A stretch of DNA of 64,000 nt from an uncultured Gammaproteobacteria bacterium (GTDB lineage: Bacteria; Patescibacteriota; Patescibacteriia; Magasanikbacterales; UBA922): contig CAZFKS010000006.1 of assembly GCA_964519725.1 (NCBI GenBank), forward strand, positions 355 through 64,354. Reading direction: 5' to 3'. The position numbers were made by a program, and so were the translations under genes. The notes beneath the pieces were generated by a model, which had not been told where the DNA came from, searched no databases, and saw only the letters and a list, made by a program, of their open reading frames with translations. Of the stretch, positions 1-64,000 are shown piece by piece. Numbering within the stretch: position 1 is the first letter of the stretch; the number at the start of each line of letters is the position of its first letter.

Positions 1-808
1 CTAGAGCACTGCCACTTTGGAAATCAGCAAACACAATGTCATTACAAGCCGCGGCTTGTTCGTGTAATTGTTCAATATATTTATTGGTATACACTGAGCC
101 ACCCACAATTACCAGTTTAAGATTTTTCACTTCTGGGTGCTGAGCGGCTTTAAGATTAGCAAAGGCTTCTACCAAAATGTGCGCGCCTTTGTGTGGTACT
201 AGGCGAGACACCATTAAAATATAACCATTAGTTTTCAGGCCGAATTTTTTCAAGATTGATAAATCAGTTTCTGGAACTGTGCTTTTAACACCATTTGGAA
301 TGCAAACGGTTTGTTCAGAGAATTCGTTTAAACAGTACATTTCCAAACTACGTGAAACTGTAATGGTTTCGTGTGCAAACCACACGGCGGCTTTTTCACC
401 TAGGCGTAATATAAACCGGGCAAACACACCCCACTTTTGGTGGTAGCGGTCGATTGAGTGAAACGTGGTTACGATTTTAGCACGGGTAAATACTCGAGGA
501 ATCCAAGAAACTAAGGCTGGGCCAACCCCATGGTAGTGGATAACATCATAGTCCCCAAACAAGGCGTGGATTGAAGCGAGTAGGGTGTGGGTGATGGTAT
601 CAAAGTGTTTAGTTTTGAGAGTTGGGAGATGCTTAACCAAGATCCCATCCAGGATGGTATCTTCGGCTAAACGGGTATACCAAGACCGGCTATACACAGT
701 GACACTGTGGCCTTTTTTGGCAAGTTCTCCTGACAGGTCATGGACATGGCGTTCTACGCCCCCATGGCTGGCCGGGATCCCTTTTTGTCCGATCATGGCT
801 ATACGCAT
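1..808 (-). CDS. GT4 family glycosyltransferase, N-terminal part; C-terminus runs past the window start
   Basis: Reverse-complement translation from the ATG at 808-806 gives MRIAMIGQKGIPASHGGVERHVHDLSGELAKKGHSVTVYSRSWY..., a classic GT4 N-terminal Rossmann domain. The frame stays open to position 1. The ORF track misses it because there is no in-window stop. 585..836 + is a shadow ORF. Confidence 0.7.
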   Translation of the reverse strand, partial: MRIAMIGQKGIPASHGGVERHVHDLSGELAKKGHSVTVYSRSWYTRLAEDTILDGILVKHLPTLKTKHFDTITHTLLASIHALFGDYDVIHYHGVGPALVSWIPRVFTRAKIVTTFHSIDRYHQKWGVFARFILRLGEKAAVWFAHETITVSRSLEMYCLNEFSEQTVCIPNGVKSTVPETDLSILKKFGLKTNGYILMVSRLVPHKGAHILVEAFANLKAAQHPEVKNLKLVIVGGSVYTNKYIEQLHEQAAACNDIVFADFQSGSAL

Positions 809-916
809 ATTTTTTAGTTTACTCCTAAAAACATGAAAGTATAGCAGTTTTTGGGCCTTTTGTCAACCCTAAAACCGGGCTAAAAGAGGATAACTTTTTG
901 GCTTATTTTAGGCAAA

Positions 917-1001
917 ATTCCCCCAAGGAGCGCCAGGTAAGCTCAGTCCCTCCAGTCTAGAGCCAATCTGAGCACCCCGTGGGGGAATTCTCCCTAGGGA
1001 G
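917..1001. promoter_or_regulatory. GC-rich nested inverted repeats and a 12-bp palindrome in the intergenic region between two minus-strand genes
   Basis: AATTCCCCCA (917-926) pairs with TGGGGGAATT (980-989). An inner pair GCTCAG (941-946) / CTGAGC (968-973) lies between them. A perfect palindrome CTCCCTAGGGAG (990-1001) overlaps the stop of the 994..1899 gene. Confidence 0.3.
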
Positions 1002-1899
1002 AAAAGGTCGCCACCTGCTCAACCAGGGAGTGCCAATACCGCCCAAAACTCGGGTCAATATCTAGGTCACTAATGAGCTTATGGCAGAGTTTGGCCTCGG
1101 TTTCAGTGACTCGACGGACCTCGCTGGCCACCCCATGTTTTTGGTATAAATAGCGGAGATAGTATAGGTCAGCGTCAGTAATAATTTGGGTTTTCCAAAT
1201 GGTTTGAAAAAAGTTTAACTCGTTAGTGTTTAATGACTGGGCTAAAATACCTGACCACAAACTTGGTTTTTGTTTTAACAGACTAAGCCTTAGTTCGCGT
1301 AAAGCACGTGGATTATTAGAAAATCCAATTAAGTCAGTTCGGCTTTCCAGGATAATTCCTAAATTTTCACCAATTACTTCTAGAATTAATTCCTGACTCA
1401 GATTGTGATAATTATTGGCCAAAGTGTAACCCAGAACTAGGGGTAGACAAAACGTAAACGCTCCGGTTTTGGCCGCATATAAATCTTTAATTTTCAGTAC
1501 GTCTTTGACAATTTCTTGATTAAAAGAATGATTACCATAGGCTTTTTCTAAAGCATATCGTAAAAATATTTCCATTAAATCTGGTTCATCTAGTTTTTGG
1601 GCTAATTCATTAATTTGATATTCTAACCAATACTGCAAGTGCTCGGTCTGGTGTGGGCTGTGAAATAGCTCCATGATGGCTGCCAGTTTAAGTGCACTTT
1701 CTTTATCAAAATTTTTAAAACTTGCGGCTGATAATAACAGTATTGGTCCGCTCAAGATTTTTTCGCTTGAACGATGAGTGATTAATTTGGTGCTAGGAAT
1801 AAAATCTTTCACCTCAGTGGCCCAGTCTTGTAGTAAAAAATCAATCTCACGACTTAATTTAGGTTTTAGTTCATCGGTATAAATAGCAAACTTATTCAT
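994..1899 (-). CDS. hypothetical protein (301 aa), probably all-alpha
   Basis: Uninterrupted ORF, 1 nt from the stop of the upstream 560-aa gene. No family recognised by eye. Confidence 0.5.
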   Translation of the reverse strand: MNKFAIYTDELKPKLSREIDFLLQDWATEVKDFIPSTKLITHRSSEKILSGPILLLSAASFKNFDKESALKLAAIMELFHSPHQTEHLQYWLEYQINELAQKLDEPDLMEIFLRYALEKAYGNHSFNQEIVKDVLKIKDLYAAKTGAFTFCLPLVLGYTLANNYHNLSQELILEVIGENLGIILESRTDLIGFSNNPRALRELRLSLLKQKPSLWSGILAQSLNTNELNFFQTIWKTQIITDADLYYLRYLYQKHGVASEVRRVTETEAKLCHKLISDLDIDPSFGRYWHSLVEQVATFSP

Positions 1900-1900
1900 A

Positions 1901-3583
1901 TTAATTAAACTGATGAATTAGTGATTTAATCGTAGTTCGTTCTTTAAGGGCCATGTTTAGAGCTAGTTCTAATTGCGCGATGGAATTACTAAGTAAGGCG
2001 GGGGAGTGAATTGGCCACTTAATCTTTTTGAGTAAGTATTTGGCCTCGTCTAATTCCTGCTTGGCATGCTTAATTACTAAATCAAGTCCTTCGTGCCAAA
2101 AGATTTTTTTTGCTTGGAATTGATTAATATTTTGAAACGCCTGACTAGTTAAAAATAAAGATTTAGTTACACTGGTCACCCGTTTTTGAGAAAAATCAGT
2201 TGGCCAATTGTGTAAATCATTGCAAATCTGTCGGACAGTGGTGTAATGGTGAAGTAATTTTTTAATGTTTTGACGCACTGACTTATCACTTACCAAACTT
2301 TCAATAATTAAAACTGGCCCTAAACAATGACCAAACGAACGCTCAGCAATGTGTCGGCTCATTGTTGGCAGCCATCGACTAGAGTGTTCCAGGCTATTTT
2401 TTAAATTAGCATTAAGGGTTAAAACTTCAGCGTGCGCTTCGTCTGCTGCATCCAAAATCAAAGCCACAATACTTGAATCAACTTCTAGACTGCCAGCACA
2501 TTCTTCGTAGTATTTAGTGGCGGTACGTAAATAAATATTCGCCAGATTTAGATCACTAGGTTCTGACCAGGATAGTTGATTTTCGTAAATTTCCAGGGCT
2601 AACCAGTGAAAAATATTAGCGGCCCCAAGTCTAGCAAATAATTGGCTTGGCAAATCTTTGCCGAGTGCTTCACTGAGATCACTGCTAAAATTAATAATCT
2701 CGTGGCTAATTGATCTGGTTAGAAGCTTAGTAAAACCGATTAAACTTGATTCGCGTAAATCACTACCTAGCGAGTTTATTTTTTTAGAAACTAAGCCAAT
2801 GGCTAGGCTGCGCACTGTGTCTTCAGGATTTGGTTCATTGACTTTGCTAGCTTCATGCCAAATTTTCACCCAAAGCGCTGCACTGACAGCTTCATCTCCA
2901 GAAAATTTTTGGTTCTGGAACGGCGCTAAAATTTCTTTCCTAAAATCTTGGAAAATCAAAATCTGACAGGCTTTATCTAAGCTAGACTCTGGTGCTTTGT
3001 TTTGCATTAATGATTCAGCAATTTTAATTATGCTTGCCTCTGACCTTGGTAAACTTTCTTTGGTTAAATATAAGTGCAACCATGGTGAATTAATGACTGC
3101 GTTAGTAGGATTATTTTCTTCTAAACTACTCACCAAATAATTTTCCAAATTTGGTAAATATATACCGAGTAATTGTAAGGCAGTGTGCACTAAAACATTA
3201 CTTAAAACTTTTATCTCAGTAAGATTGGTTGTGTATGGTCCGCCAGGTTTACTTTCTAATCTAATTAATAGTAAAGTTAGGGCCGTTAAATCTTCATCAC
3301 TACATTCTCCAAGCTCATAACTGGCTGCAAATAATAGCATGATTATATCTAGTTCTGAGCCTTGACTAATCTGCGCTCTAAATAGTCGGTGGATCTCTCG
3401 AGTAAATCTACTAGTTTCTCGGTCATTCTCACACAAAGGAACAATAAGGTAGCTAATAAGCGCAAACTGAAATAATTCAGGCTGGCTCGGATTAGCTTCC
3501 ATGCTTGTAAGTTGCTCGCTTTGTTTTTGGGTAACAAAAATGAGGGCTGATCGTTTAAGTTCAGCATAAGGTGACAGGATCAT
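1901..3583 (-). CDS. hypothetical protein (560 aa), Leu-rich and predicted helical
   Basis: Uninterrupted ORF packed 1 nt after the histidine-kinase stop (3585) and 1 nt before the next gene. No recognisable catalytic motif. The 3349..3567 ORF is a nested artefact. Confidence 0.5.
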   Translation of the reverse strand: MILSPYAELKRSALIFVTQKQSEQLTSMEANPSQPELFQFALISYLIVPLCENDRETSRFTREIHRLFRAQISQGSELDIIMLLFAASYELGECSDEDLTALTLLLIRLESKPGGPYTTNLTEIKVLSNVLVHTALQLLGIYLPNLENYLVSSLEENNPTNAVINSPWLHLYLTKESLPRSEASIIKIAESLMQNKAPESSLDKACQILIFQDFRKEILAPFQNQKFSGDEAVSAALWVKIWHEASKVNEPNPEDTVRSLAIGLVSKKINSLGSDLRESSLIGFTKLLTRSISHEIINFSSDLSEALGKDLPSQLFARLGAANIFHWLALEIYENQLSWSEPSDLNLANIYLRTATKYYEECAGSLEVDSSIVALILDAADEAHAEVLTLNANLKNSLEHSSRWLPTMSRHIAERSFGHCLGPVLIIESLVSDKSVRQNIKKLLHHYTTVRQICNDLHNWPTDFSQKRVTSVTKSLFLTSQAFQNINQFQAKKIFWHEGLDLVIKHAKQELDEAKYLLKKIKWPIHSPALLSNSIAQLELALNMALKERTTIKSLIHQFN

Positions 3584-3584
3584 G

Positions 3585-4943
3585 TTATTTTCGCCAACTA
3601 ATAGTAAAACACGCTCCGCTATTAGGTAAGTTGCTGGCCGTAATAGTAGCGTTTAATTCTTGATTTAAAATATTTTTGGTTGTAGCTAAACCTAATCCGT
3701 GATTACTTCTTTTGCTTGTAACAAATGGTTCAAAAATAGTTTCTATTTGTTCAGGTGCAATTCCTGGTCCATTATCTTTAATGTTAATATAATTGTAAGC
3801 AGTGTCACTAGACAAAGTGACTGTAATCTGGGCGTTTTTGTGAGTTTGGTGGAAAGCTTCAATACCATTAGTTAGAAGATTTACAATTGCACGCTCAAAT
3901 CGCACTGGATCACAGTAAGCATAAATTTTATTTTCCTTAATAAAATTAAGGTTAATTCCTTTTTGATTAGCTTCATACTGTACAGCCATAATTGCTTGCT
4001 CGAGTGCTTTTCGAATGTTAATTCTTTGTGGTTTTGATTGTTGTCTAAGTTCGTCTTTAATTTGTTTGGCTAATCTAATTAAACGATTAGTGATTCTGAC
4101 AGCTTGTTTAATTCGCTCAGTAATTTCTGCTGACTGAGAAAAAGAAATATTTTTCAGTTCCTGAATATGTAATGACAAGGCTGTTAGGGGATTAACTAAA
4201 TCATGAAATAAACCAGCCGAGGCGCGACCAATGGTGACTAGGTGTTCAATTTGGTTTAAGTGATACAACTGGGCTTCTTCTAAAACTTTAGCTTTTTCTT
4301 CAGTCTGTCTGGCACGGCGTAAACTAGTGTCAATATCACTGAGAACTAGTTTAATAATAAACACAAATATCAGTAAAATTCCCATGATTTCAAAAAGATA
4401 CATGTGGTTTGGTAGTAATTGCATCCAACTTAGGTCCACCGCTAAAATGGCTTGTTGGTGCAAATACATAATGAGGCCAAGGTAACTTCCAACCAAAATA
4501 ACCATTATTAAGGCTACTCTGATACTAATCAGAAGACTAACCAAAATAATTAGTAGGCCAAGGCCTAAAAGTGGGATTGGTGAAAGTGTACCCCAGCGGG
4601 TCAATAAATAAAGGGTAGGAATCGCGAGAGCAAGGAGAATGATGCTTCGAACAATTTTCCAAAAACCTTTTTTTATGAGCCAAATAGCACTGCTGCCAAT
4701 ACTGAAGCAAAGCAGTGAAATGAGGAATAATTGGCCGTGCCAAGACGACTGAAAGAGGAGTGTCAAGGATAAAAACCAGAGACTAAATAGTATGGAAAGA
4801 ACACTGTAAGCAAATACCAAAATTACTAAAATGCGCTCACGGCCCAAACCGTTTTCACGGTGTGAGATATTCCACAGTGTTTCAAATTGACTGTAGATTG
4901 TGTGGTACTTGGAGCGCACAGAGATTACAATTAACCAGACCAA
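3585..4943 (-). CDS. sensor histidine kinase (membrane-bound; HisKA + HATPase_c)
   Basis: The N-terminal ~200 aa carry several hydrophobic segments. H-box LFHDLVNPLTAL, N-box NLLTNGIEA, G1 DNGPGIAPE, G2 GLGLA are all present. The track start is a TTG at 4941-4943 and the true start is uncertain. Confidence 0.8.
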   Translation of the reverse strand: MVWLIVISVRSKYHTIYSQFETLWNISHRENGLGRERILVILVFAYSVLSILFSLWFLSLTLLFQSSWHGQLFLISLLCFSIGSSAIWLIKKGFWKIVRSIILLALAIPTLYLLTRWGTLSPIPLLGLGLLIILVSLLISIRVALIMVILVGSYLGLIMYLHQQAILAVDLSWMQLLPNHMYLFEIMGILLIFVFIIKLVLSDIDTSLRRARQTEEKAKVLEEAQLYHLNQIEHLVTIGRASAGLFHDLVNPLTALSLHIQELKNISFSQSAEITERIKQAVRITNRLIRLAKQIKDELRQQSKPQRINIRKALEQAIMAVQYEANQKGINLNFIKENKIYAYCDPVRFERAIVNLLTNGIEAFHQTHKNAQITVTLSSDTAYNYINIKDNGPGIAPEQIETIFEPFVTSKRSNHGLGLATTKNILNQELNATITASNLPNSGACFTISWRK

Positions 4944-5171
4944 GTGGGCGTACTAACCGCTGTTTCCACTGCCAAGGACAGTAGTAGTTCAGCCGAGCGA
5001 GTCTCTTTATTTTCTAAAATTGAAGTTATGAAATTTTTCATAAGTGTGATTTTAGCTGAATTAATGTCGGCATCGACCTAACTGCCGCGTGTATATTCAT
5101 ACTACACTTGGTGAGTTAAATATTTGGTAAATTTTTTATTAATTTTCTGCACAACCTAAAATATGGAAAAT

Positions 5172-5202
5172 TAGCCAAAAAATAACCGACTTATTAAGTC
5201 GG
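5172..5202 (-). terminator. Rho-independent terminator overlapping the response-regulator stop codon
   Basis: On the minus strand, CCGACTTAATAAGTCGG forms a perfect 8-bp stem containing the TAA stop. It is followed by TTATTTTTTGG. Confidence 0.5.
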
Positions 5203-5865
5203 TATGATTAGTTTATAGCCTCGGCCCGGAACAGTGTGAATTAATTTTTTGTCAGTGACTGTTTGTAATTGTTTACGTAGCTCACAGAGATTACTTTCTA
5301 AAGTGTTAGACCACTGATTGGAATTAAGGTTCCAAATTTTTTCCAAAATAGTGGCGCGAGTGACAATTTTGCCAGCGTATTTGGCTAAATACTCGAGAAG
5401 CTCGTATTGTTTTTTGGGTAAATTTAGCACACGCCGACCAGCACGGACAATTTTCTGGGTAGTATCAATGGTAATTGGACCAATTTTAAGCGGCACTATG
5501 GCCGCTTGAGTTCGTCTTTGTAAAGCGCGCATGCGCGCTAATAGTTCTAGGGCGGAAAACGGTTTAGTTAAGTAATCGTCAGCGCCAATTTCTAAGAGAT
5601 TAATTTTGGTAGTTAAATCATTCACCACTGTTAGAACTAAAATTGGAATATTTTTTCCTCTAGCTCTTAGTTCAGCGCACACATTGTACCCATTTTGTTT
5701 AGGTAAATTGTGGTCCAAGATAATTGCGTCATAGTGATTGGTTACCGCTAATTCAAAACCAGTGTAACCATTGTGGGCACAATCAACTGCGTAGAGTGCA
5801 CTACTCAAAGTGGCTTTGAGACTGGTGCATAGCTCTATGTCATCATCAATGATGAGTGCTTTCAT
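5194..5865 (-). CDS. OmpR-family response regulator (REC + winged-helix)
   Basis: From the ATG at 5865: MKALIIDDDIELC...DAIILDHNLP...LVLT...DDYLTKPF..., with C-terminal LLEYLAKYAGKIVTRATILEKIW...HTVPGRGYKL. The track ORF 5194..6279 is an unrealistic N-terminal extension into the next gene. Confidence 0.85.
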   Translation of the reverse strand: MKALIIDDDIELCTSLKATLSSALYAVDCAHNGYTGFELAVTNHYDAIILDHNLPKQNGYNVCAELRARGKNIPILVLTVVNDLTTKINLLEIGADDYLTKPFSALELLARMRALQRRTQAAIVPLKIGPITIDTTQKIVRAGRRVLNLPKKQYELLEYLAKYAGKIVTRATILEKIWNLNSNQWSNTLESNLCELRKQLQTVTDKKLIHTVPGRGYKLIIPT

Positions 5866-6022
5866 ACTGGAGCAGTATATGCACAGATTTTTTAGTTTGT
5901 AAATACGCGGACCATAAATTGCCAACCACTGGGCACAAAAGTTATGCACAATGGGAAGCGCGGCAGTCAGATTGACCAGATCTGACTGCCGGTTTTGAGG
6001 TGGGTTCCCCTCGGGAGAGGGG

Positions 6023-8032
6023 CTAGAGGTTGGGGTCGCAGGCGTCGCCGATGTGGTCTTTGTCTGAATCAAGCTGGTCGACGTTTTTTGTTGACCAGCA
6101 ATTGTCGAGACCGACCACGTTACACCCAGGCGTGTCGTCCGCCGTGATGCAACATATCTGCGGCAAGAAGTATTCGGCGAACATGATGCAGTCGAGAAGG
6201 TCATTCTCGTTGTCACCGAAGCCATCATTGTCAGCGTCGGCGTCGTTGCCGTCATCTTGCCACTTGTCCCCGTCGACATTCACCTGGGAGCAGGAATTTT
6301 TTGGCGCATTGGGGTACGCCGGATCGCGGGGAAGGTGAAAGCAGTCGACCGCAGGGTCGCACGCATCGAACGTGCAGTTGTCAGCGTCGCTACACAGGCT
6401 AAAGACCTGAGTAAAGATGCAGCCCGTTGCCGGGGCGCAGCTGTCCTGAGTGCAACCAACTCCGTCGTCGCAGACGATTGCGCTGTGAACGCATTCGCCC
6501 GTGACTTGGTCACAGGAGTCAGTGGTGCAGGCGCTTTGGTCGTCGCAGTCTTTGTTGTTACCGCTCGTGCAGGACGAGTTAGCACAAAAATCTGCGACTG
6601 TGCAGGGAACGCCGTCGTCGCAGGGTGCGGTGTTGGCCGCGTACTTGCAGCCGGTTTCGGGGTTGCACGTGTCGTCCGTGCACGGGTTCTGGTCGTCGCA
6701 GTTAAGCAACGCCAAATGCACACACGCACCACTGACACAGTGGTCAGAAGTTGTGCAGGCATCGCCGTCTGAGCAGGGAACATCATTGCTGAGATTCCCG
6801 AACAAACAGCCTGAGCCAGGAACGCACGTGTCGTAGGTGCACGGATTGGAGTCCGTACACGGTGTGGTCGTGTGCTGACAGCCCGAGTTTGGGTTGCAGC
6901 TGTCGACCGTACACGCGTTGTTGTCGTCACAGTCCGTGGGCGTGCTCGTGCACGTCCCAGTCTCGGGATTGCACATCTCCGAGCTGGTGCAGAGATTGCC
7001 ATCTGCGCACGAAATTGTAGTGACGAACTGACACCCGGAGTTCGGGTTGCACGAATCATTCGTGCAGAGATTGTCATCGTTGCAGGTGAGTGGGGTTTGA
7101 CCCACACAGTCACCGACATCGGTGCAAACATCGTCAGTGGTACACAGGTTGTGATCGTCGCAGCTTTGCCCCGGAACTGGGACTGGATTGCACTGGCCTG
7201 AGGTCGGTTCACACCGATTCTCAAAGCACGGATCCGGCGCCTCAGCGCAGGACACGATCGTATTTACGTCAACGACGCACTTGGTATTTTCACACACCAA
7301 GTCTCCGTTACAGAGATTAGCGTCGTTTTTGTCAGCGCAGTCAGTGCTGGTCTCACAGTCGCACACATTGGTGCCGGAAACGCAGACACTGTCAGCGCAA
7401 ACATCGTCGATTGTGCACGGGTTGTTGTCACTGCACGCGGACGTGTTGTCCGTGTGCTCGCAACCCTGAGCAGGATTGCAGTGATCGTCCGTGCAGACGT
7501 TGTCGTCGTCACAGTCGTCGTCCGCACAGAGCGGCGGAACGAAAGTGTCGACGTCATCACTGTCTGACGATTCTGCGTCCGGTGGTGTCTCGACATCAGG
7601 TGCGACTGAGTCGACTGTATCTTCGACATCATCGAACGAAGGAATGTCCTCGTCGGCGGTTTCCTCACTGGCCCAGGTATCGGGCTCAGTTTCGGAATCC
7701 TCCTCTGTGTCCAGTGCGACCCAGGTGTCGACAGCGTCTCCCGTAACTTCCTTTTCGTGGACGTCGTCAGCGACCAGGTCGGTCGACTGGTAGACATCTT
7801 CACGTGGGAAGATGGTCTGGCACGCGTCACCCACGCCGTCACCATCGCTGTCGAGCTGGTCCGGGTTGGGCACTCCTCGACAGTTGTCGAGGAAGTTCGG
7901 GATCTTGTCCAAGTCCGGGTCAGCCGCACACTCTTCTTCGCTGAAGCACTTGCCGTCCGGGTTGAAGTTGAAGCCGCAGCTAGCGGCGGTGAGGTTGAGG
8001 AAGAAGATGGCGAAGCACTTGAAAGAATTCAT
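6023..8032 (-). CDS. secreted, acidic cysteine-rich tandem-repeat protein with thrombospondin-type-3-like Ca-binding motifs at both ends
   Basis: The ATG at 8032 is preceded by AGGAGG-N5 and followed by signal-peptide-like MNSFKCFAIFFLNLTAAS. At least 11 modules resemble CDDxNxCTxDxCxPxxGC. DQLDSDGDGVGDAC (N-terminus) and DQLDSDKDHIGDACD plus DDGNDADADNDGFGDNEND (C-terminus) are TSP3-like. The gene is conspicuously GC-rich compared with its flanks. Confidence 0.75.
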   Translation of the reverse strand: MNSFKCFAIFFLNLTAASCGFNFNPDGKCFSEEECAADPDLDKIPNFLDNCRGVPNPDQLDSDGDGVGDACQTIFPREDVYQSTDLVADDVHEKEVTGDAVDTWVALDTEEDSETEPDTWASEETADEDIPSFDDVEDTVDSVAPDVETPPDAESSDSDDVDTFVPPLCADDDCDDDNVCTDDHCNPAQGCEHTDNTSACSDNNPCTIDDVCADSVCVSGTNVCDCETSTDCADKNDANLCNGDLVCENTKCVVDVNTIVSCAEAPDPCFENRCEPTSGQCNPVPVPGQSCDDHNLCTTDDVCTDVGDCVGQTPLTCNDDNLCTNDSCNPNSGCQFVTTISCADGNLCTSSEMCNPETGTCTSTPTDCDDNNACTVDSCNPNSGCQHTTTPCTDSNPCTYDTCVPGSGCLFGNLSNDVPCSDGDACTTSDHCVSGACVHLALLNCDDQNPCTDDTCNPETGCKYAANTAPCDDGVPCTVADFCANSSCTSGNNKDCDDQSACTTDSCDQVTGECVHSAIVCDDGVGCTQDSCAPATGCIFTQVFSLCSDADNCTFDACDPAVDCFHLPRDPAYPNAPKNSCSQVNVDGDKWQDDGNDADADNDGFGDNENDLLDCIMFAEYFLPQICCITADDTPGCNVVGLDNCWSTKNVDQLDSDKDHIGDACDPNL

Positions 8033-8091
8033 GACTGCCTCCTGGCAAAATTGAAGTTGACGAACTGGAAACCGAAGAAACATTAATCTTG

Positions 8092-8144
8092 AAATTGCTT
8101 CGGAGTTTAATGACACAGAGTATCACTAAAATCCGAAGCAATTT
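8092..8144. promoter_or_regulatory. 13-bp perfect inverted repeat upstream of the Cys-repeat gene
   Basis: AAATTGCTTCGGA (8092-8104) pairs with TCCGAAGCAATTT (8132-8144), 27-nt spacer. On the plus strand it is followed by GGTCATTTTTTCC. Confidence 0.3.
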
Positions 8145-8240
8145 GGTCATTTTTTCCACCTCATGTAAAGAACAGTCACTACGCCTACTAAAGGTGTAGT
8201 AGCCAAACATCATAGCAATAATGCGGCTAAAAGTCAATAT

Positions 8241-8266
8241 AAAAACCCCTTGGAAAAGAGGTTTTT
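8241..8266. terminator. hairpin with T-runs on both strands; likely terminator of the tRNA transcript
   Basis: AAAAACCCCTT-ggaa-AAGAGGTTTTT has one mismatch. The minus strand reads ...AAGGGGTTTTTATATT, downstream of the tRNA. Confidence 0.4.
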
Positions 8267-8369
8267 AGATGACGCACACCAACTTGGAAATTGATGTTAC
8301 TAAGACTAGTCTACTATAAAATTTTGATTTTGTCAATTAAAAAATTCTTTTCACAAAGAATTTTTTAGG

Positions 8370-8444
8370 TGGTGGACCAGACGGGAATTGAACCCGCAAT
8401 TTCAGCTTTGCAGGAAGATGTTTTACCAGTTAAACTACTGGCCC
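8370..8444 (-). tRNA. tRNA-like gene (75 nt, CCA encoded), possibly tRNA-Cys(GCA); anticodon stem non-canonical
   Basis: Minus-strand parse: acceptor GGGCCAG/CTGGTCC, U8, D-arm GTTT-AACTGGTA-AAAC with G18G19, T-arm GCGGG-TTCAATT-CCCGT, discriminator A, CCA. The anticodon loop CTGCAAA gives GCA. Only 3 of 5 anticodon-stem pairs (TCTTC/GCTGA) form. An A/T-rich 12-bp inverted repeat (8339-8366) follows immediately. Confidence 0.55.
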
Positions 8445-8609
8445 TTGGTCCACCGTATTTAACGTAACAAAAATATTTACAAACAACAAAGCCTCTTAAA
8501 AAGAGGCCGTGTTGCGCAAAGTTTTAGTTTTTCCAGTAGTTCTGGAAACATCTTCCTACTGCGAATTATAAGGTATAAAAAACCTTTGTCAAGTGTATAA
8601 TCCGGTGAA

Positions 8610-10466
8610 TTACTGCACGCGCACGCCTTTTTCTTGCGCAAAATCATCAGAGTTTAAACTCGCATCTAAATTGTAATTGCCGCTAGAAATTATTTCATTA
8701 ATAAAATTATCATGCGCACTAGCGTGAATGTTGGTGAGTAACAATGGAATAGTGCCGCGTTGCGCTTCGGTTGGTGTAATTGCTAACTCAACATTTATTT
8801 GTGCGCTTTCGTGCGCTGGCAAATCATTGGTTTGCCAGGTTAATGTGCGTGTACTTGCATTGTAAATTGGTTCGCGGCCACGACTAACATTACTTTTACC
8901 AGTAAAGGTAACGCCAGGTGCAAGTGTAGCCGACATTGAAACTGTGTCAGTTTCGCTTGTGCCGTTTTGCAAAGTTAAGAGCGCCCAGTATTTTGTTTCT
9001 TTGCCAACTTTTGGTGGCAGTGGACCACGACCAAGTTGGTCACCTTCCAGCGAGTAGTAATGTGCATCTGGAATTAAACGCAAACTAGTGCCAATTGGTA
9101 AGCCTGGCGTGGTGTAAGATTTTTCAAACAAAACAGGGCTGGCTTTAGTGCGAGCGCTCGTACGAATTGGGACATTTAAATTTAAATCAGTTTGGCCAGT
9201 TGGGAAATTAATAATTGGAATGGTGACGGAAACAACTTTACTTTGGCCTGGTAATAAAGTGGCGAGTTCAGAAATTTCTTTACTTGTAATCATGAGTGCA
9301 TTATTTTTTATCGGGTAGGGGTTATTGGCGCGCAGAGCTATGGCATTAATATTGCTTGGTAAACTAATATTTAGGGCCACGTCATTTAAGGTAATATCAC
9401 CAGTGTTAGCAACGGTAATGTTTAAAGCACTGCTTTGGCCTGGAGCTAATTTAGTTTTTTCCCAGCTACTTGAAATAGTAATATCTGGGCGCACCACTTT
9501 GGCCCGCATGGTGGCTGGGGTTTGGGAAATGTCAGTACTATTAATTGTTACAATTGGAGTGAAATCTAACAATAATTCCTTGGTCTCGGCAGGTAGATTG
9601 GTGGTGATGGCGACTGAACTAGTGGCGCTTTGGCCAGCCGTTAGGGCGGGTAATTGCCAAGTGTTGTTTTTAATTTCACCAGTGCTTGGGTTTTTGAATT
9701 GAATGGTGGTATGGTCTGGTGTGGTGACGCGAATTTCCGCAGCTGGAGAATTAGTGCGGTAAATATTTTTGACCACGAGTTGGCTATCAAAAGTACCTTG
9801 ACTGTAAATAGTGTCTGGTGCGGTAATAGTGGCCGTCAAAACCGAACCACGAGTAATACCAAGTAAAGAGGCGCCGCGGACTTCGTAATTGGTGTGACTT
9901 GGTTGGTGATAAACCAGCTCGGCTGCAAATTTAGTGTCAGTATTTGGGGCAGCAAAAAAGCGGCCGGTTAATTTAACTTCAGCGCCAGTTTTTGGGCGGG
10001 CAGTTTTCAGGGTGACTGAACCAGTGCTGGTCACATACGTGCCAGATTCAACCTGGGTTAATAAAAATCCTGGCGGCAAATTAAAATGTAAAACCGGATC
10101 AATCAGGTCAACCTGACTATTGTTTTGGTAGGCTGCAATAAGGATAATATCTTCACCACTCAGCACCCGACCAGCCTGATCTGGGTTTGGTTCAGTGGCG
10201 GCTACCTCTAACTTTAGGTCAACTAATTTGGTAATAGTTGGGTCATAAAAATACCAAAACGTCGCCAGGCCACCAATTACAAATATGGAAGCCAATAAAA
10301 GCATGTCAAAAATAAAGAGCTTGCGCGCGTGGGAGAATTTTAAGTGATATTTTTGTTGATAGTGCCATTCTAGAAAATGAATCGGGGAAAGAAGAAAAGC
10401 TAAAAACCACCGGTGTGGTTTGTGTAATAAGTGGTGGCGCGTAAGATGTTCACTAACAAATTTCAT
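8610..10466 (-). CDS. membrane-anchored cell-surface protein, Thr/Ser/Asn-rich with CARDB/DUF11-like repeats
   Basis: The ATG at 10466 opens a short N-terminal cytoplasmic stretch and one TM helix (FIFDMLLLASIFVIGGLATFWYFY). The ~540-aa exterior has motifs like LAPGQSSALNITVANTGDITLNDVALNISLP. Confidence 0.6.
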   Translation of the reverse strand: MKFVSEHLTRHHLLHKPHRWFLAFLLSPIHFLEWHYQQKYHLKFSHARKLFIFDMLLLASIFVIGGLATFWYFYDPTITKLVDLKLEVAATEPNPDQAGRVLSGEDIILIAAYQNNSQVDLIDPVLHFNLPPGFLLTQVESGTYVTSTGSVTLKTARPKTGAEVKLTGRFFAAPNTDTKFAAELVYHQPSHTNYEVRGASLLGITRGSVLTATITAPDTIYSQGTFDSQLVVKNIYRTNSPAAEIRVTTPDHTTIQFKNPSTGEIKNNTWQLPALTAGQSATSSVAITTNLPAETKELLLDFTPIVTINSTDISQTPATMRAKVVRPDITISSSWEKTKLAPGQSSALNITVANTGDITLNDVALNISLPSNINAIALRANNPYPIKNNALMITSKEISELATLLPGQSKVVSVTIPIINFPTGQTDLNLNVPIRTSARTKASPVLFEKSYTTPGLPIGTSLRLIPDAHYYSLEGDQLGRGPLPPKVGKETKYWALLTLQNGTSETDTVSMSATLAPGVTFTGKSNVSRGREPIYNASTRTLTWQTNDLPAHESAQINVELAITPTEAQRGTIPLLLTNIHASAHDNFINEIISSGNYNLDASLNSDDFAQEKGVRVQ

Positions 10467-10521
10467 GCGCCCAGTATACCATTATTTTAGTGGAGAAAAA
10501 AATAATCCCGACACGTCGGGA

Positions 10522-10854
10522 TTATTCTGGTTTAATGAGTTTTGAACTAGGGGAGTAGAGAGTGTTATTGATTTTCCATTGATCCACATATTGTCCGATC
10601 CCTTTTTGGTTAGATTTGTTTCTAACCGTGGTTTTGCGCTGTGACCACTTAACTAAGCTTTCAAAGTTAATTTTATACCGGCCAGCCACGACCACGTAGG
10701 TAATCTCGTGGTCTTTGATGGCCCGGCGAATAGTTTGGGGGTTAACCCCAAACAGGCGAGCCGCCTCTGAGATAGAGACTCGAATCACTTCTTTACCTTG
10801 GGCTAAAGCACTCTGGTCATTTTGGTTTATTTCGTTTGGAAGGTTTTGTTCCAT
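10522..10854 (-). CDS. small helix-turn-helix DNA-binding protein (excisionase/HTH_17-like)
   Basis: ISEAARLFGVNPQTIRRAIKDHEITYVVVAGRYKINFESLVKW is a Xis/MerR-type wHTH. The ATG at 10854 is divergent from the sigma-factor gene. Confidence 0.6.
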   Translation of the reverse strand: MEQNLPNEINQNDQSALAQGKEVIRVSISEAARLFGVNPQTIRRAIKDHEITYVVVAGRYKINFESLVKWSQRKTTVRNKSNQKGIGQYVDQWKINNTLYSPSSKLIKPE

Positions 10855-10956
10855 ATGAAATTATTTTTTGTATAAACAAATATTAACAAATTTTAGGTTT
10901 TTTGTCAAGTTGGGGGTAAAAAGCAGGTTTCTAGCTAATTGGGAAAACATTCTATT

Positions 10957-10967
10957 TTTGTGTGCTA
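10957..10967 (+). promoter_or_regulatory. extended -10-like element (TGcTATGAT) oriented toward the ECF sigma gene
   Basis: gtgTGCTATGATg lies in the 375-bp intergenic region. No clean -35 at 17 bp. The coordinates are approximate (counted by hand from the line numbering). Confidence 0.3.
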
Positions 10968-11160
10968 TGATGTATACATTTATATTAAATAATAGTACAA
11001 TATTGTATACAAAACAATAAAACTAGCCCTCCTTGGATTAAGCCTAAGAAGCGGCCTAGCTCAGGTGGGGAGGTAGGCTCAGTAAACCCAACTTATCCTT
11101 ATATATGGCCTTATTTAAGTTGTTTTTTCTCCCTGGTTAGTGTATACTGTCCTTAATACA

Positions 11161-11210
11161 AAAAAGTGTGAAGTGAGGTTAAAGTGTTTCCTCAGGTGTA
11201 ACACTTTTTT
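11161..11210 (+). terminator. terminator/attenuator-like hairpin with T-run in the leader of the ECF sigma gene
   Basis: AAAGTGTT (11181-88) pairs with AACACTTT (11200-07), followed by TTTTTT. A second upstream copy AAAAAGTGT (11161-69) can pair with the same 3' arm, so two mutually exclusive structures are possible. Confidence 0.35.
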
Positions 11211-11229
11211 ATTCCCGCCGTCTTCTTAT

Positions 11230-11778
11230 ATGCCAGCGACCATAGCTGAAAAAAAACTGGTTTACCAGGTAATCAAAAATCGTGATCCACAGGCCTTTGC
11301 GGCTCTGTACGATTTGTACGTTGGTAAGATATACCGGTTTATCTTCTTTAAAGTTTCTAAAAAAGAAGACGCTGAAGATCTGACCAGTGATGTCTTTCTA
11401 AAGACCTGGCAGTATTTGGCAGAAAAAACTGACCGTGAAGTCAAAAGCTTTAGTGGTCTTATTTATCAAGTGGCACGCAATGTACTGGTTGATTGGTACC
11501 GACTCCGTGCGAGTCGTCCAGAAACCCCACTTGATCTGGCCCCTGAAATTAGTGTGGATGAAAAAGCCTTTGCAGCCCTTGATGTGAATCAGGCCGCCAG
11601 TGAAGTGCTCAAAGTTGTGCGCCAGTTAAAACAAGAGTACCAAGAAATTATTTTGCTCCGGTACATTGAAGAACTATCAATTAAAGAAATTAGCCATATT
11701 TTAAAAAAGTCACCAGTAAGCGTGCGAGTGACTTTGCACCGGGCCATTACGGTTTTAAAAAAAGCGCTTCATTTATGA
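11230..11778 (+). CDS. ECF (sigma-70 family, group 4) RNA polymerase sigma factor
   Basis: From the ATG at 11230: region 2 LTSDVFLKTWQY and region 4 ILLRYIEELSIKEISHILKKSPVSVRVTLHRAITVLKKAL. The 11140 start would place the hairpin inside the CDS. Confidence 0.8.
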   Translation: MPATIAEKKLVYQVIKNRDPQAFAALYDLYVGKIYRFIFFKVSKKEDAEDLTSDVFLKTWQYLAEKTDREVKSFSGLIYQVARNVLVDWYRLRASRPETPLDLAPEISVDEKAFAALDVNQAASEVLKVVRQLKQEYQEIILLRYIEELSIKEISHILKKSPVSVRVTLHRAITVLKKALHL

Positions 11779-13007
11779 ACGAGCTCAAGCACAATTTACG
11801 CGCTGTAAAGACCTTAGCTGAAGTTAACCCTGATGCTGAGTGGGTTAAGGCTGGCCGCAGTCGCTTGCTCTCTCAAATTAGTAATACGGTTATTCCAGTT
11901 GATAAGCCAGTTGTGGTAGATACTGCTCATGCCTTTTGGTTCCAATTTCAATCTAGTGCGGTCGTACGCACCTTACGCCCAGCTTTGACTGCGCTTGGGG
12001 TAGCGGCCCTGGCCACTGGTGGTTGGATTGCAAGTGTAAGTGCTTCAGTAAATAGTTTGCCTGGCGACCGGTTGTGGGTAGTTAAGCGCGCGGCGCAAAA
12101 CACTGAACTCGCGGTCCGAAGTTTGGGTGCTAGTGACTCAGAAAAAGTGCAATTACAATTAAATTTAGCGAAAAATCGGGCTGATGATATTAAAAAAGCC
12201 TTTAGTAAAAAATTAACCCCAGAAGCCAGTGCGACTGATCGGGAAAAAGCCGTAAAAGATCTGGCTGTTGCTGTAAAAGACGTACAAAATGTAGTTAAAG
12301 AAGTTTCAAGTAGTGTAAGTGATCAAGTTAAAGAAAATGGTAAAGATAAGCCGCTTGAGTCAGTGGAAACAGTTAAAGGTGTGGCCAAGGACACGACTGA
12401 AATTGCCAAGAGCTTGGCTTCAACCGTGGCCTCTTCAACTGCTGTGGGAGTTGATGTGACTAAACAAGTTTTGGAAACTGTTAAGGTGGTAAATCAAACT
12501 GGAATTAGCGCTGTTGAGGCCGTGATTCAGGGTCCGGCTGGCCTGGCTGAAACTGGCCAAGCTAATAATGTTAAGAATATTGTTTCCGAAAAAGTAGTTG
12601 ATCTGGTACAATCTACCGAAGCTTTAAAAATTGATCTCAGAAATTCGCTCGGAATTTCTGCACCAAGTACCACCGTTGAAACTAAACCGCTCATGCTTAC
12701 TGTACCAACAGCAACCGGAACAGTCGTCGTTACTTTGCCGCTGAACACTAGAACTAATTTGTTTGACAAAATGTTGCTAAATAGTCCAAGTAGTTCAGCT
12801 AGTATTATTAAAGACGCTGAACAAAAAACCGCTGATATTCACCAATCAGCCGTAGACATTAAAAAGAGTATTGATAATGGTAATTTGCAAGAAGCCGTGA
12901 ATAAGTTGAGAGATCTGAATGAAACAGCCGTGACCACGCAACAACAATTAATTGAAACAAAAACCAAAACCGTGGTTGAGGATAAAACTCCTGAACCAAT
13001 CAAATAA
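11775..13007 (+). CDS. putative membrane-anchored anti-sigma factor / DUF5667-like protein
   Basis: ATGA overlap with the sigma gene. ~75-aa N-terminus, one TM helix (LTALGVAALATGGWIASV), then a long K/E/A/V-rich helical extracytoplasmic region. Confidence 0.5.
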   Translation: MNELKHNLRAVKTLAEVNPDAEWVKAGRSRLLSQISNTVIPVDKPVVVDTAHAFWFQFQSSAVVRTLRPALTALGVAALATGGWIASVSASVNSLPGDRLWVVKRAAQNTELAVRSLGASDSEKVQLQLNLAKNRADDIKKAFSKKLTPEASATDREKAVKDLAVAVKDVQNVVKEVSSSVSDQVKENGKDKPLESVETVKGVAKDTTEIAKSLASTVASSTAVGVDVTKQVLETVKVVNQTGISAVEAVIQGPAGLAETGQANNVKNIVSEKVVDLVQSTEALKIDLRNSLGISAPSTTVETKPLMLTVPTATGTVVVTLPLNTRTNLFDKMLLNSPSSSASIIKDAEQKTADIHQSAVDIKKSIDNGNLQEAVNKLRDLNETAVTTQQQLIETKTKTVVEDKTPEPIK

Positions 13008-13196
13008 AGTTACACTCCGCTTACTGTCTGAGCCTCGCTAGATTTAGAAAAATCTGTCGAGGGCCATACAGTATGCGGCATCCGTAGGCAGAAAGGTCGA
13101 CCCGGTGAGGGCGCCATGCGGTTTTATTTACATGGATGTATTTGTAGACCCGTCCAATGGACGAGGCGCTACCAAATAGGTCCGAAAGATTAAATT
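13008..13196 (+). promoter_or_regulatory. GC-rich structured 5' leader of the S-layer-like gene
   Basis: Nested inverted repeat CCTCGctAGATTTagaaAAATCTgtCGAGG, palindromic GGTCGACC, and CGTCC-aat-GGACG. GC-rich in an AT-rich background. Confidence 0.3.
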
Positions 13197-16100
13197 ATGC
13201 AAAACTTGAAGAAATTCGGTAAGAAGCTCTTCACCATGTCAGTGGTTAGCATGACAGTTGCTTGGAGTGTAGGCCTTTCAGCCTTTGTTCCAGCTGCTGC
13301 TGTTGCCGCTGTATGTCCTGAGCTCGAAGCCGGAGACCTTTTCAAAGTTTCAGGTAACTCTGCCGTTTATTTGGTAAGTCCTGAAATGAAGCGTATGTAT
13401 TTCCCAAATGCGGAAGTATATAACTCTTGGTATAAAGATTTCAGTGGTATTACTACCATTGATTCATCATGTGTTGACGCTTACCCATCAGGTGGTGGTG
13501 TAAACTTCCGCCCAGGTTCATTCCTTGTTAAATCTGCTGTTTCTCCATCAGTATTTGCTGTTGGTCCAAACAACATGAAACACAAACTTGGTAGTGAAGC
13601 TGTAGCTTCTGCCCTCTATGGTTCAAACTGGGGCAAGCTCGTTCGCGTTCTCCCAGATGTATTTGACTCAAACTACAATGTTGGTGCTGAGCTTACAACA
13701 GCTATGCTCCACAATGGTCAGTTAGTTAAAAAGTCTGGTGATTCAACCGTTTACTTTGTAATGGATGGCAAGACTGTTAAAGTCGAAGGCTCACTCCCAT
13801 CACAAGTAGCTGGTGATGTTCGCACTGTATCAGAAGCAGTATTTAGTTCAGTTTCAATGGACTCAAACACTGTGACTGGTTCATCTGTAGTATCTAACCC
13901 TTCACAAAAGGGTGGTAGTATTGTTGTTCCTCCAGTAGGAAACGGCAAACTTAAGGTCAGTTTGGCAGCTAACACTCCAGCTGGTACTTATGCTTTGAAA
14001 AATGCTGCTCGTGTTCCATTCACTCGCGTAGTGGTTGAAAACACTGGTGCTACTGACGTTACTATTGATTCATTCAAAGTTGTTCGCGGTGGTTCACCAG
14101 CGCTCAACAGTGATTTTTCAACTGTTAACGTTGTAACCGAAGATGGCAGTCTCTTGAATGACACTGGTAAATCACTCAACTCAGACAACATGGCTACCTT
14201 TACGGAAGACGTGGTTGTTAAGGCTGGTTCTTCACGAACTTTGACCTTGGTTGGTGATATGGCCAACTTCTCATCAGGTGGTGCTGTTCCAACTCTTGGT
14301 CTTTACTCAGTAGAAGCTAATGCGACTGTAGATGGTTCATTACCAGTATATGGTAACCCTGTAACTACTAACGCTTCAGTAACTTTGAGTACTGCTACTG
14401 TTGCCGAAGGTTCAACTATTGGTACTGTTACCAAACAAGTTGGTTCAGCCAATGTTAACCTTGCCAACGTAAAAGTAACCGCTGGCACAGAAGACATGAA
14501 AGTAGAACGCATTGTTCTTAACAACAGTGGTTCACTTGCTGACACTGATGCTGAAAAATTTGTCTTGAAGTACAATGGTAACACTGTTGCCAATGGTACT
14601 CTTAAGAACAAATATCTTACTTTTGATCTCATGAACTGTGGTGATCTCTGTAAGATTGAAAAAGGTAACGACAAAACTTTTGAAGTTTACGGTGATTTGA
14701 CCTCTGGTTCAGGTCGCAGTATCAATCTTGATGTACAACGTGCTACTCACGTACTCGTTAAAGACCTCAAGAACAACTTCTACGTTACCCCAACTAACAA
14801 TGCCTCTTCAATGAGTAACACTGTTAGTGTTTCACAAGGTAAAATTGATGTTTCTAAGACCAATGATGTACAAGCTGGTAACATTCCAGAAAATGCTAGT
14901 GGTACAAAACTTGGTTCATGGAACTTCAAGGTAACCGGTGAACCTATCGACGTTCGCACTTTGGTGTTCAAGATTACCACTACTGGTAGTCTCTCACCTG
15001 ACGATGTTGACAGTCTCACTTTGTACAACAAAGATGGTAAAGCATTGATCGGTGCTGTAGACGGTGTTGGTTCAAGTGCAGCCTCAAACGGCTACGCTAC
15101 CAGTACTGATTCATTCACCCTTCAACCTGGTGATAACGTTCTTACTGTTAAAGGTAAGATCGACAGTTCAGCTACTGCTAACGACACTGTAGCAATCTCA
15201 GTTGACATGAGTAACTCAAGCAACTTTGATGCTCGTGGTGTAAACAGTAATGAAACTATCACTGTTGGTACTTACGCTACTCCAGCTTCTGTAGTAGCTG
15301 CCAACACTTTGACAATCAAAGGTTCAGCTCTTCGCGTAACTACTTTGTCTACTCCTCCTGCAACTACGTTTGCCGCTGGTACTAACGATGTAGTATTTGC
15401 TAAAGTGCTCCTTGATGCTTCTGATTCTTCAGAAGATGTTAAAGTAACCCAATTCAAAGTAACTGACGTAACTAACACTACTGCTAAAGCTATTGATGTT
15501 CAAAACATTCGTTTGTTTGTGGACAAAGATGGTGACAGCTTCAATGGTGCTGGTACTGCTACTGCTTTGACTGAAACTGTAAGTGGCTCAGACTCAACTG
15601 CTGGTAATGACGAAGTCTTTACCTTCAATTTTAGTGGCTCAGATCAATTTGTGATCAAAGCCGGTAAAAAAGTTGAAGTTACTGTAAAAGCCAACTTAGC
15701 TGGTTCAGCTGCTGCTGGTAGTCACACTCTTGGTGTGGCCACTGCTGACTATGTTTCTGCTACTGGCGTTACCACTGGTAACACTGTTGTTGAAACTATT
15801 GACTCAGCCGCTGGTCAAGCCATGTCTGTTGGTACTGCTGGTGGTACAGTTGAAGTTTCTCTTGATCCTTCAACTCAAGCCGCTAAGCAATATGCTGCTG
15901 GTACTAAAGGCGTAAGTCTTGCTACCTTCCGCTTTACTGTAACCTCAAGTGAAGATGTATCTCTTGATACTTTGAACTTGACTCAATTGGTTACTGATAC
16001 AGCTAGTACCTCATTCAAGGATTACGACATGGTGTACCTTTACACCACTGGTGGTACCTTGGTAGGTTCAGCTGTTCCAACCTCTTCTGGTAGTGTATTT

Positions 16101-16970
16101 ATTGACTTAGCTGACAACACCTTTGTAGCTAAAGCCAGTGATACAAATGGTACTTCATTGGTAGTTAAAGCTGACTTGTCCAGTATTGGTCCAAGTCAAA
16201 ACGTAACTACTGGTGGCCATGCTATCGGTTACAAGATTAACTCTGCAGGCCAAGCTAAAGCTAAGGGTGCCTTGACTGGTTCAGCTTCAGTTGTTTACTT
16301 CAACTCAAGCGCTCCAACTGGTAACACTCACTACATGTTCAAAGCTGTACCTACTGTACAAGTATGTACTGGTACTGTTGATGATTCAAACAACTGTTTG
16401 AAAGCTGGTGGTTCAAGTCCTGTACTTACCAACGGTTCAAACGACCTTATCCGTTTCCGCGTGACCGCTAATACCGGTGATGTTGGTCTCTATAAGTTCA
16501 CCTTTGACATCACAACAACTACAGCTACTGTTACTACTGTTGAACTCTTTGATACTACAGAATCAAATGAAGTATCATTGTACTCAGCAACTATGACTGC
16601 TTCAGTTCCTTATGTTGAAGCTCTCTTTGACACTGACAGTAGTGGTGTAGGCTCAGGTGGTGAAGAACGCACTGTTTCAGCTGGCACAAGTCGCTACTTC
16701 GTACTCCGTGGTACTGCGACCGGTGTTACTACTGGTGCTTCAGTTTCAACCCGCCTTGGTGGTGACTCTGCTAACTCTGCCGGTATTTCAAGTGCTCGCG
16801 TGATGGACCCAGCATCAACTGTTGATGCTACTGCTAACATCCACGATGACTTCATCTGGTCAGATCGCAGTGCTGGTTCTCACTCAACTTCAACCAATGA
16901 CTGGACAAACGGTTACTTGGTAAGTGGTTTGAACTCAGCCTCATCATCTCCAGTTGTACTTGCGAAATAA
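13197..16970 (+). CDS. large secreted S/T/G/V-rich surface (S-layer-like) protein, 1257 aa
   Basis: Signal peptide MQNLKKFGKKLFTMSVVSMTVAWSVGLSAFVPAAAVAA. Beta-rich repetitive Thr/Ser composition throughout. The strong terminator right after it suggests high expression. Confidence 0.7.
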   Translation: MQNLKKFGKKLFTMSVVSMTVAWSVGLSAFVPAAAVAAVCPELEAGDLFKVSGNSAVYLVSPEMKRMYFPNAEVYNSWYKDFSGITTIDSSCVDAYPSGGGVNFRPGSFLVKSAVSPSVFAVGPNNMKHKLGSEAVASALYGSNWGKLVRVLPDVFDSNYNVGAELTTAMLHNGQLVKKSGDSTVYFVMDGKTVKVEGSLPSQVAGDVRTVSEAVFSSVSMDSNTVTGSSVVSNPSQKGGSIVVPPVGNGKLKVSLAANTPAGTYALKNAARVPFTRVVVENTGATDVTIDSFKVVRGGSPALNSDFSTVNVVTEDGSLLNDTGKSLNSDNMATFTEDVVVKAGSSRTLTLVGDMANFSSGGAVPTLGLYSVEANATVDGSLPVYGNPVTTNASVTLSTATVAEGSTIGTVTKQVGSANVNLANVKVTAGTEDMKVERIVLNNSGSLADTDAEKFVLKYNGNTVANGTLKNKYLTFDLMNCGDLCKIEKGNDKTFEVYGDLTSGSGRSINLDVQRATHVLVKDLKNNFYVTPTNNASSMSNTVSVSQGKIDVSKTNDVQAGNIPENASGTKLGSWNFKVTGEPIDVRTLVFKITTTGSLSPDDVDSLTLYNKDGKALIGAVDGVGSSAASNGYATSTDSFTLQPGDNVLTVKGKIDSSATANDTVAISVDMSNSSNFDARGVNSNETITVGTYATPASVVAANTLTIKGSALRVTTLSTPPATTFAAGTNDVVFAKVLLDASDSSEDVKVTQFKVTDVTNTTAKAIDVQNIRLFVDKDGDSFNGAGTATALTETVSGSDSTAGNDEVFTFNFSGSDQFVIKAGKKVEVTVKANLAGSAAAGSHTLGVATADYVSATGVTTGNTVVETIDSAAGQAMSVGTAGGTVEVSLDPSTQAAKQYAAGTKGVSLATFRFTVTSSEDVSLDTLNLTQLVTDTASTSFKDYDMVYLYTTGGTLVGSAVPTSSGSVFIDLADNTFVAKASDTNGTSLVVKADLSSIGPSQNVTTGGHAIGYKINSAGQAKAKGALTGSASVVYFNSSAPTGNTHYMFKAVPTVQVCTGTVDDSNNCLKAGGSSPVLTNGSNDLIRFRVTANTGDVGLYKFTFDITTTTATVTTVELFDTTESNEVSLYSATMTASVPYVEALFDTDSSGVGSGGEERTVSAGTSRYFVLRGTATGVTTGASVSTRLGGDSANSAGISSARVMDPASTVDATANIHDDFIWSDRSAGSHSTSTNDWTNGYLVSGLNSASSSPVVLAK

Positions 16971-16995
16971 TCTTCGCTTGACAGCTTAGGACAGA

Positions 16996-17027
16996 AAGCC
17001 TCCCGCCTCGGCGGGGGGCTTTTTTGT
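16996..17027 (+). terminator. Rho-independent terminator
   Basis: AAAGCCTCCCGCC-tcgg-GGCGGGGGGCTTTTTTG is a GC-rich 12-bp stem followed by a T-run. Confidence 0.8.
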
Positions 17028-17028
17028 C

Positions 17029-17057
17029 TTGAAAAAATATCAAAAGAGGGTATAATA
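17029..17057 (+). promoter_or_regulatory. sigma-70-type promoter (TTGAAA-N17-TATAAT)
   Basis: TTGAAA at 17029-34, TATAAT/ATAATA at 17051-57, about 20 nt upstream of the 17079 ATG. Confidence 0.5.
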
Positions 17058-17078
17058 ATTAGCATATATCCCTTTAAT

Positions 17079-17768
17079 ATGAATAAAAATTTGAAAATCG
17101 GTTTGGTCGGTTTGGTCGTAGTTGGTCTATTGGGTGGTGGGTACTGGTGGTACCAAAAAACCTACCAAGACGCCACCAAGCTTAATAACCAGGCTCTGCT
17201 CAAAGACCCATTTGCTGGTCTCACGGTTCCCGCTGATAAGGATGCTGCCACTAAAGCTATTTTGGAAGAAAAATTAGCTGAGACCAAAACCATGTACCAA
17301 AAACTACCAAATATTTGGGAAACTTGGGTGGCAATTGGTAATATCCATGCTTTGCTTGGTGATTCAGAAGGGGCACTGCTCGCTTACCAGCAATCAGTGA
17401 CGCTACAGTCTAACAATATTGTGGCTGAACGAAACATTGCTGATCTATACGCAAATACTTTTCATGATTATGAAAAGGCTGCCGCTCATTACCGGGCGGC
17501 AATTAGAAATGAAGTCAATAACGCTGAACTGTACAGTAATTTAGTAAAAATTGAATGGCAAAAATTAAATAATCCGACTTTGGCTGAGTCTGATTTAGAA
17601 GAGGGTTTAAATCGAACCAGACATAATACTGATTTACTTTATGTAGCCGTAGATTTTTACACCGCGATTGGTAAACCAGATAAAGCGGCTGCATATGCGG
17701 CTGAAATTAAAGCCAAAAAACCAAGTTCTGAACCAGAGGGCGCAGTGTTAGGTATCCCAGGTCGTTAA
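17079..17768 (+). CDS. TPR-repeat protein with N-terminal membrane anchor
   Basis: N-terminal helix IGLVGLVVVGLLGGGYWWY, then TPR-like repeats (WVAIGNIHALLGD..EGALLAYQQSV..; YEKAAAHYRAAI..). Confidence 0.6.
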   Translation: MNKNLKIGLVGLVVVGLLGGGYWWYQKTYQDATKLNNQALLKDPFAGLTVPADKDAATKAILEEKLAETKTMYQKLPNIWETWVAIGNIHALLGDSEGALLAYQQSVTLQSNNIVAERNIADLYANTFHDYEKAAAHYRAAIRNEVNNAELYSNLVKIEWQKLNNPTLAESDLEEGLNRTRHNTDLLYVAVDFYTAIGKPDKAAAYAAEIKAKKPSSEPEGAVLGIPGR

Positions 17769-17772
17769 TTGT

Positions 17773-19779
17773 ATGAAAAAAAATTATTCTCAAATTATTT
17801 GGTGGTTAACCGTGGCTACGTTTCTGGTTCCGCTCATTGTTATCCCAGGTAGTTTTATTTTTCCGTTTATTGTGCCAAAAGCACTGGCGTTTCGGATGTT
17901 AGTATTGTGTCAGTTGGGAGTGTTTTTGACTGCGTACTATGCGCATAATTCAGATCTCAAAATTAGACCGACCGCTGTGTCCTGGGCTGTACTGGCGTTT
18001 GCCCTTAGTTTTACTTTGTCTACTTTTTTAGGAACTGATGTTCACCACAGTCTGTGGGATAATCACGAGCGGATGTTAGGCCTGTTTACCGTGTTACACT
18101 ACGTGATTTATTTTTTCATTCTTTCCACAATTTTTCGGACTAAAGACGTGTGGCACTCACTATTGCGATTATTCCTGGCAGCAGGAAGTGTGGTGATGCT
18201 GATCGGTTTGTTACAAAAAATTAGTCCAAATTTTTTGTTAAATAATGGTAGTGCGCGTGTTTCCGCTACGCTCGGTAATGCAATTTATCTAGGTGCTTAC
18301 GGGATATTTTTATTTTTTGTAAGTTTGTATTTTTTCTTTTTAGAAAAAAAATGGTGGTATTTGGTAGGTAGTTTGCTAGCCTTCACTGGTATTTTGATTA
18401 GCGGTACCCGCGGTTCAGTGCTTGGTTTAGTGGCTGGCTTAGGAACCATGATGACAGTATATTTTTTAACTTTGCCAAAAGAACAAAATAAAGCGCGAAA
18501 ATGGCTGGGCTCATTTGCGATTGGTTTGGTGCTCGTGTTTGGGGTTTTATTTGCTTTTAGGCATACAAACACTGTGCAATCTTTGCCAGCGGTTGGTAGT
18601 TTGGTCAATACGACTATCTCTGGGACAGCGAGTACTCGGTTGATGGCGTGGAAAATTGCAATTGAATCATGGCAAGATAAACCAATTTTTGGTTGGGGTC
18701 CAAATAATTTTTTCTACGCCTTTAATAAATATTATAATCCAGAATTTTTGCGGTTTGGTTGGGGTGAAACTTGGTTTGATAATGCGCACAATATTATTTT
18801 GAATACCCTAGCCACCCAGGGTTTGGTAGGGGTAGTAACCTATCTAAGTCTATTTGGTGCCGCGGTATTTTTGTTAATTCGAGGCTATCGACAGGGGAGA
18901 GTTTCACAGCATTTGACTGCAGTTGGATCGGCTTTTTTGGCTGGGCATCTGGTACAAAATATATTTGTATTTGAAAACATTACCTCGTATCTGTATTTTT
19001 TCTTTTTTTTAGCCATGGTGAGTAGTTTAAGTTTAGGCGCTGATACTGAACCAGTTAAAGCTAGACCCGTGTTATCATCGGGTTTACTGGGTGGAATGTG
19101 GGCCGTGCTGGCGCTGTTAATTTTTGCGACTAACATTAATGTTGCTCGGGCAAATTCAGGCATGATTAATACTTTGCAAACAATTTACCAAGGCGGTGAT
19201 GTGATAGCAGTGTATAACAAAAATAGCCAAATTGGCTCACCGCATCAAGCAGACAATCGTTTGGATTTGGGACGAGCCATTACTCAGATAGCCGGGCAGT
19301 ATTCTGAACAAAATCGTCAAGCTGAATTTCAACCTCTCGCTGAATTAGCAATTCAAGAATTAGATAAAAATCGTCTTGAGCATCCCTATGACATTCGTAA
19401 TCAAGTTCAAGAAGCACAGTTACTACAGATTGCTTACGAAATGTACCACAACACTGACCATTTGTTAAAAGCTAATGAAATTTTGTTAGAAGCTAAAACC
19501 AAATCACCAGAACGCCAACAAGTTGATTATATGCTCTCTGGAATTAAAATTTCACTTGGTGATAAAAAAACAGCCGTTGATATTTTACAGGCTAGTGTCG
19601 AACGAACGCCAAGTATTGGTGAAGGTTGGTGGCGCTTGATTTATACCTTGCAAGTTAGTGGTGATACGGCTGGAGCAAAAGCAAAAGCTCTTGAGGCAAG
19701 AGAAAGGGGAATTGTATTTGACGCGATCGGTGAGTCAATTGTTGGACCACTGGCACCAAAAGCAACGACCACTCAGTAA
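17773..19779 (+). CDS. Wzy_C-family polytopic membrane protein (O-antigen ligase / O-oligosaccharyltransferase-like) with C-terminal TPR domain
   Basis: ~10-12 TM helices with an ISGTRGSVLGLVAGLG periplasmic-loop motif typical of Wzy_C (WaaL/PglL/PilO). The C-terminal ~250 aa are soluble and TPR-like. It converges with the GT4 gene, overlapping by 7 bp. Confidence 0.6.
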   Translation: MKKNYSQIIWWLTVATFLVPLIVIPGSFIFPFIVPKALAFRMLVLCQLGVFLTAYYAHNSDLKIRPTAVSWAVLAFALSFTLSTFLGTDVHHSLWDNHERMLGLFTVLHYVIYFFILSTIFRTKDVWHSLLRLFLAAGSVVMLIGLLQKISPNFLLNNGSARVSATLGNAIYLGAYGIFLFFVSLYFFFLEKKWWYLVGSLLAFTGILISGTRGSVLGLVAGLGTMMTVYFLTLPKEQNKARKWLGSFAIGLVLVFGVLFAFRHTNTVQSLPAVGSLVNTTISGTASTRLMAWKIAIESWQDKPIFGWGPNNFFYAFNKYYNPEFLRFGWGETWFDNAHNIILNTLATQGLVGVVTYLSLFGAAVFLLIRGYRQGRVSQHLTAVGSAFLAGHLVQNIFVFENITSYLYFFFFLAMVSSLSLGADTEPVKARPVLSSGLLGGMWAVLALLIFATNINVARANSGMINTLQTIYQGGDVIAVYNKNSQIGSPHQADNRLDLGRAITQIAGQYSEQNRQAEFQPLAELAIQELDKNRLEHPYDIRNQVQEAQLLQIAYEMYHNTDHLLKANEILLEAKTKSPERQQVDYMLSGIKISLGDKKTAVDILQASVERTPSIGEGWWRLIYTLQVSGDTAGAKAKALEARERGIVFDAIGESIVGPLAPKATTTQ

Positions 19780-20894
19780 AATCTAATTGTTTCAGCGACC
19801 ATTTCTTCTACGGTACGCACTTTTTTGGGATCAATTGTTTGGCGGTGGTTAAGATTAGAGATAAGCGCATCTTGTAGGGCGCGGACATTGTTTGGTACGC
19901 ACAATGTGGAGAGTGAATAATCGGCCAGCAAGCCGCTGATTCCGCCTACGGCAGTAGCGACAATTGGAATGCCGGCACTCATAGCTTCAAAAATGGTGTA
20001 GGGTAAACCCTCCTTGCGTGAGGGGAGTACAAACACATCAAAGGCTTTTAAATAGGCCGCAGCTTCTGGCACAGCCCCAAGCAAGTGAATATTTTTGCTG
20101 ATTTTTAGTTTTTTAATTAAATTTTCTAGGTTGGCTTGCTCTGGGCCAGTTCCTAAGATAAAAAAGTGCACACCGGGTTTTTGGTGCACAATTTCAGCTG
20201 CAGCGGCAATAAGGATATCAAGACCTTTGGTCAAAAATAAATTGGCAATTGTCCCTACCCAGTAGTTTGGGGTTTTGGTCGTAGTTAGAGCGCATAATTT
20301 TTGGCGCGCATCTTTGGCTAAATAAAATTTTGGAGTGGTAATTCCGGTTTGAATGATTTGTAATTTTTTTTCAGGAATGTTAAGGCTAAGCCCAATCCGT
20401 TTTTCTTTTTCTGATAAAATAATTAAAGTGTCCTTAAACCGAGCCGTCCATTTTTCTAACCAGCGATACAGGAGACGGACTGGGTAAGCAAGAGGCTCTA
20501 AAAAGACCCACCCGTGAACTGTGTAGATAATTTTCGGGCGGTTTTTTAGGCCGATGGCGGCCAAAGAGCCAATAATGCCGGCTTTTGAACTATTCAGGTG
20601 GACAACAGTAAAGCCGCCAGTTTGGTACAGCTTGCGGATTTCAAAAATCGCCCGGAGGTCTTCTAGGGGGCGAATAGGCCGAACTAGGTGTTTTAGGGCC
20701 AAGACTTGACGAGGAGGCGAGAGACGGCTAAGGGCCACCTGGAGGTCCTGGGGACCGCTTGCTTCACCAATAGCCACTGTGACGCTCTCTGGGGGTAGGG
20801 AAGAGGCTAGGTCAAAAACATAGCGCTGAGCCCCGCCCCAAAAGCCCTGAGTGATGATGTAGAGGATTTTACCTGGCTCAGATTGACTTTTCAT
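19773..20894 (-). CDS. GT4 glycosyltransferase
   Basis: GFWGGAQRYVFDLASSL at the N-terminus. EX7E motif EGLPYTIFEAMSAGIPIVATAVGGI. Confidence 0.8.
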   Translation of the reverse strand: MKSQSEPGKILYIITQGFWGGAQRYVFDLASSLPPESVTVAIGEASGPQDLQVALSRLSPPRQVLALKHLVRPIRPLEDLRAIFEIRKLYQTGGFTVVHLNSSKAGIIGSLAAIGLKNRPKIIYTVHGWVFLEPLAYPVRLLYRWLEKWTARFKDTLIILSEKEKRIGLSLNIPEKKLQIIQTGITTPKFYLAKDARQKLCALTTTKTPNYWVGTIANLFLTKGLDILIAAAAEIVHQKPGVHFFILGTGPEQANLENLIKKLKISKNIHLLGAVPEAAAYLKAFDVFVLPSRKEGLPYTIFEAMSAGIPIVATAVGGISGLLADYSLSTLCVPNNVRALQDALISNLNHRQTIDPKKVRTVEEMVAETIRFY

Positions 20895-20947
20895 ATCAGG
20901 TATAGCATACTACAGGCAATTAAAAACTGCAATATTTTGGCTAAAAT

Positions 20948-22483
20948 ATGAGAATTTTAATCACTGGTGGGGCGGGTTTCATTGGTTCGCATTTATGCGG
21001 CCGATTTTTACGCGAAGGTCACGAAGTAATTTGCGTGGATAGTTTTTTTAGTGGGAAAAAAGAAAATGTTCAGGAGTATCTCAATAATCCAAAATTCACT
21101 TTGATTAAGCATGATATAAGGTATCCATTTAAAGTACCGGGTCAAACTTTGGATCGGATTTACAACTTGGCTTGTCCGGCGTCACCGACTCAATATCAAT
21201 TCGATCCAATCTTAACCATTGAAACAGCCATTATTGGTACGCAAAACATGTTAAAATTGGCGCGTAAAACTGGCGCACGCATGTTGCAAGCATCGACCTC
21301 AGAAGTGTATGGTGATCCACTGGAACATCCACAAAAAGAATCGTACTGGGGTAATGTTGATCCGCTGGGTAAACGCGCGTGTTATGATGAAGGTAAACGC
21401 GCTGGTGAAGCGCTTTGTAAAGATTATGCGCTCGAATATGGCGTTGATGTTCGTATTATCAGAATTTTTAATACCTATGGCCCGCGCATGATGTTTAGCG
21501 ATGGCCGGGTACTATCTAATTTTATTGTCCAAGCTCTGCTTGGTGAAAATATCACGGTTCATGGTGATGGTACACAGACACGCAGTTTTTGTTATGTTGA
21601 TGATTTAATTGAAGGAATGATTCGCCGACTTGAACACCCAAACCCTGATTGGATGCCGGTTAACCTTGGTAATCCTGATGAACGAACAATTGGTGATTTA
21701 GCCAAAATGGTTAAAGAAAAAATTGATTCAGACAGTGAAATTATTTTTCAGCCGATTTCTCAAATTCCTAACCGCGAAGGTGATCCAAAACAAAGATGTC
21801 CGAATATTGAGCGCGCTAAAAAAGTACTTGCCTGGCAACCAGAGGTTGATTTTGCTGCTGGTCTGGCAGCCACAATTGCGGATTTTAAAAAGCGATTAAC
21901 TAATAAACCTAGACTTTTGGTATTTTTGGGCGCTGACCAAAAGCAGGTTGATTTAAAACATAAACTTTTACAAGTGGTGACTGAATCGTGTCCAGGTTGG
22001 GATTTTGATGTGATTACTAACGAATCAGATATTTCTAGTTTTGAAAACGTAACTGTTCATAAGGTTTCTGGTTCTCCAGGCAGTTTGTGGTTTGTTTTAG
22101 CTGCGGCAAAAAAAGCTAAAAAACTACAAAAGAAACATCTGTACCAGGTGGCTTGGGTGCTGGCCACTGGAAAAGCACATTTTGCGGCCGCCTTGTATTC
22201 TTGGTTCACTGGCGGTGCGGCGCCATTACTTTTAACAGCCCTTGAAAAGACGATTAATGAGTCGATGTTACGTCGTGGTAAAAAAATATCAGGCCTGTAT
22301 AATGCACTGATGCGACACGTTCATCGCTGGCAAGTAATTGCGCCTTTAACAGTAGAACAAAAACGCTGGCTCGAAGAAGACAGACAGGTTTCAGCAATTA
22401 ATTATGTTGATAGTTTGGAGCCGGCAGCACAAAATACGAAGCAGTTATTCCAAGAACTGGAAATACTATCGACGCGTTTGTAA
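20948..22483 (+). CDS. UDP-glucuronate decarboxylase (UDP-xylose synthase-like SDR) fused to a ~195-aa C-terminal domain of unknown function
   Basis: MRILITGGAGFIGSH...ASTSEVYGDP...YDEGKRAGEALC are UXS/ArnA-type motifs within ~315 aa. The extension (KPRLLVFLGADQKQ...GWDFDVITNESD...) matches nothing I recognise. Confidence 0.8.
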   Translation: MRILITGGAGFIGSHLCGRFLREGHEVICVDSFFSGKKENVQEYLNNPKFTLIKHDIRYPFKVPGQTLDRIYNLACPASPTQYQFDPILTIETAIIGTQNMLKLARKTGARMLQASTSEVYGDPLEHPQKESYWGNVDPLGKRACYDEGKRAGEALCKDYALEYGVDVRIIRIFNTYGPRMMFSDGRVLSNFIVQALLGENITVHGDGTQTRSFCYVDDLIEGMIRRLEHPNPDWMPVNLGNPDERTIGDLAKMVKEKIDSDSEIIFQPISQIPNREGDPKQRCPNIERAKKVLAWQPEVDFAAGLAATIADFKKRLTNKPRLLVFLGADQKQVDLKHKLLQVVTESCPGWDFDVITNESDISSFENVTVHKVSGSPGSLWFVLAAAKKAKKLQKKHLYQVAWVLATGKAHFAAALYSWFTGGAAPLLLTALEKTINESMLRRGKKISGLYNALMRHVHRWQVIAPLTVEQKRWLEEDRQVSAINYVDSLEPAAQNTKQLFQELEILSTRL

Positions 22484-22485
22484 GT

Positions 22486-23589
22486 ATGTCTGGTAAGCGG
22501 ATCGTAATCTTTACCACCGCGTATTTACCGTTTATAGGTGGGGCTGAAATAGCGGTAAAAGAGCTGACTGAAAGACTGCTTGATTTTGAGTTTGTCGTAA
22601 TTACACCGCGGTTAAAACCAAGTTTGCCAGCTGAAGAATTGATCGGACGCACAAAAGTAATTAGGGTTGGGCGGGGTAATTGGTTTGATAAACTTTTGTT
22701 TTGGTATAACGGTGAAAAAGTAGCGCGCAAACAGAGTTCTTTTGATTTGATTTGGGCGGTTATGGCTAGTTACGGTGGTCTTGCGGCTCTCCGCTATAAG
22801 AAAAAAAATCCAACAATCCCTTTTTTCTTAAATTTACAAGAAGGAGATAGTGTATATCACATTTACAGCCGTGCACTGTGGGTGTGGCCCTGGTTTAAAC
22901 AAGTTTTTAAACGAGCTGACTATATTCAAACCCTGAGTAATTATTTGGCTGATTGGGCCAAAAAAATGGGTGCCTGTTGTCCGGTAACTGTGGTGCCGAA
23001 CGGAGTCGCACTGACCGAAAGCGCGGGTATTAAAAAAACAGCCAAAGAGAAAATTATTTTGTCAGTATCTAGATTGGTGAAAAAAAATGGTCTTGAAGAT
23101 TTGGTGAAAGCCATGACCTTTTTGCCAAATGAATATGTGTTGTGGATTGTTGGTGACGGGGTGCTTAGACCTAAACTGGAGGCGCTGATTAAAAAAAAGC
23201 ACCTGGAAACGCGAGTCGTTCTAAAAGGTGAAGTGGTAAATGAAAAATTGCCAGAATTATATGGCCAGGCAAGTGTGTTCGTGAGACCTTCTCTGTCAGA
23301 GGGACTGGGGATTTCATTCTTAGAAGCCATGCAACTTGGGGTGCCAGTGATTGCTACGAGAGTAGGTGGAATTCCTGATTTTTTGCAAGCTGGTGTGACT
23401 GGCTGGTACTGTAGAGTTCGTGATCCCAGCAGTATTGCCACCCAAATTACTTACGTTTTGGCTGAAAAAAATGCGCTTGAGGTTGAACGAGTGGTACAGA
23501 CGGCCAAGAATTTAATTAGCCAAAAATATTCGTGGGAAGTAGTCACTAACCAAATGAAAAAAATATTTAATTTATTATGCGAATCTTAA
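22486..23589 (+). CDS. GT4 glycosyltransferase
   Basis: IVIFTTAYLPFIGGAEIAV...SLSEGLGISFLEAMQLGVPVIATRVGGIPDF. Confidence 0.8.
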   Translation: MSGKRIVIFTTAYLPFIGGAEIAVKELTERLLDFEFVVITPRLKPSLPAEELIGRTKVIRVGRGNWFDKLLFWYNGEKVARKQSSFDLIWAVMASYGGLAALRYKKKNPTIPFFLNLQEGDSVYHIYSRALWVWPWFKQVFKRADYIQTLSNYLADWAKKMGACCPVTVVPNGVALTESAGIKKTAKEKIILSVSRLVKKNGLEDLVKAMTFLPNEYVLWIVGDGVLRPKLEALIKKKHLETRVVLKGEVVNEKLPELYGQASVFVRPSLSEGLGISFLEAMQLGVPVIATRVGGIPDFLQAGVTGWYCRVRDPSSIATQITYVLAEKNALEVERVVQTAKNLISQKYSWEVVTNQMKKIFNLLCES

Positions 23590-24722
23590 TTGCAGCCGAC
23601 ATTTTTCCACCAGTATCTGGTGGTCCAGCGACTTATTCAGTGGGTTTGGCTAACGAATTTACTAAAAGTGGTACGGAGGTAACAATTGTCTCACTAACAC
23701 CGGGTTCTGACGCGAGCAAGGTAACCTGTCCAGTGTTTGCGGTACGTAAGGACACTAATAAAATTTTTCGCTATTTTGAATACGCTTGGCTACTGTTTAG
23801 AGAAGCCCGAAAGGTTGACTTAATTTATGCGATGGGGCCAGTAAACGCTGGTCTACCGGCACTTTTGGCAGCCAAAATTTTACGCAAAAAAGTAGTGGTA
23901 AAGGTGGTTGGGGATTATGCCTGGGAACAAGGATCACAGCGTTTTGGGGTCACAGATTTGATGGATGATTTTCAGGTTAAGAAATATGGTGGCGCGGTGG
24001 GATTGCTTCGTAAAATTGAGAGTTTTGTAACTACACGTGTGAATCGCGTCATTGTTCCGAGCGAATACTTGAAAAAAATTGTGACTGGTTGGGGAGTAAA
24101 GAGCGACCGGGTGAGTGTAATTTTTAATGCGATTCCATTACCAGAAATTGCCGCCGTGCAAACGGTCCAAACGAAAAATCAAGCTGAACAATGGATCGTA
24201 TATATTGGTCGCTTAGTGCCGTGGAAAGGGGCTAAAGAAGTGATTGAGATTATGCCAGAATTGACTAAAGAATTTCCTAATGCGCGGTTTAAAATCGTCG
24301 GTGACGGACCAGATCGGTCGAATGTAGAAAAAACAATCTCTACACAGGGGATGGAACGCTATGTAGAATTAGTAGGAAATGTTCCGCATGCTCAGGCGCT
24401 TTCGTATTTAAAGTCCGCTGATGTATTTGTACTTAATAGTGGCTACGAAGGCTTGTCGCATGTATTGGTGGAAGCCCTTAATTTCAATTGTAAGGTTTTG
24501 GCCAGTAATATTTGTGGAAATCCAGAAGTTATTATTCCGGCGGAAACTGGTGAATTGTTTACCTATAATAATAAGGCGGAAATTAAAGAAAAATTACGCG
24601 CAGCTTTGTCAGGAGCGATGCGCCCACCGTTTTCAAATACCATTGATCGGGAAACATTCTTTAAAAAATTTGAATTTAACCGGATGGTGGCCGAGACCAA
24701 AAAATTATTGGAAACAATATGA
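23577..24722 (+). CDS. GT4 glycosyltransferase
   Basis: RILIAADIFPPVSGGPATY...GYEGLSHVLVEALNFNCKVLASNICGNPEVI. Overlaps the previous gene by 13 nt. Confidence 0.8.
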   Translation: MRILIAADIFPPVSGGPATYSVGLANEFTKSGTEVTIVSLTPGSDASKVTCPVFAVRKDTNKIFRYFEYAWLLFREARKVDLIYAMGPVNAGLPALLAAKILRKKVVVKVVGDYAWEQGSQRFGVTDLMDDFQVKKYGGAVGLLRKIESFVTTRVNRVIVPSEYLKKIVTGWGVKSDRVSVIFNAIPLPEIAAVQTVQTKNQAEQWIVYIGRLVPWKGAKEVIEIMPELTKEFPNARFKIVGDGPDRSNVEKTISTQGMERYVELVGNVPHAQALSYLKSADVFVLNSGYEGLSHVLVEALNFNCKVLASNICGNPEVIIPAETGELFTYNNKAEIKEKLRAALSGAMRPPFSNTIDRETFFKKFEFNRMVAETKKLLETI

Positions 24723-25840
24723 AATTACTGTACGCGGTAATGGTTAGAATGCCAACCGAAAAAGCGCATGGCATTCAAATTGTAAAAACGATTGCGGCTT
24801 TGGTGAAAGCTGGTGTGACGGTTGATTTGCAGATACCGGATCGTAAAAATCCTATTAAAGTTGATATTTTTGAATATTACCAGGCTGAAAAAATCTTTGG
24901 AGTCACTAAAATTAAAGTGCGTGACTTGGTGTCAGAAAATCGCTTTGGCATACTTGGCTATTGGTGGCAGAGTTTTTTGTTTACCAGAAAAGTCAAACAA
25001 AATGCTTTTGGTTTTGATGTGCTGTATACTCGTGATTTGCCGGTGGCCTTAGGATTGGTGCGCGCGCAAAAACCGCTCATCTACGAAATTCATAGCCTAC
25101 CTAAACGACCGACTTTTTTACACAAATATGTTTGGAAAAAAAGTCAGGGTATTATTGTTATTAGTGATGGTCTACGTGAAGAACTGATCGCAGCTGGTGT
25201 TGAGGCACAAAAAATTACAGTAGTCCGTGATAGTGTGGATGTGGAGCAGTTTCAAAATGTTCCACAAAAAAATGCCTGTCGTGCTAATTTAAACATTCCG
25301 GTTGACCAAAAAGTGGTTGTCTACACTGGTCATTTGTACGGCTGGAAAGGGGCGGATACGTTAGCAGTATCAGCGGCTAAGTTGCCGACTGACACACACG
25401 TGTATATTGTGGGGGGGACTGATCAGGACGTGGCCAAGTTCAAAGAACAATTTAAAGCCCCAAATTTACACATTATGGGTCGCAGACCGCATCAAGAAAT
25501 GCCACTGTGGCTCGCTAGTAGCGATCTGTTAGTGATTCCAAACAGTGCTAAAGAAGCAATTGGGGCTAAATACACCTCACCGTTAAAATTGTTTGAATAC
25601 ATGGCGGCTAACCGTCCGATTGTGGCCACTGACGTGCCGGCCTTGCGTGAGGTTTTACTTGATAAGGCAGTCCTAGCTAAACCTGACAATGCCGACTCTT
25701 TGGCGCAGGCAATTCAGTCCGCGTTTACCAATTATAGTGAACATGTCAAAGCCGCTGAGTATTTGGCTGAGGCAGTGACCCAGTACAGTTGGGCCAATCG
25801 TGGCGTGCAAATTAAACAATTTATTGAAAATAAAGTGTAG
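24719..25840 (+). CDS. GT4-like glycosyltransferase
   Basis: ATGA overlap. VVYTGHLYGWKGADTLAVSAAKL...KYTSPLKLFEYMAANRPIVATDVPALREV. Confidence 0.7.
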   Translation: MKLLYAVMVRMPTEKAHGIQIVKTIAALVKAGVTVDLQIPDRKNPIKVDIFEYYQAEKIFGVTKIKVRDLVSENRFGILGYWWQSFLFTRKVKQNAFGFDVLYTRDLPVALGLVRAQKPLIYEIHSLPKRPTFLHKYVWKKSQGIIVISDGLREELIAAGVEAQKITVVRDSVDVEQFQNVPQKNACRANLNIPVDQKVVVYTGHLYGWKGADTLAVSAAKLPTDTHVYIVGGTDQDVAKFKEQFKAPNLHIMGRRPHQEMPLWLASSDLLVIPNSAKEAIGAKYTSPLKLFEYMAANRPIVATDVPALREVLLDKAVLAKPDNADSLAQAIQSAFTNYSEHVKAAEYLAEAVTQYSWANRGVQIKQFIENKV

Positions 25841-25841
25841 T

Positions 25842-26822
25842 ATGCGAACTTTGATGATTAGCCTTGATGAACGATTGTTAGAAACTGGCTCGGCTGTGGC
25901 TAAACGTCTTAGTGCTCTCGCAAACACAGATATTATTGTCCCTTCGACCAAAAAATTAAAAATAAAATTATCTGATTCGGTAACTGTGCTTGGTACAGGT
26001 GGAAATAAGTTGGCGCAATTTTTTGGGGTAATTAAAATTGGAAAAGAACTAATCAAGGATAATGAGTACGGCCTGATTACCACACAGGATCCATTTATGA
26101 CTGCGCTCGTTGGACTTATGATCCGGAAGCGCACCCCACTTGAAATACAAGTGCACGGTGATTTTTTTAGTAACTTAACCTTTGTTGGAAGTAGCCCAAA
26201 AAATTGGTGCTATTATTGGTTGGCCCGATTAATTACTTTGCGTGAGGCCAACCAAATTCGGGTGGTAGGGGAACGAGTTAAACAAAGCCTAGTAAAAATG
26301 GGCCTAAAAGCCCCAATTACCGTGCGGCCAGTAACACTTGATCTGGGTAAAATTAAAAATTATCAGCCAGCCTTTAGTGTTAAAAATAAATATCCAGGCT
26401 TTAAAAAATATTTTGCGTACGTGGGGCGCCTAGAAAAGGAAAAAAATTTGGCTTGGTTAATTACGGTATTTAGTGAGTATTTACAGGAAACAAAAAGTAA
26501 TGATGTATTGCTTGTGGTTGGTGATGGTTCGCAAAAAATGGAGTGTGAAAAATTAGTGAAAAAAAATGGTCAAGAAAAAAATATTATTTTTGTTGGTTGG
26601 GTTAGTGAGCCCTTTGATTATCTTAAAACAGTTGATTGCGTCCTGGTCCCAAGTTTGGCTGAAGGCTATGGACTGACAGCCATGGAAACGGCGGCGGCTG
26701 GCACAAAATTAATCATGACTGATGTGGGTGTGGCGAATTTTGAATTAAAAGCGAGTGACACTGTAGTTATTGTACCAACTAACTCCAGCGAAAAATTTGT
26801 TAGTGCCTTAAAACAAGTATGA
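25842..26822 (+). CDS. GT4-like glycosyltransferase
   Basis: The ATG at 25842 follows the previous stop directly. PSLAEGYGLTAMETAAAGTKLIMTDVGV. The track start 25800 is an extension. Confidence 0.7.
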   Translation: MRTLMISLDERLLETGSAVAKRLSALANTDIIVPSTKKLKIKLSDSVTVLGTGGNKLAQFFGVIKIGKELIKDNEYGLITTQDPFMTALVGLMIRKRTPLEIQVHGDFFSNLTFVGSSPKNWCYYWLARLITLREANQIRVVGERVKQSLVKMGLKAPITVRPVTLDLGKIKNYQPAFSVKNKYPGFKKYFAYVGRLEKEKNLAWLITVFSEYLQETKSNDVLLVVGDGSQKMECEKLVKKNGQEKNIIFVGWVSEPFDYLKTVDCVLVPSLAEGYGLTAMETAAAGTKLIMTDVGVANFELKASDTVVIVPTNSSEKFVSALKQV

Positions 26823-27862
26823 AGCTTTTGTTAATTACCCAAGCGGTTGATAAAACTGACCCAAATCTGGGCTTTTTTCACGCTTGGATTTTAAAATTGG
26901 CGGCTGAGGTGGAGCACTTGTACGTGATTTGTTTGCGCGCGGGCGAGTATGATTTGCCCAGTAATGTAACGGTTTTATCACTAGGTAAGGAGAAAAAGGA
27001 ATCGCGGGCGCAGTATTTACTTAGATTTTACCACTATATTTTTCAGTACCGAAAAAATTATCAGAGCGTCCTGGTGCATATGAACCCAGAGTATGTGGTT
27101 TTGGGTGGATTGTTTTGGCGGGTAATGCGGAAAAAGATTGGTCTGTGGTATGTGCACAAAAGTGTTGATCTTAAATTACGAATTGCGGAAAAAATGGTAA
27201 CAAAAATTTTTACTACTTCACCTGAAAGTTTCCGGTTGCGCACCAAAAAGATAAGTTATCTTGGGCATGGAATTAATATGGGGGAATTTAAAATCCAGGC
27301 ACCAGACATAAACTTGGTTTTTTTATCAGCCAGCAGAATTACTAGTAGTAAACATCTAGATACTATTGTTCAAGGTCTGGCTGAACTGAAAAAAAACGGT
27401 TTGAAAGCTAGATTAGAAATTGCCGGAGCACCAATTACTACCGCTGATAAAGTTTACTTGCAAGATTTGAAACAATTAGTCAGTGATCTGGGTCTTGATG
27501 CGGATGTAATATTTTTGGGTGGCTTAGATCGACTTGGATTAGTTGTGGCTCTGGCTCGCTCGCATTTACTCATTCACGCTAGTTCTACCGGAAGTACTGA
27601 CAAGATTGTGCTTGAGGCTCTGGCAAGTGGTCGACCAGTCATAACCTCAAGCGAGGCTTATCAAGAAGAAGCGAAAGCTGGATTCGTTGAGATCTTTAAA
27701 CCTGAAAACCCCACTGATTTGGCTGAGAAAATTATTCAGCTAAATAAAGCCGGAAAATTACAGACACCATTTTTACCTCGAACTGAATCGGTTGAATATA
27801 TCAGAAAACACCATAATTTAGACACTGTAATTAAACAAATAATCAATTATTTTACCGTATGA
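26819..27862 (+). CDS. GT4-like glycosyltransferase
   Basis: ATGA overlap. [25 protein letters not shown] is a C-terminal Rossmann motif. Confidence 0.6.
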
Positions 27863-28560
27863 AACTGTCAATTGTGATTCCCGTATACAATGAACTTCGG
27901 ACCATTAATAAAATTTTGGACGTCATTAATAGCGTTGAATTAAATGGAGTCGCTAAAGAAATTATCCTGGTTGATGATTGCTCTACTGACGGTACCAGAG
28001 AAATTTTGAAAAATTTGTCAGTCACCGACGGCTACCAAGTTTTTTTTCAAGAAAAAAATCAGGGCAAAGGCGCAGCTTTGCGCCGTGGTTTTAAGGAGGC
28101 AACTGGGGATTTTATTATTATTCAAGATGCGGATTTAGAATATGATCCGTATGAATATCCACAAATTTTAGCTCCGATGATTCAGGGTAAGGCCGATGTA
28201 GTTTATGGTTCACGCTTTATTGGGGATCGACCGCACCGAGTGTTATTTTTTTGGCACTCAGTGGGAAATAAAATATTGACCCTATTTTCCAACATGTTAA
28301 CTGACCTCAATTTAACTGACATGGAAACTTGCTACAAGGCCTTTACCAAAGAGGCAATGGCAAAAATATTACCAAAATTAGAATCCAACCGCTTTAATAT
28401 TGACCCAGAAATTACCGCGCGCATAGCCAAGGCGCGCCTCCGGATTTATGAAGTTGGAATTTCTTACCATGGTCGCACCTATGAAGAAGGTAAGAAAATT
28501 GGAATTAAGGATGGGTTTAGTGCTCTGTGGTCAATTATTAAATTCAATCTTTTTAGCTAA
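27859..28560 (+). CDS. GT2 polyprenyl-phosphate sugar synthase (DPM1/GtrB-like)
   Basis: [11 protein letters not shown]...[11 protein letters not shown]...[11 protein letters not shown]. Short and soluble, like Dpm1. Confidence 0.8.
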
Positions 28561-28563
28561 TGT

Positions 28564-29790
28564 ATGAGCGAAAAGCGGGTTTTAATAATTACCCCAAAAT
28601 TTCCTTATCCTAGTACTGGTGCTTGTGAATCAGACCGCGCCGCTGGCATAGAATGGTTTAAAAATCACGGTTATGAAGTCCATGTAATCACCAAAGTTTA
28701 CAATGAGGAAATTGCTGTGCAGTCTAAAAAAACCGGCCAAGAGCTTGGTGTTACTGTTTGGCCATTTGTTTATTTTGATAATACAAAAAGAACAGTATTG
28801 GCGCGAATATGGCATCGATTTAAACAATTTTTACAGCCTTGGTATTGGGATGGTGCGGCATATGAATATACTGATCCAGAGCTGAAAAATATTTTAGATA
28901 AAGAACTTAAGACATTTAAACCACAATTAGTTTGGTGTGAGTACACGTACTTGTGGCCACTCTTTAGTGTAATTAAAAAATATAATCTACCGATCATAAC
29001 CCGTTCGCATAATTTTGAACCGAATCACTATTTAGAAGAAGACGGATTAGGTTTGAAAACACCGTTAGTATATTTAGCTAAATTGCATAGTGAGTGGCGT
29101 ACCGCCCGTAAAAGTACGGTATTGGCTGCGATTACCCCATCTGAAACTAAAAAATATCAGTTCTTGGCTAGCGCAAAGACCAAAGTTTTTACCCTGCCTT
29201 TGCGTGGTTTAACTAAATTTACACAAATACAGCTTACAGAGAACCAGCCGTTGGCCGTATATTTCATGGGTTCGACTTATAATGTGACTCATAATTACGC
29301 AGCGGCTAGTTTTTTGGTCAATCAAGTAGTTCCGGCCGTCAGATCTAAATTACCAGGCGTGTTTTCTTTTTTTATTTTAGGTGGTAAGGTCCCTAAAGAT
29401 TTACTGGATAAGGCCTCATCTGACCTGTGTTTTCCTGGTTATATTCCTGCTTCTCAATTTGATAGTTTTTTGAAGACGATGAATATTTGCTTAGCGCCGT
29501 CACTGTATGGTGCTGGCATGCAACAAAAGGTTTTTGAGCCACTAATGCGCGGGTTTCCAACAATTACCTCAGCTCGGGCTCTGGTGGGTTATAAATTTCA
29601 AGATGGTCAGGAAGTACTTTTGGCCGAGTCTGTTCCAGAATTTGTCAATCGGTTAAGTGAATTACAAGACACACAAAAACGTGATCTGATCGGAAAACAG
29701 GCTGCAGTAAAGGCCGAGAGTTTGTTTAACCAAACTGAAATTGATAAAATAATTAATAACATTATTCAGTACGTAACCCTTAATAGGTAA
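28564..29790 (+). CDS. glycosyltransferase (GT4/GT1-like)
   Basis: RVLIITPKFPYPSTGACESDRAAG is an N-terminal GT-B motif. Confidence 0.6.
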   Translation: MSEKRVLIITPKFPYPSTGACESDRAAGIEWFKNHGYEVHVITKVYNEEIAVQSKKTGQELGVTVWPFVYFDNTKRTVLARIWHRFKQFLQPWYWDGAAYEYTDPELKNILDKELKTFKPQLVWCEYTYLWPLFSVIKKYNLPIITRSHNFEPNHYLEEDGLGLKTPLVYLAKLHSEWRTARKSTVLAAITPSETKKYQFLASAKTKVFTLPLRGLTKFTQIQLTENQPLAVYFMGSTYNVTHNYAAASFLVNQVVPAVRSKLPGVFSFFILGGKVPKDLLDKASSDLCFPGYIPASQFDSFLKTMNICLAPSLYGAGMQQKVFEPLMRGFPTITSARALVGYKFQDGQEVLLAESVPEFVNRLSELQDTQKRDLIGKQAAVKAESLFNQTEIDKIINNIIQYVTLNR

Positions 29791-29807
29791 ATTACACTTT
29801 TAATAAC

Positions 29808-31130
29808 ATGCGTACTGTACCGAAAATTTATTGGTTGGTTGGGCTCTCGGTTTTGGTGTCGCTATTGTATAGTTTTTGGTTCAAAATTACACCAGTCGTT
29901 GATGCGCAAGCGTATGATCAAATTGCAGTTAATTTGCTGGCGGGACATGGGTTTAGAGAAAATCCCACGCTAGATTTTAATTTTGATCACGCCATGTTAC
30001 GGGCTGGTCCAGGTTATGAATTCTTTCTCGCCTTTATTTACTGGATTTTTGGGCACACTTACGCTGTGGTTTGGTTTATTCAAGCTCTACTGCACGGAGC
30101 CACGGTTTGGTTGGTGTATAGAGCGGCTAAGCAAATATGGCCAGAGGAAACTAGCGAAGTCCAAGAGTGGATAGCACTCTCAGCCGCGGGAATGATTGCT
30201 TTTCACCCTGATTTGATTGAGATTTCAGCCATGCTCATGACTGAAACACTGTATGTGTTTATAGTCAGTGTTTTAGTCTATCTATTCGTTACTTTGCAAA
30301 GGAAAATCACTTGGTTAAAAGTTGGCTGGCTTGGTCTTTGGCTTGGACTTGGAATTTTAGTTAGACCAACTTTGCTTTTATTTGCCCCGGTAGTTTTGGT
30401 TTTGTTTTTGTTTCAGAAAAAATGGCTTGAAAGCGCAGTGTTTGTAGCAATGGTTGGCTTGGTTTTAGCACCGTGGGTAATCCGAAATTACTCGCTGTAT
30501 CATCAATTTATTTTAACCACGTTAATTGGTGATTTTAATATTTGGATTGGTAATACTCTCAGCGCGGATGGTGGGCAAATTGCTGGCGGTTTTAATCCCG
30601 TGACCACGTACGTAGATCAGAATGGTCTAACTGGCCTTGGCAATGAAGCCAAAAAAATGTTCAGGGAATTTATCTTTACTTATCCGCAAGAGTTTATAAA
30701 ATTAACAGCGATTCGGACGGTTCGATATTTTAGTTTAATTAGACCCATGGGTTTTTGGTTTTATGATCATGGTCTTTCACAAATAATCTTTGTGATTGCT
30801 TCCGGTCTAAGTATTGCTGGTTTATTTGTGAGCGGTTTAGCCGGTATAATCTTAGCTTGGTGGCGTCGTGAGCAAAAATGGTACCTGCTCGCCCTGACTG
30901 TAACCGCGCCAATTCCACTCCTGGTAACCGTGGTTCAATCAAGGTATCGGTTTCAGATTTATCCGTTTCTGGCACTATTTGGGGCATATGCAGTGGTGAA
31001 ATTATGGAAAAAAGCCTCAGTCGCAAAAATGGCTTGGGTTATGGCCGCAATTATTCTAGGGGTATTTACTTTAATTGATATAATGTTGTCATGGTCACTA
31101 GTGGCTGCCCGGTTAACTGATTTAATTTAA
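29808..31130 (+). CDS. GT-C membrane glycosyltransferase (ArnT/PMT_2, GT39/83-like)
   Basis: Polytopic. First-loop motif VVDAQAYDQIAVNLLAGHGF resembles the ArnT/PMT D-E/D loop. Confidence 0.5.
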   Translation: MRTVPKIYWLVGLSVLVSLLYSFWFKITPVVDAQAYDQIAVNLLAGHGFRENPTLDFNFDHAMLRAGPGYEFFLAFIYWIFGHTYAVVWFIQALLHGATVWLVYRAAKQIWPEETSEVQEWIALSAAGMIAFHPDLIEISAMLMTETLYVFIVSVLVYLFVTLQRKITWLKVGWLGLWLGLGILVRPTLLLFAPVVLVLFLFQKKWLESAVFVAMVGLVLAPWVIRNYSLYHQFILTTLIGDFNIWIGNTLSADGGQIAGGFNPVTTYVDQNGLTGLGNEAKKMFREFIFTYPQEFIKLTAIRTVRYFSLIRPMGFWFYDHGLSQIIFVIASGLSIAGLFVSGLAGIILAWWRREQKWYLLALTVTAPIPLLVTVVQSRYRFQIYPFLALFGAYAVVKLWKKASVAKMAWVMAAIILGVFTLIDIMLSWSLVAARLTDLI

Positions 31131-31132
31131 TT

Positions 31133-32581
31133 ATGACTGAAGCTTGGTTAGGGTGGTTTAAAAAACAGTGGTGTTTTGGTCTACTTTTTGCGGTGGTAAT
31201 TTTTTGTACGACTACTTGGCAGTTAGGAGCTAGTCCAGCCACTTGGTTTGATGAGGGAATTAATATTGGTATTGCTAATAGCCTCGTTGAACGCGGAATT
31301 TACAGCCTGGCTGTGAGTCCAGAAGAAGTGGTTAGCGCGACTGAACGTCCATTTCTCATCACTTCTAATTATCCAATCTTGGTGCCAGTAGCCGCCGCGT
31401 TAATATTATTTAACAGTGATAGTTTAATAGTGGTCAGGTTGCCAATGGTGCTGTATTTGTGGGCGTTTTTTGGTCTAGTTTTTTTATTAATAAAACGCTT
31501 CCACCCAAATTCTTGGGCCCCTTGGTTAGGAATTGGCCTGTTAGTTACTTTTGCCCCGCTGTATGGCAATGGAAAAGCCGTTCTGGGTGAAGTTCCAGGT
31601 TTGGTTTGGTTATTAGCTGGTCTCTTGGTATTACCCGCAAAAATTAATTGGCGTTTAGTGTTAGCAGGTTTTTGCTTTGGTTTGGCCATTGCCTGTAAAC
31701 CATATTTTTTAATTATTGCGCCAGCGGTTTTGGTGGGGGAATGGTATGCCTTTAGAACGGATAAGAAAATTTTTTTTACTCGCCTAGGATATTTGTTTAT
31801 TGGAGGAATTGGACCAATTATGGTCTGGCTCTTCACCATTTTAATTCCATTTTCTCTTGATTCAATCCAGAGAACAATTGGTTATTATAGTAATTCTTAC
31901 GCGGCTAGTAATTTTACGACGGTGGTTACTAGTAATGTGTGGCGCTTTTTTAGTGAAAGCACACCGATCCATTTGTTAGGACTGGTGTTGGTACTTGGTT
32001 TTTGGTTGAAAGATCGTTTTAAAAATAAAACTTTAACTGAGCTAGAAATAATTTTAGCAATGTTTGTTGGGATAACCATGCTCTGGTACTTGAAAACACC
32101 AGGTTGGTACCGATATTTTTTTACTGCTCACGTAGTGCTTTTGGCATTTTTACCAGTTAGTTTACTGTGGTTCAAGAAACAAAAAATTGCCATTGCCCTT
32201 ATGTTGGGCTTAATTAGTATCCAAGGGGTGCATCTTTTAACCAGAACTAATGACGCCCTCTATTACTCAACGGAAGCAACTGATTTTTCCAAAGAAGTAC
32301 TGAGCGCAGTGACAGCGGAAGAGAAAATATTAGTGATTAATAGTCCGAGTGTTGCTTTTTTACTCAGTGACCACGCTGAAACTTACCAATTTTTACAAAT
32401 CAATCCTAGTCTCCACTTTGGCCAGGCTGACCTTAAAATTAAGGCCTCAACCTGGTATCCTTATGTAATCACGAGCGGTTCACTGGAGGGGATCGATATT
32501 GAAAGTGCTGACGCTGTGTTAAAATCAGAGTACCAATCAATTAAACAGGTTGGCCATTATCAGCTTTGGAAAAAGCAATGA
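31133..32581 (+). CDS. GT-C membrane glycosyltransferase (ArnT/PMT_2-like)
   Basis: Polytopic. TWFDEGINIGIANSLVERGIY resembles the ArnT WxDE loop. Confidence 0.5.
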   Translation: MTEAWLGWFKKQWCFGLLFAVVIFCTTTWQLGASPATWFDEGINIGIANSLVERGIYSLAVSPEEVVSATERPFLITSNYPILVPVAAALILFNSDSLIVVRLPMVLYLWAFFGLVFLLIKRFHPNSWAPWLGIGLLVTFAPLYGNGKAVLGEVPGLVWLLAGLLVLPAKINWRLVLAGFCFGLAIACKPYFLIIAPAVLVGEWYAFRTDKKIFFTRLGYLFIGGIGPIMVWLFTILIPFSLDSIQRTIGYYSNSYAASNFTTVVTSNVWRFFSESTPIHLLGLVLVLGFWLKDRFKNKTLTELEIILAMFVGITMLWYLKTPGWYRYFFTAHVVLLAFLPVSLLWFKKQKIAIALMLGLISIQGVHLLTRTNDALYYSTEATDFSKEVLSAVTAEEKILVINSPSVAFLLSDHAETYQFLQINPSLHFGQADLKIKASTWYPYVITSGSLEGIDIESADAVLKSEYQSIKQVGHYQLWKKQ

Positions 32582-32582
32582 T

Positions 32583-33314
32583 ATGAATCAAACCATTTCA
32601 TACTCTCTAATAATTCCGATCTATAATGGCGCGACTTTTTTTGCATCAAAAATTAGTGATTTACGTGACTGGCTCGCAGCTGAACCGAATCGAGAAATAA
32701 TTATCGTTAATGATGGTAGCGTTGATGGAACTGAAGAAATCTTAGCCGGACTAAAAACAGAGACTGGTTTTACAATTATCAATCACTCTTTAAATCAAGG
32801 AAAAGGCGCGGCCTTGCGCTCAGGTTTGGTAGTAGCCCGTGGGCAGGTGGTGGGATTTACTGATGCTGATTTACCATATGGTCTAAATATTCTAACAACC
32901 ATGGGGCAAAAATTAGTTGCCAAACCAAATCTGGCCATGGTCTACGGCTCACGGGGCCATGAACAGTCAGGTGATCTGAAGAATTACGGTTGGCTGCGAA
33001 GAGTCGGACGTAAATTTTTTTCGATTCTCATCAAAAAAATCGCGGTGAGCAGTGTGACTGACTCTCAGTGTGGCGTTAAAGTGTTTACTGATTATTTTGT
33101 TAAAGACCTTGTGAAATATGGTCAGATCAACCGTTTTGCCTTTGACATTGAATTATTTGTGATTGCTAAAGCCAAGGGTTATTTTTACGAGGATTTTCCA
33201 GTTGTCCTGGGGGCGCAAAAAGAGAGTAGTGTGCGATTAGTGGTTGATACTCTGCGAATGTTAAAAGATTTAATAGTTATTAAAGCCAGACTAAGAAAAG
33301 GCGAATATACCTAG
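32583..33314 (+). CDS. GT2 glycosyltransferase (polyprenyl-phosphate sugar synthase-like)
   Basis: The ATG at 32583 gives YSLIIPIYNG...IIIVNDGSVDGT...FTDADLPYG. Confidence 0.75.
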   Translation: MNQTISYSLIIPIYNGATFFASKISDLRDWLAAEPNREIIIVNDGSVDGTEEILAGLKTETGFTIINHSLNQGKGAALRSGLVVARGQVVGFTDADLPYGLNILTTMGQKLVAKPNLAMVYGSRGHEQSGDLKNYGWLRRVGRKFFSILIKKIAVSSVTDSQCGVKVFTDYFVKDLVKYGQINRFAFDIELFVIAKAKGYFYEDFPVVLGAQKESSVRLVVDTLRMLKDLIVIKARLRKGEYT

Positions 33315-33315
33315 T

Positions 33316-35154
33316 ATGTGTGGAATTAATGGTTTTAATTTTTCTGACCAAAACCTAATTCAAAAAATGAATCAGGCTAGTAAGCACCGCGGTCCTGACG
33401 AGACTAATTTTTTGGTAGATGACGGTGTGTCATTGGGTCATAATCGGCTAGCGATTATTGATTTATCACCTAATGGTTGCCAGCCAATGTGGGATGCTGA
33501 TCATACAGTAGTAATTGTGTTTAATGGTGAAATTTATAATTACCAAGAATTAAAAAATGAACTGAAAGAGTATAAATTTAATTCCAAAAGTGATACGGAA
33601 GTGATTTTAAACGCTTATAAAAAGTTTGGAGTTGACTGTGTAAAAAAGTTTAATGGTATTTTTGCGTTTGCGATTTGGGATACCAAAACCAAAACATTAT
33701 TTTTAGCCCGTGATCAGGGTGGGGTTAAGCCGCTGTATTATTTTTATGACCAGGGGAAATTAATTTTTTCCTCAGAAATTAAAAGTATTTTAGAACACCC
33801 AATTAAAAGAGAAGTTAATACTGAGGCCTATAATTTATTTTTTCAGCTTTTGTACGTACCAGAACCACTAACGATGTTTGCGAATGTTCGTAAATTATTA
33901 GCTGGCCATTACGCAGTTGTGAAAAATGGGGAAATGAAAATAGTGAATTACTGGCCGCAAAAAAATAATCTAAGTAAACGTAATTATTCGGAAACCGTGG
34001 GTGAAATTAGGGATGTATTCCGTGACAGTGTTAAGCATCAATTAATCTCTGACCGTCCGGTTGGAATTTTCTTGAGTGGTGGTTTAGATTCCACGGCTGT
34101 CTTGGGTGCAGCAGCAGAGTTTCATCAGGGACCAATAAAAACGTTTACTGTGGGGTTTGCTGACAGCCAGGACCCAAAGAAATTTAATGCTGACCTTGAC
34201 TTAGCTAGAAAAACCGCGGCGTTTTATCACACTGATCACCATGAATTAATTTTAACACCGCGGGCGGTTTTGGATTCTCTAGAAGAGTTAGTGTGGCATT
34301 TAGATGAACCAAATTTTAATGCTACAGCTGGAGCAATTTTTGCCTTAGCCGCAAAAGCCAAAGAATCAGTAGCTGTGGTACTTGGTGGGGATGGGGCTGA
34401 TGAATTATTTGGTGGTTACCCTCGCTACTATTACAGCCGACTTATTAGTTTGTACCAAAAGACTGGTTGGCTGGGGCAAACCTTTGCCAAGACTGGTCAA
34501 GCACTGGGTTTTGGGTTAGCCCACAAACTAAATTTACCACCGACTGAAGCAAGGGTGCTAGCTTTTTTAGCCCAAAAACAGGAACTATTAAGTACTTTGC
34601 TGGGTCCGCAATATGAACCAGCGGCAGCCACTAATTTTTTGCACACTCAGTACTTTTTACAACCGCCGACCACTGAATTTGAAAATTATTTCATGCAGAT
34701 TGATCGTGAGGGTTGGTTAAGAGATGAGTCGCTTATGCGCACTGATAAAATGACTATGGCTCATGGTCTAGAAGCGCGGGTGCCGATTTTAGATCATCGT
34801 CTTGTTTCACTAAGTGAGCAAATTCCGGTTAATTGGAAATTTAGTATCTGGCAAAATCCGCATACTTTTCAAGGTAAAAATATTTGGAAAGAGGCAATCA
34901 AAGGCTATTTACCGGACCATGTTCTTAATCAAGAAAAACGTGGTTGGTTTACACCAATGGCTAAATGGGTGCGTAGTGATTTAAAAGAGTCAGTGGCGGA
35001 AATTTTGGCTGATGCCAAGCAAAATACGGCTTATTTTAGTGCGACTGGAATTGACCAAATTTGGAATGATCACTTAAGTGGGCGACAGTATAATTTAAAT
35101 AGTATCTGGGCTACAGTCATGTGGCAACTGTGGTATAATCGCTTCATTAAATAG
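33316..35154 (+). CDS. asnB: asparagine synthase (glutamine-hydrolysing) family amidotransferase
   Basis: N-terminal MCGI nucleophile and PP-loop SGGLDSTAV. Confidence 0.85.
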   Translation: MCGINGFNFSDQNLIQKMNQASKHRGPDETNFLVDDGVSLGHNRLAIIDLSPNGCQPMWDADHTVVIVFNGEIYNYQELKNELKEYKFNSKSDTEVILNAYKKFGVDCVKKFNGIFAFAIWDTKTKTLFLARDQGGVKPLYYFYDQGKLIFSSEIKSILEHPIKREVNTEAYNLFFQLLYVPEPLTMFANVRKLLAGHYAVVKNGEMKIVNYWPQKNNLSKRNYSETVGEIRDVFRDSVKHQLISDRPVGIFLSGGLDSTAVLGAAAEFHQGPIKTFTVGFADSQDPKKFNADLDLARKTAAFYHTDHHELILTPRAVLDSLEELVWHLDEPNFNATAGAIFALAAKAKESVAVVLGGDGADELFGGYPRYYYSRLISLYQKTGWLGQTFAKTGQALGFGLAHKLNLPPTEARVLAFLAQKQELLSTLLGPQYEPAAATNFLHTQYFLQPPTTEFENYFMQIDREGWLRDESLMRTDKMTMAHGLEARVPILDHRLVSLSEQIPVNWKFSIWQNPHTFQGKNIWKEAIKGYLPDHVLNQEKRGWFTPMAKWVRSDLKESVAEILADAKQNTAYFSATGIDQIWNDHLSGRQYNLNSIWATVMWQLWYNRFIK

Positions 35155-35158
35155 TCAT

Positions 35159-35800
35159 ATGAAATTATTTCAAGAGCTGCTCCGTGGGAAAGATATTTAT
35201 CGTATTTGCCAAAATACTTTGTGCGAAAATTACACCCTAAATGGTTTGACTGTAGATGTGGGCAGTGGTGAGACTTTGGCTAGTTACCACCGATTTTTCC
35301 AAAAAAATCAGGTCCAAGTGGAGTGTTTAGACCTATCAAAACCAAAAAATGGTCAACAAATTAATCTAGAAAGTGATTCTTTGCCATATTTGACCGGCTC
35401 AGTGGATACAGTCTTAGCAATGAACGTTTTAGAACACATTTTTAAGTATGAGTGGTTGGTTTCTGAACTGTACCGAATTACCAAGGCAGAGGGACAAGTG
35501 TTCGCAGCCGTGCCATTTTTGGTGGCTTATCACCCTGACCCGCATGATTACTGGCGTTTTACCGAGGAGACGTTGGGGTTAGTGTTTAAAAAAGCTGGTT
35601 TTAGAGAAGTGGAAATTAAACCGTTTGGCAGAGGCGTGGCTGTAGCGGCGTATTCACAATTAGAAATCATTTTGCCACGAATTGTAAAAATGCTTTTACT
35701 GCCACTAGTTTTAGGTTTTGATGCTTTAATTAGTAAATTATTTAAACGCTCACAAGTGAAGCATTATCCCTTAGGATATTTTGTGGTGGCAAAAAAATAA
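35159..35800 (+). CDS. class I SAM-dependent methyltransferase
   Basis: LDVGSGETLASY...AMNVLEHIFKYEW (Methyltransf_11-like). Confidence 0.7.
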   Translation: MKLFQELLRGKDIYRICQNTLCENYTLNGLTVDVGSGETLASYHRFFQKNQVQVECLDLSKPKNGQQINLESDSLPYLTGSVDTVLAMNVLEHIFKYEWLVSELYRITKAEGQVFAAVPFLVAYHPDPHDYWRFTEETLGLVFKKAGFREVEIKPFGRGVAVAAYSQLEIILPRIVKMLLLPLVLGFDALISKLFKRSQVKHYPLGYFVVAKK

Positions 35801-35810
35801 GAGCGCAGGT

Positions 35811-37295
35811 ATGTGGCTAAAAATAATTTCACAGCTTACGGGTCAACCATATAACCCGCTTTGGTCGGAAAAGTTGCCGTATATTTTACAGGGCTTAGGC
35901 GCCGTGGTTTTGTTGTGGTTGAGTTTACTATTCGCGAATATTTATTTTTTAAAAAAAGATCTGGAGCTTAAAAAAATAGGTTGGTGGTTATTACTAAGTT
36001 TTAGTTTAGTGGCCAGTGCCAAATATGCAATCTATCATTTTACTAAAGGCTATATTCCAGACCGGTGGATTATGTACGCTTTGCCATCACCGCGGGTTGG
36101 TCAGATTGGATTTTTGGTATTAGCCATTGGCTTGGCCGGGACTTATGTGTATTTTAGAGAAAAAATAGTGGCTTCCAAACAATCGACTTTCATTTTGATT
36201 TCAATCTTATTTTTAACTAGTTTTAGTTTAGCTGTAGCTGGGATTAGAGAGGGGGCTAAAAGCATTATCGATCCTTTAACACGTAGTTATTGGGAATATA
36301 CTGGTACACTCCCGATTGTGACAGAGATGGGTACTAAAAGTTTTTTACAACACTACAATACTTTATTACCAACTTTGCCGGTTCACACTCAGACTCATCC
36401 GCCAGGGTATGTGCTATTTTTGTACGCTGTGCAAAATTGGTTTAAGGCCAATTATATGGGTTTAGCTGTGGCTATTGCTGTGGCTGGTTCTTTGAGTGTC
36501 ATTCCGCTTTTATTATGGTGGGAAAAATTATATTCCCCAAAAGTGGCCCGCGAATTAATCACTTTTTTTATCTTCACGCCAAGTGTTGTTATTTTTTCCA
36601 GCACCTCCATGGAGTTTGTTTTTCTGGCATTGATGAGTTTGACGGTGTACGCAGTGCACCGCGGTTGGAAGGCAAGTAGTGCTTGGTCGGTCGTTGCGGG
36701 TGGAGTTATGGCCACGGCTTTTTTATCTAACTTTTTGTTTTTATTAACTGGCCCAATTTGGCTGGCTTTTTTGGTTTATGAAATTAAACAAAAAACTAAT
36801 CACCAAGAAAAAATAATAGTAGTGGCGAGAGCGCTTATTAGTGGTTTAACTTTGGCGGGTTGTTTAGGTGCGCTCTACTTAGCAACTGGTTATTCTATAG
36901 TCGCTAATTTTTTTGCCGCTCGCGCCCTAAACCAAGCGTTAGTTTCTAGTAATTTTGCTTCGGTTGGCACGTATTTAAACTATTTGACCATGAATAGCGT
37001 GGCTTTTCTCCTGTACCTAGGTTTACCAGCTTTGTACATTTTTGGTAAAAAAATTAACCAATTTTCCAAACAAAATTTTTGGAATTGGTTGGGAATTGGC
37101 ACGGTTTTTCTGTTTTTATTAATTGGTATTTTCCAAGGTGAAAATGAACGGATTTGGTTATTTGTGGTGCCGTTTTTTATGACGTACTACACGTGGTTCC
37201 TAGCCGAGGCAAATCCTAAGCAAATTAATGTGGTGTTACTAATGCAAGCCTGGCAAATAATTATGGTGCAAATTCTTTTTTACACCTACTGGTAG
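35811..37295 (+). CDS. polytopic membrane protein, possible GT-C glycosyltransferase (HPPG loop)
   Basis: At least 10 hydrophobic segments. The loop ...LPVHTQTHPPGYVLFLYAV resembles the PMT/ArnT HPPL motif. The track start 35781 overlaps the previous gene. Confidence 0.4.
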   Translation: MWLKIISQLTGQPYNPLWSEKLPYILQGLGAVVLLWLSLLFANIYFLKKDLELKKIGWWLLLSFSLVASAKYAIYHFTKGYIPDRWIMYALPSPRVGQIGFLVLAIGLAGTYVYFREKIVASKQSTFILISILFLTSFSLAVAGIREGAKSIIDPLTRSYWEYTGTLPIVTEMGTKSFLQHYNTLLPTLPVHTQTHPPGYVLFLYAVQNWFKANYMGLAVAIAVAGSLSVIPLLLWWEKLYSPKVARELITFFIFTPSVVIFSSTSMEFVFLALMSLTVYAVHRGWKASSAWSVVAGGVMATAFLSNFLFLLTGPIWLAFLVYEIKQKTNHQEKIIVVARALISGLTLAGCLGALYLATGYSIVANFFAARALNQALVSSNFASVGTYLNYLTMNSVAFLLYLGLPALYIFGKKINQFSKQNFWNWLGIGTVFLFLLIGIFQGENERIWLFVVPFFMTYYTWFLAEANPKQINVVLLMQAWQIIMVQILFYTYW

Positions 37296-37296
37296 T

Positions 37297-38019
37297 ATGC
37301 GTCTTTCTGTAGTAATTCCAGCGTATAATGAAGAACAGGCAATTGGCGCGGCCATTACTGCGGTCTTTGATTTTTTGACTAATAATAATTTTGGCGAACC
37401 AGAAGTAATTGTGGTTGATGATGGGTCAAGCGATCAAACTGGAGCAGTAGTAGCGGACTATCAAAAAAAATACTCGGCTCTTAAATATGTGAAAAATACT
37501 CCCAATCGGGGCAAGGGTTTTTCGGTAAAACAGGGTGTGCTCGCTGCGACCGGGGATTACATTCTATTTTTAGACGCTGATTTATCTACCCCAATTACTG
37601 AATTAAAAAAAGTTTGGCCTTTTGCTCAGGAAAAAACAATTGTAGTTGGGTCGCGAGCCTTGCCAGAATCAGTGATTGTTAAACATCAGGCTAAACTTAA
37701 AGAGTTGGTGGCCCGTTTGGGAAATTTACTGATTCAACTGTGTTTGGGGTTGCGGATTAGTGACACTCAGTGTGGTTTTAAATTGTTTCCGGCTAGTATT
37801 AAGTCAGTTTTTACCGTGGCAACGATTGAACGCTGGGGCTTTGATATGGAGATTTTATTTTTAGCCAAACATCAGGGGTTTACCATTAAAGAAGTGCCCA
37901 TTACCTGGACTAATGATCCGAGTAGTTTGGTTCGAGGTAAGGATTATTTGGTGGTACTCGCGGATATTGGGCGCATATTGACACGGTGGTTTTTGGGCCG
38001 ATATACTGCTGGACGCTAA
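37297..38019 (+). CDS. GT2 polyprenyl-phosphate sugar synthase (Dpm1/dolichyl-P-glucose-synthase-like)
   Basis: RLSVVIPAYNEE...VIVVDDGSSDQT...LFLDADLSTP. Confidence 0.8.
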   Translation: MRLSVVIPAYNEEQAIGAAITAVFDFLTNNNFGEPEVIVVDDGSSDQTGAVVADYQKKYSALKYVKNTPNRGKGFSVKQGVLAATGDYILFLDADLSTPITELKKVWPFAQEKTIVVGSRALPESVIVKHQAKLKELVARLGNLLIQLCLGLRISDTQCGFKLFPASIKSVFTVATIERWGFDMEILFLAKHQGFTIKEVPITWTNDPSSLVRGKDYLVVLADIGRILTRWFLGRYTAGR

Positions 38020-38021
38020 CT

Positions 38022-38747
38022 ATGGAGAAAATTTCCTACTACATTATTAATGAAGTTGAGGCCAAACACTGGTGGTTTAGGGTCAGACGCGAGCTCCTAC
38101 AGGCCGTATTTAATGAATATTTGCCGGCCGGGTCACAGCGCCGAATTTTAGATATTGGGTGTGGTACTGGTTTAAGTTCTAAATTACTTGAGCAATTTGG
38201 GACAGTTTTTTCAGTTGATCCGTCCTTGGATGCGCTGCGATTTTGCCGTGAAAATGGGCTTAAAAATGTATTTGAAGGAGTGGCTGACAAACTCCCTTTT
38301 CCTGATAATTATTTTGACGCGGCCATTGCTCTTGATGTACTAGAACATATTGAAGACGCTGGCAAAGCCGTGGCGGAAATTAGACGCGTTTTAAAACCAG
38401 GCGGAATTTTTGTTAGTTATGTGCCGGCATTTATGTTTTTATGGGGACATAATGATGTGGTTAGAATGCACCACCGCCGTTATACGAAAAAAACTTTTTT
38501 ACCATTATTTAAAAAAGATTGGTGGGTACAGAAAAAATTGTCCTACTTTAATTTAATTTTATTAGGACCAATTTGGCTAGGGCGAAAACTAAGAGAACTA
38601 ATTTACACGGTTCCGCCTGATGAACTAGAACAGGTGGGTTGGGCTGATCGATTTTTGTACTGGATTTTTAAGTCTGAATTGTGGTTTTTAAAGCGCTGGA
38701 ATTTACCGTTTGGAGTTTCCTTATTAAGTGTCATGGCTAAAAAATAA
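38022..38747 (+). CDS. class I SAM-dependent methyltransferase
   Basis: ILDIGCGTGLSSKLL...LDVLEHIED...VLKPGGIF. Confidence 0.75.
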   Translation: MEKISYYIINEVEAKHWWFRVRRELLQAVFNEYLPAGSQRRILDIGCGTGLSSKLLEQFGTVFSVDPSLDALRFCRENGLKNVFEGVADKLPFPDNYFDAAIALDVLEHIEDAGKAVAEIRRVLKPGGIFVSYVPAFMFLWGHNDVVRMHHRRYTKKTFLPLFKKDWWVQKKLSYFNLILLGPIWLGRKLRELIYTVPPDELEQVGWADRFLYWIFKSELWFLKRWNLPFGVSLLSVMAKK

Positions 38748-38748
38748 T

Positions 38749-39426
38749 ATGAGCCACGCTGCTTTTTGTGCCGAGTATGTTCCGGTCCGCGGTCAGGTGC
38801 TTGATGTTGGTGCTGGCCGGGGAAATTGGGTGGTAGAAATGGCTAAAGCCGGATTCACTGTGTCTGGAATTGAGATTAACCCTGATTATGTGCGTGAAGC
38901 CGAAACTAAGGCAAAATTAGCTGGGGTGACTGTTAATTTAGTGACCGGGCCAGCGGAAAAATTACCCTATGCTAATAATTTTTTTGATTTTGCCAATTGC
39001 GCTGAAGTCACTGAGCACGTGAATGACCCAATTCAAATTGGTCAGGAAATTTGTCGGGTCTTGAAAAATAAGGCTTACGCCTACATCAGTTTTCATAACC
39101 GGTATGGTGTTTATGACTACCACTACCACTTGTGGGGGATTAATTGGCTGCCACGTGCTGTGACTGAGCCAATTTTGCGATTACTTGGTAAACAAAAGTC
39201 AGACGGTGAAAATGGGCGGCAAAAATTAACTACCATGCACTACTATCGTTTTGGCGAAGTGCAAAGTTTACTACAACGAATTGGCTTGGTTGCGATTGAT
39301 TTGCGGGTGGTAAAAATTAAAAAACGATTTGGTAAACTAGCGCCCCTAGTTTTACTCGGTTATTACACAATTTTGCGACCCTTGTATTTTAATACTTTTC
39401 ATATCTTAGTCCAGAAAAAGATATGA
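38749..39426 (+). CDS. class I SAM-dependent methyltransferase
   Basis: VLDVGAGRGNWVVEMAKAGFTVSGIE...VTEHVNDP. Confidence 0.7.
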   Translation: MSHAAFCAEYVPVRGQVLDVGAGRGNWVVEMAKAGFTVSGIEINPDYVREAETKAKLAGVTVNLVTGPAEKLPYANNFFDFANCAEVTEHVNDPIQIGQEICRVLKNKAYAYISFHNRYGVYDYHYHLWGINWLPRAVTEPILRLLGKQKSDGENGRQKLTTMHYYRFGEVQSLLQRIGLVAIDLRVVKIKKRFGKLAPLVLLGYYTILRPLYFNTFHILVQKKI

Positions 39427-40898
39427 TTTTTAATTCCCTGCAATTCTTTCTTTTTTTTCCGGTGGTAACCGGTTTATATTTTTTATTACCTCACCGGGCT
39501 CGATGGGTATTACTACTGGCGGCCAGCTGTGTTTTTTACATGGCCTTTGTACCAAAGTATATTTTGATTTTATTTACTACCATTGTTATTGACTATTTTG
39601 CCGGAATTTTTATTGAAAAAGCGGAAGGTAAAAAACGAAAGTGGTACCTGATTGCTAGTCTGGTTTCGAATGTAGGATTCTTGGCTTTTTTTAAGTACTA
39701 TGGTTTTACGGTTGAAAATCTGAATGCCTTGGCAAATTTTATTGGTTGGAATTACTCTCTGCCGTTGCTCAATATTATTTTGCCAGTCGGTTTGTCGTTC
39801 CATACTTTTCAGGCCATGAGTTATACCATAGAAGTTTACCGTGGTCAGCAAAAAGCAGAGCGGCACTTTGGAATTTATGCTCTGTATGTCATGTTTTATC
39901 CTCAACTCGTGGCTGGTCCAATTGAACGGCCGCAAAATTTATTACATCAATTCTGGGAAAAACATTATGTTAATTTTGATCGAATTAGTTCAGGGCTAAG
40001 GTTAATGCTCTGGGGATTTTTCAAAAAAATTGTCATTGCTGATAATGCGGCGGCTATTGTTAACCGCATTTTTGATTATCCAAATCAATTTTATGGTCCA
40101 GCTTTGGTGGTAGCCATAGTTTTGTTTGCCTTTCAAATTTACTGCGATTTTTCTGGGTATTCTGACGTGGCGATTGGTGCGGCCAGAGTCATGGGCTTTA
40201 GGTTAATGGATAATTTTAACCTGCCGTATAGTTCTCAGTCAGTGGCTGAATTTTGGCGTCGGTGGCATATTTCTTTATCAACTTGGTTTAAAGATTATAT
40301 CTATATTCCACTTGGTGGCAGCCGAGTCACAGCCGGGCGGTTTGCGTTCAATATAATGATAGTTTTTTTGATTAGTGGCCTGTGGCACGGCGCTGCCTGG
40401 ACTTACATTGTTTGGGGTGGACTGCTAGGTGTATATGTCATTGGGTCACGGATAAGTAAACCGTACCGTGAACAATTAGTTAATTGGTTAAAGCTTAGTC
40501 ACTGGCCAAATTTCTACCGTTTAATCAGAATTTTATTTACTTTTTCGATCATTTGTTTGGCCTGGGTATTTTTCCGCGCCAAAACTGTGGCTGATGCTTG
40601 GTACTTGATCACCAATATTTTTAATGGTTGGAATAGATATTTAGTAGGTCCACAGTGGTATGATTGTTTTGAAAATTTAGCCACCACTCTAGGGGTAAGT
40701 ACCTTTAGTTTGGCCCACCTAATCGTAGCTATATTTTTTATGCAGTGGGTTGAAATTAAATTAAAAAGTAAGGGCACACAAACTGGTTTTTCAGCTTATG
40801 CCCCGTGGGTTAGATACAGCTTTTATAATGTACTGATTTTGTGGATTTTATTTTTTGGTTATTTTGGTGAGCGTCCCTTTATTTATTTCCAGTTCTAG
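39423..40898 (+). CDS. MBOAT-family membrane O-acyltransferase (AlgI/DltB-like)
   Basis: FWRRWHISLSTWFKDYIYIPLGGSR is the MBOAT signature with the catalytic His. Confidence 0.85.
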   Translation: MIFNSLQFFLFFPVVTGLYFLLPHRARWVLLLAASCVFYMAFVPKYILILFTTIVIDYFAGIFIEKAEGKKRKWYLIASLVSNVGFLAFFKYYGFTVENLNALANFIGWNYSLPLLNIILPVGLSFHTFQAMSYTIEVYRGQQKAERHFGIYALYVMFYPQLVAGPIERPQNLLHQFWEKHYVNFDRISSGLRLMLWGFFKKIVIADNAAAIVNRIFDYPNQFYGPALVVAIVLFAFQIYCDFSGYSDVAIGAARVMGFRLMDNFNLPYSSQSVAEFWRRWHISLSTWFKDYIYIPLGGSRVTAGRFAFNIMIVFLISGLWHGAAWTYIVWGGLLGVYVIGSRISKPYREQLVNWLKLSHWPNFYRLIRILFTFSIICLAWVFFRAKTVADAWYLITNIFNGWNRYLVGPQWYDCFENLATTLGVSTFSLAHLIVAIFFMQWVEIKLKSKGTQTGFSAYAPWVRYSFYNVLILWILFFGYFGERPFIYFQF

Positions 40899-40901
40899 AA
40901 T

Positions 40902-42131
40902 ATGAACCAAAAAGCTAACTGGAGTTATAAAATTTGCCAAGTAGGATTAACCACCATGGTTTTAATTGGTTTAATCTTTAGTATTGAATATTTACTAAGA
41001 GTGTCGGCAAATGTTAGAAAAATTGATGATATTCCTTACGTAACTGTTAATGGACTCAGAGTTTTTATTCCTAATCAAGATCGAATTGTAACTGGTGGTG
41101 CCTTTGTTCCCATCCACGTGAAAACCAATTCTGAGGGTTATGCTAGCCCAGAATATGCTGTTCCAAAACCAGCCAATACTAAACGCGTGGTTATTTTGGG
41201 TAACTCATTTACCAGAGGTTTTGAGGTGGATTATGATCAGAAATTTTCTAGCTTAACGGAAAAATACTTGCGTGATTTAAATCCAAACATAAAGTATGAA
41301 GTAATGAATTTTGGGATTGGGGGTTATAGTTTAATTGACCAAATGTTTGTGTATGAGCGCTATGTTAAAAAATACAAACCTGATGTGGTGATTTTGGTAA
41401 CTTATTTACCAATGGATTTTGCTACTACTAAAATTTTTTTACCAGATCAAACCTACTTGCAAAAAACACCAGTTCAGGAATTATCAGGTGAGCGTTTACT
41501 GGCCCAAGAACCGACTTATACCAGTCAGGGCCGGTCAGAGTGGGAAATAACTAAATTTTGTCGGCGAATTCTGGCTGGTGTGACGGAAAAAATTCATCAC
41601 CTAACTTTGACTAGCAGTGGTCAGTTAGGCACCGCAGTTAGTTGGTTGTATGAGCACTGGCTGAGTTTGGGTTTAATTGATGCTCCGGCTGTCCAGGCTG
41701 TGACTGTGAGTGATGGTGAGGAAAATTATTTTAACCCTAATGATCAGGGTCGGGCTGAAATTAGACAATTTACTGCCGAAATGGTTGTAAAACTGGGACA
41801 AGCAGTTAAACAAGATGGGGTAGAGTTTAGAACGGTGGTTATTCCTAGTCACTGGGAGGTTGATGGTAAGTATGCTAAACAGTTTACCGATTCTTTTCCG
41901 AGAGGCTATAACCCAGCCTTACCTACTCAGGGCTTAAAACAAGTGGTAGACGGGGCTTTTCCAGTCCTTGATTTAGCTGAGTCAATTGCACCAGCAATTA
42001 ACCAGGATAAAGTGCAGGTGTTTATCCGGGACACTGGACATTTCACGGCTGCTGGGCATGATTTAGTGGCTAAAACTATCGTGGATTTTCTAAAAAATAG
42101 TCCAATTCTTCAGTTGCCAACTACCCCCTGA
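40902..42131 (+). CDS. membrane-anchored SGNH-hydrolase-like partner of the MBOAT (AlgJ/AlgX/DltD-like)
   Basis: N-terminal TM helix. VVILGNSFTRGFEVDYDQ is a GDS(L)-like block. It follows the MBOAT gene directly. Confidence 0.5.
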   Translation: MNQKANWSYKICQVGLTTMVLIGLIFSIEYLLRVSANVRKIDDIPYVTVNGLRVFIPNQDRIVTGGAFVPIHVKTNSEGYASPEYAVPKPANTKRVVILGNSFTRGFEVDYDQKFSSLTEKYLRDLNPNIKYEVMNFGIGGYSLIDQMFVYERYVKKYKPDVVILVTYLPMDFATTKIFLPDQTYLQKTPVQELSGERLLAQEPTYTSQGRSEWEITKFCRRILAGVTEKIHHLTLTSSGQLGTAVSWLYEHWLSLGLIDAPAVQAVTVSDGEENYFNPNDQGRAEIRQFTAEMVVKLGQAVKQDGVEFRTVVIPSHWEVDGKYAKQFTDSFPRGYNPALPTQGLKQVVDGAFPVLDLAESIAPAINQDKVQVFIRDTGHFTAAGHDLVAKTIVDFLKNSPILQLPTTP

Positions 42132-42176
42132 TTTGCTATATTCCCTGCAGCAATTTATTAGATTTTTCCTATTCTT

Positions 42177-42914
42177 ATGACCGAAAATCAGCCCAAACCA
42201 GCCTTGTCAGTGGTTATACTGTGCTACCGTGCCGAGGACTTTGCGCCAGTGTTTGTGGGTCAGATGGAAGAAGCTCTAAAAAAAGCTAATCTTGATTATG
42301 AATTAGTGCTCGTGGCTAATTACCAAAAAAATGCCGCGAAACCAGACCGGACACCCCAAATTGTGCGTGATCTAGCCAAGACTAACCCGCGGCTGCTAGT
42401 AGTGGCCAAGGAAAAAGAGGGGATGATGGGTTGGGATATGCGCTCTGGTCTTGAAGCGGCAACGGGTGATGTGATTGGTGTGATTGATGGCGACGGACAA
42501 ATGCCCCCAGCGGATATAATTAAAATTTATGATGTTTTGAAACAGGGGAATTATGATCTGGCCAAAACCTACCGTGTGCAGCGGTTTGATGGTCTATTTC
42601 GGGTGGTTATTTCTAAATTCTACAATGCTTTTTTCAAAATTTTATTTCCCAAAGCCAAAGTTCGGGATGTAAATTCCAAACCAAAAATGTTCACCAGGGC
42701 TGCCCTAGAAAAATTAAAATTAACCTCCAGTGATTGGTTTATTGATGCGGAAATTATGATTCAGGCTGGTGAGTTAGGGTTTAAAATTGGCCAGGCCCCA
42801 ACTGATTTTTACCCAAATGAAAATCGAAAATCATTTGTAAAGTTTAGTGCGATTTTTGAATTCATGGCGAACCTAGTCAAGTACCGAATTAAAATCTGGA
42901 AGCACAAGGTATGA
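42177..42914 (+). CDS. GT2 glycosyltransferase
   Basis: LSVVILCYRAEDF..., a DxD-like VIDGDGQ, and a small soluble Dpm1-like architecture. Confidence 0.7.
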   Translation: MTENQPKPALSVVILCYRAEDFAPVFVGQMEEALKKANLDYELVLVANYQKNAAKPDRTPQIVRDLAKTNPRLLVVAKEKEGMMGWDMRSGLEAATGDVIGVIDGDGQMPPADIIKIYDVLKQGNYDLAKTYRVQRFDGLFRVVISKFYNAFFKILFPKAKVRDVNSKPKMFTRAALEKLKLTSSDWFIDAEIMIQAGELGFKIGQAPTDFYPNENRKSFVKFSAIFEFMANLVKYRIKIWKHKV

Positions 42915-44692
42915 GTAGGTTTACTAGTCTTGTCCAAAAAATACAAGCTCATTGGCTTATCTTAGTGTCAGCACTGGTGTTGACACTAATTATTTTTTAC
43001 CCAGTTTTTGCTCTACCGCAGTATTTAAAGGGTGAGTACCAGGGAATTAATTTTGTTCATTTTGGCAGTGACAGTCATTTTTATTTGACCAGAGCCAAAG
43101 AAGCTCTGGAAGGTAAACCAATGGGGAATCCTTTTTTGCGTGAAGGTAAAACTGAACTTGATCTTTTCTTCATGCATAATGAGCAAATTTTAACCGCACC
43201 CTGGCGTTGGCTTGGACTCAGTGACTCGGTAAACATTGTTCATATTTATAATGCCTACAACTTTATTGGAATTTTTGCTGTTCTAATTCTCATTTATAGC
43301 TTGGCTTTTTTCTTATCAAAAAATAAATTGCAGAGTGCGATCACGGCCATTTCTGTAGTTGGTGGGTATCACTTAGTATATGATAAGGCGTTTTTTTACA
43401 ATGATTTTAATATCTATGGCCGGCCAATGTTTCCGTACATCAGTTCGCTGGTCTTTTTCACCTACTTAAATGTTTTGGTACGCGCACTTAAATATTTAAA
43501 CCAAAAATACTTCTTTGCCCTTAGTTTAGTTTTTGGCGCTATTTTCTACGTTTATTTTTTTGCCTGGACTTTTGCGGTTGCCGTTCATGGTTCTTTATTT
43601 TTACTCTACGCTGCCCAGCGGGACTGGAAGCGGGTTAAGTTTTTGCTAGGCACTGGGGTAATGGGTGTGATCCTGGGTAGTTACCAGTTAATCACCATGG
43701 CTAAGTTCTTCACCTCGCCCTTTGGGGCACAATCTGAATATTTTCACTGGTCAGCTAAAGGCCGAGGTTTAATTTTTAGTAAAATTGGTTTTTTAAGTTT
43801 AATTGTCTTGGTAATTTTACGGTATAAGAAAAAAGAGGATCAGAATTTTATTTTTTTGCTTGGCTTAATTGCGGCTGTGTGGGTGGCGCTCAATCAGCAA
43901 ATTATTACGGGTAAGCTACTTCAAATTGGTCATTATTACTGGTATTTTATTGTGCCGTGTGCCATTATCACAGCCTGGTACGTGGTCTGGCAATTTGTTC
44001 AGAATAAAAAATGGCAGATTGCCATTACCGCGTTTACTTTGGTTGTTGTTGGCGCCCACAGTCTGATTGGGCAACACCAATCTTTTTTAACTACCCTTGA
44101 TCAGCTTCGCTACGAACAGACCTACAAACCAATGCTCGATATTTTAAATCAAGACCAAAACCCAGGAGTAGTTTTAGCGGCAGATGATTACTTGTCTGGT
44201 CTGGTTACTGTTTACACTAACCATGATTTATTTTGGGATCGTTCAGCACTCATGACCTACACTAGCACTGAACGGTTCCGTGATGTGCTCTATTTATTTA
44301 CTTACGTGAATAACGACGCGCGGTTTAATTTTGCCGACTACTATGGTCGGGTAATGGCTGATGGTGCGGCGGAATCATTCTATAAACAACAATATAAAGC
44401 ACTTGAGGGTTTGGCGAGTGGGGTTGATTATTATTCGTACAATGGAAAATTAGCCAAACAGGCCCCTGAATTAATTAGTCAAAGACAAAAGCAATTACCA
44501 GAACTTGCGAGCGAGTACAAAGCCAGGGCCAGTACGCCAGCGCTTAGTCGTGATTTGTTTAAGCAGTACCACATTAATTACATAATTTGGGATAAAAAGA
44601 ATCACCCAGAGTGGGATCTATCTTTTTTGACCAATAAAAAAGAATTGTATTCAACCGAAGCCGTTGTGCTTTACCAAGTAACTCAAATATAA
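42911..44692 (+). CDS. polytopic membrane protein with a C-terminal soluble domain, function unknown
   Basis: ~10 TM segments in the first ~380 aa, then a ~210-aa hydrophilic tail. ATGA overlap. No motif recognised. Confidence 0.5.
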   Translation: MSRFTSLVQKIQAHWLILVSALVLTLIIFYPVFALPQYLKGEYQGINFVHFGSDSHFYLTRAKEALEGKPMGNPFLREGKTELDLFFMHNEQILTAPWRWLGLSDSVNIVHIYNAYNFIGIFAVLILIYSLAFFLSKNKLQSAITAISVVGGYHLVYDKAFFYNDFNIYGRPMFPYISSLVFFTYLNVLVRALKYLNQKYFFALSLVFGAIFYVYFFAWTFAVAVHGSLFLLYAAQRDWKRVKFLLGTGVMGVILGSYQLITMAKFFTSPFGAQSEYFHWSAKGRGLIFSKIGFLSLIVLVILRYKKKEDQNFIFLLGLIAAVWVALNQQIITGKLLQIGHYYWYFIVPCAIITAWYVVWQFVQNKKWQIAITAFTLVVVGAHSLIGQHQSFLTTLDQLRYEQTYKPMLDILNQDQNPGVVLAADDYLSGLVTVYTNHDLFWDRSALMTYTSTERFRDVLYLFTYVNNDARFNFADYYGRVMADGAAESFYKQQYKALEGLASGVDYYSYNGKLAKQAPELISQRQKQLPELASEYKARASTPALSRDLFKQYHINYIIWDKKNHPEWDLSFLTNKKELYSTEAVVLYQVTQI

Positions 44693-44701
44693 TTATAAAA
44701 T

Positions 44702-45772
44702 ATGTTCGGCTCACAAAAAGTAGCGTTTATAACTGGAATTACTGGGCAAGATGGTTCTTACTTAGCTGACTTTCTGTTAGAAAAAGGTTATCAAGTGCAC
44801 GGTTTAGTGCGACCAGCTAGTACCTTTAATCGGCAACGGATTGAGCATGTGTTTGAAGACGCTAGACGTGAGGCCGGAAAATCACTGGAGTATGATAGTA
44901 AATCTCTCGAAAAAGAAACTGACTTAACTTTGCACTACGGTGATTTAACTGACTCTAGTCGTTTACACCGCTTAATTGAAATGTTAAATCCAGATGAAAT
45001 TTATCACCTGGGCGCGCAAAGCCACGTGGCGATTAGTTTTGATACTCCAGTTTATACCGCTGAAACCACTGGTGTGGCCACTCTTAAACTGTTAGAAGCA
45101 ATTCGTGAAACCCGGATTAAAACCAAATTTTACCAAGCTTCGTCATCAGAAATGTTTGGTAAAGTGCGTGAAATTCCCCAAACTGAACAAACCCCTTTTT
45201 ACCCACGGAGTCCGTACGGTGTGTCAAAAGTTTTTGCGTATTGGGCCGCTGTCAACTACCGCGAGGCCTACAACATGTTTGTTTGTAATGGAATTTTATT
45301 TAATCATGAATCTCCACGCCGCGGTACAAACTTTGTCACGCGCAAAATTAGTAATGGCGTGGCTGAAATTTTAGCCGGCAAACGTGAAAAAATTTATTTG
45401 GGAAATTTAGATGCGAAACGTGACTGGGGCTATGCACCAGAATATGTTGAGGCCATGTGGCTCATGATGCAACAAGATGAAGCTGATGATTATATCATTG
45501 CCACTGGTGAAACCCACAGTGTGAGAGAATTTTGTGAAGCGGCTTTTGCCTTGGCCGGAATTGAGGATTGGGAAAAATACGTTGTGTCTGATAAGCGCTA
45601 CCAGCGTCCCTCTGAGGTTGACTTATTAATTGGAAATCCAGCCAAAGCCAAAGCTAAGCTGGGCTGGGAGCCAAAAGTAAAATTCAAGGAATTGGTAGCG
45701 ATCCTCCTTAAACATGACTGTGAACAGCTTGGTTTAGACGTGACCAAAGTTTTGCCTAATTTGCCACGTTAA
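44702..45772 (+). CDS. gmd: GDP-mannose 4,6-dehydratase
   Basis: [31 protein letters not shown]...[10 protein letters not shown] is unmistakable Gmd. Confidence 0.9.
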
Positions 45773-46869
45773 GCCCCAAAAAAGTTACGAATTTCCTGGC
45801 AAACGTAATTAATTTCTTCGTCAGTTAAAGTGTAGGCAGACGGTAACCACAGTGATTGTGGTGAAGTTTTGGTACTGGCAGGAAATTGGTCATCACTGGC
45901 TAGGTAGGCTTTTTGGGTGTGAAGTGGGTACCAATATTTGCGTGAATCAATATTTTTTTCCAGTAAATAAGCGACTAATTCATCGCGTTTATCTAGATAC
46001 ACATCAGTCCACTGAGGCACAGCGCCATTCTCTAAATCACAGGGGTAAAAATGTAGGTCAGGAATATCGCGCAAATTTTCTGAGTATAATTTGTAAAAAT
46101 GTCTCATCCGGCTCACGCGTTCGTCCAAGTATTCTAGCTGGCCTAAACCAACCGCGGCTTGGAGATTGGTAAATTTAAAATTGTAACCAACCACATCGTG
46201 CCGGTCATTGCCACCAGTACCGCGAACTGGCCGGCCCTGATCTTTTAATTCTCTGATTTTAACATTTAATTCAGGGTTATCAGTCACTACCACCCCGCCT
46301 TGGCCAGTAGTAATAGTTTTATTAGGTGAAAAAGAAAAACAACCAGCATCACCAAGAGTGCCTAAAAATTTACCTTCATATTTAGACATTAACGCTTCAG
46401 CCGCGTCTTCTACTACAAAGAGTGAGTGTTCTTTGGCAATTTTAATTATCTCTTTTAAATTAGCAGCCCGGCCAGTCACGTGCACTGGCATAATCGCTTT
46501 GGTACGGGGGGTAATTGCTGAGACCATGGCTGGTACACTCATGGTTAGATCGGCTGGGTTGACATCAACTAAAATTGGGGTAGCACCGCACAAACTGACC
46601 GCATTGGCGGTAGCAATAAAGGTCATGTCTGGAACAATTACTTCATCACCTGGACCAACTCCCAGTGCTTTAAGAGCCAAAAATAAAGCTGAAGTGCAGC
46701 TAGTGGCCGTGATCGCGTGTTTTGAACCAACTAGAGCGGCAATTTTATCTTCAAATTCAAAAGCCAGGTTGCCTTCATTAACATAACTACTGTTTAGGAC
46801 ACCAGTGACTAATTCATGTTCTTTGGGACCAATTTTTGGTTCCCACCAGGGAATGCGGCGGTCAATCAT
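45769..46869 (-). CDS. DegT/DnrJ/EryC1/StrS PLP-dependent sugar aminotransferase (perosamine-synthetase-like)
   Basis: [26 protein letters not shown]...; the Lys region ...[17 protein letters not shown]. It converges on gmd with a 4-bp overlap. Confidence 0.85.
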
Positions 46870-46874
46870 ATAAT

Positions 46875-47243
46875 TTAAACTTTAGCTGGAAAAATATCTG
46901 GATTAGTTAAAGAAAAAGCTTTAGTTTTGAGCAAAATAAAATAACCACCTGCAGTAAAGGTAAGCGCGTGGGTTTCGTAAGGCTCAAAAATGATTCCCTG
47001 ATTTGGGGTTAGGTTAAATTTTTTAACCTTAGCGCGCGTAGATTTTACACTGCGCATTGAGCCGCTGACTGAGCCGCTTAGTAAAAAGAACAGCACTCGA
47101 CTTTTCTTGTGATAGTGGTGGCCCATGACCGCCCCTTTGCGCATTTTACCTGAATTTACTGATTGCCAGGGTTCGCCATTGGCACACTCAATAAAAAGTC
47201 CGCGTTGGTCGAGTCTGGTAAAAACCGAAGTGATTTTTTTCAT
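46875..47243 (-). CDS. WxcM/FdtA-like cupin (sugar 3,4-ketoisomerase-like)
   Basis: ~125 aa with cupin His residues (GHHYHKK). It sits directly upstream of the DegT gene on the same strand. Start ambiguous: ATG at 47243 or TTG at 47267. Confidence 0.5.
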   Translation of the reverse strand: MKKITSVFTRLDQRGLFIECANGEPWQSVNSGKMRKGAVMGHHYHKKSRVLFFLLSGSVSGSMRSVKSTRAKVKKFNLTPNQGIIFEPYETHALTFTAGGYFILLKTKAFSLTNPDIFPAKV

Positions 47244-47332
47244 ACGGTTTCTATAGTAACCTATCAAGACTAGTCTGACAAGTTTGGGGGTGGGGGAGGG
47301 TGGTTAAATTTTAGCTAAATTTAGCAATAAAC

Positions 47333-47361
47333 TTGACATCAGTAGCTTAAATACCTATACT
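47333..47361 (+). promoter_or_regulatory. canonical sigma-70 promoter (TTGACA-N17-TATACT) for the second glycan operon
   Basis: TTGACA at 47333-38, 17-nt spacer, TATACT at 47356-61, ~20 nt before the 47381 ATG. Confidence 0.55.
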
Positions 47362-47380
47362 AATCTGGAATAAATTTTGT

Positions 47381-48577
47381 ATGCGAATTTTTTTTGTCAC
47401 CTCTAAACTTAACTTTGAAAAGGCCGGTGGATCAGTGGATGAGATTGACCTAATGGCCAGAACTTTGCACGAATTTGGCCACACGGTCACGGTTTTAACC
47501 GTGTTTGCTCAGTATAATTCCTTGGCCCCGGTTCCTTACACAGTAAAAGAAGAAAGAATTACCGCTGTCGGCCAGTTGGGTATTCAAAGCCAGATTTTTC
47601 AGATTTTAAAAAAGTATCAGTCAGAAACTGATGTTTTTTATGTTGATGGACACACATATTTGTATGGCGCTGGTGCGTACCGGTTAAGTAAAAACAGTGT
47701 TCCAGTCATGGCTTTGTTTAACCGCGAGCTAACAGTTTGGCCTGATGAAAATGTATCAGCGCTGTTTGGTGCCCTCCAAAAAAAGACCGTGTTACAAAAA
47801 GTAAAGAAAAAACTTCGGTGGTTGGTGGAACGTTACCTGGGAATTTGGTTGGCCAATCACTTGGACCACTTCACCTTTACTAATCCTTTTTTGGAATTAG
47901 CCTACTCACGTTTTGGTTTAAAAACCACTGGGCGATCAAGTATTATTGGTGACCCGTATGATTTTAATAAAATCTATCATACCTTAGGTGTGACCCCAGA
48001 TGCTTACGCTAAAAGAAACAAAACCGATGGTGTTATTGAATTATTTTACTCTAGCCGCATGGTAGCGGGGAAAGGTTTTGACCTTTTACTTACCGCCTTT
48101 AAACTGGTTGAAAATAAAAGTAAATTTAAATTAATTTTAGGAGGTACGGGTCCAGAAGAAAACATGGTTAAAAAAATGATCCATGATCTTGAGCTTGAGT
48201 CATACGTGGAACTGCCGGGCTGGGTTACCAAAGAACAATTGTTTGCGACTCTAGCTAGAGTGGACATTTTTGTGCAAGCCCGGTGGCGTTCTGACATGTC
48301 ATCAATGTCATTGACTGAAGCCATGGCGTTTGGTTTGCCAAGTATTGTTCCGGCAGGTGGTGGTATTGCTTGGGTTGGTGGCCAAAGCAGTTTAACTTTT
48401 ACTCCGGATGATCCGATTTCTTTGGCTGAACAAATTACCAAACTTGGGGCTGATTCAAATTTAAGAAAAAAATTGTCCCAAAATTGCTACGAGCGTTTAC
48501 AAGAGTCTGATGTTAATTATCGAAAAACGTTACGTACCGTTGAAACAACCATGGAACGATTAGTGTCTCGCAAATAG
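47381..48577 (+). CDS. GT4 glycosyltransferase
   Basis: RIFFVTSKLNFEKAGGSVDEI...SRMVAGKGFDLLL...MSLTEAMAFGLPSIV. Confidence 0.75.
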   Translation: MRIFFVTSKLNFEKAGGSVDEIDLMARTLHEFGHTVTVLTVFAQYNSLAPVPYTVKEERITAVGQLGIQSQIFQILKKYQSETDVFYVDGHTYLYGAGAYRLSKNSVPVMALFNRELTVWPDENVSALFGALQKKTVLQKVKKKLRWLVERYLGIWLANHLDHFTFTNPFLELAYSRFGLKTTGRSSIIGDPYDFNKIYHTLGVTPDAYAKRNKTDGVIELFYSSRMVAGKGFDLLLTAFKLVENKSKFKLILGGTGPEENMVKKMIHDLELESYVELPGWVTKEQLFATLARVDIFVQARWRSDMSSMSLTEAMAFGLPSIVPAGGGIAWVGGQSSLTFTPDDPISLAEQITKLGADSNLRKKLSQNCYERLQESDVNYRKTLRTVETTMERLVSRK

Positions 48578-48578
48578 T

Positions 48579-49391
48579 ATGTTTTCTGCGCTCACAAAGA
48601 AAATTCAGGTTCTGAAAAATCTTAATTGGTCATGGGCGTGGCGGTATTACCGCAAGCATTTTAAAATTCATTTTTTTTATTTTTTAGCCAAGATTCAGGG
48701 TAAAAAATATTTAACCGTAACTGTATCTGGCACGCCAGTGAAATTAGGCTTTAAGCAGCCATACCATCATTTGTATGCGCGCGCCCTAGCTAAACATGAA
48801 CATGAGTACACTCTGCTGTGTCAATTTAAGCACGCAGCGGCAGCGGTTGGCGCAGGGGATTACATTGTTGATTTTGGTGGGTATAATGGCATGTATGGCT
48901 TGCTTGCGGCTGCGGTTAACCCCCAAGCTACGGTAATTATTGTTGAAGCTGACCCAACCAATGTTGAGGAAATTAAAGCTAATATCGAGCTCAATCAATA
49001 CCAAAATGTTTCAGTTAGTCCAGTGGCCATTGCTGGTGAAAGTGGCACACTTAAATTTCGTTTGCACCAGAGTGGCACAGCGGGTAAATGCGATGAGAAC
49101 GGTGAATACGCGGTGACAGCAGTGACTTTGGCTGAAGTTTTAAAGGGCTCTACTCCAGTCACCGCTTTACTTAAATTTGATGTGCTTGGTGCTGAGTACG
49201 ATGCTTTGTTAAAGGCCAAAACTATTTTGGAAAAAATTCCTCAGCTACGAATTTTACTTGAGTTTTATCCAGTTTTACCTGAAGCTGAAACCAAATTTTG
49301 GGAATATTGTCAGGCCTTAGGATTACAATCAATTTACCTGTATCCACGCAGTGATGGTGGTTCAACTTTTTATTGGTTAACAAAAGGTTAA
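48579..49391 (+). CDS. FkbM-family methyltransferase (putative)
   Basis: DFGGYNGMYGLLAAAV resembles the FkbM D-x-G-A-N-x-G motif. Size fits. Confidence 0.45.
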   Translation: MFSALTKKIQVLKNLNWSWAWRYYRKHFKIHFFYFLAKIQGKKYLTVTVSGTPVKLGFKQPYHHLYARALAKHEHEYTLLCQFKHAAAAVGAGDYIVDFGGYNGMYGLLAAAVNPQATVIIVEADPTNVEEIKANIELNQYQNVSVSPVAIAGESGTLKFRLHQSGTAGKCDENGEYAVTAVTLAEVLKGSTPVTALLKFDVLGAEYDALLKAKTILEKIPQLRILLEFYPVLPEAETKFWEYCQALGLQSIYLYPRSDGGSTFYWLTKG

Positions 49392-49392
49392 T

Positions 49393-50913
49393 ATGAAAGC
49401 GTGTCTATATTTACAACGTCGATTTGCTTACATTGGTCATGAGCTAGCCAAAACTTTAAAAGCTGATTTTGGTGTGAGTGAATTTTGTGGTTATGTGGAA
49501 CAGCGCTCCTCACTAAAATTTTTACAAGAACAAAAGGATATTAATTACAGTACCCTTCTTCTTGATGAAGATATTGTGGGGGCTTATGCTAATGAACCAT
49601 TAAATTTGGCTTACTTAGCTGAGCTGGAAAAAAAATACGGTAAGCCGAGTCTGTGGCCTTATTTGGCTGAAGATCGGGTGATTCGTTATTCACTGTTAGT
49701 GCGGGCCTACCCCTCTGATTCTTCACGCTATTCGCACGAAGAAATGCTTAGAATGCTCCAGACCACAGCTCGGGCAATTGAAGACATGCTCGAAAAAGAA
49801 AAACCAGATTTTATTTTCATGTCAGTAATCAGTGGGCTAGGTAGTTATCTACTCTATACCATTGCTAAGGCTAAAGGGATTAAAACCTACAGTTTGTTTA
49901 ATCCGCGGATTGAAGAACGCTACGCGATTACTGATAATCCTTTTTCTGATCCCACTTTGCGTGATTCAATAATGAAAATGGGTGAACATCGGCCCGAAGA
50001 TAAAGTGTTTATTTCTAGAGCCGAAGAATTTATTGCTGAATTTAGAAAAAAACCAACCTATTATTTAGAAAAATCAAAAGCCGCGGCCCATTATCAGAAA
50101 AAAAATAATCGCGCTTCATATTTTTCTTTTTTAGCACTCGCAAATCTCAATCGAACTGTGAGTTGGTTTTTCAAATCTTTTTACGATTTTTATAACAGCC
50201 CAGCCAAAAATGATTACTCAACCATTAACCCTTGGTACGAAACCTGGGATAAGGCCAAACGCAAAGCCCGGATTTTGCGGGGTTATAATGATTTGTTTGA
50301 TCAAATTAAGCCAGATGAGGATTATGCGTTTTTTCCGCTCCAAAGCGAACCAGAGGGTTTGCCAATGCTCTTGGCCCCTAACTACGCTACTGATCAGATT
50401 TGGGTGGTAAAACAAGTAGCCCGCTCTTTGCCAGTACACTTTAAATTGTATGTTAAGGAGCATCCGGTCATGATTGGAAAAAGACCACGTTCTTATTATG
50501 AGGCATTAAAAAAGATTCCTAATGTGCGGCTGCTAAATCCAGGTTTGTCGGCCTTAGCTTTAATTGATAAAGCAAAACTTATTTTTACCATTAGTAGCAC
50601 TACTGGAATGGAAGCAGTTTTGCTCGGCAAACCAATCATTACCTTGTCTGATGTGTTTTACGCGGTGATTCCTGGCGTGGGGCGGTGCCGGTCAGTTGAA
50701 GAACTGCCTGAGCTAGTCAAAGAAAAATTAACTAATTTTAAAAGTAATGAAACTGACATAGTAAATACCGTCGCTTTTTTCTTGAAAGAAAGTGTGCCAG
50801 TAGATTTAACCCAGCTCTGGGATGTTGAAGGTGGAAGCACAATTCAGAATCAGCGCCAAACTTTGTACCCACTGGCTGAATTACTCATGAAAAAGGTCAG
50901 TAAGTTGTTATAA
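49393..50913 (+). CDS. capsule-polysaccharide-biosynthesis (KpsS/KpsC, Capsule_synth/GT107-like) protein
   Basis: YAFFPLQSEPEGLPMLLAPNY resembles the Capsule_synth 'PLQ' block. ~500 aa, soluble. Confidence 0.45.
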   Translation: MKACLYLQRRFAYIGHELAKTLKADFGVSEFCGYVEQRSSLKFLQEQKDINYSTLLLDEDIVGAYANEPLNLAYLAELEKKYGKPSLWPYLAEDRVIRYSLLVRAYPSDSSRYSHEEMLRMLQTTARAIEDMLEKEKPDFIFMSVISGLGSYLLYTIAKAKGIKTYSLFNPRIEERYAITDNPFSDPTLRDSIMKMGEHRPEDKVFISRAEEFIAEFRKKPTYYLEKSKAAAHYQKKNNRASYFSFLALANLNRTVSWFFKSFYDFYNSPAKNDYSTINPWYETWDKAKRKARILRGYNDLFDQIKPDEDYAFFPLQSEPEGLPMLLAPNYATDQIWVVKQVARSLPVHFKLYVKEHPVMIGKRPRSYYEALKKIPNVRLLNPGLSALALIDKAKLIFTISSTTGMEAVLLGKPIITLSDVFYAVIPGVGRCRSVEELPELVKEKLTNFKSNETDIVNTVAFFLKESVPVDLTQLWDVEGGSTIQNQRQTLYPLAELLMKKVSKLL

Positions 50914-50915
50914 AT

Positions 50916-53171
50916 ATGTCTAAACCAGTCAAAATTATTGCTACACTTGGTCCGGCTACAAAAACTGAAGCAGCCGTTCGTTTACTCAAAGATCGGGGTG
51001 TGGATTTAGTGCGCGTAAACATGTCGCACTCAAATTTGACTGACCTTAGGTATTTTATTGATTTAGCTAAAAAGGTTGGGATTCCGTTTGTGCTTGATAC
51101 TGAAGGCTCACAAATTCGAACTGGGGCTTTAACTGAAAAAATGATTTATGTTGAAGAGGGGGCTGAGATAGCTCTGTACGCTGACGCAATTATTGGGGAT
51201 AGTACCAAGCTAACCTTAACCCCACACACGGTTGTTAGTGAACTAGAAGCAGGAGATATTTTGCGCGTGGATTTTGACACTTTGATTTTGCGCGTCAATG
51301 ACACCAGTACGGTTAAACAAGGATTTATCAAAGCCACGGCTGTATCAGCCGGTTACGTGGGCAATAATAAAGGCGTGGTGGTGGATACGGGCACGCCGCG
51401 CAACTTTACCCTGCCTGGTTTAACCGCCAAAGATCGAGAAGCGATTGCCATTGGCTTGGCCGAAGGCGTGGGTTACATTGCGGCTTCATTTATGCGCTCA
51501 GCGGCTTATGTAGATGAAGTACGGGAAGTCACTAAAGGAACCATGAAAATTATTTCTAAAATTGAGTGTGTTGATGGTCTAGAAAATTTAGACGAAATTA
51601 TTGAGGCCACTGATTTTTTACTAATTGATCGGGGTGATTTAAGTAAGGAAATTCCTTTGGAAAAAATTCCTTTGACCCAAAAAATTATTTTGCACCGGGC
51701 ACGCCAAAAAAATAAAGGTGTGTTTGTGGCGACTAATTTGCTAGAAACCATGGTGGAAAAAAAGAAACCAACGCGCGCTGAAATTCACGATGTGGTAAAT
51801 ACAATTATGGATGGTGCTTATGGTTTGGCCCTGTCAGCTGAAACAGCAATTGGTAAATATCCAGTTGAATGCGCTACGATGCTTAATCGTTTGATCTTGC
51901 ACATTGATAAAACTGTGGCTGTAAAAGATTTTGTATCAGAAGAAGACAAACTGGTGGCCAAAATGGAGTCAGATAATTATTTGTTAAATATTGAATCAGC
52001 CTCTACTTTAATTGAGCCACACGGCGGCAAATTAGTTGACCGCATGCTAAAGAAAAAACCTGAGACAGCCTGGCTTAAAACCTTACCAAAAATTGCCCTG
52101 GATGATAATGCGGAAATGGATGTGGAGCAAATTGCGATCGGCACTTTTAGTCCGCTAACTGGTTTCATGGGTGAAAAAGAAGTGCAGAGTGTGCTTGATA
52201 CCATGCGTTTACCAAATGGTTTGATTTGGCCACTGCCAATTGTCCTGGATGTAAATGAAGAAACCGCTAAAAAATTAGAAGTCGGTAAACAGGCGGTGCT
52301 CCAAAGTGTTCAGGGAACAGCCTTGGCTCTTATTACCGTGAGTGAATTATATTCGATTGATAAAAAAGAATTTGCCGAAAAATTATACGGTACCTTAGAT
52401 GAGACTCACCCTGGGGTGGCGCGGGTGATGAAAATGAACCCAGTCTTAGTGGCTGGGGCGATTGATTTGTTTGAGCGCCGTCCATCTGAAACCAGGGCCT
52501 ATGAATTAACCCCACGGCAAGTGCGTCGTTTGTTTGATGAGCGCGGCTGGACCAAAGTAGTTGGTTTTCATACCCGCAATGTTATTCACCGTAGTCATGA
52601 ATTTATTCAATTAAAAGCCATGGAACAGGAATTGTGTGATGGCCTGTTTGTACACCCAGTAATTGGAAAGAAAAAACCTCGTGATTTTAATGCTCCTTAC
52701 ATTATCAAGAGCTATGAAATGATGATGAAGGATTTTTATCCTCGCAATAAAGTGGTGTTTGCTACTTACGCTACTTTTTCTCGTTACGCTGGTCCGCGTG
52801 AAGCACTGTTTACTGCTCTCTGCCGGCAAAACTTTGGCTGTAGTCACTTTATTGTTGGACGCGATCACACGGGAGTTGGGAAATTTTACGCACCAACGGC
52901 GTCACATGATATTTTTGATCAATTTCCTGATTTGAAAATTAAACCCGTGCGTTTTGAACAAGTTTTTTACTCTGCTAAAAAGAATGACCACGTGCACGAG
53001 GCGGAAGATACTGAACATGCTCAAGACGAGAAACTTCACATTAGTGGGACTGAAGCGCGCAAAATGTTAGAAAAAGGCCAGCTTCCACCCAACTGGTTTA
53101 TGCGTCCAGAAATTTCAGAGATGATTCTAAAGGCGCTGGCTAATGGCGAAGAAGTTTTTGTTAAAGAATAA
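50916..53171 (+). CDS. fusion protein: pyruvate-kinase-like TIM-barrel domain (N) + sulfate adenylyltransferase / ATP sulfurylase (C)
   Basis: N-terminal ~340 aa: IIATLGPAT...LVRVNMSHSN...LDTEGSQIRTG...ISKIECVDGLENLDEII...DRGDLSKEIP...VATNLLETM. The PK active-site Arg/Asn, Lys-Ile-Glu, Asp and Thr are all kept, and there is no PK C-terminal domain. C-terminal ~400 aa: HTRNVIHRSHE and IVGRDHTGVG are ATP-sulfurylase signatures. It is a single uninterrupted ORF. Confidence 0.7.
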   Translation: MSKPVKIIATLGPATKTEAAVRLLKDRGVDLVRVNMSHSNLTDLRYFIDLAKKVGIPFVLDTEGSQIRTGALTEKMIYVEEGAEIALYADAIIGDSTKLTLTPHTVVSELEAGDILRVDFDTLILRVNDTSTVKQGFIKATAVSAGYVGNNKGVVVDTGTPRNFTLPGLTAKDREAIAIGLAEGVGYIAASFMRSAAYVDEVREVTKGTMKIISKIECVDGLENLDEIIEATDFLLIDRGDLSKEIPLEKIPLTQKIILHRARQKNKGVFVATNLLETMVEKKKPTRAEIHDVVNTIMDGAYGLALSAETAIGKYPVECATMLNRLILHIDKTVAVKDFVSEEDKLVAKMESDNYLLNIESASTLIEPHGGKLVDRMLKKKPETAWLKTLPKIALDDNAEMDVEQIAIGTFSPLTGFMGEKEVQSVLDTMRLPNGLIWPLPIVLDVNEETAKKLEVGKQAVLQSVQGTALALITVSELYSIDKKEFAEKLYGTLDETHPGVARVMKMNPVLVAGAIDLFERRPSETRAYELTPRQVRRLFDERGWTKVVGFHTRNVIHRSHEFIQLKAMEQELCDGLFVHPVIGKKKPRDFNAPYIIKSYEMMMKDFYPRNKVVFATYATFSRYAGPREALFTALCRQNFGCSHFIVGRDHTGVGKFYAPTASHDIFDQFPDLKIKPVRFEQVFYSAKKNDHVHEAEDTEHAQDEKLHISGTEARKMLEKGQLPPNWFMRPEISEMILKALANGEEVFVKE

Positions 53172-53173
53172 TT

Positions 53174-54430
53174 ATGACAAGCCTTAATGCTTTAGAATTG
53201 TCGCGTTTCATCTTTGCTCTTGTCGCTCTGGTAGCTGGTGCACATTGTTTGGGGTGGGTTTTTCAAAAGTGTAAAATGCCCAAGGTAATTGGGGAGATTA
53301 GTGCCGGTTTATTGCTTGGCCCAACAGTTTTAGGTTGGCTTTACCCGGTTGGATATAGTTATTTATTTACCAGTTTTCCAGAATCAAGCAAATTATTATC
53401 ACTCATGTCATCATTTGGCTTGATTTTTCTCATGTTTATTTCTGGATTTGAATCCAAAGAAAAAATTGCTAAACCAGATCAAAAAATTGTTGTTAACTTG
53501 CTTTTGGGAGCCACAATCATTCCACTCTTAGGTGGTTGGTTTATTCCTAAAATATTCGATATCAAGCCATTTTTAGGTACAGCCAATAATCTCCCGGCAC
53601 TCACTGCAATTTTGGCTTTGGCAGTAGCTGTCACTTCAATTCCAGTGATTGCAAAAATTTTTCTTGACCTCGGTCTGATCCAAACTAGGTTTGCCCGTCT
53701 TGTTTTGGCCGTAGCCACGCTTGAAGATATTATTTTGTGGGGAATTCTGGCGGTAGTGAGTGGTGTAATTGTCAAAGGTGATACGTCGGTTACAAGTATC
53801 TTGGTTAGTGTGGCTATTACCATGGCATTTTTTGTGGTTGCGCTTTTGGTAGTACCGCGAGTCATAAAACCAATCAGTAATAATCGGTTTAACATATTAA
53901 TAAAAGCATCGCCAGTTTCATATATTTTAATTATTTGTTTAATTTTTTCTTTTTTAGCTAGTGTACTCAATGTAAATTTAATTTTTGGTGCTTTATTGGC
54001 GGGCATTATCGTCGCTCGCATGAATGATGAGCGTTTTGAAAAAGTAAAAAATACGATCAAAGATTTTTCCGTTGCCCTCTTTATTCCGGTCTATTTTGCT
54101 GTGGTTGGTTTAAAATTAGATTTAGTACATGCGTTCGATGTCTCTGCCTTTATTACGTTTCTATTGTTTGCCATAGTACTAAAAACTGCAGGTACTTTAA
54201 TTGCCGCCAAGGGTTTGAGAATGAACTGGACCTCAAGCGTAAATTTTGCGGTGGCTTTGAATGCACGCGGTGGCCCTGGTATTGTCTTGGCAACAGTGGC
54301 GTATGACCTTGGAATTATTAACCAAAGTTTGTTTGTAATTTTGGTTATGACCGCGATTGTTACTTCACTTTTGGCGGGTATTTGGTTTAGAAGGGAACGT
54401 GAAAGTGGCCGTGAATTATTACCAGAATAA
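53174..54430 (+). CDS. cation:proton antiporter (CPA/Na_H_exchanger family) membrane protein
   Basis: MPKVIGEISAGLLLGPTVLGWL is the N-terminal CPA signature. ~12 TM segments. Confidence 0.6.
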   Translation: MTSLNALELSRFIFALVALVAGAHCLGWVFQKCKMPKVIGEISAGLLLGPTVLGWLYPVGYSYLFTSFPESSKLLSLMSSFGLIFLMFISGFESKEKIAKPDQKIVVNLLLGATIIPLLGGWFIPKIFDIKPFLGTANNLPALTAILALAVAVTSIPVIAKIFLDLGLIQTRFARLVLAVATLEDIILWGILAVVSGVIVKGDTSVTSILVSVAITMAFFVVALLVVPRVIKPISNNRFNILIKASPVSYILIICLIFSFLASVLNVNLIFGALLAGIIVARMNDERFEKVKNTIKDFSVALFIPVYFAVVGLKLDLVHAFDVSAFITFLLFAIVLKTAGTLIAAKGLRMNWTSSVNFAVALNARGGPGIVLATVAYDLGIINQSLFVILVMTAIVTSLLAGIWFRRERESGRELLPE

Positions 54431-54431
54431 T

Positions 54432-54959
54432 ATGAGTACAATTCTTTGGTTTACTGGTTTAAGCGGGAGTGGCAAGACCACCTTGGCTTTTTTGCTCAAA
54501 GAAAAATTAGAACAAGGTGGCAAAACAGTCACTATTGTGGATGGTGACACGGTGCGTGATAAATATGAACAGAAATTAGGTTTTACCAGAGCTGATATTA
54601 TTCAAAATAATGACCGCATCACCACGTACATAACTGAAATTAAAAACCAGTTTGATTTTATTTTAGTGCCAGTGATTGCGCCGTTTAGTGAAGTACGTGC
54701 GGCCAATAAAACCAAATTGGGGGCAGATTATTTAGAAATTTATGTGTCATGCCCAGTGGCGGTGTGTGCGGAGCGTGATGTAAAAGGTCTGTATGCCAAA
54801 GCTGAACGTGGTGAAATTGAAGCCATGATTGGGATTGATCCGCAAAAACCATACGAAGTTCCAACTAACCCCGATCTGATCATTGATACAGTTAATCAGA
54901 GTCAGTCAGAAAACATTGAAGCTTTGCTAGAATGGTTAAAGGGTCTGCAGAAAATATGA
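54432..54959 (+). CDS. cysC: adenylyl-sulfate (APS) kinase
   Basis: The ATG at 54432 gives ILWFTGLSGSGKTTLA...VDGDTVR, P-loop APS-kinase motifs. The track start 54357 is an extension. Confidence 0.85.
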   Translation: MSTILWFTGLSGSGKTTLAFLLKEKLEQGGKTVTIVDGDTVRDKYEQKLGFTRADIIQNNDRITTYITEIKNQFDFILVPVIAPFSEVRAANKTKLGADYLEIYVSCPVAVCAERDVKGLYAKAERGEIEAMIGIDPQKPYEVPTNPDLIIDTVNQSQSENIEALLEWLKGLQKI

Positions 54960-55753
54960 CCCCATCATTTTCGTCAGATTTGGTTTTGGCTATTCAGGCG
55001 GCTGAGGCGGCTGGTAAAGCCGTAACGCAAATTTATCAAACTGATTATTCATTCCAAATCAAGTCAGACAATTCGCCAGTAACAGAGGCTGATTTGGTGA
55101 GTGATCAAATCATTAGTACAACTTTAGCAAAAACTAATTACCCAATTAGTTCTGAGGAAAATGAACATCTGACCGATTGTAGTGTGGGTAAGGCCTGGAT
55201 CGTTGATCCACTTGATGGGACGAAAGATTTTATTGCAAAAACTGGCGAATTTACAATTTTAATTGGTTTAATTGAAAATGGACAAGCTGTGGCCGGGGTA
55301 ATTTACCAGCCAACCACTAATTTGATTTGGGTGGCGGAAAAAGGCAAGGGCGCTTATAAGCGGGTGCAAAATAATTGGGAAAAAATTTGGGTAAGAGAAC
55401 AGACTGAACTTAGCACAGCGCAGGTCACCATGAGTCGACACCATTTAGGAGAACTAGAAAAAAATATTTTGCAGACTTTGGGTTTAAGCTACACCTCAAA
55501 AGGTAGCTGCGGTTATAAAATGGCCCAAATTGCTTCGGGGAAGTTTGATCTTTACTTTGCGTTTGGGCCCAAACAGTGGGACATATGCGCTGGTGACATT
55601 ATTTTGGCTGAGGCCGGGGGTAGTTTAACCCAGGTCACGGGCGAACCCATTCAGTACGGTGGTTTGGACAGGAAAATTCCTAATGGTATAATCGCTGCCA
55701 GTGGTGTACACCGCCAATTTATTGATTTTTACAAACAGTATGGCAAAAACTAA
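54956..55753 (+). CDS. cysQ: 3'(2'),5'-bisphosphate nucleotidase (inositol-monophosphatase fold, CysQ-like)
   Basis: ATGA overlap with cysC. EENEHL...WIVDPLDGTKDFI...WDICAG motifs. Confidence 0.75.
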   Translation: MTPSFSSDLVLAIQAAEAAGKAVTQIYQTDYSFQIKSDNSPVTEADLVSDQIISTTLAKTNYPISSEENEHLTDCSVGKAWIVDPLDGTKDFIAKTGEFTILIGLIENGQAVAGVIYQPTTNLIWVAEKGKGAYKRVQNNWEKIWVREQTELSTAQVTMSRHHLGELEKNILQTLGLSYTSKGSCGYKMAQIASGKFDLYFAFGPKQWDICAGDIILAEAGGSLTQVTGEPIQYGGLDRKIPNGIIAASGVHRQFIDFYKQYGKN

Positions 55754-56702
55754 AGCCGTGGTTGGGGAGCGCAAACCATTTGTTAAAAAGCTGCTTTTGG
55801 TAGAAGGTATTTCTCGGTCTGGAAAATTTCTCATGGCTGATCTTTTGGGTGGCTTAGAAGGTATTGAGGCCGTCCAGTATTATGGACTTTTAGAACACAT
55901 TCCATTTTTGGAAAAGTTTGGGTTAATGGACCGTAAAACTGCTAGTGAAATTTTAAAGTGTGAAATTGATACGCATGCTTATGAAATGGCGATTGGGCGT
56001 AATTTTAATCACCGGAAAACGGACAAATCATCAATTCATAAAAATCCGCACGCGGCTAAATTTCTCAAACGCCCAGAACAAAGTGATCTAGAAAAATTAC
56101 TGGCTGAATATCGCAAGCAGGATCCATATAGTTTTTTTGTCATGCACGAGCTTATTCCGAACGCGAAAATATTTTTTGAAACTTTTCCAAATTTAAAAAT
56201 TGTTAGTTTGCAGCGCAGCCCAGTGGAATTAGTAGATTCGTGGTATCGTCGCGGGTTGGCAAAACGCCTGGGTGATGATCCAACGTTATTTATTATTCCT
56301 TTTAAAAAAGGCAAAGCTAAGTTTCCGTGGTATGCGGTGGGCCAGGAAAAAGAATACAGCCAACTAACTGATATGGATCGGACAATTTTTGCCATTGAGC
56401 GAATTGTAAGTCTGTATGCAGAAGGTTTGAAGAAATTAAATAAAAAAGAGCAGGCCCAAATTTTGTTTGTACGGTACGAAGATATCATGACTGATACTAA
56501 AGTGGTAGTAAAAAAGATTAGTAACTTTTTGGGTAAAAAACCCGTGAAACAACTGGCGGCGGTGCTTAAGCGAGAGCGGTTACCAAACCTTGCTTACCGT
56601 GGCACACGTGAGCAAAAATTGCAAAGCATTAAAAAATTGGCCAGCCCAAGTTATTTCAAGCGTTTGCAAAAATTAGAGGCCAAATATTTGATTAGCCAGT
56701 AA
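55740..56702 (+). CDS. putative PAPS-dependent sulfotransferase
   Basis: LLLVEGISRSGKFLMADLL resembles the 5'-PSB loop of bacterial/Stf0-type sulfotransferases. The C-terminal VRYEDIMTD...ISNFLG resembles the sulfotransferase tail. It sits right after sat/cysC/cysQ. Confidence 0.4.
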   Translation: MAKTKAVVGERKPFVKKLLLVEGISRSGKFLMADLLGGLEGIEAVQYYGLLEHIPFLEKFGLMDRKTASEILKCEIDTHAYEMAIGRNFNHRKTDKSSIHKNPHAAKFLKRPEQSDLEKLLAEYRKQDPYSFFVMHELIPNAKIFFETFPNLKIVSLQRSPVELVDSWYRRGLAKRLGDDPTLFIIPFKKGKAKFPWYAVGQEKEYSQLTDMDRTIFAIERIVSLYAEGLKKLNKKEQAQILFVRYEDIMTDTKVVVKKISNFLGKKPVKQLAAVLKRERLPNLAYRGTREQKLQSIKKLASPSYFKRLQKLEAKYLISQ

Positions 56703-56703
56703 C

Positions 56704-57462
56704 ATGAAAAATATTCGTCTGATTCCCCGCCTTGATATTAAAGGCGAAAATGTTGTGAAGCCGGTTCAAACTGAAGCTTTGCGAGTGGTTGGTGATCCAA
56801 CGGTTTTGGCCAAGCGCTACTACGAAGAGGGAGCGGACGAGTTGTTGTACTTAGATATTGTGGCTAGTTTATACCAACGAAACATTGATTTTGACTTATT
56901 AAAAAAAGTGACTGAGGGAATTTTCATTCCAGTTACGGTTGGTGGTGGAATTCGAACGATTCAAGATATTAATAATGCGCTCAGAGCTGGGGCTGATAAA
57001 GTGGCCATCAACACTCATGTTATTCATCATCCCGAATTTATTACTGAGGCAGTTCAGGAATTTGGAGCACAGTGTATTACTGTATATATTGAGGCTAAAC
57101 GAAGACCAAATGGTAGTTACGAGGCTTATACAGATGGTGGTCGAGAGCGGAGCGGAGTTGAAGTCATTAGCTGGGCTAAGCGGGCGGTCGAATTAGGTGC
57201 GGGTGAAATTTTAATTACTTCAATTGATGCTGATGGAACAAAAAATGGTTTTGATTTGGAATTAATTAAACAAATCACAGCGTGGGCCACAGTGCCAGTG
57301 ATTGCTCATGGTGGAGCCTGTGATCCAGCTTCAATTGCTAGGGTGATTATCGAGGGTCAAGCTGACGCAGTCGCCGCGTCAACTATTTTTCACTTTGAAG
57401 AGTATTCAATTCCGACTGTAAAAAAATATTTACAGGCAGAAAAAATTCCAGTCCGCCTATGA
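56704..57462 (+). CDS. HisF-like cyclase subunit paralogue (WbuZ-type) of a sugar amidotransferase complex
   Basis: IRLIPRLDIKGENVVKPVQTEALRVVGDPTVLAKRYYEEGADELLYLDIVAS is a HisF fold. Confidence 0.8.
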   Translation: MKNIRLIPRLDIKGENVVKPVQTEALRVVGDPTVLAKRYYEEGADELLYLDIVASLYQRNIDFDLLKKVTEGIFIPVTVGGGIRTIQDINNALRAGADKVAINTHVIHHPEFITEAVQEFGAQCITVYIEAKRRPNGSYEAYTDGGRERSGVEVISWAKRAVELGAGEILITSIDADGTKNGFDLELIKQITAWATVPVIAHGGACDPASIARVIIEGQADAVAASTIFHFEEYSIPTVKKYLQAEKIPVRL

Positions 57463-58094
57463 CTCAACCAATTGTTGTAATCATTGATTATGGCGTGGGA
57501 AATTTGCACAGCTTAGCGCGCGCGTTCCGGGCGGTTGGAGCAAACCCAATTATTTCCAGTGATCCTGAAATGATTAAAACCGCCCCTCGGTTAGTTTTGC
57601 CTGGTGTAGGTGCGTTTGCGGCTGGCATGCACGGGCTTCAGGAACGCGGCCTAGAAGCCGCAGTCTTAGCGGCCGCAGCTAGAAACATCCCAATTTTAGG
57701 GATTTGTTTAGGGGCGCAGCTACTTTTGACTGAAGGCCATGAATTTGGTATTTTTAAAGGGTTAAATTTGATTCCTGGTACAGTGGAACGTTTCCCTGAT
57801 TTGCCAGAAAAAGAGAAAATTCCTCATATGGGTTGGAATCAAATTACCCCAGCCTCAGGTAAGGAATGGTCAGACACTATTTTATCAGGCACAGAAGGAA
57901 AAGAAACGTATTTTCTCCATTCTTATATTTTGCGCCCGACAGACAAACAAGATTGTTTGTCAGAAACAACGTATGGTGGCTACACTTTTTGTTCAGTGGT
58001 TAAAAAAAATAACATTACTGGTTGTCAGTTTCATCCAGAAAAAAGTGGTGAAGTTGGTTTAGAAATTATTAGAAATTTTTCCAAGAGCGTATGA
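57459..58094 (+). CDS. HisH-like glutamine amidotransferase subunit (WbuY-type)
   Basis: IVVIIDYGVGNLHSLARAF...LVLPGVGAF...CLGAQ...QFHPEKS is a class I GATase triad. ATGA overlap. Confidence 0.8.
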   Translation: MTQPIVVIIDYGVGNLHSLARAFRAVGANPIISSDPEMIKTAPRLVLPGVGAFAAGMHGLQERGLEAAVLAAAARNIPILGICLGAQLLLTEGHEFGIFKGLNLIPGTVERFPDLPEKEKIPHMGWNQITPASGKEWSDTILSGTEGKETYFLHSYILRPTDKQDCLSETTYGGYTFCSVVKKNNITGCQFHPEKSGEVGLEIIRNFSKSV

Positions 58095-59278
58095 GTTTAA
58101 ATACTCTGGATAAGCAATTAAGTGAACAGCAAGCTGAAGTTTTTTATTGCACTAAATGTGTAGTTTCTAACCAACGCCCGCGGGTAACTTTTGATGAAAA
58201 TGGAGTGTGTGCCGCGTGTCAGTACGCTGAGATTAAACATCAGCGCATTGATTGGGCTGCTCGCGAAGCTGAACTAAAAGTTTTACTGGATAAACACCGT
58301 TCGACTGACGGTAGTTTTGATGTTGTAGTGCCTGGTAGTGGTGGCAAAGACAGCGCGTACGTAGCTCATCTTTTAAAGACTGAATATGGAATGCACCCGC
58401 TCGTTGTGACCTGGGCTCCATTTATTTACACTGAGATTGGGTGGAAGAATTTTCAAAATTTTATCCAAGCTGGTTTTACTGATTTAAATTGTTTTCCTGA
58501 CGCGACTATTCACCGCAAATTAGCCCGGATTGCCTTTGAATTAAAAGGTGATGCTTGGGAACCATTTGGCTATGGTCAAAAATCTTACGCTTTTCACATT
58601 GCCACCAAATTTAAAATTCCACTTATTTTTTACGGAGAAAATGGAGAAGCAGAATATGGCGGGTCACTGCAAAATGCTTATAAACCCTACGAATCAGTGG
58701 AAGATTGGGAGCGTTTATATTACAAAGGTTCGGGGGTTGACGCTTTGGCTGAAGCAGGTCTTGAAATGGGAATTTTTAAACCAGGCGAAATTGAGCCACA
58801 CACGTTAGATTTGTACAAAGCTCCACCTCTTGAAGAAATCAATAAACTGGGTATCCAGATGCACTGGATGTCATATTACCGCAAGTGGGTGCCACAGGAA
58901 AATTTTTACTACGCGCAAAAAAATACTGGTTTTACTACTAATGAAGATGGTCGTTCAGAAGGTACGTATTCTAAATATGCTAGTCTGGATGATAAAACTG
59001 ATGGTTTTCATTTTTATCTTGGTTTTATTAAGTTTGGTTTAGGACGAGCCACTCGCGACGCCATGATGGAAATTCGGTCTGGGCATATTACCCGTGAAGA
59101 AGCCGTGGCTCTAGTTCGCCGGTATGATGGCGAATTTCCAAAAAAATATTTTAAAGAATTTTTAGAATACTTGAATATTACTGAAGAAAAATTTTGGGAA
59201 GTGGTTGATCGCTACCGTGCGCCACATCTTTGGGAAAAAGTTAATGGTGAGTGGAAATTAAAATATCAAGTTGAATAA
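58091..59278 (+). CDS. N-acetyl-sugar amidotransferase (WbuX/PseA/LegAm-type, PP-loop)
   Basis: FYCTKCVVSNQRPRVTFDENGVCAACQY is a Zn-ribbon. VVVPGSGGKDSAYVAHLL is a PP-loop. ATGA overlap. Confidence 0.75.
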   Translation: MSLNTLDKQLSEQQAEVFYCTKCVVSNQRPRVTFDENGVCAACQYAEIKHQRIDWAAREAELKVLLDKHRSTDGSFDVVVPGSGGKDSAYVAHLLKTEYGMHPLVVTWAPFIYTEIGWKNFQNFIQAGFTDLNCFPDATIHRKLARIAFELKGDAWEPFGYGQKSYAFHIATKFKIPLIFYGENGEAEYGGSLQNAYKPYESVEDWERLYYKGSGVDALAEAGLEMGIFKPGEIEPHTLDLYKAPPLEEINKLGIQMHWMSYYRKWVPQENFYYAQKNTGFTTNEDGRSEGTYSKYASLDDKTDGFHFYLGFIKFGLGRATRDAMMEIRSGHITREEAVALVRRYDGEFPKKYFKEFLEYLNITEEKFWEVVDRYRAPHLWEKVNGEWKLKYQVE

Positions 59279-59279
59279 T

Positions 59280-60020
59280 ATGTCTAAACCCGAGGTGCTG
59301 GCGATTATTCCGGCGAGACTTGGCTCTAAACGAATCCCGCTAAAAAATATTAAAAATTTTTTAGGTAAGCCTTTATTGGCTTACACCATTGAGCAGGCCC
59401 GGAAAACTCCGTTTATTACCCGGGTCATTGTTGATACTGACTCACCAAAAATTGCGGCCATCGCCAAAAAATATGGGGCAGAAGTCCCATTCTTGCGTCC
59501 TGCTCACTTAGCGACTGATACAGCCAAAGTGTATGATAGTTTTGAACATGCCCTGCACAAATTAAAAAAAGATGAAGGGTACACCCCTGATTACCTGGTG
59601 ATTTTGCAAACCACCTCACCACTTCGTGAATTAAAAGACATTACCGCGTGCTGGGAGATGATCCAAAAAACCAAGGCCACCACTGTGCTCACCGTTTGTC
59701 CGACTCACCCACGGTTGTATCACTTAAGCAAAACTAATGATATTGAGCTGGTTAATGGGACTGAGAAATTGTCTACTAATATGCAGGCCTGGCCAGCTGG
59801 ATACCTACTCAATGGCTGTTTTGTGTACATTGTTAAAACCAAAGTTTTACTCAAAGAAAAAGTAATTATTACCAAAAAAACCAAAGCTGTGGTTTGTCCC
59901 AAGTGGCGCTCAGTGGATTTAGATACGCCAGAAGAGTGGGTGATGGCTGAAGTGCTTTATAAAAATCAAGCAAAAATTAAAGCCCAATTGAAAAAAATGG
60001 GCGCCACTGATTCTTTATGA
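59280..60020 (+). CDS. CMP-nonulosonic acid synthetase (acylneuraminate cytidylyltransferase family)
   Basis: The ATG at 59280 gives VLAIIPARLGSKRIPLKNIKNFLGKPLLAYTIEQA...VIVDTDS...FLRPAHLATD. The track start is a TTG at 59271. Confidence 0.85.
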   Translation: MSKPEVLAIIPARLGSKRIPLKNIKNFLGKPLLAYTIEQARKTPFITRVIVDTDSPKIAAIAKKYGAEVPFLRPAHLATDTAKVYDSFEHALHKLKKDEGYTPDYLVILQTTSPLRELKDITACWEMIQKTKATTVLTVCPTHPRLYHLSKTNDIELVNGTEKLSTNMQAWPAGYLLNGCFVYIVKTKVLLKEKVIITKKTKAVVCPKWRSVDLDTPEEWVMAEVLYKNQAKIKAQLKKMGATDSL

Positions 60021-60952
60021 TTGGTTTAATTGGGTTTGGGTCAATTGGTGAAAGGCACTACCAAAATTTAATTGCGGCTGGTGAAAAGGTCGTGGTTTTT
60101 TCGGCACGTAATGATTTATCAAATATTACCGCCACTAATAAGTGGACCGAATTTCAGAAACTTGGTCCATACCAAGCCGTTTTTATTTGCAATGAAACAG
60201 CCAAACATTTGCAGACTATTAAAAAAGTAATGGCCCTTAAACCCCAGGCAATTTTTATTGAAAAACCGCTCAGTCATAACTCAGTTGGTTTACGTAATTT
60301 AGCCAAAGAATTGCAAAAACAAAAGATTAGTTTATGGGTGGGTTATAATATGCATTTTTTGCGCCCGCTCATGCGCATTAAAGAAATTATTACTAGTAAA
60401 AAAATTGGAAAAGTTTTGTATTTGCGCGCTGCTGTAGGACAAGATTTGCGTGAGTGGCGCAAACGTGATTATAAACAAATTTACTCAGCCAAGAAAAAAG
60501 GCGGTGGTGGTGTGCTACTGGATTTAGTGCATGATTTAAATTACCCAGCCTGGTTACTTGGTGAAACGTTAATTCCTAAAGCCGCCCTGGTCAGAAAATC
60601 TTCCTCATTAGCAATTGATGTTGAAGATTCAGCTGATAGTTTACTCGCCACCAAAAGCGGCACCATTGTTTCTGTACACCAAGATTATTGTCGCGTGCCA
60701 GGTAAGCGCACTCTGGAAGTTCAGGGCGAAAAGGGGAGTATAGAGTGGGATTCGCTCACTAATTCAGTGATTATCGCCACCAAAGATAAACGAATTGAAG
60801 AAAAATTTAATTTAGATCGTAACGAAATGTACACGGCTGAGTTGGCCTTTTTCCTTAAACAATTGCGCGGTAAAAAATATTTCTCTAATCTGGCTGAAGC
60901 TGTTACAGACGTAATCAATATTGAAAAAATCAAACAGTATGGAAAGAAATAA
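60017..60952 (+). CDS. Gfo/Idh/MocA-family NAD(P)-dependent oxidoreductase
   Basis: MIGLIGFGSIGERHYQNL...IFIEKPLS. Confidence 0.7.
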   Translation: MIGLIGFGSIGERHYQNLIAAGEKVVVFSARNDLSNITATNKWTEFQKLGPYQAVFICNETAKHLQTIKKVMALKPQAIFIEKPLSHNSVGLRNLAKELQKQKISLWVGYNMHFLRPLMRIKEIITSKKIGKVLYLRAAVGQDLREWRKRDYKQIYSAKKKGGGGVLLDLVHDLNYPAWLLGETLIPKAALVRKSSSLAIDVEDSADSLLATKSGTIVSVHQDYCRVPGKRTLEVQGEKGSIEWDSLTNSVIIATKDKRIEEKFNLDRNEMYTAELAFFLKQLRGKKYFSNLAEAVTDVINIEKIKQYGKK

Positions 60953-61940
60953 ATTTAGTTTTTTACAGGTTGGCCTGGGGTCAATGGGTAAGCGCCGGAT
61001 TCGTAACTTACTTTTTCATGGTATCCCTAAAGAGCAAATTTTTGGTTTTGATCCAAGTCCAGAAAGAGCGGCTGAAGTCACGGAAAAATACGGGGTGCAA
61101 ACATTCACCGATTTAGCTGAAGCTGAAAAACAAAATCCCGCTGTCTATGTAATTTCTACCCCACCAAACCGACATTTAGAATATTGTTTGCGCGCGGCTG
61201 AGCAGAAAAAACATTTTTTTGTGGAAGTCGGGGTCGATGATCAGGGTTATGATAAACTGGCCAGCCTATTAGATAATTCATTTGTCGCTGCGCCATCCTG
61301 CACGTTTCGGTATTTGCCACCAGTAAAAAAAATTACTGAATTAGTGGCTGAGGAAAAAATTGGTAAAGTATTAACTTTTACCTATCATTTGGGGCAGTAT
61401 TTACCAGATTGGCACCCTTGGGAAGATTACCGTAAAGTATATTTTGCGCAAAAAGAAACCAGTGCTTGCCGTGAAATGTTTGTGTTTGAGTTGATTTGGT
61501 TAACTAAGGTTTTAGGTACTCAGATTAAAAAAGTGTACGGCGGTTTTACTGGACGCATTTCTGAATTAGAAATGACGGCTGATGATTTATCAGCCTCTGT
61601 GCTAGGTTTTGAAAATGGAGTGGTTGGGTCAATGGTAATTGAAGTTTTAGCGCGCACACCATTCCGCACTCTTCGCCTCATTGGTACTGAAGGGGTTTTA
61701 GAGTGGGAATGGAAAGCCAATCAAATTCGAATTTTCGAAAAGAAAACTGAAGCCTGGGAAACGATTTCTTTGGTTGAGGGTAAAAAGGAAGCAGGTTATG
61801 TGACCACTGAAGACATGTATGAGGAAGAAATGAATGTCTTTTTGAGTGCGTTAGAAGGTAAGGCACCATATCCATATACCTTTACTGAAGACCAAAAAAT
61901 AATTCAAGCCCTGCGTGCGCTTGAAAAACCATACCTTTAA
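60938..61940 (+). CDS. Gfo/Idh/MocA-like oxidoreductase (second copy)
   Basis: The ATG at 60938 gives FLQVGLGSMGKRRIRNL...VYVISTPPNRHLEY. The track start is a TTG at 60921. Confidence 0.55.
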
Positions 61941-61941
61941 T

Positions 61942-62997
61942 ATGAACACTCTTGTCGTCGGCCACAAAAAAATCGGTCCACCTGAACCAGTGTTTATTAT
62001 TGCTGAGGCTGGGGTAAATCATAATGGTGATTTGGAACTGGCGAAAAAATTAATTGCTGTGGCGGCTGAAGCTGGAGCTGACGCAGTTAAATTTCAAACA
62101 TTTAGTGCTGAAAATCTAGTCACTGGCACGGCTGACCAAGCCGAATATCAACGTAAAAATATTGGCAAAACTGAATCGCAGTTTGAGATGTTAAAGCGTC
62201 TTGAACTACCGAAAGCGTGGCACAGTGAGTTGCAAACTTATGCAACAGAAAAGAATATATTATTTTTGTCAACACCGTTTTCTGAACCAGACGCTGATTT
62301 TTTGGAAACTTTAAATTTACCAGCTTATAAAATCCCATCTGGTGAAATAAATAATCTGCCCTATTTGCACCACATTGCGAAAAAAAATCGGCCCATGATT
62401 ATCTCGACTGGTATGTCAACCTTGGCCGAAGTAAAAACCGCGGTTAAAACAGTACAAGCAGCTGGTAATAATGAAATTATTATTTTACATAGTACTTCTA
62501 ATTATCCACCTAGTTTGGCTAGTTTAAATTTGTTGGCTATTAGCACACTTCAAGCTGAATTCCCTGATTGTTTAGTTGGTTATTCAGATAATGGTGCGCC
62601 GGGTGTGGCCCCAGAAATTATCGCCACCACCCTGGGTGCTTGCGTGATTGAAAAACATTTTACTCTGGACAAAACCATGGCTGGTCCAGACCACCTGGCT
62701 TCTTTGGGCCCCACTGAACTTAAAGAAATGGTACAAGCAATTCGTCAGACAACTACGATGCTGGGTAATGGTGTTAAGGAATGTCAGCCAGAAGAAATTT
62801 CAATCAAAGCCATGGCACGGAAAAGTTTGATTAGTAAACATGAAATTTCTGCTGGTCAGGTGCTTACTCTTAATGATATTATTATAAAGCGTCCGGGTAA
62901 TGGCATTCCACCAACAGAGCTGGAACGGGTGATTGGAAAAAAAACTAACACCATTATTCCGGCTGATACAGTGATTACTTGGGAACAACTAGTATGA
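61942..62997 (+). CDS. nonulosonic acid synthase (NeuB/LegI/PseI family, with SAF domain)
   Basis: The ATG at 61942 gives FIIAEAGVNHNGDLELAKKLIAVAAEAGADAVKFQTF. The C-terminus has the SAF-like LISKHEISAGQVLT. The track start is a GTG at 61915. Confidence 0.85.
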   Translation: MNTLVVGHKKIGPPEPVFIIAEAGVNHNGDLELAKKLIAVAAEAGADAVKFQTFSAENLVTGTADQAEYQRKNIGKTESQFEMLKRLELPKAWHSELQTYATEKNILFLSTPFSEPDADFLETLNLPAYKIPSGEINNLPYLHHIAKKNRPMIISTGMSTLAEVKTAVKTVQAAGNNEIIILHSTSNYPPSLASLNLLAISTLQAEFPDCLVGYSDNGAPGVAPEIIATTLGACVIEKHFTLDKTMAGPDHLASLGPTELKEMVQAIRQTTTMLGNGVKECQPEEISIKAMARKSLISKHEISAGQVLTLNDIIIKRPGNGIPPTELERVIGKKTNTIIPADTVITWEQLV

Positions 62998-64000
62998 GTT
63001 TAAAACGAGCCACAATTTTAGTAGTGACTGGTACTCGGGCTGAGTATGGTCTTTTTAGCTCTACGTTTGCAGAGTTGAAAAAGAGTAAGGTTCTAAATTA
63101 CCGCGTTTTAGTGACCGGTAGTCACACCTTGCGGCGTTATGGCAATACAATTCAAGAAATTCGCAAAGATAAAGAGCGAATTGATGCGATTGTTCCAGTG
63201 CGTGAGTTCGACACTATGGTTGAGTGTTTGGCGACTGAGATGATTGGGATTGAAAAATATTTAGTAAAAAATAAGCCAGAGCTTGTTTTGGTACTGGGTG
63301 ATCGGGATGAACCTTTGGCTGCGGCACTAGCCGCGGCTCACCACGGTATCCCAGTCGTTCATGTGCATGGTGGTGATGTTACGGCCGGTGTGGTTGATGA
63401 TGCGATTAGAGCCATGCTCACCAAAATTGCTAGTCTACACTTTGCTATTTCACCACGCAGTGCGAATAATATTTTTACTTTGGGTGAAGAAAAATGGCGC
63501 ATTCATGTGGTTGGCGCCCCAGGTCTAGATGCGCTCCGCACCATGAAATTTCCCAATCGTACTGCTTTAGCCAAACAGTATGGTCTTGATCCGAAGAAGC
63601 CTTGGTATTTAGTGCTGCAGCACCCAACCCCACTTGACTCTCTGTCCGCAGACAAACAAATTAAACCTATTTTAGACGTGATGCAAAAAATTGAGGGAGA
63701 AAAAATTGCTATTTTTCCTAACACTGACACTGGTTCTCGTACCATTATTAGCGCGCTTAGTAAACTTAAGAAAAAATCTGATTGGCATTTGTTTCCTAAT
63801 TTGCCGCGCCAAACTTACTTAAGTTTCCTTAAATATTCCGCAGCTTTGGTTGGTAACTCAAGTTCAGGTATTATTGAGTCAACATTTTTCAAAATTCCAG
63901 TGATTAATATTGGGAATCGTCAGCGCGGCCGCGAATGTGGGGCCAATGTTTTGCACGTTGGTTACTCGGCAACAGAAATTAGAACTGCGTTAGCCAAAAT
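62994..64000 (+). CDS. UDP-N-acetylglucosamine 2-epimerase (hydrolysing; NeuC/LegG-like), 3' end outside the window
   Basis: ATGA overlap. ILVVTGTRAEYGL...VLVLGDRDEPLAAALAAAHHGIPVVHVHGGD. No in-frame stop before 64000. Confidence 0.8.
   Translation, partial: MSLKRATILVVTGTRAEYGLFSSTFAELKKSKVLNYRVLVTGSHTLRRYGNTIQEIRKDKERIDAIVPVREFDTMVECLATEMIGIEKYLVKNKPELVLVLGDRDEPLAAALAAAHHGIPVVHVHGGDVTAGVVDDAIRAMLTKIASLHFAISPRSANNIFTLGEEKWRIHVVGAPGLDALRTMKFPNRTALAKQYGLDPKKPWYLVLQHPTPLDSLSADKQIKPILDVMQKIEGEKIAIFPNTDTGSRTIISALSKLKKKSDWHLFPNLPRQTYLSFLKYSAALVGNSSSGIIESTFFKIPVINIGNRQRGRECGANVLHVGYSATEIRTALAK

Follow-up and report, generated by a model that had tools for sequence, protein, structure and literature searches.

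Five adjoining genes (50916-56702) in the window, as we call the whole 64 kb stretch of DNA analysed here, fairly probably form a self-contained sulfation module within a long co-oriented surface-glycan gene run, acting on a glycan that contains a nonulosonic acid (NulO), with the NulO itself as the likeliest acceptor. The product is predicted to be a legionaminic-type sugar bearing sulfate, or a glycan that contains it; the organism, a probable member of the CPR, would then probably make a sulfated sialic-acid-like surface sugar. The five open reading frames are consecutive and all lie on the + strand, as the initial annotation had described; they abut or overlap, and Pfam and NCBIfam profile searches agree with the identity it had given to each product. 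Its placement of the genes between glycosyltransferase/capsule genes and a nonulosonic-acid pathway also matches the flanks on profile search—GT4, FkbM methyltransferase and a Capsule_synth-like gene upstream; HisF/HisH/WbuX, CMP-synthetase, two GFO oxidoreductases, NeuB and NeuC downstream. The features of the island are, by position:

44702..45772, + strand: GDP-mannose-4,6-dehydratase-type sugar dehydratase (Pfam GDP_Man_Dehyd, 1.5e-138)
45769..46869, - strand: DegT / LegC-family-like sugar aminotransferase (Pfam DegT_DnrJ_EryC1, 5.5e-108)
47333..47361, + strand: promoter-like site TTGACA-17-TATACT, in the sole real intergenic gap upstream of the run 47381-64000
47381..48577, + strand: GT4-type glycosyltransferase (Pfam Glycos_transf_1, 6.7e-24)
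48579..49391, + strand: FkbM-family methyltransferase (TIGR01444, 66 bits, cutoff 37.7)
49393..50913, + strand: candidate CMP-nonulosonic-acid transferase (KpsC/WbbB-like fold)
50916..53171, + strand: fusion of a pyruvate-kinase (PK) barrel (aa 1 to about 350), a PUA-like domain and a Sat-type ATP sulfurylase (Pfam, NCBIfam)
53174..54430, + strand: CPA2-type (Na_H_Exchanger) membrane transporter, accessory (Pfam, 4.8e-46)
54432..54959, + strand: APS kinase, CysC type (TIGR00455, P-loop)
54932..55753, + strand: CysQ-like 3'(2'),5'-bisphosphate nucleotidase (PAP phosphatase), accessory (Inositol_P, 8.5e-51)
55740..56702, + strand: soluble PAPS-dependent sulfotransferase of an unnamed, mainly-CPR family (Sulfotransfer_1)
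56704..57462, + strand: HisF/WbuZ-like cyclase subunit, acetamidino formation (WbuZ and HisF models)
57459..58094, + strand: HisH/WbuY-like glutaminase subunit (TIGR01855, 201 bits, cutoff 105)
58091..59278, + strand: WbuX-type N-acetyl-sugar amidotransferase (TIGR03573, 351 bits, cutoff 203)
59271..60020, + strand: CMP-nonulosonic-acid synthetase, a cytidylyltransferase (Pfam CTP_transf_3, 1.1e-28)
60017..60952, + strand: GFO/IDH/MocA oxidoreductase (Pfam, NCBIfam)
60921..61940, + strand: second GFO/IDH/MocA oxidoreductase (Pfam, NCBIfam)
61915..62997, + strand: NeuB-type nonulosonic acid synthase (TIGR03569, 428 bits, cutoff 399.65)
62994..63998, + strand: NeuC/LegG-type hydrolysing UDP-GlcNAc 2-epimerase, cut by the window end (Pfam Epimerase_2, 6.4e-68)

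The co-oriented run extends from 47381 past the window end (64000), and no intergenic gap between 47381 and the window end exceeds 3 nt. The promoter-like site ahead of it had the top score of the scan (11 of 12 positions matched), and the total site count of that scan was not above the shuffled control; it is a weak candidate for the promoter of the run.

The 751-aa fusion matches the Pfam PK barrel (4.2e-71, aa 4-319), PUA_2 (8.3e-50) and ATP-sulfurylase (1.6e-77), and reaches 444 bits (cutoff 387) against the NCBIfam sulfate adenylyltransferase model NF003166. APS kinase, with the P-loop GLSGSGKT, scores 162 bits (cutoff 138.7) against TIGR00455; we have reassigned its start from the TTG at 54357, given by the ORF lister, to the ATG at 54432, two bases past the transporter stop. 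For the CysQ-like protein, the top NCBIfam match is CysQ (TIGR01331; 204 bits, under the cutoff of 229), and it has both metal-site motifs, DPLDGT and WD. The 320-aa sulfotransferase has a modest Pfam match to Sulfotransfer_1 (3e-11; 43.7 bits, cutoff 22), no NCBIfam model matched it, and its unnamed family comprises about 500 clusters. The PSB-loop motif claimed for it earlier stands: across 39 homologues the 5'-PSB loop is kept, as are the Arg/Ser pair of the 3'-PB and, in the position of the catalytic base, a His/Glu. Because the protein lacks both a transmembrane segment and a signal, we place sulfation in the cytoplasm. The 418-aa transporter has 11 hydrophobic segments and scores 131 against TIGR00932, under the cutoff of 238. 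The lack of any recognisable sulfate importer is a point against our reading.

The conserved core of the module is the PK-sulfurylase fusion, APS kinase and sulfotransferase only. We call the other two, CysQ-like gene and CPA2 transporter, accessory because each occurs in only a few related loci: the former in two (L002 and L032), with a similar gene near the fusion in L017, and the latter, among the related loci compared, adjoining PAPS genes only in L002, L063, L065 and L075.

In the proposed pathway, the sulfurylase half of the fusion would convert ATP and sulfate to APS, APS kinase would convert APS to PAPS, the soluble cytoplasmic sulfotransferase would move the sulfo group from PAPS onto the acceptor, and the CysQ-like phosphatase would remove the inhibitory product PAP. 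The acceptor, and with it the predicted sulfation site, would most likely be the NulO itself—either the CMP-activated or precursor sugar, or the terminal residue of a lipid-linked glycan. The NulO would be installed by the product of the upstream "capsule" gene (49393-50913), which folds like the KpsC/WbbB CMP-ulosonic-acid transferases and is our candidate transferase for NulO sugars; the finished glycan would presumably lie at the cell surface. This NulO is probably of the legionaminic type, a 5,7-diamino sugar that bears an acetamidino group. Several pathway proteins score under the cutoff of their nearest model: the aminotransferase against the LegC family, its top NCBIfam match (280 bits, cutoff 420), the CMP-synthetase against PseF, likewise its top match (167 bits, cutoff 205.7), and, both slightly, the cyclase subunit against WbuZ (TIGR03572; 271 bits, cutoff 299.7) and HisF (290, cutoff 294.6). 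The NeuB-type synthase, which passes the TIGR03569 cutoff, reaches only 298 against PseI (cutoff 340).

The initial annotation had described a "PK-like" domain in the fusion; the domain is present, and can be refined to an intact catalytic barrel of pyruvate kinase. This barrel is the defining part of a large family of fusions, whose members number in the thousands among CPR and DPANN sequences. It aligns with the PK of G. stearothermophilus (4e-59), and both PK and ATP sulfurylase catalytic motifs are invariant across 26 fusions, including, on the PK side, R33, N35, S37, D61, K215, E217, D241, T273 and PTRAE. The signature DTEGSQIR is conserved in the fusion PK domains, and differs at three positions, near the monovalent-cation/nucleotide site, from the canonical motif, DTKGPEIR. 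About a fifth of the fusion relatives among the matches listed carry APS kinase at the C-terminus; every fusion locus examined has a glycan or sulfotransferase/sulfation context, and in three unrelated loci, from CPR or DPANN, the fusion adjoins sulfotransferases, APS kinase and genes for glycans. In two loci (L078 and L098) a stand-alone PK barrel with the same signature, and without a sulfurylase, is flanked by APS kinase and sulfotransferase genes, which suggests PEP-driven ATP recycling. Most likely, the barrel would use PEP to turn the ADP released by APS kinase back into ATP for PAPS synthesis, as gene context and textbook enzymology suggest; if so, such recycling would both draw PAPS synthesis forward and power it in a cell short of energy. 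The domain might instead be the cell's glycolytic pyruvate kinase, fused by an accident of gene order, or act on a substrate other than ADP, in neither case serving PAPS. We consider this unlikely, but worth real weight: the catalytic residues are canonical, databases annotate such proteins as "pyruvate kinase", and the departure from the canonical signature could mean altered specificity. However, the PK C-terminal domain is absent, the score against the pyruvate-kinase equivalog model (278.7) is under the cutoff of 306.4, the fusion is kept in thousands of sequences, often extended by APS kinase, and the stand-alone copies among sulfation genes are hard to square with a housekeeping enzyme.

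We compared the neighbourhood of the sulfotransferase across 11 GTDB-species loci with context (10 with full 10 kb flanks) and 49 metagenome loci of at least 9 kb, with gene content in the latter counted within 8 kb; several metagenome loci are near-duplicates, so these counts are not independent. The fusion lies at most 3 kb from the sulfotransferase in 11/11 genome loci, and APS kinase is present in 10/11, joined to the sulfurylase in five. NeuB, NeuC, CMP-synthetase or WbuXYZ stand beside the sulfotransferase in 10/10 genome loci with full flanks (NeuB in 9/10, CMP-synthetase in 9/10). In the metagenome loci, NulO or acetamidino genes occur within 8 kb in 43/49 (none there in 6/49), and PAPS genes in 32/49, being absent there in about a third. 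The pairing of sulfotransferase and NulO genes holds down to 25-30% sulfotransferase identity, and in a further remote member CTP_transf_3 and then NeuB follow directly. Most loci keep the first GFO/IDH/MocA oxidoreductase downstream of the sulfotransferase, and homologues of the aminotransferase lie near it in most related loci; the GT4 gene is conserved in five (L002, L003, L006, L007 and L009), and dehydratase homologues lie near the module in three (L003, L006 and L009). Glycosyltransferases and other sugar genes vary across related loci. It is the nonulosonic-acid pathway, specifically, that is the sulfotransferase's conserved partner. On one short contig of a remote member (L018), a radical-SAM/SPASM gene adjoins the sulfotransferase.

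Gene neighbourhood alone cannot tell sulfation of the NulO from sulfation of an adjacent sugar, and the PAPS could serve glycan sulfation on another residue—a hexose, a 6-deoxy-amino sugar or a lipid-linked intermediate—with the NulO genes merely co-resident. We regard this as rather improbable, since the sugar genes vary among loci and yet the pairing of sulfotransferase with NeuB/CMP-synthetase/WbuX persists, the pattern one would expect with the NulO as shared substrate. Our literature search turned up no account of a sulfated NulO in bacteria, which may mean novelty or that our reading is wrong.

An acceptor outside glycans (a lipid, small metabolite, ribosomal peptide or protein tyrosine) is very improbable. 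The closest solved folds to the sulfotransferase are tyrosylprotein sulfotransferases and polyketide-associated sulfotransferase domains, and the radical-SAM/SPASM gene on L018 also speaks for such an acceptor; however, the fold likeness is at superfamily level only (12-16% identity, TM about 0.45), the NulO-gene neighbourhood recurs in the loci counted above, and PKS, NRPS and RiPP genes are absent from the window.

That the module serves glycan sulfation and not assimilation, as initially proposed, is supported by the sulfotransferase motifs, the lack of reductive genes nearby and the published capsule-cluster hallmark discussed below. The earlier statement that no sulfite or sulfide reductases lie nearby is borne out: among ORFs of at least 100 aa not nested in a longer gene, all scanned against Pfam, NCBIfam or both, the 64 kb window holds no PAPS/APS reductase, sulfite reductase or cysteine synthase, and tblastn with E. 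coli CysH, CysI and CysJ gave nothing below E = 1 in 281 kb (the window plus 217 kb of related loci). Ordinary assimilation, with PAPS reduced for cysteine by genes elsewhere and the module in a glycan island by chance, is very improbable on the window and related loci covered: Sat, CysC and CysQ are indeed first steps of the PAPS assimilation route and CPR surveys routinely class such genes as sulfate reduction (PMC11608272), but the sulfotransferase gene overlaps the CysQ-like gene by 14 nt and we call it translationally coupled to the module, a glycan/sulfotransferase context surrounds the fusion wherever examined, and one survey found cysH or aprA in only 4.95% of CPR genomes (PMC11608272).

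The architecture of the module is of a known kind; its host, sugar linkage and fusion are new. PAPS genes plus a sulfotransferase in a polysaccharide cluster are described as a hallmark of the synthesis of sulfated polysaccharides, and a capsule with such a cluster has been chemically and structurally proven sulfated (PMC11641403). Vibrio sp. KMM 8419 and Cobetia marina KMM 1449 carry a dedicated second set of PAPS genes, plus sulfotransferases, inside a polysaccharide cluster (PMC11641403), so the initial remark on how few defined glycan-sulfation systems bacteria have is now somewhat out of date. Those clusters rely on the GTP-coupled sulfurylase CysD/CysN with CysC and on sulfotransferases of other families, export the capsule by ABC transporter, and sulfate rhamnose; here, in contrast, a Sat-type sulfurylase is fused to a PK barrel, and an unnamed mainly-CPR sulfotransferase family is partnered with a NulO pathway. 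Rhizobial NodPQ/NodH and LpsS act on other acceptors (the lipochitooligosaccharide Nod factor and LPS), and mycobacterial CysDNC/CysQ with Stf0, Stf1 and Stf9 on trehalose; both lack a NulO linkage and a PK fusion, and sequence identity to them is only 12-13%. TPST1/2 (14-15% identity to the sulfotransferase) are eukaryotic Golgi enzymes acting on peptides, whereas the context here is purely glycan.

Fusion of consecutive sulfate-activation enzymes is itself familiar from metazoan PAPSS1/2, fungal ATP sulfurylase with an APS-kinase-like domain, and bacterial CysN-CysC and Sat-CysC; these are described without a pyruvate-kinase domain, unlike the fusion here. Our literature search found no described PAPS synthase with such a domain, and we know of none. 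To our knowledge, the only enzymes that sulfate a nonulosonic acid are the vertebrate sialate O-sulfotransferases WSCD1/WSCD2; if the NulO is the acceptor here, they would be analogues in function. They are Golgi membrane proteins whose substrate is glycoconjugate-bound sialic acid.

On the NulO side, the Campylobacter ptm/pse loci share NeuB, NeuC, CMP-synthetase and a GFO-family oxidoreductase with the island. The same genes are shared with the Legionella O-antigen and Tannerella forsythia S-layer O-glycan loci (PMC5420450), although the Tannerella transferase family model matched only weakly here (42.5 bits, cutoff 200). These legionaminic and pseudaminic acid loci, which have acetamidino modification, also share the WbuX/PseA-type amidotransferase with HisH/HisF, a LegC-like aminotransferase and a transferase dedicated to the NulO. 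Whereas the Campylobacter, Legionella and Tannerella loci have no known PAPS synthesis genes or sulfotransferase, the island described here has both.

The initial annotation described five co-oriented genes between positions 50916 and 56702, and all five open reading frames (ORFs) are real and tightly packed.

Genes of the proposed sulfation module, with coordinates, strand, product and profile scores
50916-53171, +, fusion of a pyruvate kinase (PK) barrel, a PUA_2 domain and an ATP sulfurylase, 751 aa (Pfam 4.2e-71 over residues 4-319, 8.3e-50 and 1.6e-77, respectively)
53174-54430, +, Na_H_Exchanger/CPA2-type transporter (Pfam 4.8e-46; 11 hydrophobic segments)
54432-54959, +, APS kinase, CysC (TIGR00455, 162 against a cutoff of 138.7; P-loop GLSGSGKT)
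54932-55753, +, CysQ-like phosphatase of the Inositol_P fold (Pfam Inositol_P 8.5e-51; best NCBIfam model CysQ, TIGR01331)
55740-56702, +, putative sulfotransferase (Sulfotransfer_1, 43.7 bits against a cutoff of 22)

The C-terminal half of the fusion scores above the cutoffs of two NCBIfam models for sulfate adenylyltransferase (NF003166, 444 against 387; TIGR00339, 357 against 323), and its sulfurylase motifs—HTRN at 552-555, H558 and H561 of HxxH, and GRDH at 648-651—are invariant in 26 fusions; we assign this half as a predicted Sat-type, homo-oligomeric ATP sulfurylase. For the APS kinase we set the start at the ATG at 54432 rather than at the TTG at 54357 given by the ORF lister, because the domain match begins at residue 27 and the ATG lies two bases past the transporter stop. 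The phosphatase has intact metal-site motifs (SEE, VDPLDGT and WDICAG, read from the translation), and its TIGR01331 score of 203.9 bits is ahead of the NCBIfam models for HisN and inositol monophosphatase but under the CysQ cutoff of 228.8; the name CysQ-like is therefore given on context.

The fifth product has the P-loop-like alpha/beta sulfotransferase fold, the lack of which the initial annotation had named as grounds for dropping its reading. The PSB loop, GISRSGK (residues 23-29), lies right behind strand E18-23, and G23, R26, G28 and K29 are invariant across an alignment of 39 homologues (GxxRxGK). The 3'-phosphate-binding pair, R159 and S167, spaced eight residues apart, lines up in a PDB profile search with RNPRDVVVS of SULT2B1, each residue being kept in at least 90% of the 39 homologues. 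In the same homologues the central strand, E130-136, ends in an invariant H136 followed by a nearly invariant E137; H136 sits two positions off the SULT catalytic His in the HMM alignment, and the catalytic base is His in SULTs and Glu in TPST and HS sulfotransferases. A chance motif match is ruled out by the fold search and the motif conservation, and on sequence grounds we assign the product as a sulfotransferase. Its identity to solved sulfotransferase folds is 12-16%, placing it in a distant branch of the superfamily; having neither a transmembrane segment nor a signal peptide, it would act in the cytoplasm. No NCBIfam model matched it. Close relatives are few in a word-indexed search (52 matches), and those with a name come from Patescibacteria or Collierbacteria. 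When 1.84 billion representatives were searched with a full profile, 1,676 proteins were recovered at E<=1e-3 and 493 at E<=1e-30, nearly all of about 320 aa—a sizeable unnamed sulfotransferase family.

The same activation enzymes could feed assimilatory sulfate reduction, and the initial annotation had argued for sulfation instead. We reject assimilation for this locus because neither the window nor the related loci yielded a CysH, CysI or CysJ homologue and the sulfotransferase is translationally coupled to the module; the earlier argument is supported. Among window ORFs of at least 100 aa that are not nested in a longer gene, no reductive sulfur-assimilation family was found with Pfam, NCBIfam or both; E. 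coli CysH, CysI and CysJ as tblastn queries found nothing below E = 1 (best E 1.1) in the 281 kb made up of the window plus 12 related loci. Genes for PAPS synthesis and a sulfotransferase lie together inside a glycan cluster at this locus, the combination by which sulfated-polysaccharide clusters are recognized in PMC11641403, with the capsule of Vibrio sp. KMM 8419 as a structurally verified example. Judging from gene content, the module very probably serves glycan sulfation.

The surrounding island is compact. From 47381 to the window end run sixteen + strand genes with gaps of at most 3 nt or overlaps, and the one intergenic gap, immediately before 47381, contains the region's highest-scoring promoter-like site. 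Overall, the scan for promoters and terminators gave no more sites than a shuffled control, and only the position of this best site is suggestive.

Genes of the glycan island around the module
Upstream of the module, +, GT4 glycosyltransferase; FkbM methyltransferase; 506-aa protein with a weak Capsule_synth match (49393-50913)
Downstream, +, HisF/WbuZ-like protein; HisH-like protein; WbuX N-acetyl-sugar amidotransferase (351 bits against a cutoff of 203)
Downstream, +, CTP_transf_3 cytidylyltransferase (1.1e-28; best match PseF)
Downstream, +, two GFO/IDH/MocA oxidoreductases
Downstream, +, NeuB (TIGR03569, 428 against a cutoff of 399.65)
Downstream, +, NeuC-type hydrolysing 2-epimerase, cut by the end of the window (Epimerase_2, 6.4e-68)
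17.8-47 kb, rest of the island, O-antigen-ligase/Wzy_C-like protein; eight GT4-type and four GT2 transferases; PMT_2 GT-C enzyme
17.8-47 kb, rest of the island, AsnB-type amidotransferase; several methyltransferases; MBOAT protein paired with an AlgX/SGNH protein
17.8-47 kb, rest of the island, GDP-mannose-dehydratase-type enzyme; LegC-like aminotransferase; three polytopic membrane proteins without a Pfam match

A NeuB-type synthase, a hydrolysing 2-epimerase and a CMP-synthetase occur together here, as is required of a locus for a Neu/Leg-type nonulosonic acid (NulO). The PseI model stays under its cutoff for the window synthase, and the NeuC-type epimerase argues against a pseudaminic route. 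A candidate for the enzyme that installs the CMP-activated nine-carbon sugar is the product of 49393-50913, so read because of its match to the BFO_1060 family, the genetically proven pseudaminic/legionaminic-acid transferases of Tannerella forsythia (PMC5420450); this NCBIfam match is C-terminal and weak (42.5 against a cutoff of 200). In fold the product also matches beta-Kdo transferases of known structure, those of KpsC/KpsS/WbbB type (GT107/GT99), and its Capsule_synth match, 36 bits against a cutoff of 20, is confined to residues 338-436.

Several further features of the window deserve mention. At 39423-42131 lie an MBOAT membrane acyltransferase and, after it, an SGNH/AlgX-like protein that has a single hydrophobic segment near its N-terminus; the two resemble an alginate-type O-acetylation pair, and the island glycan is thus probably also O-acetylated outside the cytoplasm. 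Just upstream of the island lie two large putative surface proteins, at 8610-10466 (-) and 13197-16970 (+), one with DUF11/CARDB domains and the other 1,257 aa long, unmatched in Pfam and with a single hydrophobic segment at the N-terminus; both are possible glycosylation targets. The 130-aa ORF at 46875-47267 (-) matches only the C-terminal part of the Polysacc_synt_C flippase family and lacks a strong hydrophobic segment; an ORF of the same length and position, with 45% identity, is found in the related locus L002 (886-1278), so that this may be a genuine small protein and not what is left of a pseudogene. At 6023-8116 (-), a 697-aa ORF with Dicty_CTDC cysteine-rich repeats (Pfam, 6.7e-39) has 58% GC within a window of about 40% GC, and many ORFs overlap it in other frames, which suggests a gene of repetitive and unusual composition; it also runs into the annotated start of a response regulator at 5194-6279. 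Rfam and tRNA scans of the window returned only a tRNA-Cys at 8370-8444, irrelevant to the module.

The link between the sulfotransferase and the NulO pathway recurs well beyond this window. We compared 12 loci from GTDB species representatives—Yanofskybacteria, Giovannonibacteria, Falkowbacteria, Minisyncoccia, other Patescibacteria, one Omnitrophota and L002—by tblastn of the window proteins and ORF mapping. Wherever a locus has any context (11 of 11), the sulfotransferase lies within 3 kb of a PK-sulfurylase fusion; an APS kinase is present in ten loci and is joined to the C-terminus of the fusion in five. Among the ten loci with full 10 kb flanks, NeuB and a CMP-synthetase are each present in nine and WbuX in seven. 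The genes mostly run in the order fusion(-kinase), sulfotransferase, (HisF/HisH/WbuX), CMP-synthetase, GFO, NeuB and NeuC, often followed by ATP-grasp, HAD and PIG-L genes. A metagenome scan added 80 loci, and among the 49 of at least 9 kb, NulO or acetamidino genes lie within 8 kb in 43 and PAPS genes in 32, counts that overstate independence since several of these loci are near-duplicates. The NulO association also holds in a sulfotransferase branch at 25-30% identity, and one of two remote members examined is directly followed by CTP_transf_3 and NeuB, the other being on a short contig.

Other genes are less constant: the CysQ-like gene recurs only in L002 and L032, the CPA2 gene only in L002, L063, L065 and L075, and the glycosyltransferases differ between loci. 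We therefore take the conserved unit to be PAPS synthesis, the sulfotransferase and the NulO pathway, which favours a NulO or its activated precursor as the acceptor; from this neighbourhood, that the sulfated residue is itself a NulO is close to a toss-up.

L002 (CAZWKA010000002.1) is the most syntenic locus and the only other one that has both a CPA2 and a CysQ-like gene, arranged as in the window; it is titled 'uncultured Gammaproteobacteria bacterium', against Patescibacteria for the other named relatives. We regard this label as doubtful, and it may reflect a mislabelled bin or lateral transfer. A CPA2/Na_H_Exchanger-type transporter stands within or next to the set of PAPS genes at five loci (53174-54430 in the window, 7269-8600 in L002, and L063, L065 and L075) and is not generally conserved. 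Its role may be sulfate uptake or counter-ion transport. For a sulfate importer nothing speaks beyond the recurrence in these five loci, at which no known sulfate permease is present. Directly after the sulfotransferase, two other related loci carry radical-SAM genes (L004, 10701-12581; L018, 1002-1889), one with a B12-binding domain and the other with SPASM, and these may add further modifications to the same sugar.

The N-terminal part of the fusion is plainly related to pyruvate kinase: its first 350 residues match the enzyme of G. stearothermophilus (PDB 2e28) at 4e-59 over 345 residues, and the catalytic set RxNxSH, K215-I-E217, D241 of RGD, T273 and PTRAE is invariant in 26 diverse fusions. 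We do not file it as a canonical pyruvate kinase, because the C-terminal (regulatory/effector and tetramer) domain is absent—the PK match ends near residue 350, where PUA_2 and the sulfurylase follow—and because the TIGR01064 equivalog score, 278.7, falls just below the cutoff of 306.4. A whole-fusion search gave more than 4,000 matches; all 120 listed carry PK, PUA_2 and ATP sulfurylase, about a fifth also have APS kinase, and the named sources among those listed are Patescibacteria, Parcubacteria, Sungbacteria and Nano- and Woesearchaeota.

Context of the fusion in three unrelated loci
L015 (fusion homologue P0113, NCBI name Woesearchaeota archaeon), fusion among GT2, PMT_2, APS kinase and a sulfatase-family gene
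L016, fusion among a Sulfotransfer_1 gene, a flippase and GT4s
L017 (fusion homologue P0150, NCBI name Parcubacteria group bacterium), fusion among an Inositol_P phosphatase, a Sulfotransfer_3 gene and a PQ-loop-APS-kinase fusion

In L015 the Sulfatase-family protein (PF00884, 6748-8004) overlaps the fusion start by 4 nt, and no Pfam-recognisable sulfotransferase is nearby. In L017 an APS kinase joined to a PQ-loop/MtN3 (SWEET-like) membrane domain (10258-11058) lies directly after the PK-sulfurylase fusion and before the sulfotransferase.

The PK barrel also occurs alone. In a distant sulfotransferase branch, stand-alone barrels of 329-359 aa without the C-domain lie between APS kinase and sulfotransferase genes (L098, 502-3037; L078, 4299-8966, the latter locus having two APS kinases and two sulfotransferases); they carry the fusion signatures DTEGSQIR, IDRGDLS and ATNLLETM, and no ATP sulfurylase was detected near them. 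Taken with the fusion loci, these barrels in PAPS contexts tie the PK subfamily to PAPS-using operons rather than to glycolysis. The sulfation-associated PK (50916-51965 in the window, fusion alignment A2) has a conserved DTEGSQ(I/V)R where glycolytic pyruvate kinases have DTKGPEIR; these substitutions are next to the site for the monovalent cation and the nucleotide, and cofactor or substrate preference may differ.

In the simplest mechanism, the PK domain would transfer phosphate from PEP to the ADP that APS kinase releases, regenerating ATP locally; this would at the same time clear ADP, which in characterised APS kinases binds together with APS in a dead-end complex. We consider it more likely than not that the domain recycles ADP for PAPS synthesis in this way. 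Enzymatic sulfation is usually limited by the supply of PAPS, and a PEP-coupled PAPS synthase from nature would therefore be of practical value in biocatalysis.

Of more interest than this one locus are two patterns seen across the families: the linkage of sulfotransferase to NulO genes and, in both CPR and DPANN, the fusion of PK to sulfurylase. Both CPR bacteria and DPANN archaea are host-attached, and very little is known of the chemistry of their surfaces. We suggest, as a tentative and somewhat doubtful proposal drawn from genes and their order, that CPR bacteria, and by extension DPANN archaea, make O-sulfated NulOs through a sulfotransferase family devoted to this task and a PEP-coupled PAPS synthase not described before (PK barrel, ATP sulfurylase and, in some cases, APS kinase). 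The predicted new sugar would be a sulfated legionaminic-type NulO, and such a strongly anionic, sialic-acid-like cap would be a plausible adhesion or immune-evasion determinant. If the proposal is true, it would be the first prokaryotic counterpart of the sulfated sialic acids described for animals in PMC9304399. Additionally, the matrices of granular sludge and environmental biofilms are reported to be both sialylated and sulfated, with few of the sulfotransferases behind this identified (PMC10483923), and the present family is a concrete candidate for these missing enzymes.

The fusion is very common in CPR and DPANN lineages, where it is annotated as 'pyruvate kinase' or 'sulfate adenylyltransferase'; if the proposal is true, many such calls in metabolic reconstructions of ultra-small organisms would denote surface-glycan decoration, perhaps for host attachment, and not glycolysis or sulfur cycling. 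Pyruvate kinase in CPR has been reported as patchy and laterally transferred (PMC7304191), and the sulfate-activation genes of CPR have been taken as contributing to sulfate reduction (PMC11608272). Both views would have to be reconsidered should the fusion serve glycan sulfation. Our full-text literature searches found no report on sulfotransferases in CPR/DPANN, on a fusion of PK with a sulfurylase or on bacterial NulOs that carry sulfate, and no mention of sulfate activation was found in the CPR genomics papers checked directly for it.

Polysaccharide clusters in which PAPS genes accompany sulfotransferases are well established as a mark of glycan sulfation in bacteria, with the rhizobial and mycobacterial sulfation systems as older examples, and in kind the locus is known. 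It differs from known sulfated-glycan clusters in four respects: the host is apparently a CPR bacterium, a group in which we found sulfation nowhere reported, its taxonomy being taken from the nearest named homologues, all of Patescibacteria lineages; the sulfotransferase belongs to an unnamed family; this enzyme is linked specifically to a NulO pathway; and a PK-fused, Sat-type sulfurylase stands in place of CysDN.

Follow-up and report, generated by a model that had tools for sequence, protein, structure and literature searches.

The locus analysed here raises the question of why a pyruvate kinase (PK) barrel should be joined to an ATP sulfurylase (Sat) in one polypeptide, and of what such a protein might do. 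The initial annotation had described a single 751-aa ORF combining a PK-like barrel with a complete ATP sulfurylase, and the translation, Pfam and NCBIfam analyses all agreed with this description (Table 1; positions refer to the window, i.e. the whole 64,000-nt stretch of DNA that was analysed). The translated ORF contains no internal stop codons, and its Pfam domain order is PK A+B barrel, PUA_2, ATP sulfurylase. An assembly join or frameshift artificially linking two genes, whose probability we consider negligible, was ruled out by the comparison of independent assemblies: an identical 751-aa gene was found in Logan assembly SRR11567520, and the same architecture recurs in numerous assemblies unrelated to it, some of them complete replicons from bacteria in culture.

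Table 1. Coordinates of the PK-Sat fusion gene, its domains and the genes downstream of it.
Feature	Position	Strand	Basis
PK-Sat fusion gene	50916..53171	+	751 aa, ATG start, stop codon included; ORF list, translation
Pyruvate kinase A+B barrel, aa 4-319	50925..51872	+	PF00224, E 4e-71
Junction, aa 320-365	51873..52010	+	Family alignment, AF2 secondary structure
PUA_2 (N-terminal domain of ATP sulfurylase), aa 366-520	52011..52475	+	PF14306, E 8e-50
ATP sulfurylase catalytic domain, aa 528-739	52497..53132	+	PF01747, E 2e-77
CPA / Na_H_Exchanger-family membrane transporter	53174..54430	+	PF00999, E 5e-46
APS kinase (CysC)	54432..54959	+	PF01583, E 3e-44
CysQ-like inositol-monophosphatase-family protein	54932..55753	+	PF00459, E 9e-51
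Sulfotransferase	55701..56702	+	Sulfotransfer_1, E 3e-11; also Sulfotransfer_3

The N-terminal half matched positions 3-327 of the 328 positions of the PF00224 profile. All PDB sequence matches of aa 1-350 were pyruvate kinases (the best being the Geobacillus enzyme, 2e28, E 3e-59), and Foldseek superposed this half on the A+B domains of E. coli PykF over approximately 345 columns with an rmsd of about 3 Å. The HpcH/HpaI aldolases and other non-PK barrels were rejected as candidate families, since Pfam reported only PK, PUA_2 and ATP-sulfurylase domains at E<=0.01. The catalytic set comprises 13 residues (R33, N35, S37, H38, D61, T62, R68, K152, K215, E217, D241, T273 and E309), among them all those named in the initial annotation, i.e. 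R33 and N35 of RVNMSH, K215-I-E217, D241 of RGDL and T273 of TNLLET. Across 121 relatives (58-83% identity), these catalytic and substrate-binding residues showed no or next to no variation, and the set was also retained in 78 PK-Sat representatives, down to approximately 36% identity. The catalytic positions of rabbit PK are presumably R72, N74, S76, D112, T113, R119, K206, K269, E271, D295, T327 and E363.

The canonical PKs (Geobacillus 2e28, S. aureus 3t05, E. coli PykF 1pky) share the A+B fold and the catalytic residues with the fusion protein at approximately 33-40% identity, but they carry a C-terminal allosteric/tetramerisation domain. The absence of this domain from the ORF, as originally proposed, was borne out by two results: no match to PF02887 was obtained at E<=0.01, and all of the NCBIfam PK models scored the ORF below their cut-offs and aligned with it no further than approximately profile position 360, out of some 476 (for TIGR01064 the score was 278.7 against a cut-off of 306.4, i.e. 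below the curated equivalog threshold). Where the regulatory domain would be, there is the junction, which in the AF2 model is made up of the last helix of the A domain (316-333) and an additional helix (337-352), together with a linker of poor conservation; conservation across the family alignment is low at aa 330-355. The confidence of the whole model (mean pLDDT 91.7, pTM 0.89) suggests a fixed arrangement of the PK and Sat halves.

Several substitutions set the PK half apart from canonical enzymes. Its clade signature consists of E63, Q66, D238, S243, R/K244 and N274 (in the fusion protein of the window we observed E63, S65, Q66, C218, D238, S243, K244, N274 and A308), so that DTEG(S/A)Q stands in place of the DTKGPE of ordinary PKs, DRGDLS(R/K)E in place of ARGDLGVE, and ATN in place of ATQ. 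In approximate rabbit-PK numbering, the changes presumably correspond to K114E, E117Q, A292D, G297S, I298R/K and Q328N. Q66 was invariant in the 121 relatives and a glutamine was present in 77 of the 78 PK-Sat representatives. According to PMC8835810 and PMC4374775, Glu at rabbit position 117, with which Q66 is aligned, marks K+-dependent PKs and Lys marks K+-independent ones; Q66 is neither. As the invariant substitutions fall at highly conserved PK positions, the substrate or cation preference of the enzyme may differ. Alternatively, several signature positions might be a consequence of the missing C domain and the allostery lost with it. In an unrooted tree, the canonical PKs split from all the remaining sequences, which form a separate clade lacking the C domain, designated PK-S (the test was the unrooted split of canonical PKs versus the rest, the midpoint root having fallen inside the fusion-PK group). 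On the evidence of its sequence, the PK half is thus a member of a distinct PK-S clade and not an ordinary PK.

The Sat half contains the motifs FHTRNVIHRSHE (551-562), RYAGPREA (623-630) and GRDHTG (648-653), the first and last of which had already been noted in the initial annotation; HxxH, RYAGPRE and GRDHxG were invariant or nearly so in the 121 relatives. In this case the NCBIfam cut-offs were exceeded (PRK04149, 444.3 against 387; TIGR00339, 356.6 against 322.95). The closest solved structure is the stand-alone ATP sulfurylase of Methanothermococcus thermolithotrophicus, 8a8d (E 3e-103), with which Foldseek gave 43% identity, a TMt of 0.94 and an rmsd of 2.0 Å, and in which FQTRNVPHLGHE and GRDHAG are aligned with the motifs of the fusion. 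Thus, FQTRN and GRDHAG of 8a8d are replaced in the fusion family by FH(T/S/G)RN and GRDH(T/S)G (FHTRN and GRDHTG in the window), and, judging from the alignment, the Q->H and A->T changes are peculiar to this clade. No APS kinase domain (PF01583) was detected by Pfam inside the fusion ORF, CysC being encoded by a gene of its own, and the score against the bifunctional Sat/APS kinase model NF004040 was 280.7, with a cut-off of 669.

Since the Sat module occupies the very position at which a PK would carry its regulatory C domain, it might be asked whether the PK half lacks catalysis and serves as a scaffold, or as a sensor of PEP or nucleotides, so as to regulate or oligomerise Sat, or whether Sat regulates PK in some members of the family. 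In favour of such readings, the Sat motifs appear degenerate in approximately 7 of 52 divergent representatives, in which the PK catalytic residues are kept (this count was based on the alignment and included full-length representatives only; a simple motif regex found no match in 36 of 81 representatives, of which many are truncated and others carry motif variants). We nevertheless regard such a role as highly improbable, because both catalytic sets are invariant in the window protein and its 120 closest relatives, which is unexpected for a pseudoenzyme.

The initial annotation had considered the fusion unusual. In fact, it represents a large family spread across many phyla: at least 120 proteins of PK-Sat architecture were present among the matches listed in each of two homologue lists, as well as 81 among the best 150 representatives at 50% identity, and the fusion was found in 58 species genomes. 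The carriers include CPR bacteria, DPANN archaea, Chloroflexota and Actinomycetota, as well as the cultured bacteria Ensifer adhaerens, Sinorhizobium chiapasense and Mesorhizobium amorphae. In Ensifer adhaerens CTYH.Ch1 the gene is located at NZ_CP118611.1 774655-776820. In a phage collection there were matches to the PK barrel only, and none to the full-length PK-Sat. The members are labelled in databases as either "pyruvate kinase" or "sulfate adenylyltransferase". The statement that no PK::Sat architecture had been described agreed with the outcome of our full-text literature search, in which no description of such an enzyme was found; the architecture is not mentioned in PMC7495880. The PK-Sat proteins are therefore apparently a large enzyme family undescribed so far. 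The PK-S clade is not limited to this architecture. It includes free-standing genes, fusions to APS kinase without Sat (P0125, P0191) and PK-Sat-APS kinase triple fusions with the APS kinase at the C-terminus.

This distribution also bears on the possibility that the PK half is simply a housekeeping glycolytic PK, fused to Sat with no coupling or serving in a dual role only. Minimal genomes are typical of many carriers, which belong to the CPR bacteria or DPANN archaea, and no second PK is encoded in the rest of the 64-kb window. However, the fusion is also present in large genomes, i.e. on contigs of 6-14 Mb (Ardenticatenaceae, Caldilineaceae, Mesorhizobium amorphae) and in Ensifer adhaerens, all of which we assume to carry a normal pyk gene. 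Moreover, the PK half belongs to a clade apart from the canonical PKs and, fused or free, this clade was associated with sulfation genes wherever it was observed. A housekeeping role is thus very unlikely.

In the window, the genomic context of the PK is sulfation, and not glycolysis as for canonical PKs. The fusion gene is followed by genes for a CPA-family transporter, CysC, a CysQ-like phosphatase and a sulfotransferase, adjacent genes being either 0-3 nt apart or overlapping, and a glycan cluster surrounds this operon. The transporter gene starts 3 nt downstream of the fusion gene; its product is a candidate ion or sulfate transporter of the sulfation module, and transporters of this family were also found beside PK-S genes in L025, L037, L084, L088, L091 and L093, the one in L091 lying at 11832-13088. 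The automatically predicted cysC ORF begins with TTG at 54357, but the PF01583 domain begins only at aa 27 of this long ORF, and the likely start is the ATG at 54432, directly after the transporter stop codon. The true start of the sulfotransferase gene may likewise lie downstream of the GTG at 55701. With CysC, the CysQ-like protein (presumed to be a PAP phosphatase) and the sulfotransferase, the operon encodes the rest of the PAPS pathway. Elsewhere the window encodes an ECF sigma factor and an OmpR-type regulator, which mark the DNA as bacterial, and its GC-richer stretch at approximately 4-8 kb contains a tRNA-Cys gene but no rRNA genes.

The neighbourhoods of the relatives are of a similar character. 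An APS kinase was encoded within 3 kb downstream of the fusion, or fused to it in frame, in 38 of the 58 species genomes (19 of these 38 loci carry in-frame PK-Sat-CysC fusions), while none was detected nearby in the other 20. Up to 10 kb on each side, sulfotransferase and CysQ homologues were present in 22 and 11 of the 58 loci, respectively. In about 11 loci, homologues of the window sulfotransferase (43-51% identity) were located just downstream of the fusion or of CysC. The remaining neighbours of the fusions are genes of glycan synthesis. All ten free-standing PK-S genes examined lie at most three genes from a sulfotransferase gene, with neither Sat nor CysC within 6-7 kb.

Taken together, these data lead us to favour, as somewhat better than an even chance, the view that the fusion enzyme has two activities and belongs to a module dedicated to supplying PAPS for the sulfation of a surface glycan, with PK regenerating ATP from PEP and ADP. 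The C-terminal half would function as an ATP sulfurylase (ATP + sulfate -> APS + PPi). APS kinase, encoded by a gene of its own, would convert APS to PAPS with the release of ADP; PAPS would be used by the sulfotransferase, and the resulting PAP removed by the CysQ-like phosphatase. The N-terminal half would act as a working PK, unregulated in the absence of its C domain, which rephosphorylates ADP to ATP at the expense of PEP. ATP regeneration would then adjoin the two ATP-consuming steps (Sat and APS kinase), the predicted net reaction being sulfate + ATP + PEP -> PAPS + PPi + pyruvate. Since the PK step is strongly exergonic, it would help to pull forward the very unfavourable sulfurylase equilibrium.

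PEP-driven ATP regeneration had been suggested in the initial annotation. It now gains comparative support from the APS kinase association described above, the triple fusions, the operon and the PK-S proteins fused directly to APS kinase without Sat; since APS kinase produces ADP, the last of these support the ADP-recycling reading. The conservation of both catalytic sets, the sulfotransferase and CysQ homologues near the fusions, the closeness of all ten free-standing genes to a sulfotransferase gene and the confident AF2 model speak for the PAPS-supply reading as well. As for the activity itself, we infer both catalytic functions, their coupling and any physical channelling from sequence comparisons. 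Published enzymology supplies a rationale for the removal of ADP: ADP and APS are known to bind ATP sulfurylase in a near-identical manner, and an APS/ADP dead-end complex has been described (reviewed in PMC3734648). There is also a precedent for a helper enzyme that pulls the sulfurylase equilibrium, namely the pyrophosphatase fused to ATP sulfurylase (PMC2275785). Several points count against the PAPS-supply reading: the invariant substitutions at conserved PK positions, the 20 loci with no APS kinase detected nearby, and the ten free-standing genes beside sulfotransferases, since a soluble generic PK in such a place would add little if the genome already has a PK.

The free-standing genes, found beside sulfotransferases in the absence of Sat and CysC, are among the observations in favour of a rival reading, in which PK-S is a phosphotransferase specialised for a different acceptor or with a different cofactor requirement. 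It might, for example, use PEP to phosphorylate a PAP-derived or other adenine nucleotide in PAPS/PAP recycling, and not simply convert ADP to ATP. The clade-wide invariant changes in the PK motifs, the residue at position 117 (neither of the two distinguished in PMC8835810 and PMC4374775) and the signature peculiar to the fused Sat point in the same direction. We consider this unlikely, as all residues known to bind PEP, Mg2+, K+ and the phosphates of ADP are kept, several of the signature positions have the other possible explanation given above, and the canonical route (APS -> PAPS, PAP -> AMP) is fully encoded, with APS kinase at 38 of 58 loci and CysQ in the window. Altered PEP-dependent chemistry, the second reading in the initial annotation, accordingly retains a lower probability, owing to the invariant motif changes of this distinct clade. 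Quite unlikely, too, is a broader form, in which PK-S defines an unrecognised PEP-driven sulfation system of altered cation or nucleotide specificity with a co-adapted Sat half. Such a system would comprise PK-S, Sat, APS kinase, the CPA-type transporter and the sulfotransferases; PK-S might act on a 3'-phosphorylated adenine nucleotide, PAP being recycled towards PAPS, or nucleotides might be channelled inside a fixed complex.

Sulfate activation is thermodynamically very unfavourable, and the known means of driving it are GTP hydrolysis (CysDN), fusion with APS kinase and fusion with pyrophosphatase. In many bacteria, ATP sulfurylase is the GTPase-coupled heterodimer CysDN, composed of the PP-loop ATPase CysD and the GTPase CysN. 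Like PK-Sat it couples a second energy source to sulfate activation, but the folds are unrelated, and the coupling is mechanistic, via GTP hydrolysis, whereas that proposed for PK-Sat would operate via substrate regeneration. Human PAPSS1/2 and the Aquifex aeolicus Sat/APS kinase (2gks, a significant sequence and fold match to the window protein) likewise combine several domains for sulfate activation and share the Sat fold. They carry an APS kinase domain, which the window ORF lacks, although some of its relatives add one C-terminally; the partner of Sat in PAPS synthases catalyses a step of the pathway, whereas the N-terminal partner in PK-Sat is proposed to regenerate a co-substrate. We know of no PAPS synthase with a pyruvate kinase module. 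The fusion partners of Sat surveyed in PMC2275785 are APS kinase, APS reductase and pyrophosphatase, with no PK among them. In the Sat-pyrophosphatase fusions of stramenopiles and haptophytes the helper removes PPi, whereas the PK of the window would remove ADP and supply ATP, with PEP being consumed; the former occur in eukaryotic algae and oomycetes, the latter in bacteria and archaea. The same set of activities (Sat, APS kinase and PK) has been assembled in an in vitro PAPS cascade with PK/PEP regeneration of ATP (PMC9885120), but this is a man-made mixture of separate enzymes, whereas in the PK-Sat family they are genetically fused and conserved in nature.

If the proposed function is correct, the PK fusion would constitute a fourth drive, coupling PAPS synthesis directly to substrate-level phosphorylation from PEP, and nature would already offer in PK-Sat a design for PAPS production, a field in which PK/PEP regeneration is at present added by hand. 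The existence of cultured carriers makes the idea of PEP-driven sulfation directly testable. The current database labels could distort metabolic reconstructions, in that a glycolytic PK, or assimilatory sulfate reduction, may be attributed to CPR and DPANN genomes, for example. The PK-S family itself represents a clade of C-domain-less, presumably unregulated PKs with a sulfation context, and the occurrence of the module suggests that CPR bacteria, DPANN archaea and a number of further phyla commonly bear sulfated glycans on their surface.

The initial annotation had reported a single 751-aa ORF joining a pyruvate kinase (PK)-like barrel to a complete ATP sulfurylase (Sat) and lacking the PK C-terminal domain. 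Translation (ATG start, no internal stops), Pfam and NCBIfam bore out all of this. Pfam identified PK, PUA_2 and ATP-sulfurylase domains in the ORF, and neither another barrel family nor the PK C-terminal domain. The NCBIfam Sat models scored above their curated cut-offs, and the PK models aligned over their own first ~360 positions with scores under the cut-offs; none of the NCBIfam matches covered both halves. Every PDB sequence match of aa 1–350 was a pyruvate kinase (best: Geobacillus 2e28, E 3e-59), which, with the Pfam result, assigns the N-terminal domain to PK and not to another barrel family. For the C-terminal half, the top match was the ATP sulfurylase of Methanothermococcus thermolithotrophicus (8a8d, E 3e-103). 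In membership tests the protein behaved as a Sat throughout; as a pyruvate kinase it displayed the fold and the catalytic residues, but not the C domain, the curated equivalog score or the expected residue at position 117.

The suspicion of a frameshift or an assembly join was dispelled by homologue comparison and by the independent assembly of run SRR11567520, in which an identical 751-aa gene follows the same neighbours; a join is ruled out by this gene and by the same architecture in other assemblies. The co-occurrence of both domains in other genomes, proposed as a check, was observed. All of the 120 best homologues listed (58–83% identity) contain PK, PUA_2 and ATP-sulfurylase domains; 21 of these have an added APS kinase domain and one an added N-terminal nucleotidyltransferase (a nucleotidyltransferase-PK-Sat fusion of 1019 aa, P0009, was also observed among the representative proteins). 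When one genome per species was scanned with peptide patterns, the full-length fusion was detected in at least 58 species, a lower bound because the patterns were derived from a single query, the window protein. The carriers include many Patescibacteria/CPR lineages, Woesearchaeota, Nanoarchaeia, Chloroflexota (one 10.4 Mb contig), Gemmatimonadota, Acidimicrobiia, Gaiellales, Omnitrophota and Victivallales, among others. A remoter PK-Sat branch (39% identity, 99% coverage) is present in cultured Ensifer adhaerens and Sinorhizobium chiapasense and, by source names, Rhizobium sp. ARZ01, Mesorhizobium amorphae and a Caldilineaceae MAG.

Across an alignment of 121 family members both halves appear catalytically competent, in agreement with the residues and motifs originally noted. 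R33, N35, S37, H38, D61, R68, K152, K215, E217, D241 and E309 of the PK half are invariant, T62 and T273 almost so, and the Sat motifs FHTRN..H..HE, RYAGPRE and GRDHTG are invariant or nearly so. A role of a PK-Sat half as a scaffold or sensor in the window protein is unlikely, because both catalytic sets are invariant. The AlphaFold2 model, built from 75 sequences, was confident overall (mean pLDDT 91.7, pTM 0.89), with the halves connected by two helices and a short linker. In Foldseek comparisons the Sat half matched 8a8d (TM 0.94, rmsd 2.0 Å) and the PK half matched domains A and B of E. coli PykF over ~345 columns (rmsd ~3 Å); no structure among the 50 best PDB matches superposed well on both halves. 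The fused Sat carries FH(T/S/G)RN and GRDH(T/S)G in place of the usual FQTRN and GRDHAG. In yeast ATP sulfurylase, the two altered positions border the sulfate/APS pocket. Among the divergent full-length PK-Sat representatives within P0122–P0270, about 7 of 52 seemingly no longer have the Sat motifs HxxH and GRDHxG but keep the PK catalytic residues, although alignment error is possible; their degenerate Sat-like half may be a regulatory domain in place of the PK C domain.

When aa 1–350 were searched against 1.84 billion representative proteins, the top 150 comprised PK-Sat (78), PK-Sat-APS kinase (3), PK-APS kinase without Sat (2, P0125 and P0191, Pfam-confirmed), free-standing PKs of ~330–360 aa without the C domain (32), ordinary-length PKs of ~470 aa (11), other architectures (12) and fragments (11), with the catalytic residues retained in every class. 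Barrels of the PK-S type (our name for the C-domain-less clade, fused or free-standing) joined to APS kinase, in proteins that lack a sulfurylase domain, were P0125 (533 aa), P0191 (505 aa) and P0382 (518 aa). A signature of seven positions sets the fused and short PKs apart from ordinary ones (PK-S versus ordinary): 63 (E, sometimes Q, versus K or Q), 66 (Q versus E or K), 238 (D versus A), 243 (S versus G), 244 (R or K versus V), 274 (N versus Q) and 308 (A versus G). In the neighbour-joining tree the canonical PKs grouped together (25 sequences, none of them a fusion), and the split separated this group from all fusions and from all but one of the 32 short PKs. Judged from these sequences, the PK half is a member of a separate clade, PK-S. 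Position 66, a Gln, corresponds to rabbit PK residue 117, which, according to two papers (PMC8835810, PMC4374775), is Glu in K+-dependent and Lys in K+-independent PKs; PK-S matches neither. No second PK is encoded within the 64-kb window. The separate clade and its occurrence in large genomes as well as in cultured rhizobia make it unlikely that the PK half is purely a housekeeping PK. Two further PK-barrel fusions without the PK-S signature were PK-PK-adenylate kinase (P0217, 1051 aa) and type I phosphodiesterase/nucleotide pyrophosphatase-PK (P0252, 786 aa).

The genes around PK-Sat in the window are arranged head to tail on the + strand. APS kinase (CysC) was located within 3 kb downstream of the fusion in 38 of the 58 loci (19 of these being triple fusions in frame). 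Homologues of the sulfotransferase were present in 22 loci, and those of CysQ in 11. Most frequent among the other neighbours were GDP-mannose dehydratase, cytidylyltransferase, NeuB, UDP-GlcNAc 2-epimerase, glycosyltransferases, flippases and DegT aminotransferases, and the PK-APS kinase fusion P0125 is flanked by sulfotransferase and glycan genes. Such neighbourhoods suggest that a surface glycan is being sulfated. Most of the window itself is taken up by one long surface-glycan cluster (O-antigen ligase-like protein, several glycosyltransferases, GDP-mannose dehydratase, DegT aminotransferase, HisF/HisH-like pair, cytidylyltransferase, GFO/IDH/MocA oxidoreductases, NeuB), whose content suggests a sulfated glycan with nonulosonic acid as its product.

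Coordinates of PK-Sat, its domains and neighbours, and related loci (L, loci from other genomes or contigs)
Feature	Location	Strand	Remarks
PK-Sat	window 50916-53171	+	
PK barrel	aa 4-319		Pfam E 4e-71, almost full profile
Interdomain helices	aa 316-333, 337-352		
PUA_2	aa 366-520		Pfam
ATP-sulfurylase	aa 528-739		Pfam E 2e-77
FH(T/S/G)RN signature	window 52566-52601 (aa 551-562)		
GRDH(T/S)G signature	window 52857-52874 (aa 648-653)		
Glycosyltransferase, FkbM-type methyltransferase, capsule-synthesis protein		+	upstream of PK-Sat, in this order
Na_H_Exchanger (CPA) family transporter	window 53174-54430	+	directly after PK-Sat
APS kinase	window 54432-54959 (likely)	+	
CysQ-like phosphatase	window 54932-55753	+	
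Sulfotransferase	window 55701-56702	+	
HisF/HisH-like pair, cytidylyltransferase, oxidoreductases, NeuB		+	after sulfotransferase
Surface-glycan cluster	window ~17.8-63 kb	mostly +	
ORFs without Pfam match	window 1901-3583, 11775-13007, 13197-16970, 42911-44692, 58091-59278		560, 410, 1257, 593, 395 aa
GC-rich stretch	window 4001-8000		GC 48% vs ~41%
Overlapping ORF	window 6023-8116	-	697 aa
tRNA-Cys	window 8370-8444		
PK-APS kinase (P0125)	L085 3070-4671		
CPA-family transporters	L025 12789-14033; L037 12268-13530; L084 8867-10090; L088 8057-9373; L091 11832-13088; L093 3404-4901		
Free-standing PK-S	L082-L084, L087-L090, L092-L095; ~6001-7100 or 7001-8090		~340-366 aa
PF04185 phosphoesterases	L082 7066-8712; L084 1-1894, 7244-8647, 10262-11701		

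On balance, we infer that the PK half regenerates ATP from ADP with PEP for PAPS synthesis. The Sat half would form APS, which CysC would convert to PAPS with release of ADP; a sulfotransferase would consume the PAPS, the CysQ-like enzyme (a presumed PAP phosphatase) would remove PAP, and the PK half would turn PEP and ADP into ATP where ATP is consumed. That PK-S is found fused to either Sat or APS kinase, and also to the two together, fits a role for both ATP-using steps. The benefit of clearing ADP is accounted for in the literature. Human PAPSS1 makes almost no PAPS in vitro without an added PK/PEP regeneration system (PMC9885120), and a natural precedent for a fused helper enzyme is the pyrophosphatase joined to ATP sulfurylase, which pulls the equilibrium (PMC2275785).

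Free-standing PK-S genes, labelled simply 'pyruvate kinase' in the sources, were placed on long contigs in ten loci (from Gaiellaceae, Thermoplasmata and Actinomycetota MAGs, among others). In all ten a sulfotransferase gene lies within three genes, mostly as the adjacent one, and most are inside glycan clusters; neither Sat nor APS kinase was found within 6–7 kb in any of them. This pairing with sulfotransferases, together with the clade-wide substitutions in the DTKGPE, ARGDLGVE and ATQ motifs, strongly conserved in ordinary PKs, leaves room for a PK-S that requires a different acceptor or cation, or that takes part in PAP/PAPS cycling, possibilities that we consider rather improbable. PF04185 phosphoesterase genes, some with CarboxypepD_reg domains, recurrently adjoin free-standing PK-S in one Gaiellaceae and one Thermoplasmata MAG.

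A CPA-family membrane protein repeatedly adjoins PK-S genes in organisms as different as CPR bacteria, Thermoplasmata and cultured Ensifer (39–53% identity among four of these proteins), and in L095 a TauE/TSUP anion-transporter gene occupies a similar place. Since we know of no CPA-family sulfate transporter, this neighbour could be a novel importer of sulfate; alternatively, it may transport cations in support of the PK.

Elsewhere in the window, five long ORFs matched nothing in Pfam under the thresholds applied; two lie inside the glycan cluster. The GC-rich stretch holds several overlapping long ORFs on both strands; neither rRNA nor any other Rfam family was found in it, the one nearby hit being tRNA-Cys.

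The nearest counterparts of PK-Sat among described systems are Sat-APS kinase fusions and PAPS synthases, algal ATP sulfurylase-pyrophosphatase fusions, CysDN, canonical PKs and man-made PK/PEP-assisted PAPS cascades. A survey from 2008 that catalogued fusions of ATP sulfurylase names APS kinase, APS reductase and pyrophosphatase as partners, PK being absent (PMC2275785). The initial annotation knew of no described PK-Sat architecture, and full-text searching across 8 million papers likewise found none; public sources label the members 'pyruvate kinase' or 'sulfate adenylyltransferase'. The PK-Sat fusion is real, widespread and unstudied, and it is testable in cultured Ensifer or Mesorhizobium.

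Follow-up and report, generated by a model that had tools for sequence, protein, structure and literature searches.

A Patescibacteria operon for a probably amidinated and formylated legionaminic acid-type nine-carbon surface sugar

The 64,000-nucleotide stretch of DNA analysed here (the window) carries an operon from a member of the Patescibacteria (candidate phyla radiation) for a probably amidinated and formylated legionaminic acid (Leg)-type nine-carbon surface sugar. On balance, we favour the view that this operon would provide a CMP-activated Leg-type 5,7-diamino-3,5,7,9-tetradeoxy-nonulosonic acid (NulO) with non-standard N-acyl groups; by analogy, it would probably yield CMP-Leg5Am7Fo or the corresponding epimer. 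The kind of pathway is already known; some components of the version found here are unusual, and sulfation genes are integrated into it as a module.

A cassette of eight densely packed plus-strand genes with 4-bp overlaps extends from position 56704 to beyond 64000 and codes, in this order, for a HisF-like protein, HisH, WbuX, a CMP-NulO synthetase (NeuA), two Gfo/Idh/MocA oxidoreductases (Gfo1 and Gfo2), NeuB, and a NeuC/LegG-type 2-epimerase. All eight open reading frames named in an earlier sequence-only reading were recovered at their positions, on the plus strand, with strong family matches whose scores greatly exceed what chance would give. Ortholog alignments, together with the genes called on public contigs of identical sequence, served to refine the start codons (NeuA, 59280, from the gene call on the identical contig L001; Gfo2, 60939; NeuB, 61942). 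The cassette is best explained as the 3' two-thirds of a single operon running from roughly 47381 to beyond 64000. A contig from the same sample (L002) is identical to the window over positions 61540-64000 and adds about 1 kb past its end. In the syntenic relatives L005 and L007, the gene order is HisF-HisH-WbuX-NeuA-Gfo1-Gfo2-NeuB-NeuC-formyltransferase-aminotransferase-dehydratase, an order that is kept with other acyltransferases in L013, L015, L019, L021, L088, L093, L094 and L101.

The Leg-type assignment rests on the back end of the pathway. NeuB (61942..62997), a LegI/SpsE-like nonulosonate synthase, scores 427.9 bits with TIGR03569 (cut-off 399.65) and 298.2 bits, below the cut-off of 340.25, with the PseI model; among solved structures, it matches the Bacillus subtilis SpsE protein (1VLI; 239.7 bits) ahead of PseI (8H2C; 184 bits) and NmNeuB (170.5 bits). 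In B. subtilis, SpsE operates in a Leg pathway that is UDP-based (PMC7439481). The hydrolysing nucleotide-sugar 2-epimerase NeuC (62994..64000, cut by the window end) comprises 383 amino acids in full and ends at about window coordinate 64145, as read from L002. It scores 354.3 bits with TIGR03568 (cut-off 235.9) and just 82.7 bits with the non-hydrolysing WecB model, and its best solved match is the Acinetobacter baumannii GDP/UDP-diNAcBac 2-epimerase LegG (5XVS; 201 bits), as compared to 47.2 bits for Neisseria meningitidis SiaA (6VLB). No PseG-type hydrolase was found in the cassette. The sequence-only reading had allowed for either a Leg- or a pseudaminic acid (Pse)-type route; since a hydrolysing 2-epimerase is present instead of PseG, NeuC is nearest to LegG, NeuB is nearest to SpsE, and the PseI model stays below its cut-off, this ambiguity appears to resolve towards the Leg-type route.

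The CMP-nonulosonate synthetase NeuA (59280..60020; NeuA/LegF/PseF type; CTP_transf_3, 1.1e-28) reaches 167 bits with the PseF model (cut-off 205.7), while Kdo cytidylyltransferase models score far lower; its PDB matches are NeuA 9FTB (114.8 bits), NmCNS (85.5 bits), Aeromonas caviae PseF 6IFD (82.3 bits), and KdsB enzymes at no more than 38 bits. Gfo1 (60017..60952), a PtmF/ElaA-type dehydrogenase with three Gfo/Idh/MocA domains, is only distantly related to solved enzymes of this family (at most 58 bits), and the lysine of its EKP motif (K83), D169 and H172 are invariant in an alignment of 29 orthologs. It adjoins NeuA in nearly all loci, most commonly in the order Gfo1-NeuA-SDR, and in 58 of 62 loci an SDR is encoded no more than 400 bp away from NeuA or Gfo1. 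The position usually held by this PtmA/ElaC-type SDR is occupied here by Gfo2 (60939..61940), a divergent paralog with 26% identity to Gfo1 (2e-18), which possesses the Rossmann motif GLGSMGKRR and a motif of its own (GQYLPDWHPWEDYR); its AF2 model (pLDDT 94.5) exhibits the Gfo/Idh/MocA fold (TM about 0.8). Both the canonical EKP lysine and the catalytic histidine are missing from Gfo2. The two oxidoreductases are present as first noted; rather than being generic, they make up, together with NeuA, a variant of the widespread PtmF-LegF-PtmA/ElaABC module in which a Gfo paralog replaces the SDR. Gfo1 and Gfo2 would most likely oxidize and reduce the CMP-sugar, thereby re-setting one hydroxyl stereocentre, for instance at C8. 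The catalytic lysine and histidine named for ElaA (PMC13656337) are both kept in Gfo1. This stereocentre-setting role is the weakest step of our explanation. The lack of canonical catalytic residues in Gfo2 counts against it, as does the assignment of the Campylobacter jejuni PtmF/PtmA pair to precursor supply rather than epimerization (PMC4481668).

The front-end genes had been expected just past the window end. On L002, NeuC is followed by a formyltransferase of 265 amino acids and then by a DegT aminotransferase gene of which 22 codons, the initial ones, are covered (MKQYPLARPSIGPEEIKAVTET) and whose N-terminus agrees with the aminotransferases of the relatives; the full aminotransferase and a PseB/SpsM-type 4,6-dehydratase are known from syntenic relatives only, with a Gfo1 identity of at most 57%. 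It is these relatives' enzymes that give some weight to a different stereoisomer, either a Pse-type sugar or a hybrid (8-epi-legionaminic- or acinetaminic-type) that might arise through a C5-inverting dehydratase or through epimerization by Gfo1/Gfo2. Their dehydratase is best matched by the PseB model (318 bits) and, among structures, by Pen, PseB and CapE, and their aminotransferase scores higher with the PseC model (342 bits) than with LegC (295 bits); all of these scores, however, remain below the curated cut-offs. Moreover, the L005 dehydratase carries the T-x9-M-x3-K motif common to SpsM, PglF and CapE, and the true Leg pathway of B. subtilis likewise uses a CapE/PseB-like dehydratase with this Met-type motif (PMC7439481). 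ElaA together with ElaC is proposed to turn CMP-Leg into 8-epi-Leg (PMC13656337), a precedent made pertinent by the ElaA-type residues of Gfo1; against this, a NeuC-type 2-epimerase and an SpsE-like synthase, with PseG lacking from the cassette, point to a manno-configured precursor. We consider an inverting front end, and hence a different stereoisomer, rather unlikely overall; a strict Pse assignment is unlikely, and a Leg epimer is quite possible.

The amidination proposed for this Leg-type sugar is attributed to three adjacent proteins. The HisF-like (WbuZ-type) barrel (56704..57462; Pfam His_biosynth, 2.2e-65) scores slightly under the cut-offs of both the hisF model (290.5 bits; cut-off 294.55) and the WbuZ model (271.4 bits; cut-off 299.7); the true hisF model is marginally ahead, which counts against a role as amidotransferase partner, and the barrel is presumed to channel ammonia to the amidotransferase. 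The HisH-type class-I glutaminase (WbuY-type; 57459..58094; TIGR01855, 201.5 bits, cut-off 105.4) contains both the nucleophile motif GICLG (Cys83) and the FHPE motif (His/Glu). The NASAT-family PP-loop N-acetyl sugar amidotransferase WbuX (58091..59278; TIGR03573, 351.4 bits, cut-off 203.2) has the PP-loop SGGKDS at residues 83-88 and a tetracysteine motif (CTKC...CAAC); its best solved relative is the Legionella pneumophila enzyme 8WEX (327.6 bits). The O-antigen of L. pneumophila consists of Leg5Am7Ac. Because dozens of loci from a range of phyla (Patescibacteria, SAR86-like contigs, Elusimicrobia, Micrarchaeota) have the trio adjoining NeuA/Gfo1/NeuB, a functional tie to the NulO pathway is supported by gene order, as the sequence-only reading had proposed from the WbuXYZ/PseA/LegAm logic.

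That the trio instead amidinates another N-acetyl sugar of the same glycan, with the NulO remaining N-acetylated, seems distinctly unlikely. WbuXYZ has such a role for FucNAm in Escherichia coli O145, whose glycan also contains Neu5Ac, and WbpG has it for ManNAc3NAmA in Pseudomonas aeruginosa, and the window is rich in glycosyltransferases and other sugar genes, but neither FnlABC nor a Wbp-type pathway is present within the window, and both the recurrent contiguity with NulO genes and the Legionella origin of the nearest solved WbuX homolog speak against it. WbuX-family enzymes do act on several sugar types, with WbuX and WbpG listed as homologs (PMC10607449).

The formyltransferase on L002 sits where an N-acetyltransferase had been anticipated; the window and the formyltransferase-type cassettes of relatives yielded neither LegH/PseH nor any hexapeptide acyltransferase. 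It possesses a Formyl_trans_N domain with an intact Asn-His-Asp triad (N107/H109/D146), and its similarity to characterized enzymes is weak (E about 1e-11). In four independent cassettes, its gene is flanked by NeuC on one side and by the aminotransferase of the cassette on the other; at other loci, this slot is taken by an Fmt-like enzyme, a PHP::ATP-grasp fusion or an acyltransferase of the hexapeptide type. Since it fills the N-acetyltransferase slot, N5 would be the only acetamido group left for WbuX. There is precedent for Leg-type CMP-NulOs that are formylated and whose gene cluster includes a formyltransferase (bioRxiv 10.64898/2026.04.20.719630). Its weak PDB matches include, besides PseJ structures (6CI2; 36.7 bits), a Brucella-type GDP-perosamine N-formyltransferase near the top (47.7 bits), and gmd (GDP-mannose 4,6-dehydratase; 492.5 bits, cut-off 415) stands beside a DegT aminotransferase gene at 44702-46869. 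One might hence envision that the formyltransferase makes N-formylperosamine from this pair, with N7 of the NulO acylated by an enzyme encoded elsewhere; we assign little probability to this, given the conserved slot, the distance of about 18 kb to gmd, and the absence of gmd within 10 kb in L005. An ordinary Neu5Ac pathway with unrelated neighbouring decorations is highly improbable, for although NeuB and NeuC exceed the cut-offs of the N-acetylneuraminate synthase and NeuC_NnaA models, NeuC is far nearer to LegG than to SiaA, NeuB is nearer to SpsE than to NmNeuB, and NeuC is succeeded within its operon by formyltransferase and aminotransferase genes, and in relatives by the dehydratase after these. 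A 5,7-diamino NulO, and not Kdo, KDN or plain Neu5Ac, is the supported product class.

The chemistry of the proposed route is drawn by analogy onto genes observed, with their family assignments, in the window, on L002 or, for the dehydratase and the full aminotransferase, in syntenic relatives. UDP-GlcNAc would be processed by the 4,6-dehydratase, and the DegT aminotransferase would form a 4-amino sugar, whose amine the formyltransferase would N-formylate in place of the usual acetylation, a substrate suggested by its slot. The LegG-like NeuC would remove the nucleotide and invert C2, the SpsE/LegI-like NeuB would join the product with PEP, and NeuA would form the CMP-sugar, on which Gfo1/Gfo2 may act. 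HisH would free ammonia from glutamine, the HisF-like barrel would hand it on, and WbuX would, with ATP, turn the one acetamido group still left, the GlcNAc-derived group at N5, into an acetamidino group, likely at the CMP-sugar stage because this is where Campylobacter amidinates (PMC5378307).

An upstream module for PAPS synthesis and sulfation had been overlooked initially; as judged from synteny, it is part of the conserved unit of the NulO cassette. The PAPS-type sulfotransferase (55740..56702, plus strand; Sulfotransfer_1, 3e-11) belongs to a rare family and lies outside the eight-gene coordinates in the same operon; its AF2 model (pLDDT 95.2) has TPST2, CurM ST and Stf1 as top folds. 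In a scan seeded with this protein, almost all loci whose flanks were long enough had HisF/WbuX/NeuA alongside. Four plus-strand genes (50916..55753) form the PAPS-supply module: a pyruvate-kinase::ATP-sulfurylase fusion (50916-53171), a CPA2-type transporter (53174-54430), APS kinase (54432-54959) and the PAP phosphatase CysQ (54932-55753). This module is kept upstream of the sulfotransferase/NulO genes in L003, L005, L011, L021 and L087-L106. Since the sulfotransferase family almost always adjoins WbuX/HisF/NulO genes, the module probably sulfates the NulO or the glycan carrying it. A tentative candidate for the NulO transferase is a Capsule_synth-like protein of 506 amino acids (49393..50913, plus strand; Capsule_synth, 6e-09; BFO_1060 family glycosyltransferase, 42.5 bits, cut-off 200; TIGR04396, 31.2 bits), which is syntenic in L003. 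Taken as a whole, the window constitutes a large glycan island that encodes numerous glycosyltransferases as well as further sugar genes.

Among known systems, the C. jejuni CMP-Leg5Am7Ac pathway (LegB/C/H/G/I/F, PtmG, PtmF-PtmB-PtmA) shares the NeuC-type hydrolysing 2-epimerase, the NeuB-type synthase, and a Gfo/Idh/MocA oxidoreductase next to the CMP synthetase; its WbuX-family enzyme acts once the CMP-sugar has been made and forms the 5-acetamidino group (PMC4481668, PMC5378307, bioRxiv 10.64898/2026.04.20.719630). In contrast to C. jejuni, the relatives' dehydratase belongs to the Polysacc_synt_2 (UDP-GlcNAc) type instead of being LegB-like, the genes for GDP-GlcNAc (PtmE, PgmL, GlmU) were not found here, LegH is replaced by the formyltransferase and the PtmA-type SDR by the atypical Gfo2, and HisH and HisF are encoded beside WbuX. 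LpNASAT (8WEX) from the L. pneumophila O-antigen locus shares the SGGKDS PP-loop and the Zn tetracysteine motif with the window WbuX (PMC10607449), but has 468 amino acids with an additional insertion, as compared to 395, and a putative substrate. The B. subtilis Sps pathway (SpsM/C/D/G/E/F) yields UDP-linked Leg and resembles the present system in SpsE and in the T-x9-M-x3-K motif of SpsM (PMC7439481), but is devoid of amidotransferase, formyltransferase and Gfo/Idh/MocA genes and of a sulfation module. ElaA-ElaB-ElaC of A. baumannii KL49, a proposed CMP-Leg5Ac7Ac C8 epimerase module, also places a Gfo/Idh/MocA dehydrogenase with Lys and His beside the CMP-NulO synthetase (PMC13656337); its ElaC-type SDR is absent here, with Gfo2, lacking these residues, in its place. 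The Leg-type cluster of Ca. Kuenenia stuttgartiensis contains a formyltransferase, and N-formyl NulOs were seen as CMP-sugars (bioRxiv 10.64898/2026.04.20.719630); it has an additional deacetylase and no reported amidotransferase trio. PseJ is likewise a formyltransferase inside a NulO cluster. WbuXYZ of E. coli O145 and WbpG with HisH2/HisF2 of Pseudomonas aeruginosa amidinate hexosamine derivatives (FucNAc, ManNAc3NAcA) and follow the identical logic of glutaminase, HisF-like barrel and PP-loop amidotransferase, whereas the trio described here is embedded in a NulO cassette.

The eight plus-strand open reading frames at 56704-64000, which are closely spaced and in several cases overlap by 4 bp, can be read as a Leg-type nonulosonic acid (NulO) pathway joined to a WbuXYZ-like amidotransferase. 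The core interpretation put forward in the sequence-only reading, a legionaminic- or pseudaminic-acid-type pathway with such an amidotransferase, holds by family assignments and by synteny, and every member of the proposed set (HisF-like, HisH, WbuX, the CMP-NulO synthetase NeuA, the two Gfo/Idh/MocA proteins Gfo1 and Gfo2, NeuB and NeuC) was matched by profile searches. Gene calls on identical public contigs, together with ortholog alignments, refined the starts of NeuA, Gfo2 and NeuB to 59280, 60939 and 61942, respectively. The HisF-like barrel matches His_biosynth (2.2e-65) and scores slightly below threshold with both the hisF model (290.5 bits; cut-off 294.55) and the WbuZ model (271.4 bits; cut-off 299.7). 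HisH (201.5 bits against a cut-off of 105.4) has kept the Cys/His/Glu motifs of the glutaminase. NeuB exceeds the cut-off of TIGR03569 (NeuB_NnaB; 427.9 versus 399.65 bits), and NeuC that of TIGR03568 (354.3 versus 235.9 bits), with the non-hydrolysing WecB model giving just 82.7 bits. NeuA is a CTP_transf_3 protein that stands nearer to the NeuA/PseF group, taken as a whole, than to KdsB.

Two Logan contigs from sample SRR11567520, L001 (7.1 kb) and L002 (3.5 kb), are identical to the window, and L002 adds about 1 kb of sequence. On L002, the complete NeuC (383 amino acids) is followed by a Formyl_trans_N protein of 265 amino acids and by a gene that opens with MKQYPLARPSIGPEEIKAVTET, an N-terminus that matches DegT aminotransferases found at the same place in relatives, e.g., MKKYPVAKPYITSEEINAVTRVL in the locus L013. 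In the relative represented by L005/L007, whose Gfo1 is 57% identical, the gene order runs from a sulfation module through HisF, HisH, WbuX, NeuA, Gfo1 and Gfo2, continues with four extra genes, and then leads through NeuB, NeuC and the formyltransferase to a DegT aminotransferase and a Polysacc_synt_2 dehydratase; the same core is present in L013, L015, L019, L021, L088, L093, L094 and L101. The front-end genes that the sequence-only reading had placed just past position 64000 are borne out by L002 directly and by this synteny: the formyltransferase and the start of the aminotransferase lie on the window-identical contig, and the full aminotransferase and the dehydratase were seen in the syntenic relatives only, where these two proteins reach none of the LegB, LegC, PseB and PseC cut-offs. 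The anticipated LegH/PseH-type N-acetyltransferase did not materialize; the formyltransferase takes up that slot instead, on L002 and in the formyltransferase-type relatives. The four extra genes of L005 (12019-15495, between Gfo2 and NeuB) encode proteins of 267 and 301 amino acids without a family match, a ferredoxin-reductase-like FAD/NAD protein of 217 amino acids, and a 239-amino-acid protein of an unknown family; they could provide a further oxidative tailoring step.

With respect to the type of NulO, NeuC scores highest, among solved structures, against LegG, the GDP/UDP-diNAcBac 2-epimerase of A. baumannii (5XVS; 201 bits), with N. meningitidis SiaA reaching 47 bits. [quoted passage not shown] A pseudaminic acid pathway would be recognized by a PseG-type UDP-sugar hydrolase and an above-threshold PseI; PseG was not found in the window, on L002 or in the syntenic cassettes inspected, and the PseI model gives NeuB 298.2 bits against a cut-off of 340.25. 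The front end of the relatives is less clear: the top model for their dehydratase is PseB (318 bits, below the cut-off of 407.75) and its top structures are Pen, PseB and CapE, while their aminotransferase scores 342 bits with PseC and 295 bits with LegC, both sub-threshold. Comparison of one relative's aminotransferase with the PDB is not discriminating (perosamine synthase, 285 bits; PseC and PglE, about 173 bits each). The dehydratase of L005 contains a T-x9-M-x3-K motif, which is also present in SpsM of B. subtilis, a CapE/PseB-like enzyme that operates in a true legionaminic acid pathway (PMC7439481). The earlier choice between Leg and Pse can be narrowed at the back end, which is Leg-like by the kinship of NeuC to LegG and of NeuB to SpsE and by the missing PseG. 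We conclude that the cassette probably takes a route of the Leg type, by way of a hexose that is 2-epimerised and manno-configured, a statement that concerns the route and not the exact stereoisomer.

N-acetyl sugar amidotransferases (NASATs) are defined by a PP-loop of the SGGxDS type and a zinc-binding tetracysteine motif, CxxC...[GN]xCxxC (PMC10607449). All hallmarks of the NASAT/WbuX family are found in WbuX: a TIGR03573 score of 351.4 bits (cut-off 203.2), the PP-loop SGGKDS at residues 83-88, and the tetracysteine formed by CTKC (20-23) and GVCAAC (38-43); its score against the L. pneumophila NASAT is 327.6 bits. As judged from knowledge of the family, glutamine-derived ammonia channelled by the HisF-like barrel would attack the ATP-activated acetamido group; in Campylobacter, the amidino group arises at the CMP-sugar stage (PMC5378307). 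The neighbourhood of WbuX with the HisH and HisF-like genes is conserved in many loci, and the trio adjoins NeuA/Gfo1/NeuB in many loci from several phyla, regardless of whether Gfo1 or the sulfotransferase served as the seed. Given this synteny with NulO genes, we disfavour the alternative in which the three proteins act on a different sugar, as in E. coli O145. The reading as true histidine-biosynthesis genes is rejected because the HisF-HisH-WbuX synteny recurs in NulO cassettes, and Kdo/KDN enzymes are rejected on account of the NeuB-family synthase and by NeuA, which scores no more than 38 bits against KdsB structures versus 83-115 bits against NeuA/PseF enzymes.

Neither the window nor the formyltransferase-type cassettes yielded a hexapeptide or GNAT acetyltransferase, and the slot between NeuC and the aminotransferase varies between cassettes. 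It is filled by the 265-amino-acid formyltransferase in the window's own cassette, L005/L007, L093 and L101, by a hexapeptide acyltransferase of 134-140 amino acids in seven loci, by a full Fmt-like enzyme in L015, and by a PHP::ATP-grasp fusion in L019, L021 and L096. Such variability is the pattern expected of an enzyme that acylates the 4-amino group, the future N7 of the NulO. The fusion (about 557 amino acids, with a PylC-like ATP-grasp part; L019, 13135-14811; L021, 13981-15651) points to the attachment of a carboxylate or an amino acid to N7 by ATP-dependent ligation. In the formyltransferase, the Asn-His-Asp triad is intact (N107, H109, D146), and PseJ structures among its PDB matches offer a precedent for formylated NulOs and in-cluster formyltransferases, as does Ca. 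Kuenenia, which has formylated NulOs and a formyltransferase within the cluster (bioRxiv 10.64898/2026.04.20.719630). The enzyme would formylate the 4-amino group and hence N7 of the NulO, so that the GlcNAc-derived N5 would be the sole acetamido group remaining for WbuX; the predicted product is therefore Leg5Am7Fo, a 5-acetamidino, 7-formamido legionaminic acid.

The commonest arrangement across the fetched loci is Gfo1-NeuA-SDR, where a short-chain dehydrogenase (SDR) of the PtmA/ElaC type is no more than 400 bp away from NeuA or Gfo1 in 58 of the 62 loci. The same arrangement is known as PtmF-LegF-PtmA from Campylobacter and Plesiomonas (PMC4481668) and as ElaA-ElaB-ElaC from A. baumannii KL49 (PMC13656337). 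Gfo1 neighbours NeuA in nearly all loci and possesses an EKP lysine (K83) and a histidine (H172) that are invariant in 29 orthologs; an EKP-type Lys and a His have been named as catalytic in ElaA (PMC13656337). The window contains no SDR homolog of the PtmA/ElaC type, and in that position Gfo2 follows Gfo1; NeuA-bearing loci hardly ever combine Gfo2 with the SDR. Gfo2, paralogous to Gfo1 (26% identity, E 2e-18), has an ordinary Rossmann motif and a confident Gfo/Idh/MocA fold by structure prediction and Foldseek, which give no clue to its substrate. Both the catalytic Lys and His are lost, and Gfo2 has an invariant motif of its own, GQYLPDWHPWEDYR. Since several cassettes carry Gfo2 without Gfo1, it is not merely a partner subunit. 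This atypical Gfo/Idh/MocA paralog appears to replace the PtmA/ElaC SDR, a substitution that could help to settle the role of the PtmF/PtmA (ElaA/ElaC) pair. Published work gives the Gfo/SDR pair two functions: in C. jejuni it has been assigned to precursor supply (summarised in PMC4481668), and it has also been linked to the epimerisation of CMP-Leg5Ac7Ac at C8 (PMC13656337). Because no PtmE-type nucleotidyltransferase was found in the scanned open reading frames (about 11.8-64 kb of the window), we tentatively favour, at low confidence, a redox or epimerisation role of Gfo1 and Gfo2 on the CMP-sugar.

The NulO genes form the distal part of an apparent operon that starts at 47381, after a 500-bp gap that holds a strong -35/-10 match at 47333-47361; this was the sole useful match in a promoter/terminator scan of the window, the counts of which were not above those of shuffled sequence. 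In order, the operon comprises a GT4 glycosyltransferase, an FkbM methyltransferase, a Capsule_synth-like protein, a PK::ATP-sulfurylase fusion, a CPA2-type transporter, APS kinase, CysQ, the sulfotransferase and the NulO genes. The Capsule_synth-like protein (49393-50913, plus strand; 506 amino acids) has weak matches to Capsule_synth, a BFO_1060-family glycosyltransferase and TIGR04396; its place immediately before the sulfation and NulO genes and its synteny in L003, the closest relative, make it a candidate NulO transferase. The 751-amino-acid fusion (50916-53171, plus strand) combines a pyruvate-kinase barrel (residues 2-353, no C-terminal regulatory domain) with PUA_2 and ATP-sulfurylase domains. 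Many Patescibacteria cassettes (L003, L005, L011, L021, L087-L106) encode it ahead of their sulfotransferase, conserved at 52-81% identity, and one possible function is to link ATP regeneration from PEP with the activation of sulfate. The transporter (53174-54430, plus strand) is of the CPA2/Na_H_exchanger type, likewise in L005, with a PQ-loop protein of 91 amino acids in its stead in L003 (4131-4406); sulfate uptake is one possibility for its function.

The sulfotransferase (55740-56702, plus strand; Sulfotransfer_1, 3e-11) carries the conserved motifs GxSRSGK and RSP..SW, which resemble the 5'-PSB and 3'-PB elements. Its AF2 model (pLDDT 95.2) finds TPST2, the CurM ST and Stf1 as top Foldseek matches with probability 1.0, at TM values of just 0.41-0.47, so that by its modelled fold and motifs it is a predicted PAPS-dependent sulfotransferase. 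The family is represented by only 52 clusters in a database of 5.8 billion clusters. In a metagenome scan seeded with the sulfotransferase alone (loci L087-L166), it directly adjoins HisF/HisH/WbuX and NeuA/Gfo/NeuB/NeuC in almost every locus with enough flank. Within the Patescibacteria-type clade (43-52% identity), the PK::ATP-sulfurylase and APS kinase lie upstream in most loci with enough upstream flank; within a freshwater/marine clade (22-26% identity), the sulfotransferase is usually found downstream of WbuX/HisF, and many of the longer loci contain two WbuX copies. Because of this adjacency, and because sulfation genes are interleaved among NulO genes in L011 and L106, strong guilt-by-association points to the NulO or its immediate glycan as the sulfation target, and both clades hint at sulfated amidino-NulOs. 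A more novel proposal, which we regard as possible but less likely than not, is that the cassette yields a sulfated, CMP-activated 5-acetamidino-7-formamido Leg-type sugar (with the sulfate on a hydroxyl or the amidine) with the PAPS supply within the operon, in genome-reduced Patescibacteria, and that the distant sulfotransferase clade beside double-WbuX NulO cassettes does likewise. No report of a sulfated bacterial NulO was found in the limited library of literature searched.

The named closest homologs of Gfo1, Gfo2 and the sulfotransferase stem nearly all from Patescibacteria (CPR) metagenome bins, including Magasanikbacteria, Falkowbacteria, Giovannonibacteria, Yanofskybacteria and Parcubacteria; the window most probably derives from a genome of this kind. 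It has a GC content of about 41%, an Rfam scan of it returned one tRNA only, and from about 11 kb to its end it forms one glycan island with at least seven GT4 and four GT2 glycosyltransferases, a Wzy_C protein, an MBOAT protein, an AsnB-like amidotransferase, methyltransferases, and gmd with a DegT aminotransferase. This last pair (44702-46869) consists of a GDP-mannose 4,6-dehydratase (492.5 bits, above the cut-off) convergent with an opposite-strand DegT aminotransferase that shares only 34% identity with the aminotransferase of the cassette; the pair is probably a GDP-perosamine-type branch of the same island. Additional amide and O-acyl decorations of this glycan are suggested by genes on the plus strand at 33316-35154 and 39423-42131, which encode an asparagine-synthase-like glutamine amidotransferase (458 bits), an MBOAT/DltB-like acyltransferase and a GDSL-like protein. 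A 1257-amino-acid protein without a Pfam match, followed by a TPR protein and a 668-amino-acid Wzy_C (O-antigen-ligase-like) membrane protein (13197-16970 and 17773-19779, plus strand), could serve as an acceptor and ligase system for the glycan. The sole high-GC stretch (6023-8116, minus strand; 57.8% versus about 41%) encodes a Cys/Asp-rich repeat protein of 697 amino acids with numerous C-x-x-D-x-C-N-P-x-x-G-C units and, at either end, thrombospondin-type-3-like DxDxDG motifs, which is probably secreted or surface-located; a response-regulator-like open reading frame (5194-6279) adjoins it.

On the surface of many bacteria, NulOs are the sugars that lie furthest out and are the most exposed, both immunologically and ecologically; they act there as phage receptors, mimics of host sugars and tuners of surface charge. 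Episymbiotic, genome-reduced Patescibacteria here devote about 17 kb of one operon, within a glycan island that exceeds 50 kb, to a heavily tailored NulO; searches that combined Patescibacteria or Candidate Phyla Radiation with nonulosonic, pseudaminic or legionaminic acid retrieved no relevant literature. The swappable N7-acyl slot, with a formyl-, acetyl-, Fmt-like or ATP-grasp enzyme depending on the cassette, is a testable lead, as is the rare sulfotransferase family with its almost exclusively amidino-NulO cassette context. To our knowledge, sulfated sialic-acid-like sugars have so far been known from animals; if the sulfotransferase lead is true, they exist in bacteria too. The kind of system is already known from the amidotransferase-coupled Leg-type NulO systems of C. 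jejuni, L. pneumophila and T. forsythia. Unlike these, the cassette studied here encodes a formyltransferase where they have the acetyltransferase, has a Gfo paralog that apparently substitutes for the PtmA/ElaC SDR, and includes a hard-wired PAPS and sulfotransferase module; its host is most likely a member of the Patescibacteria.
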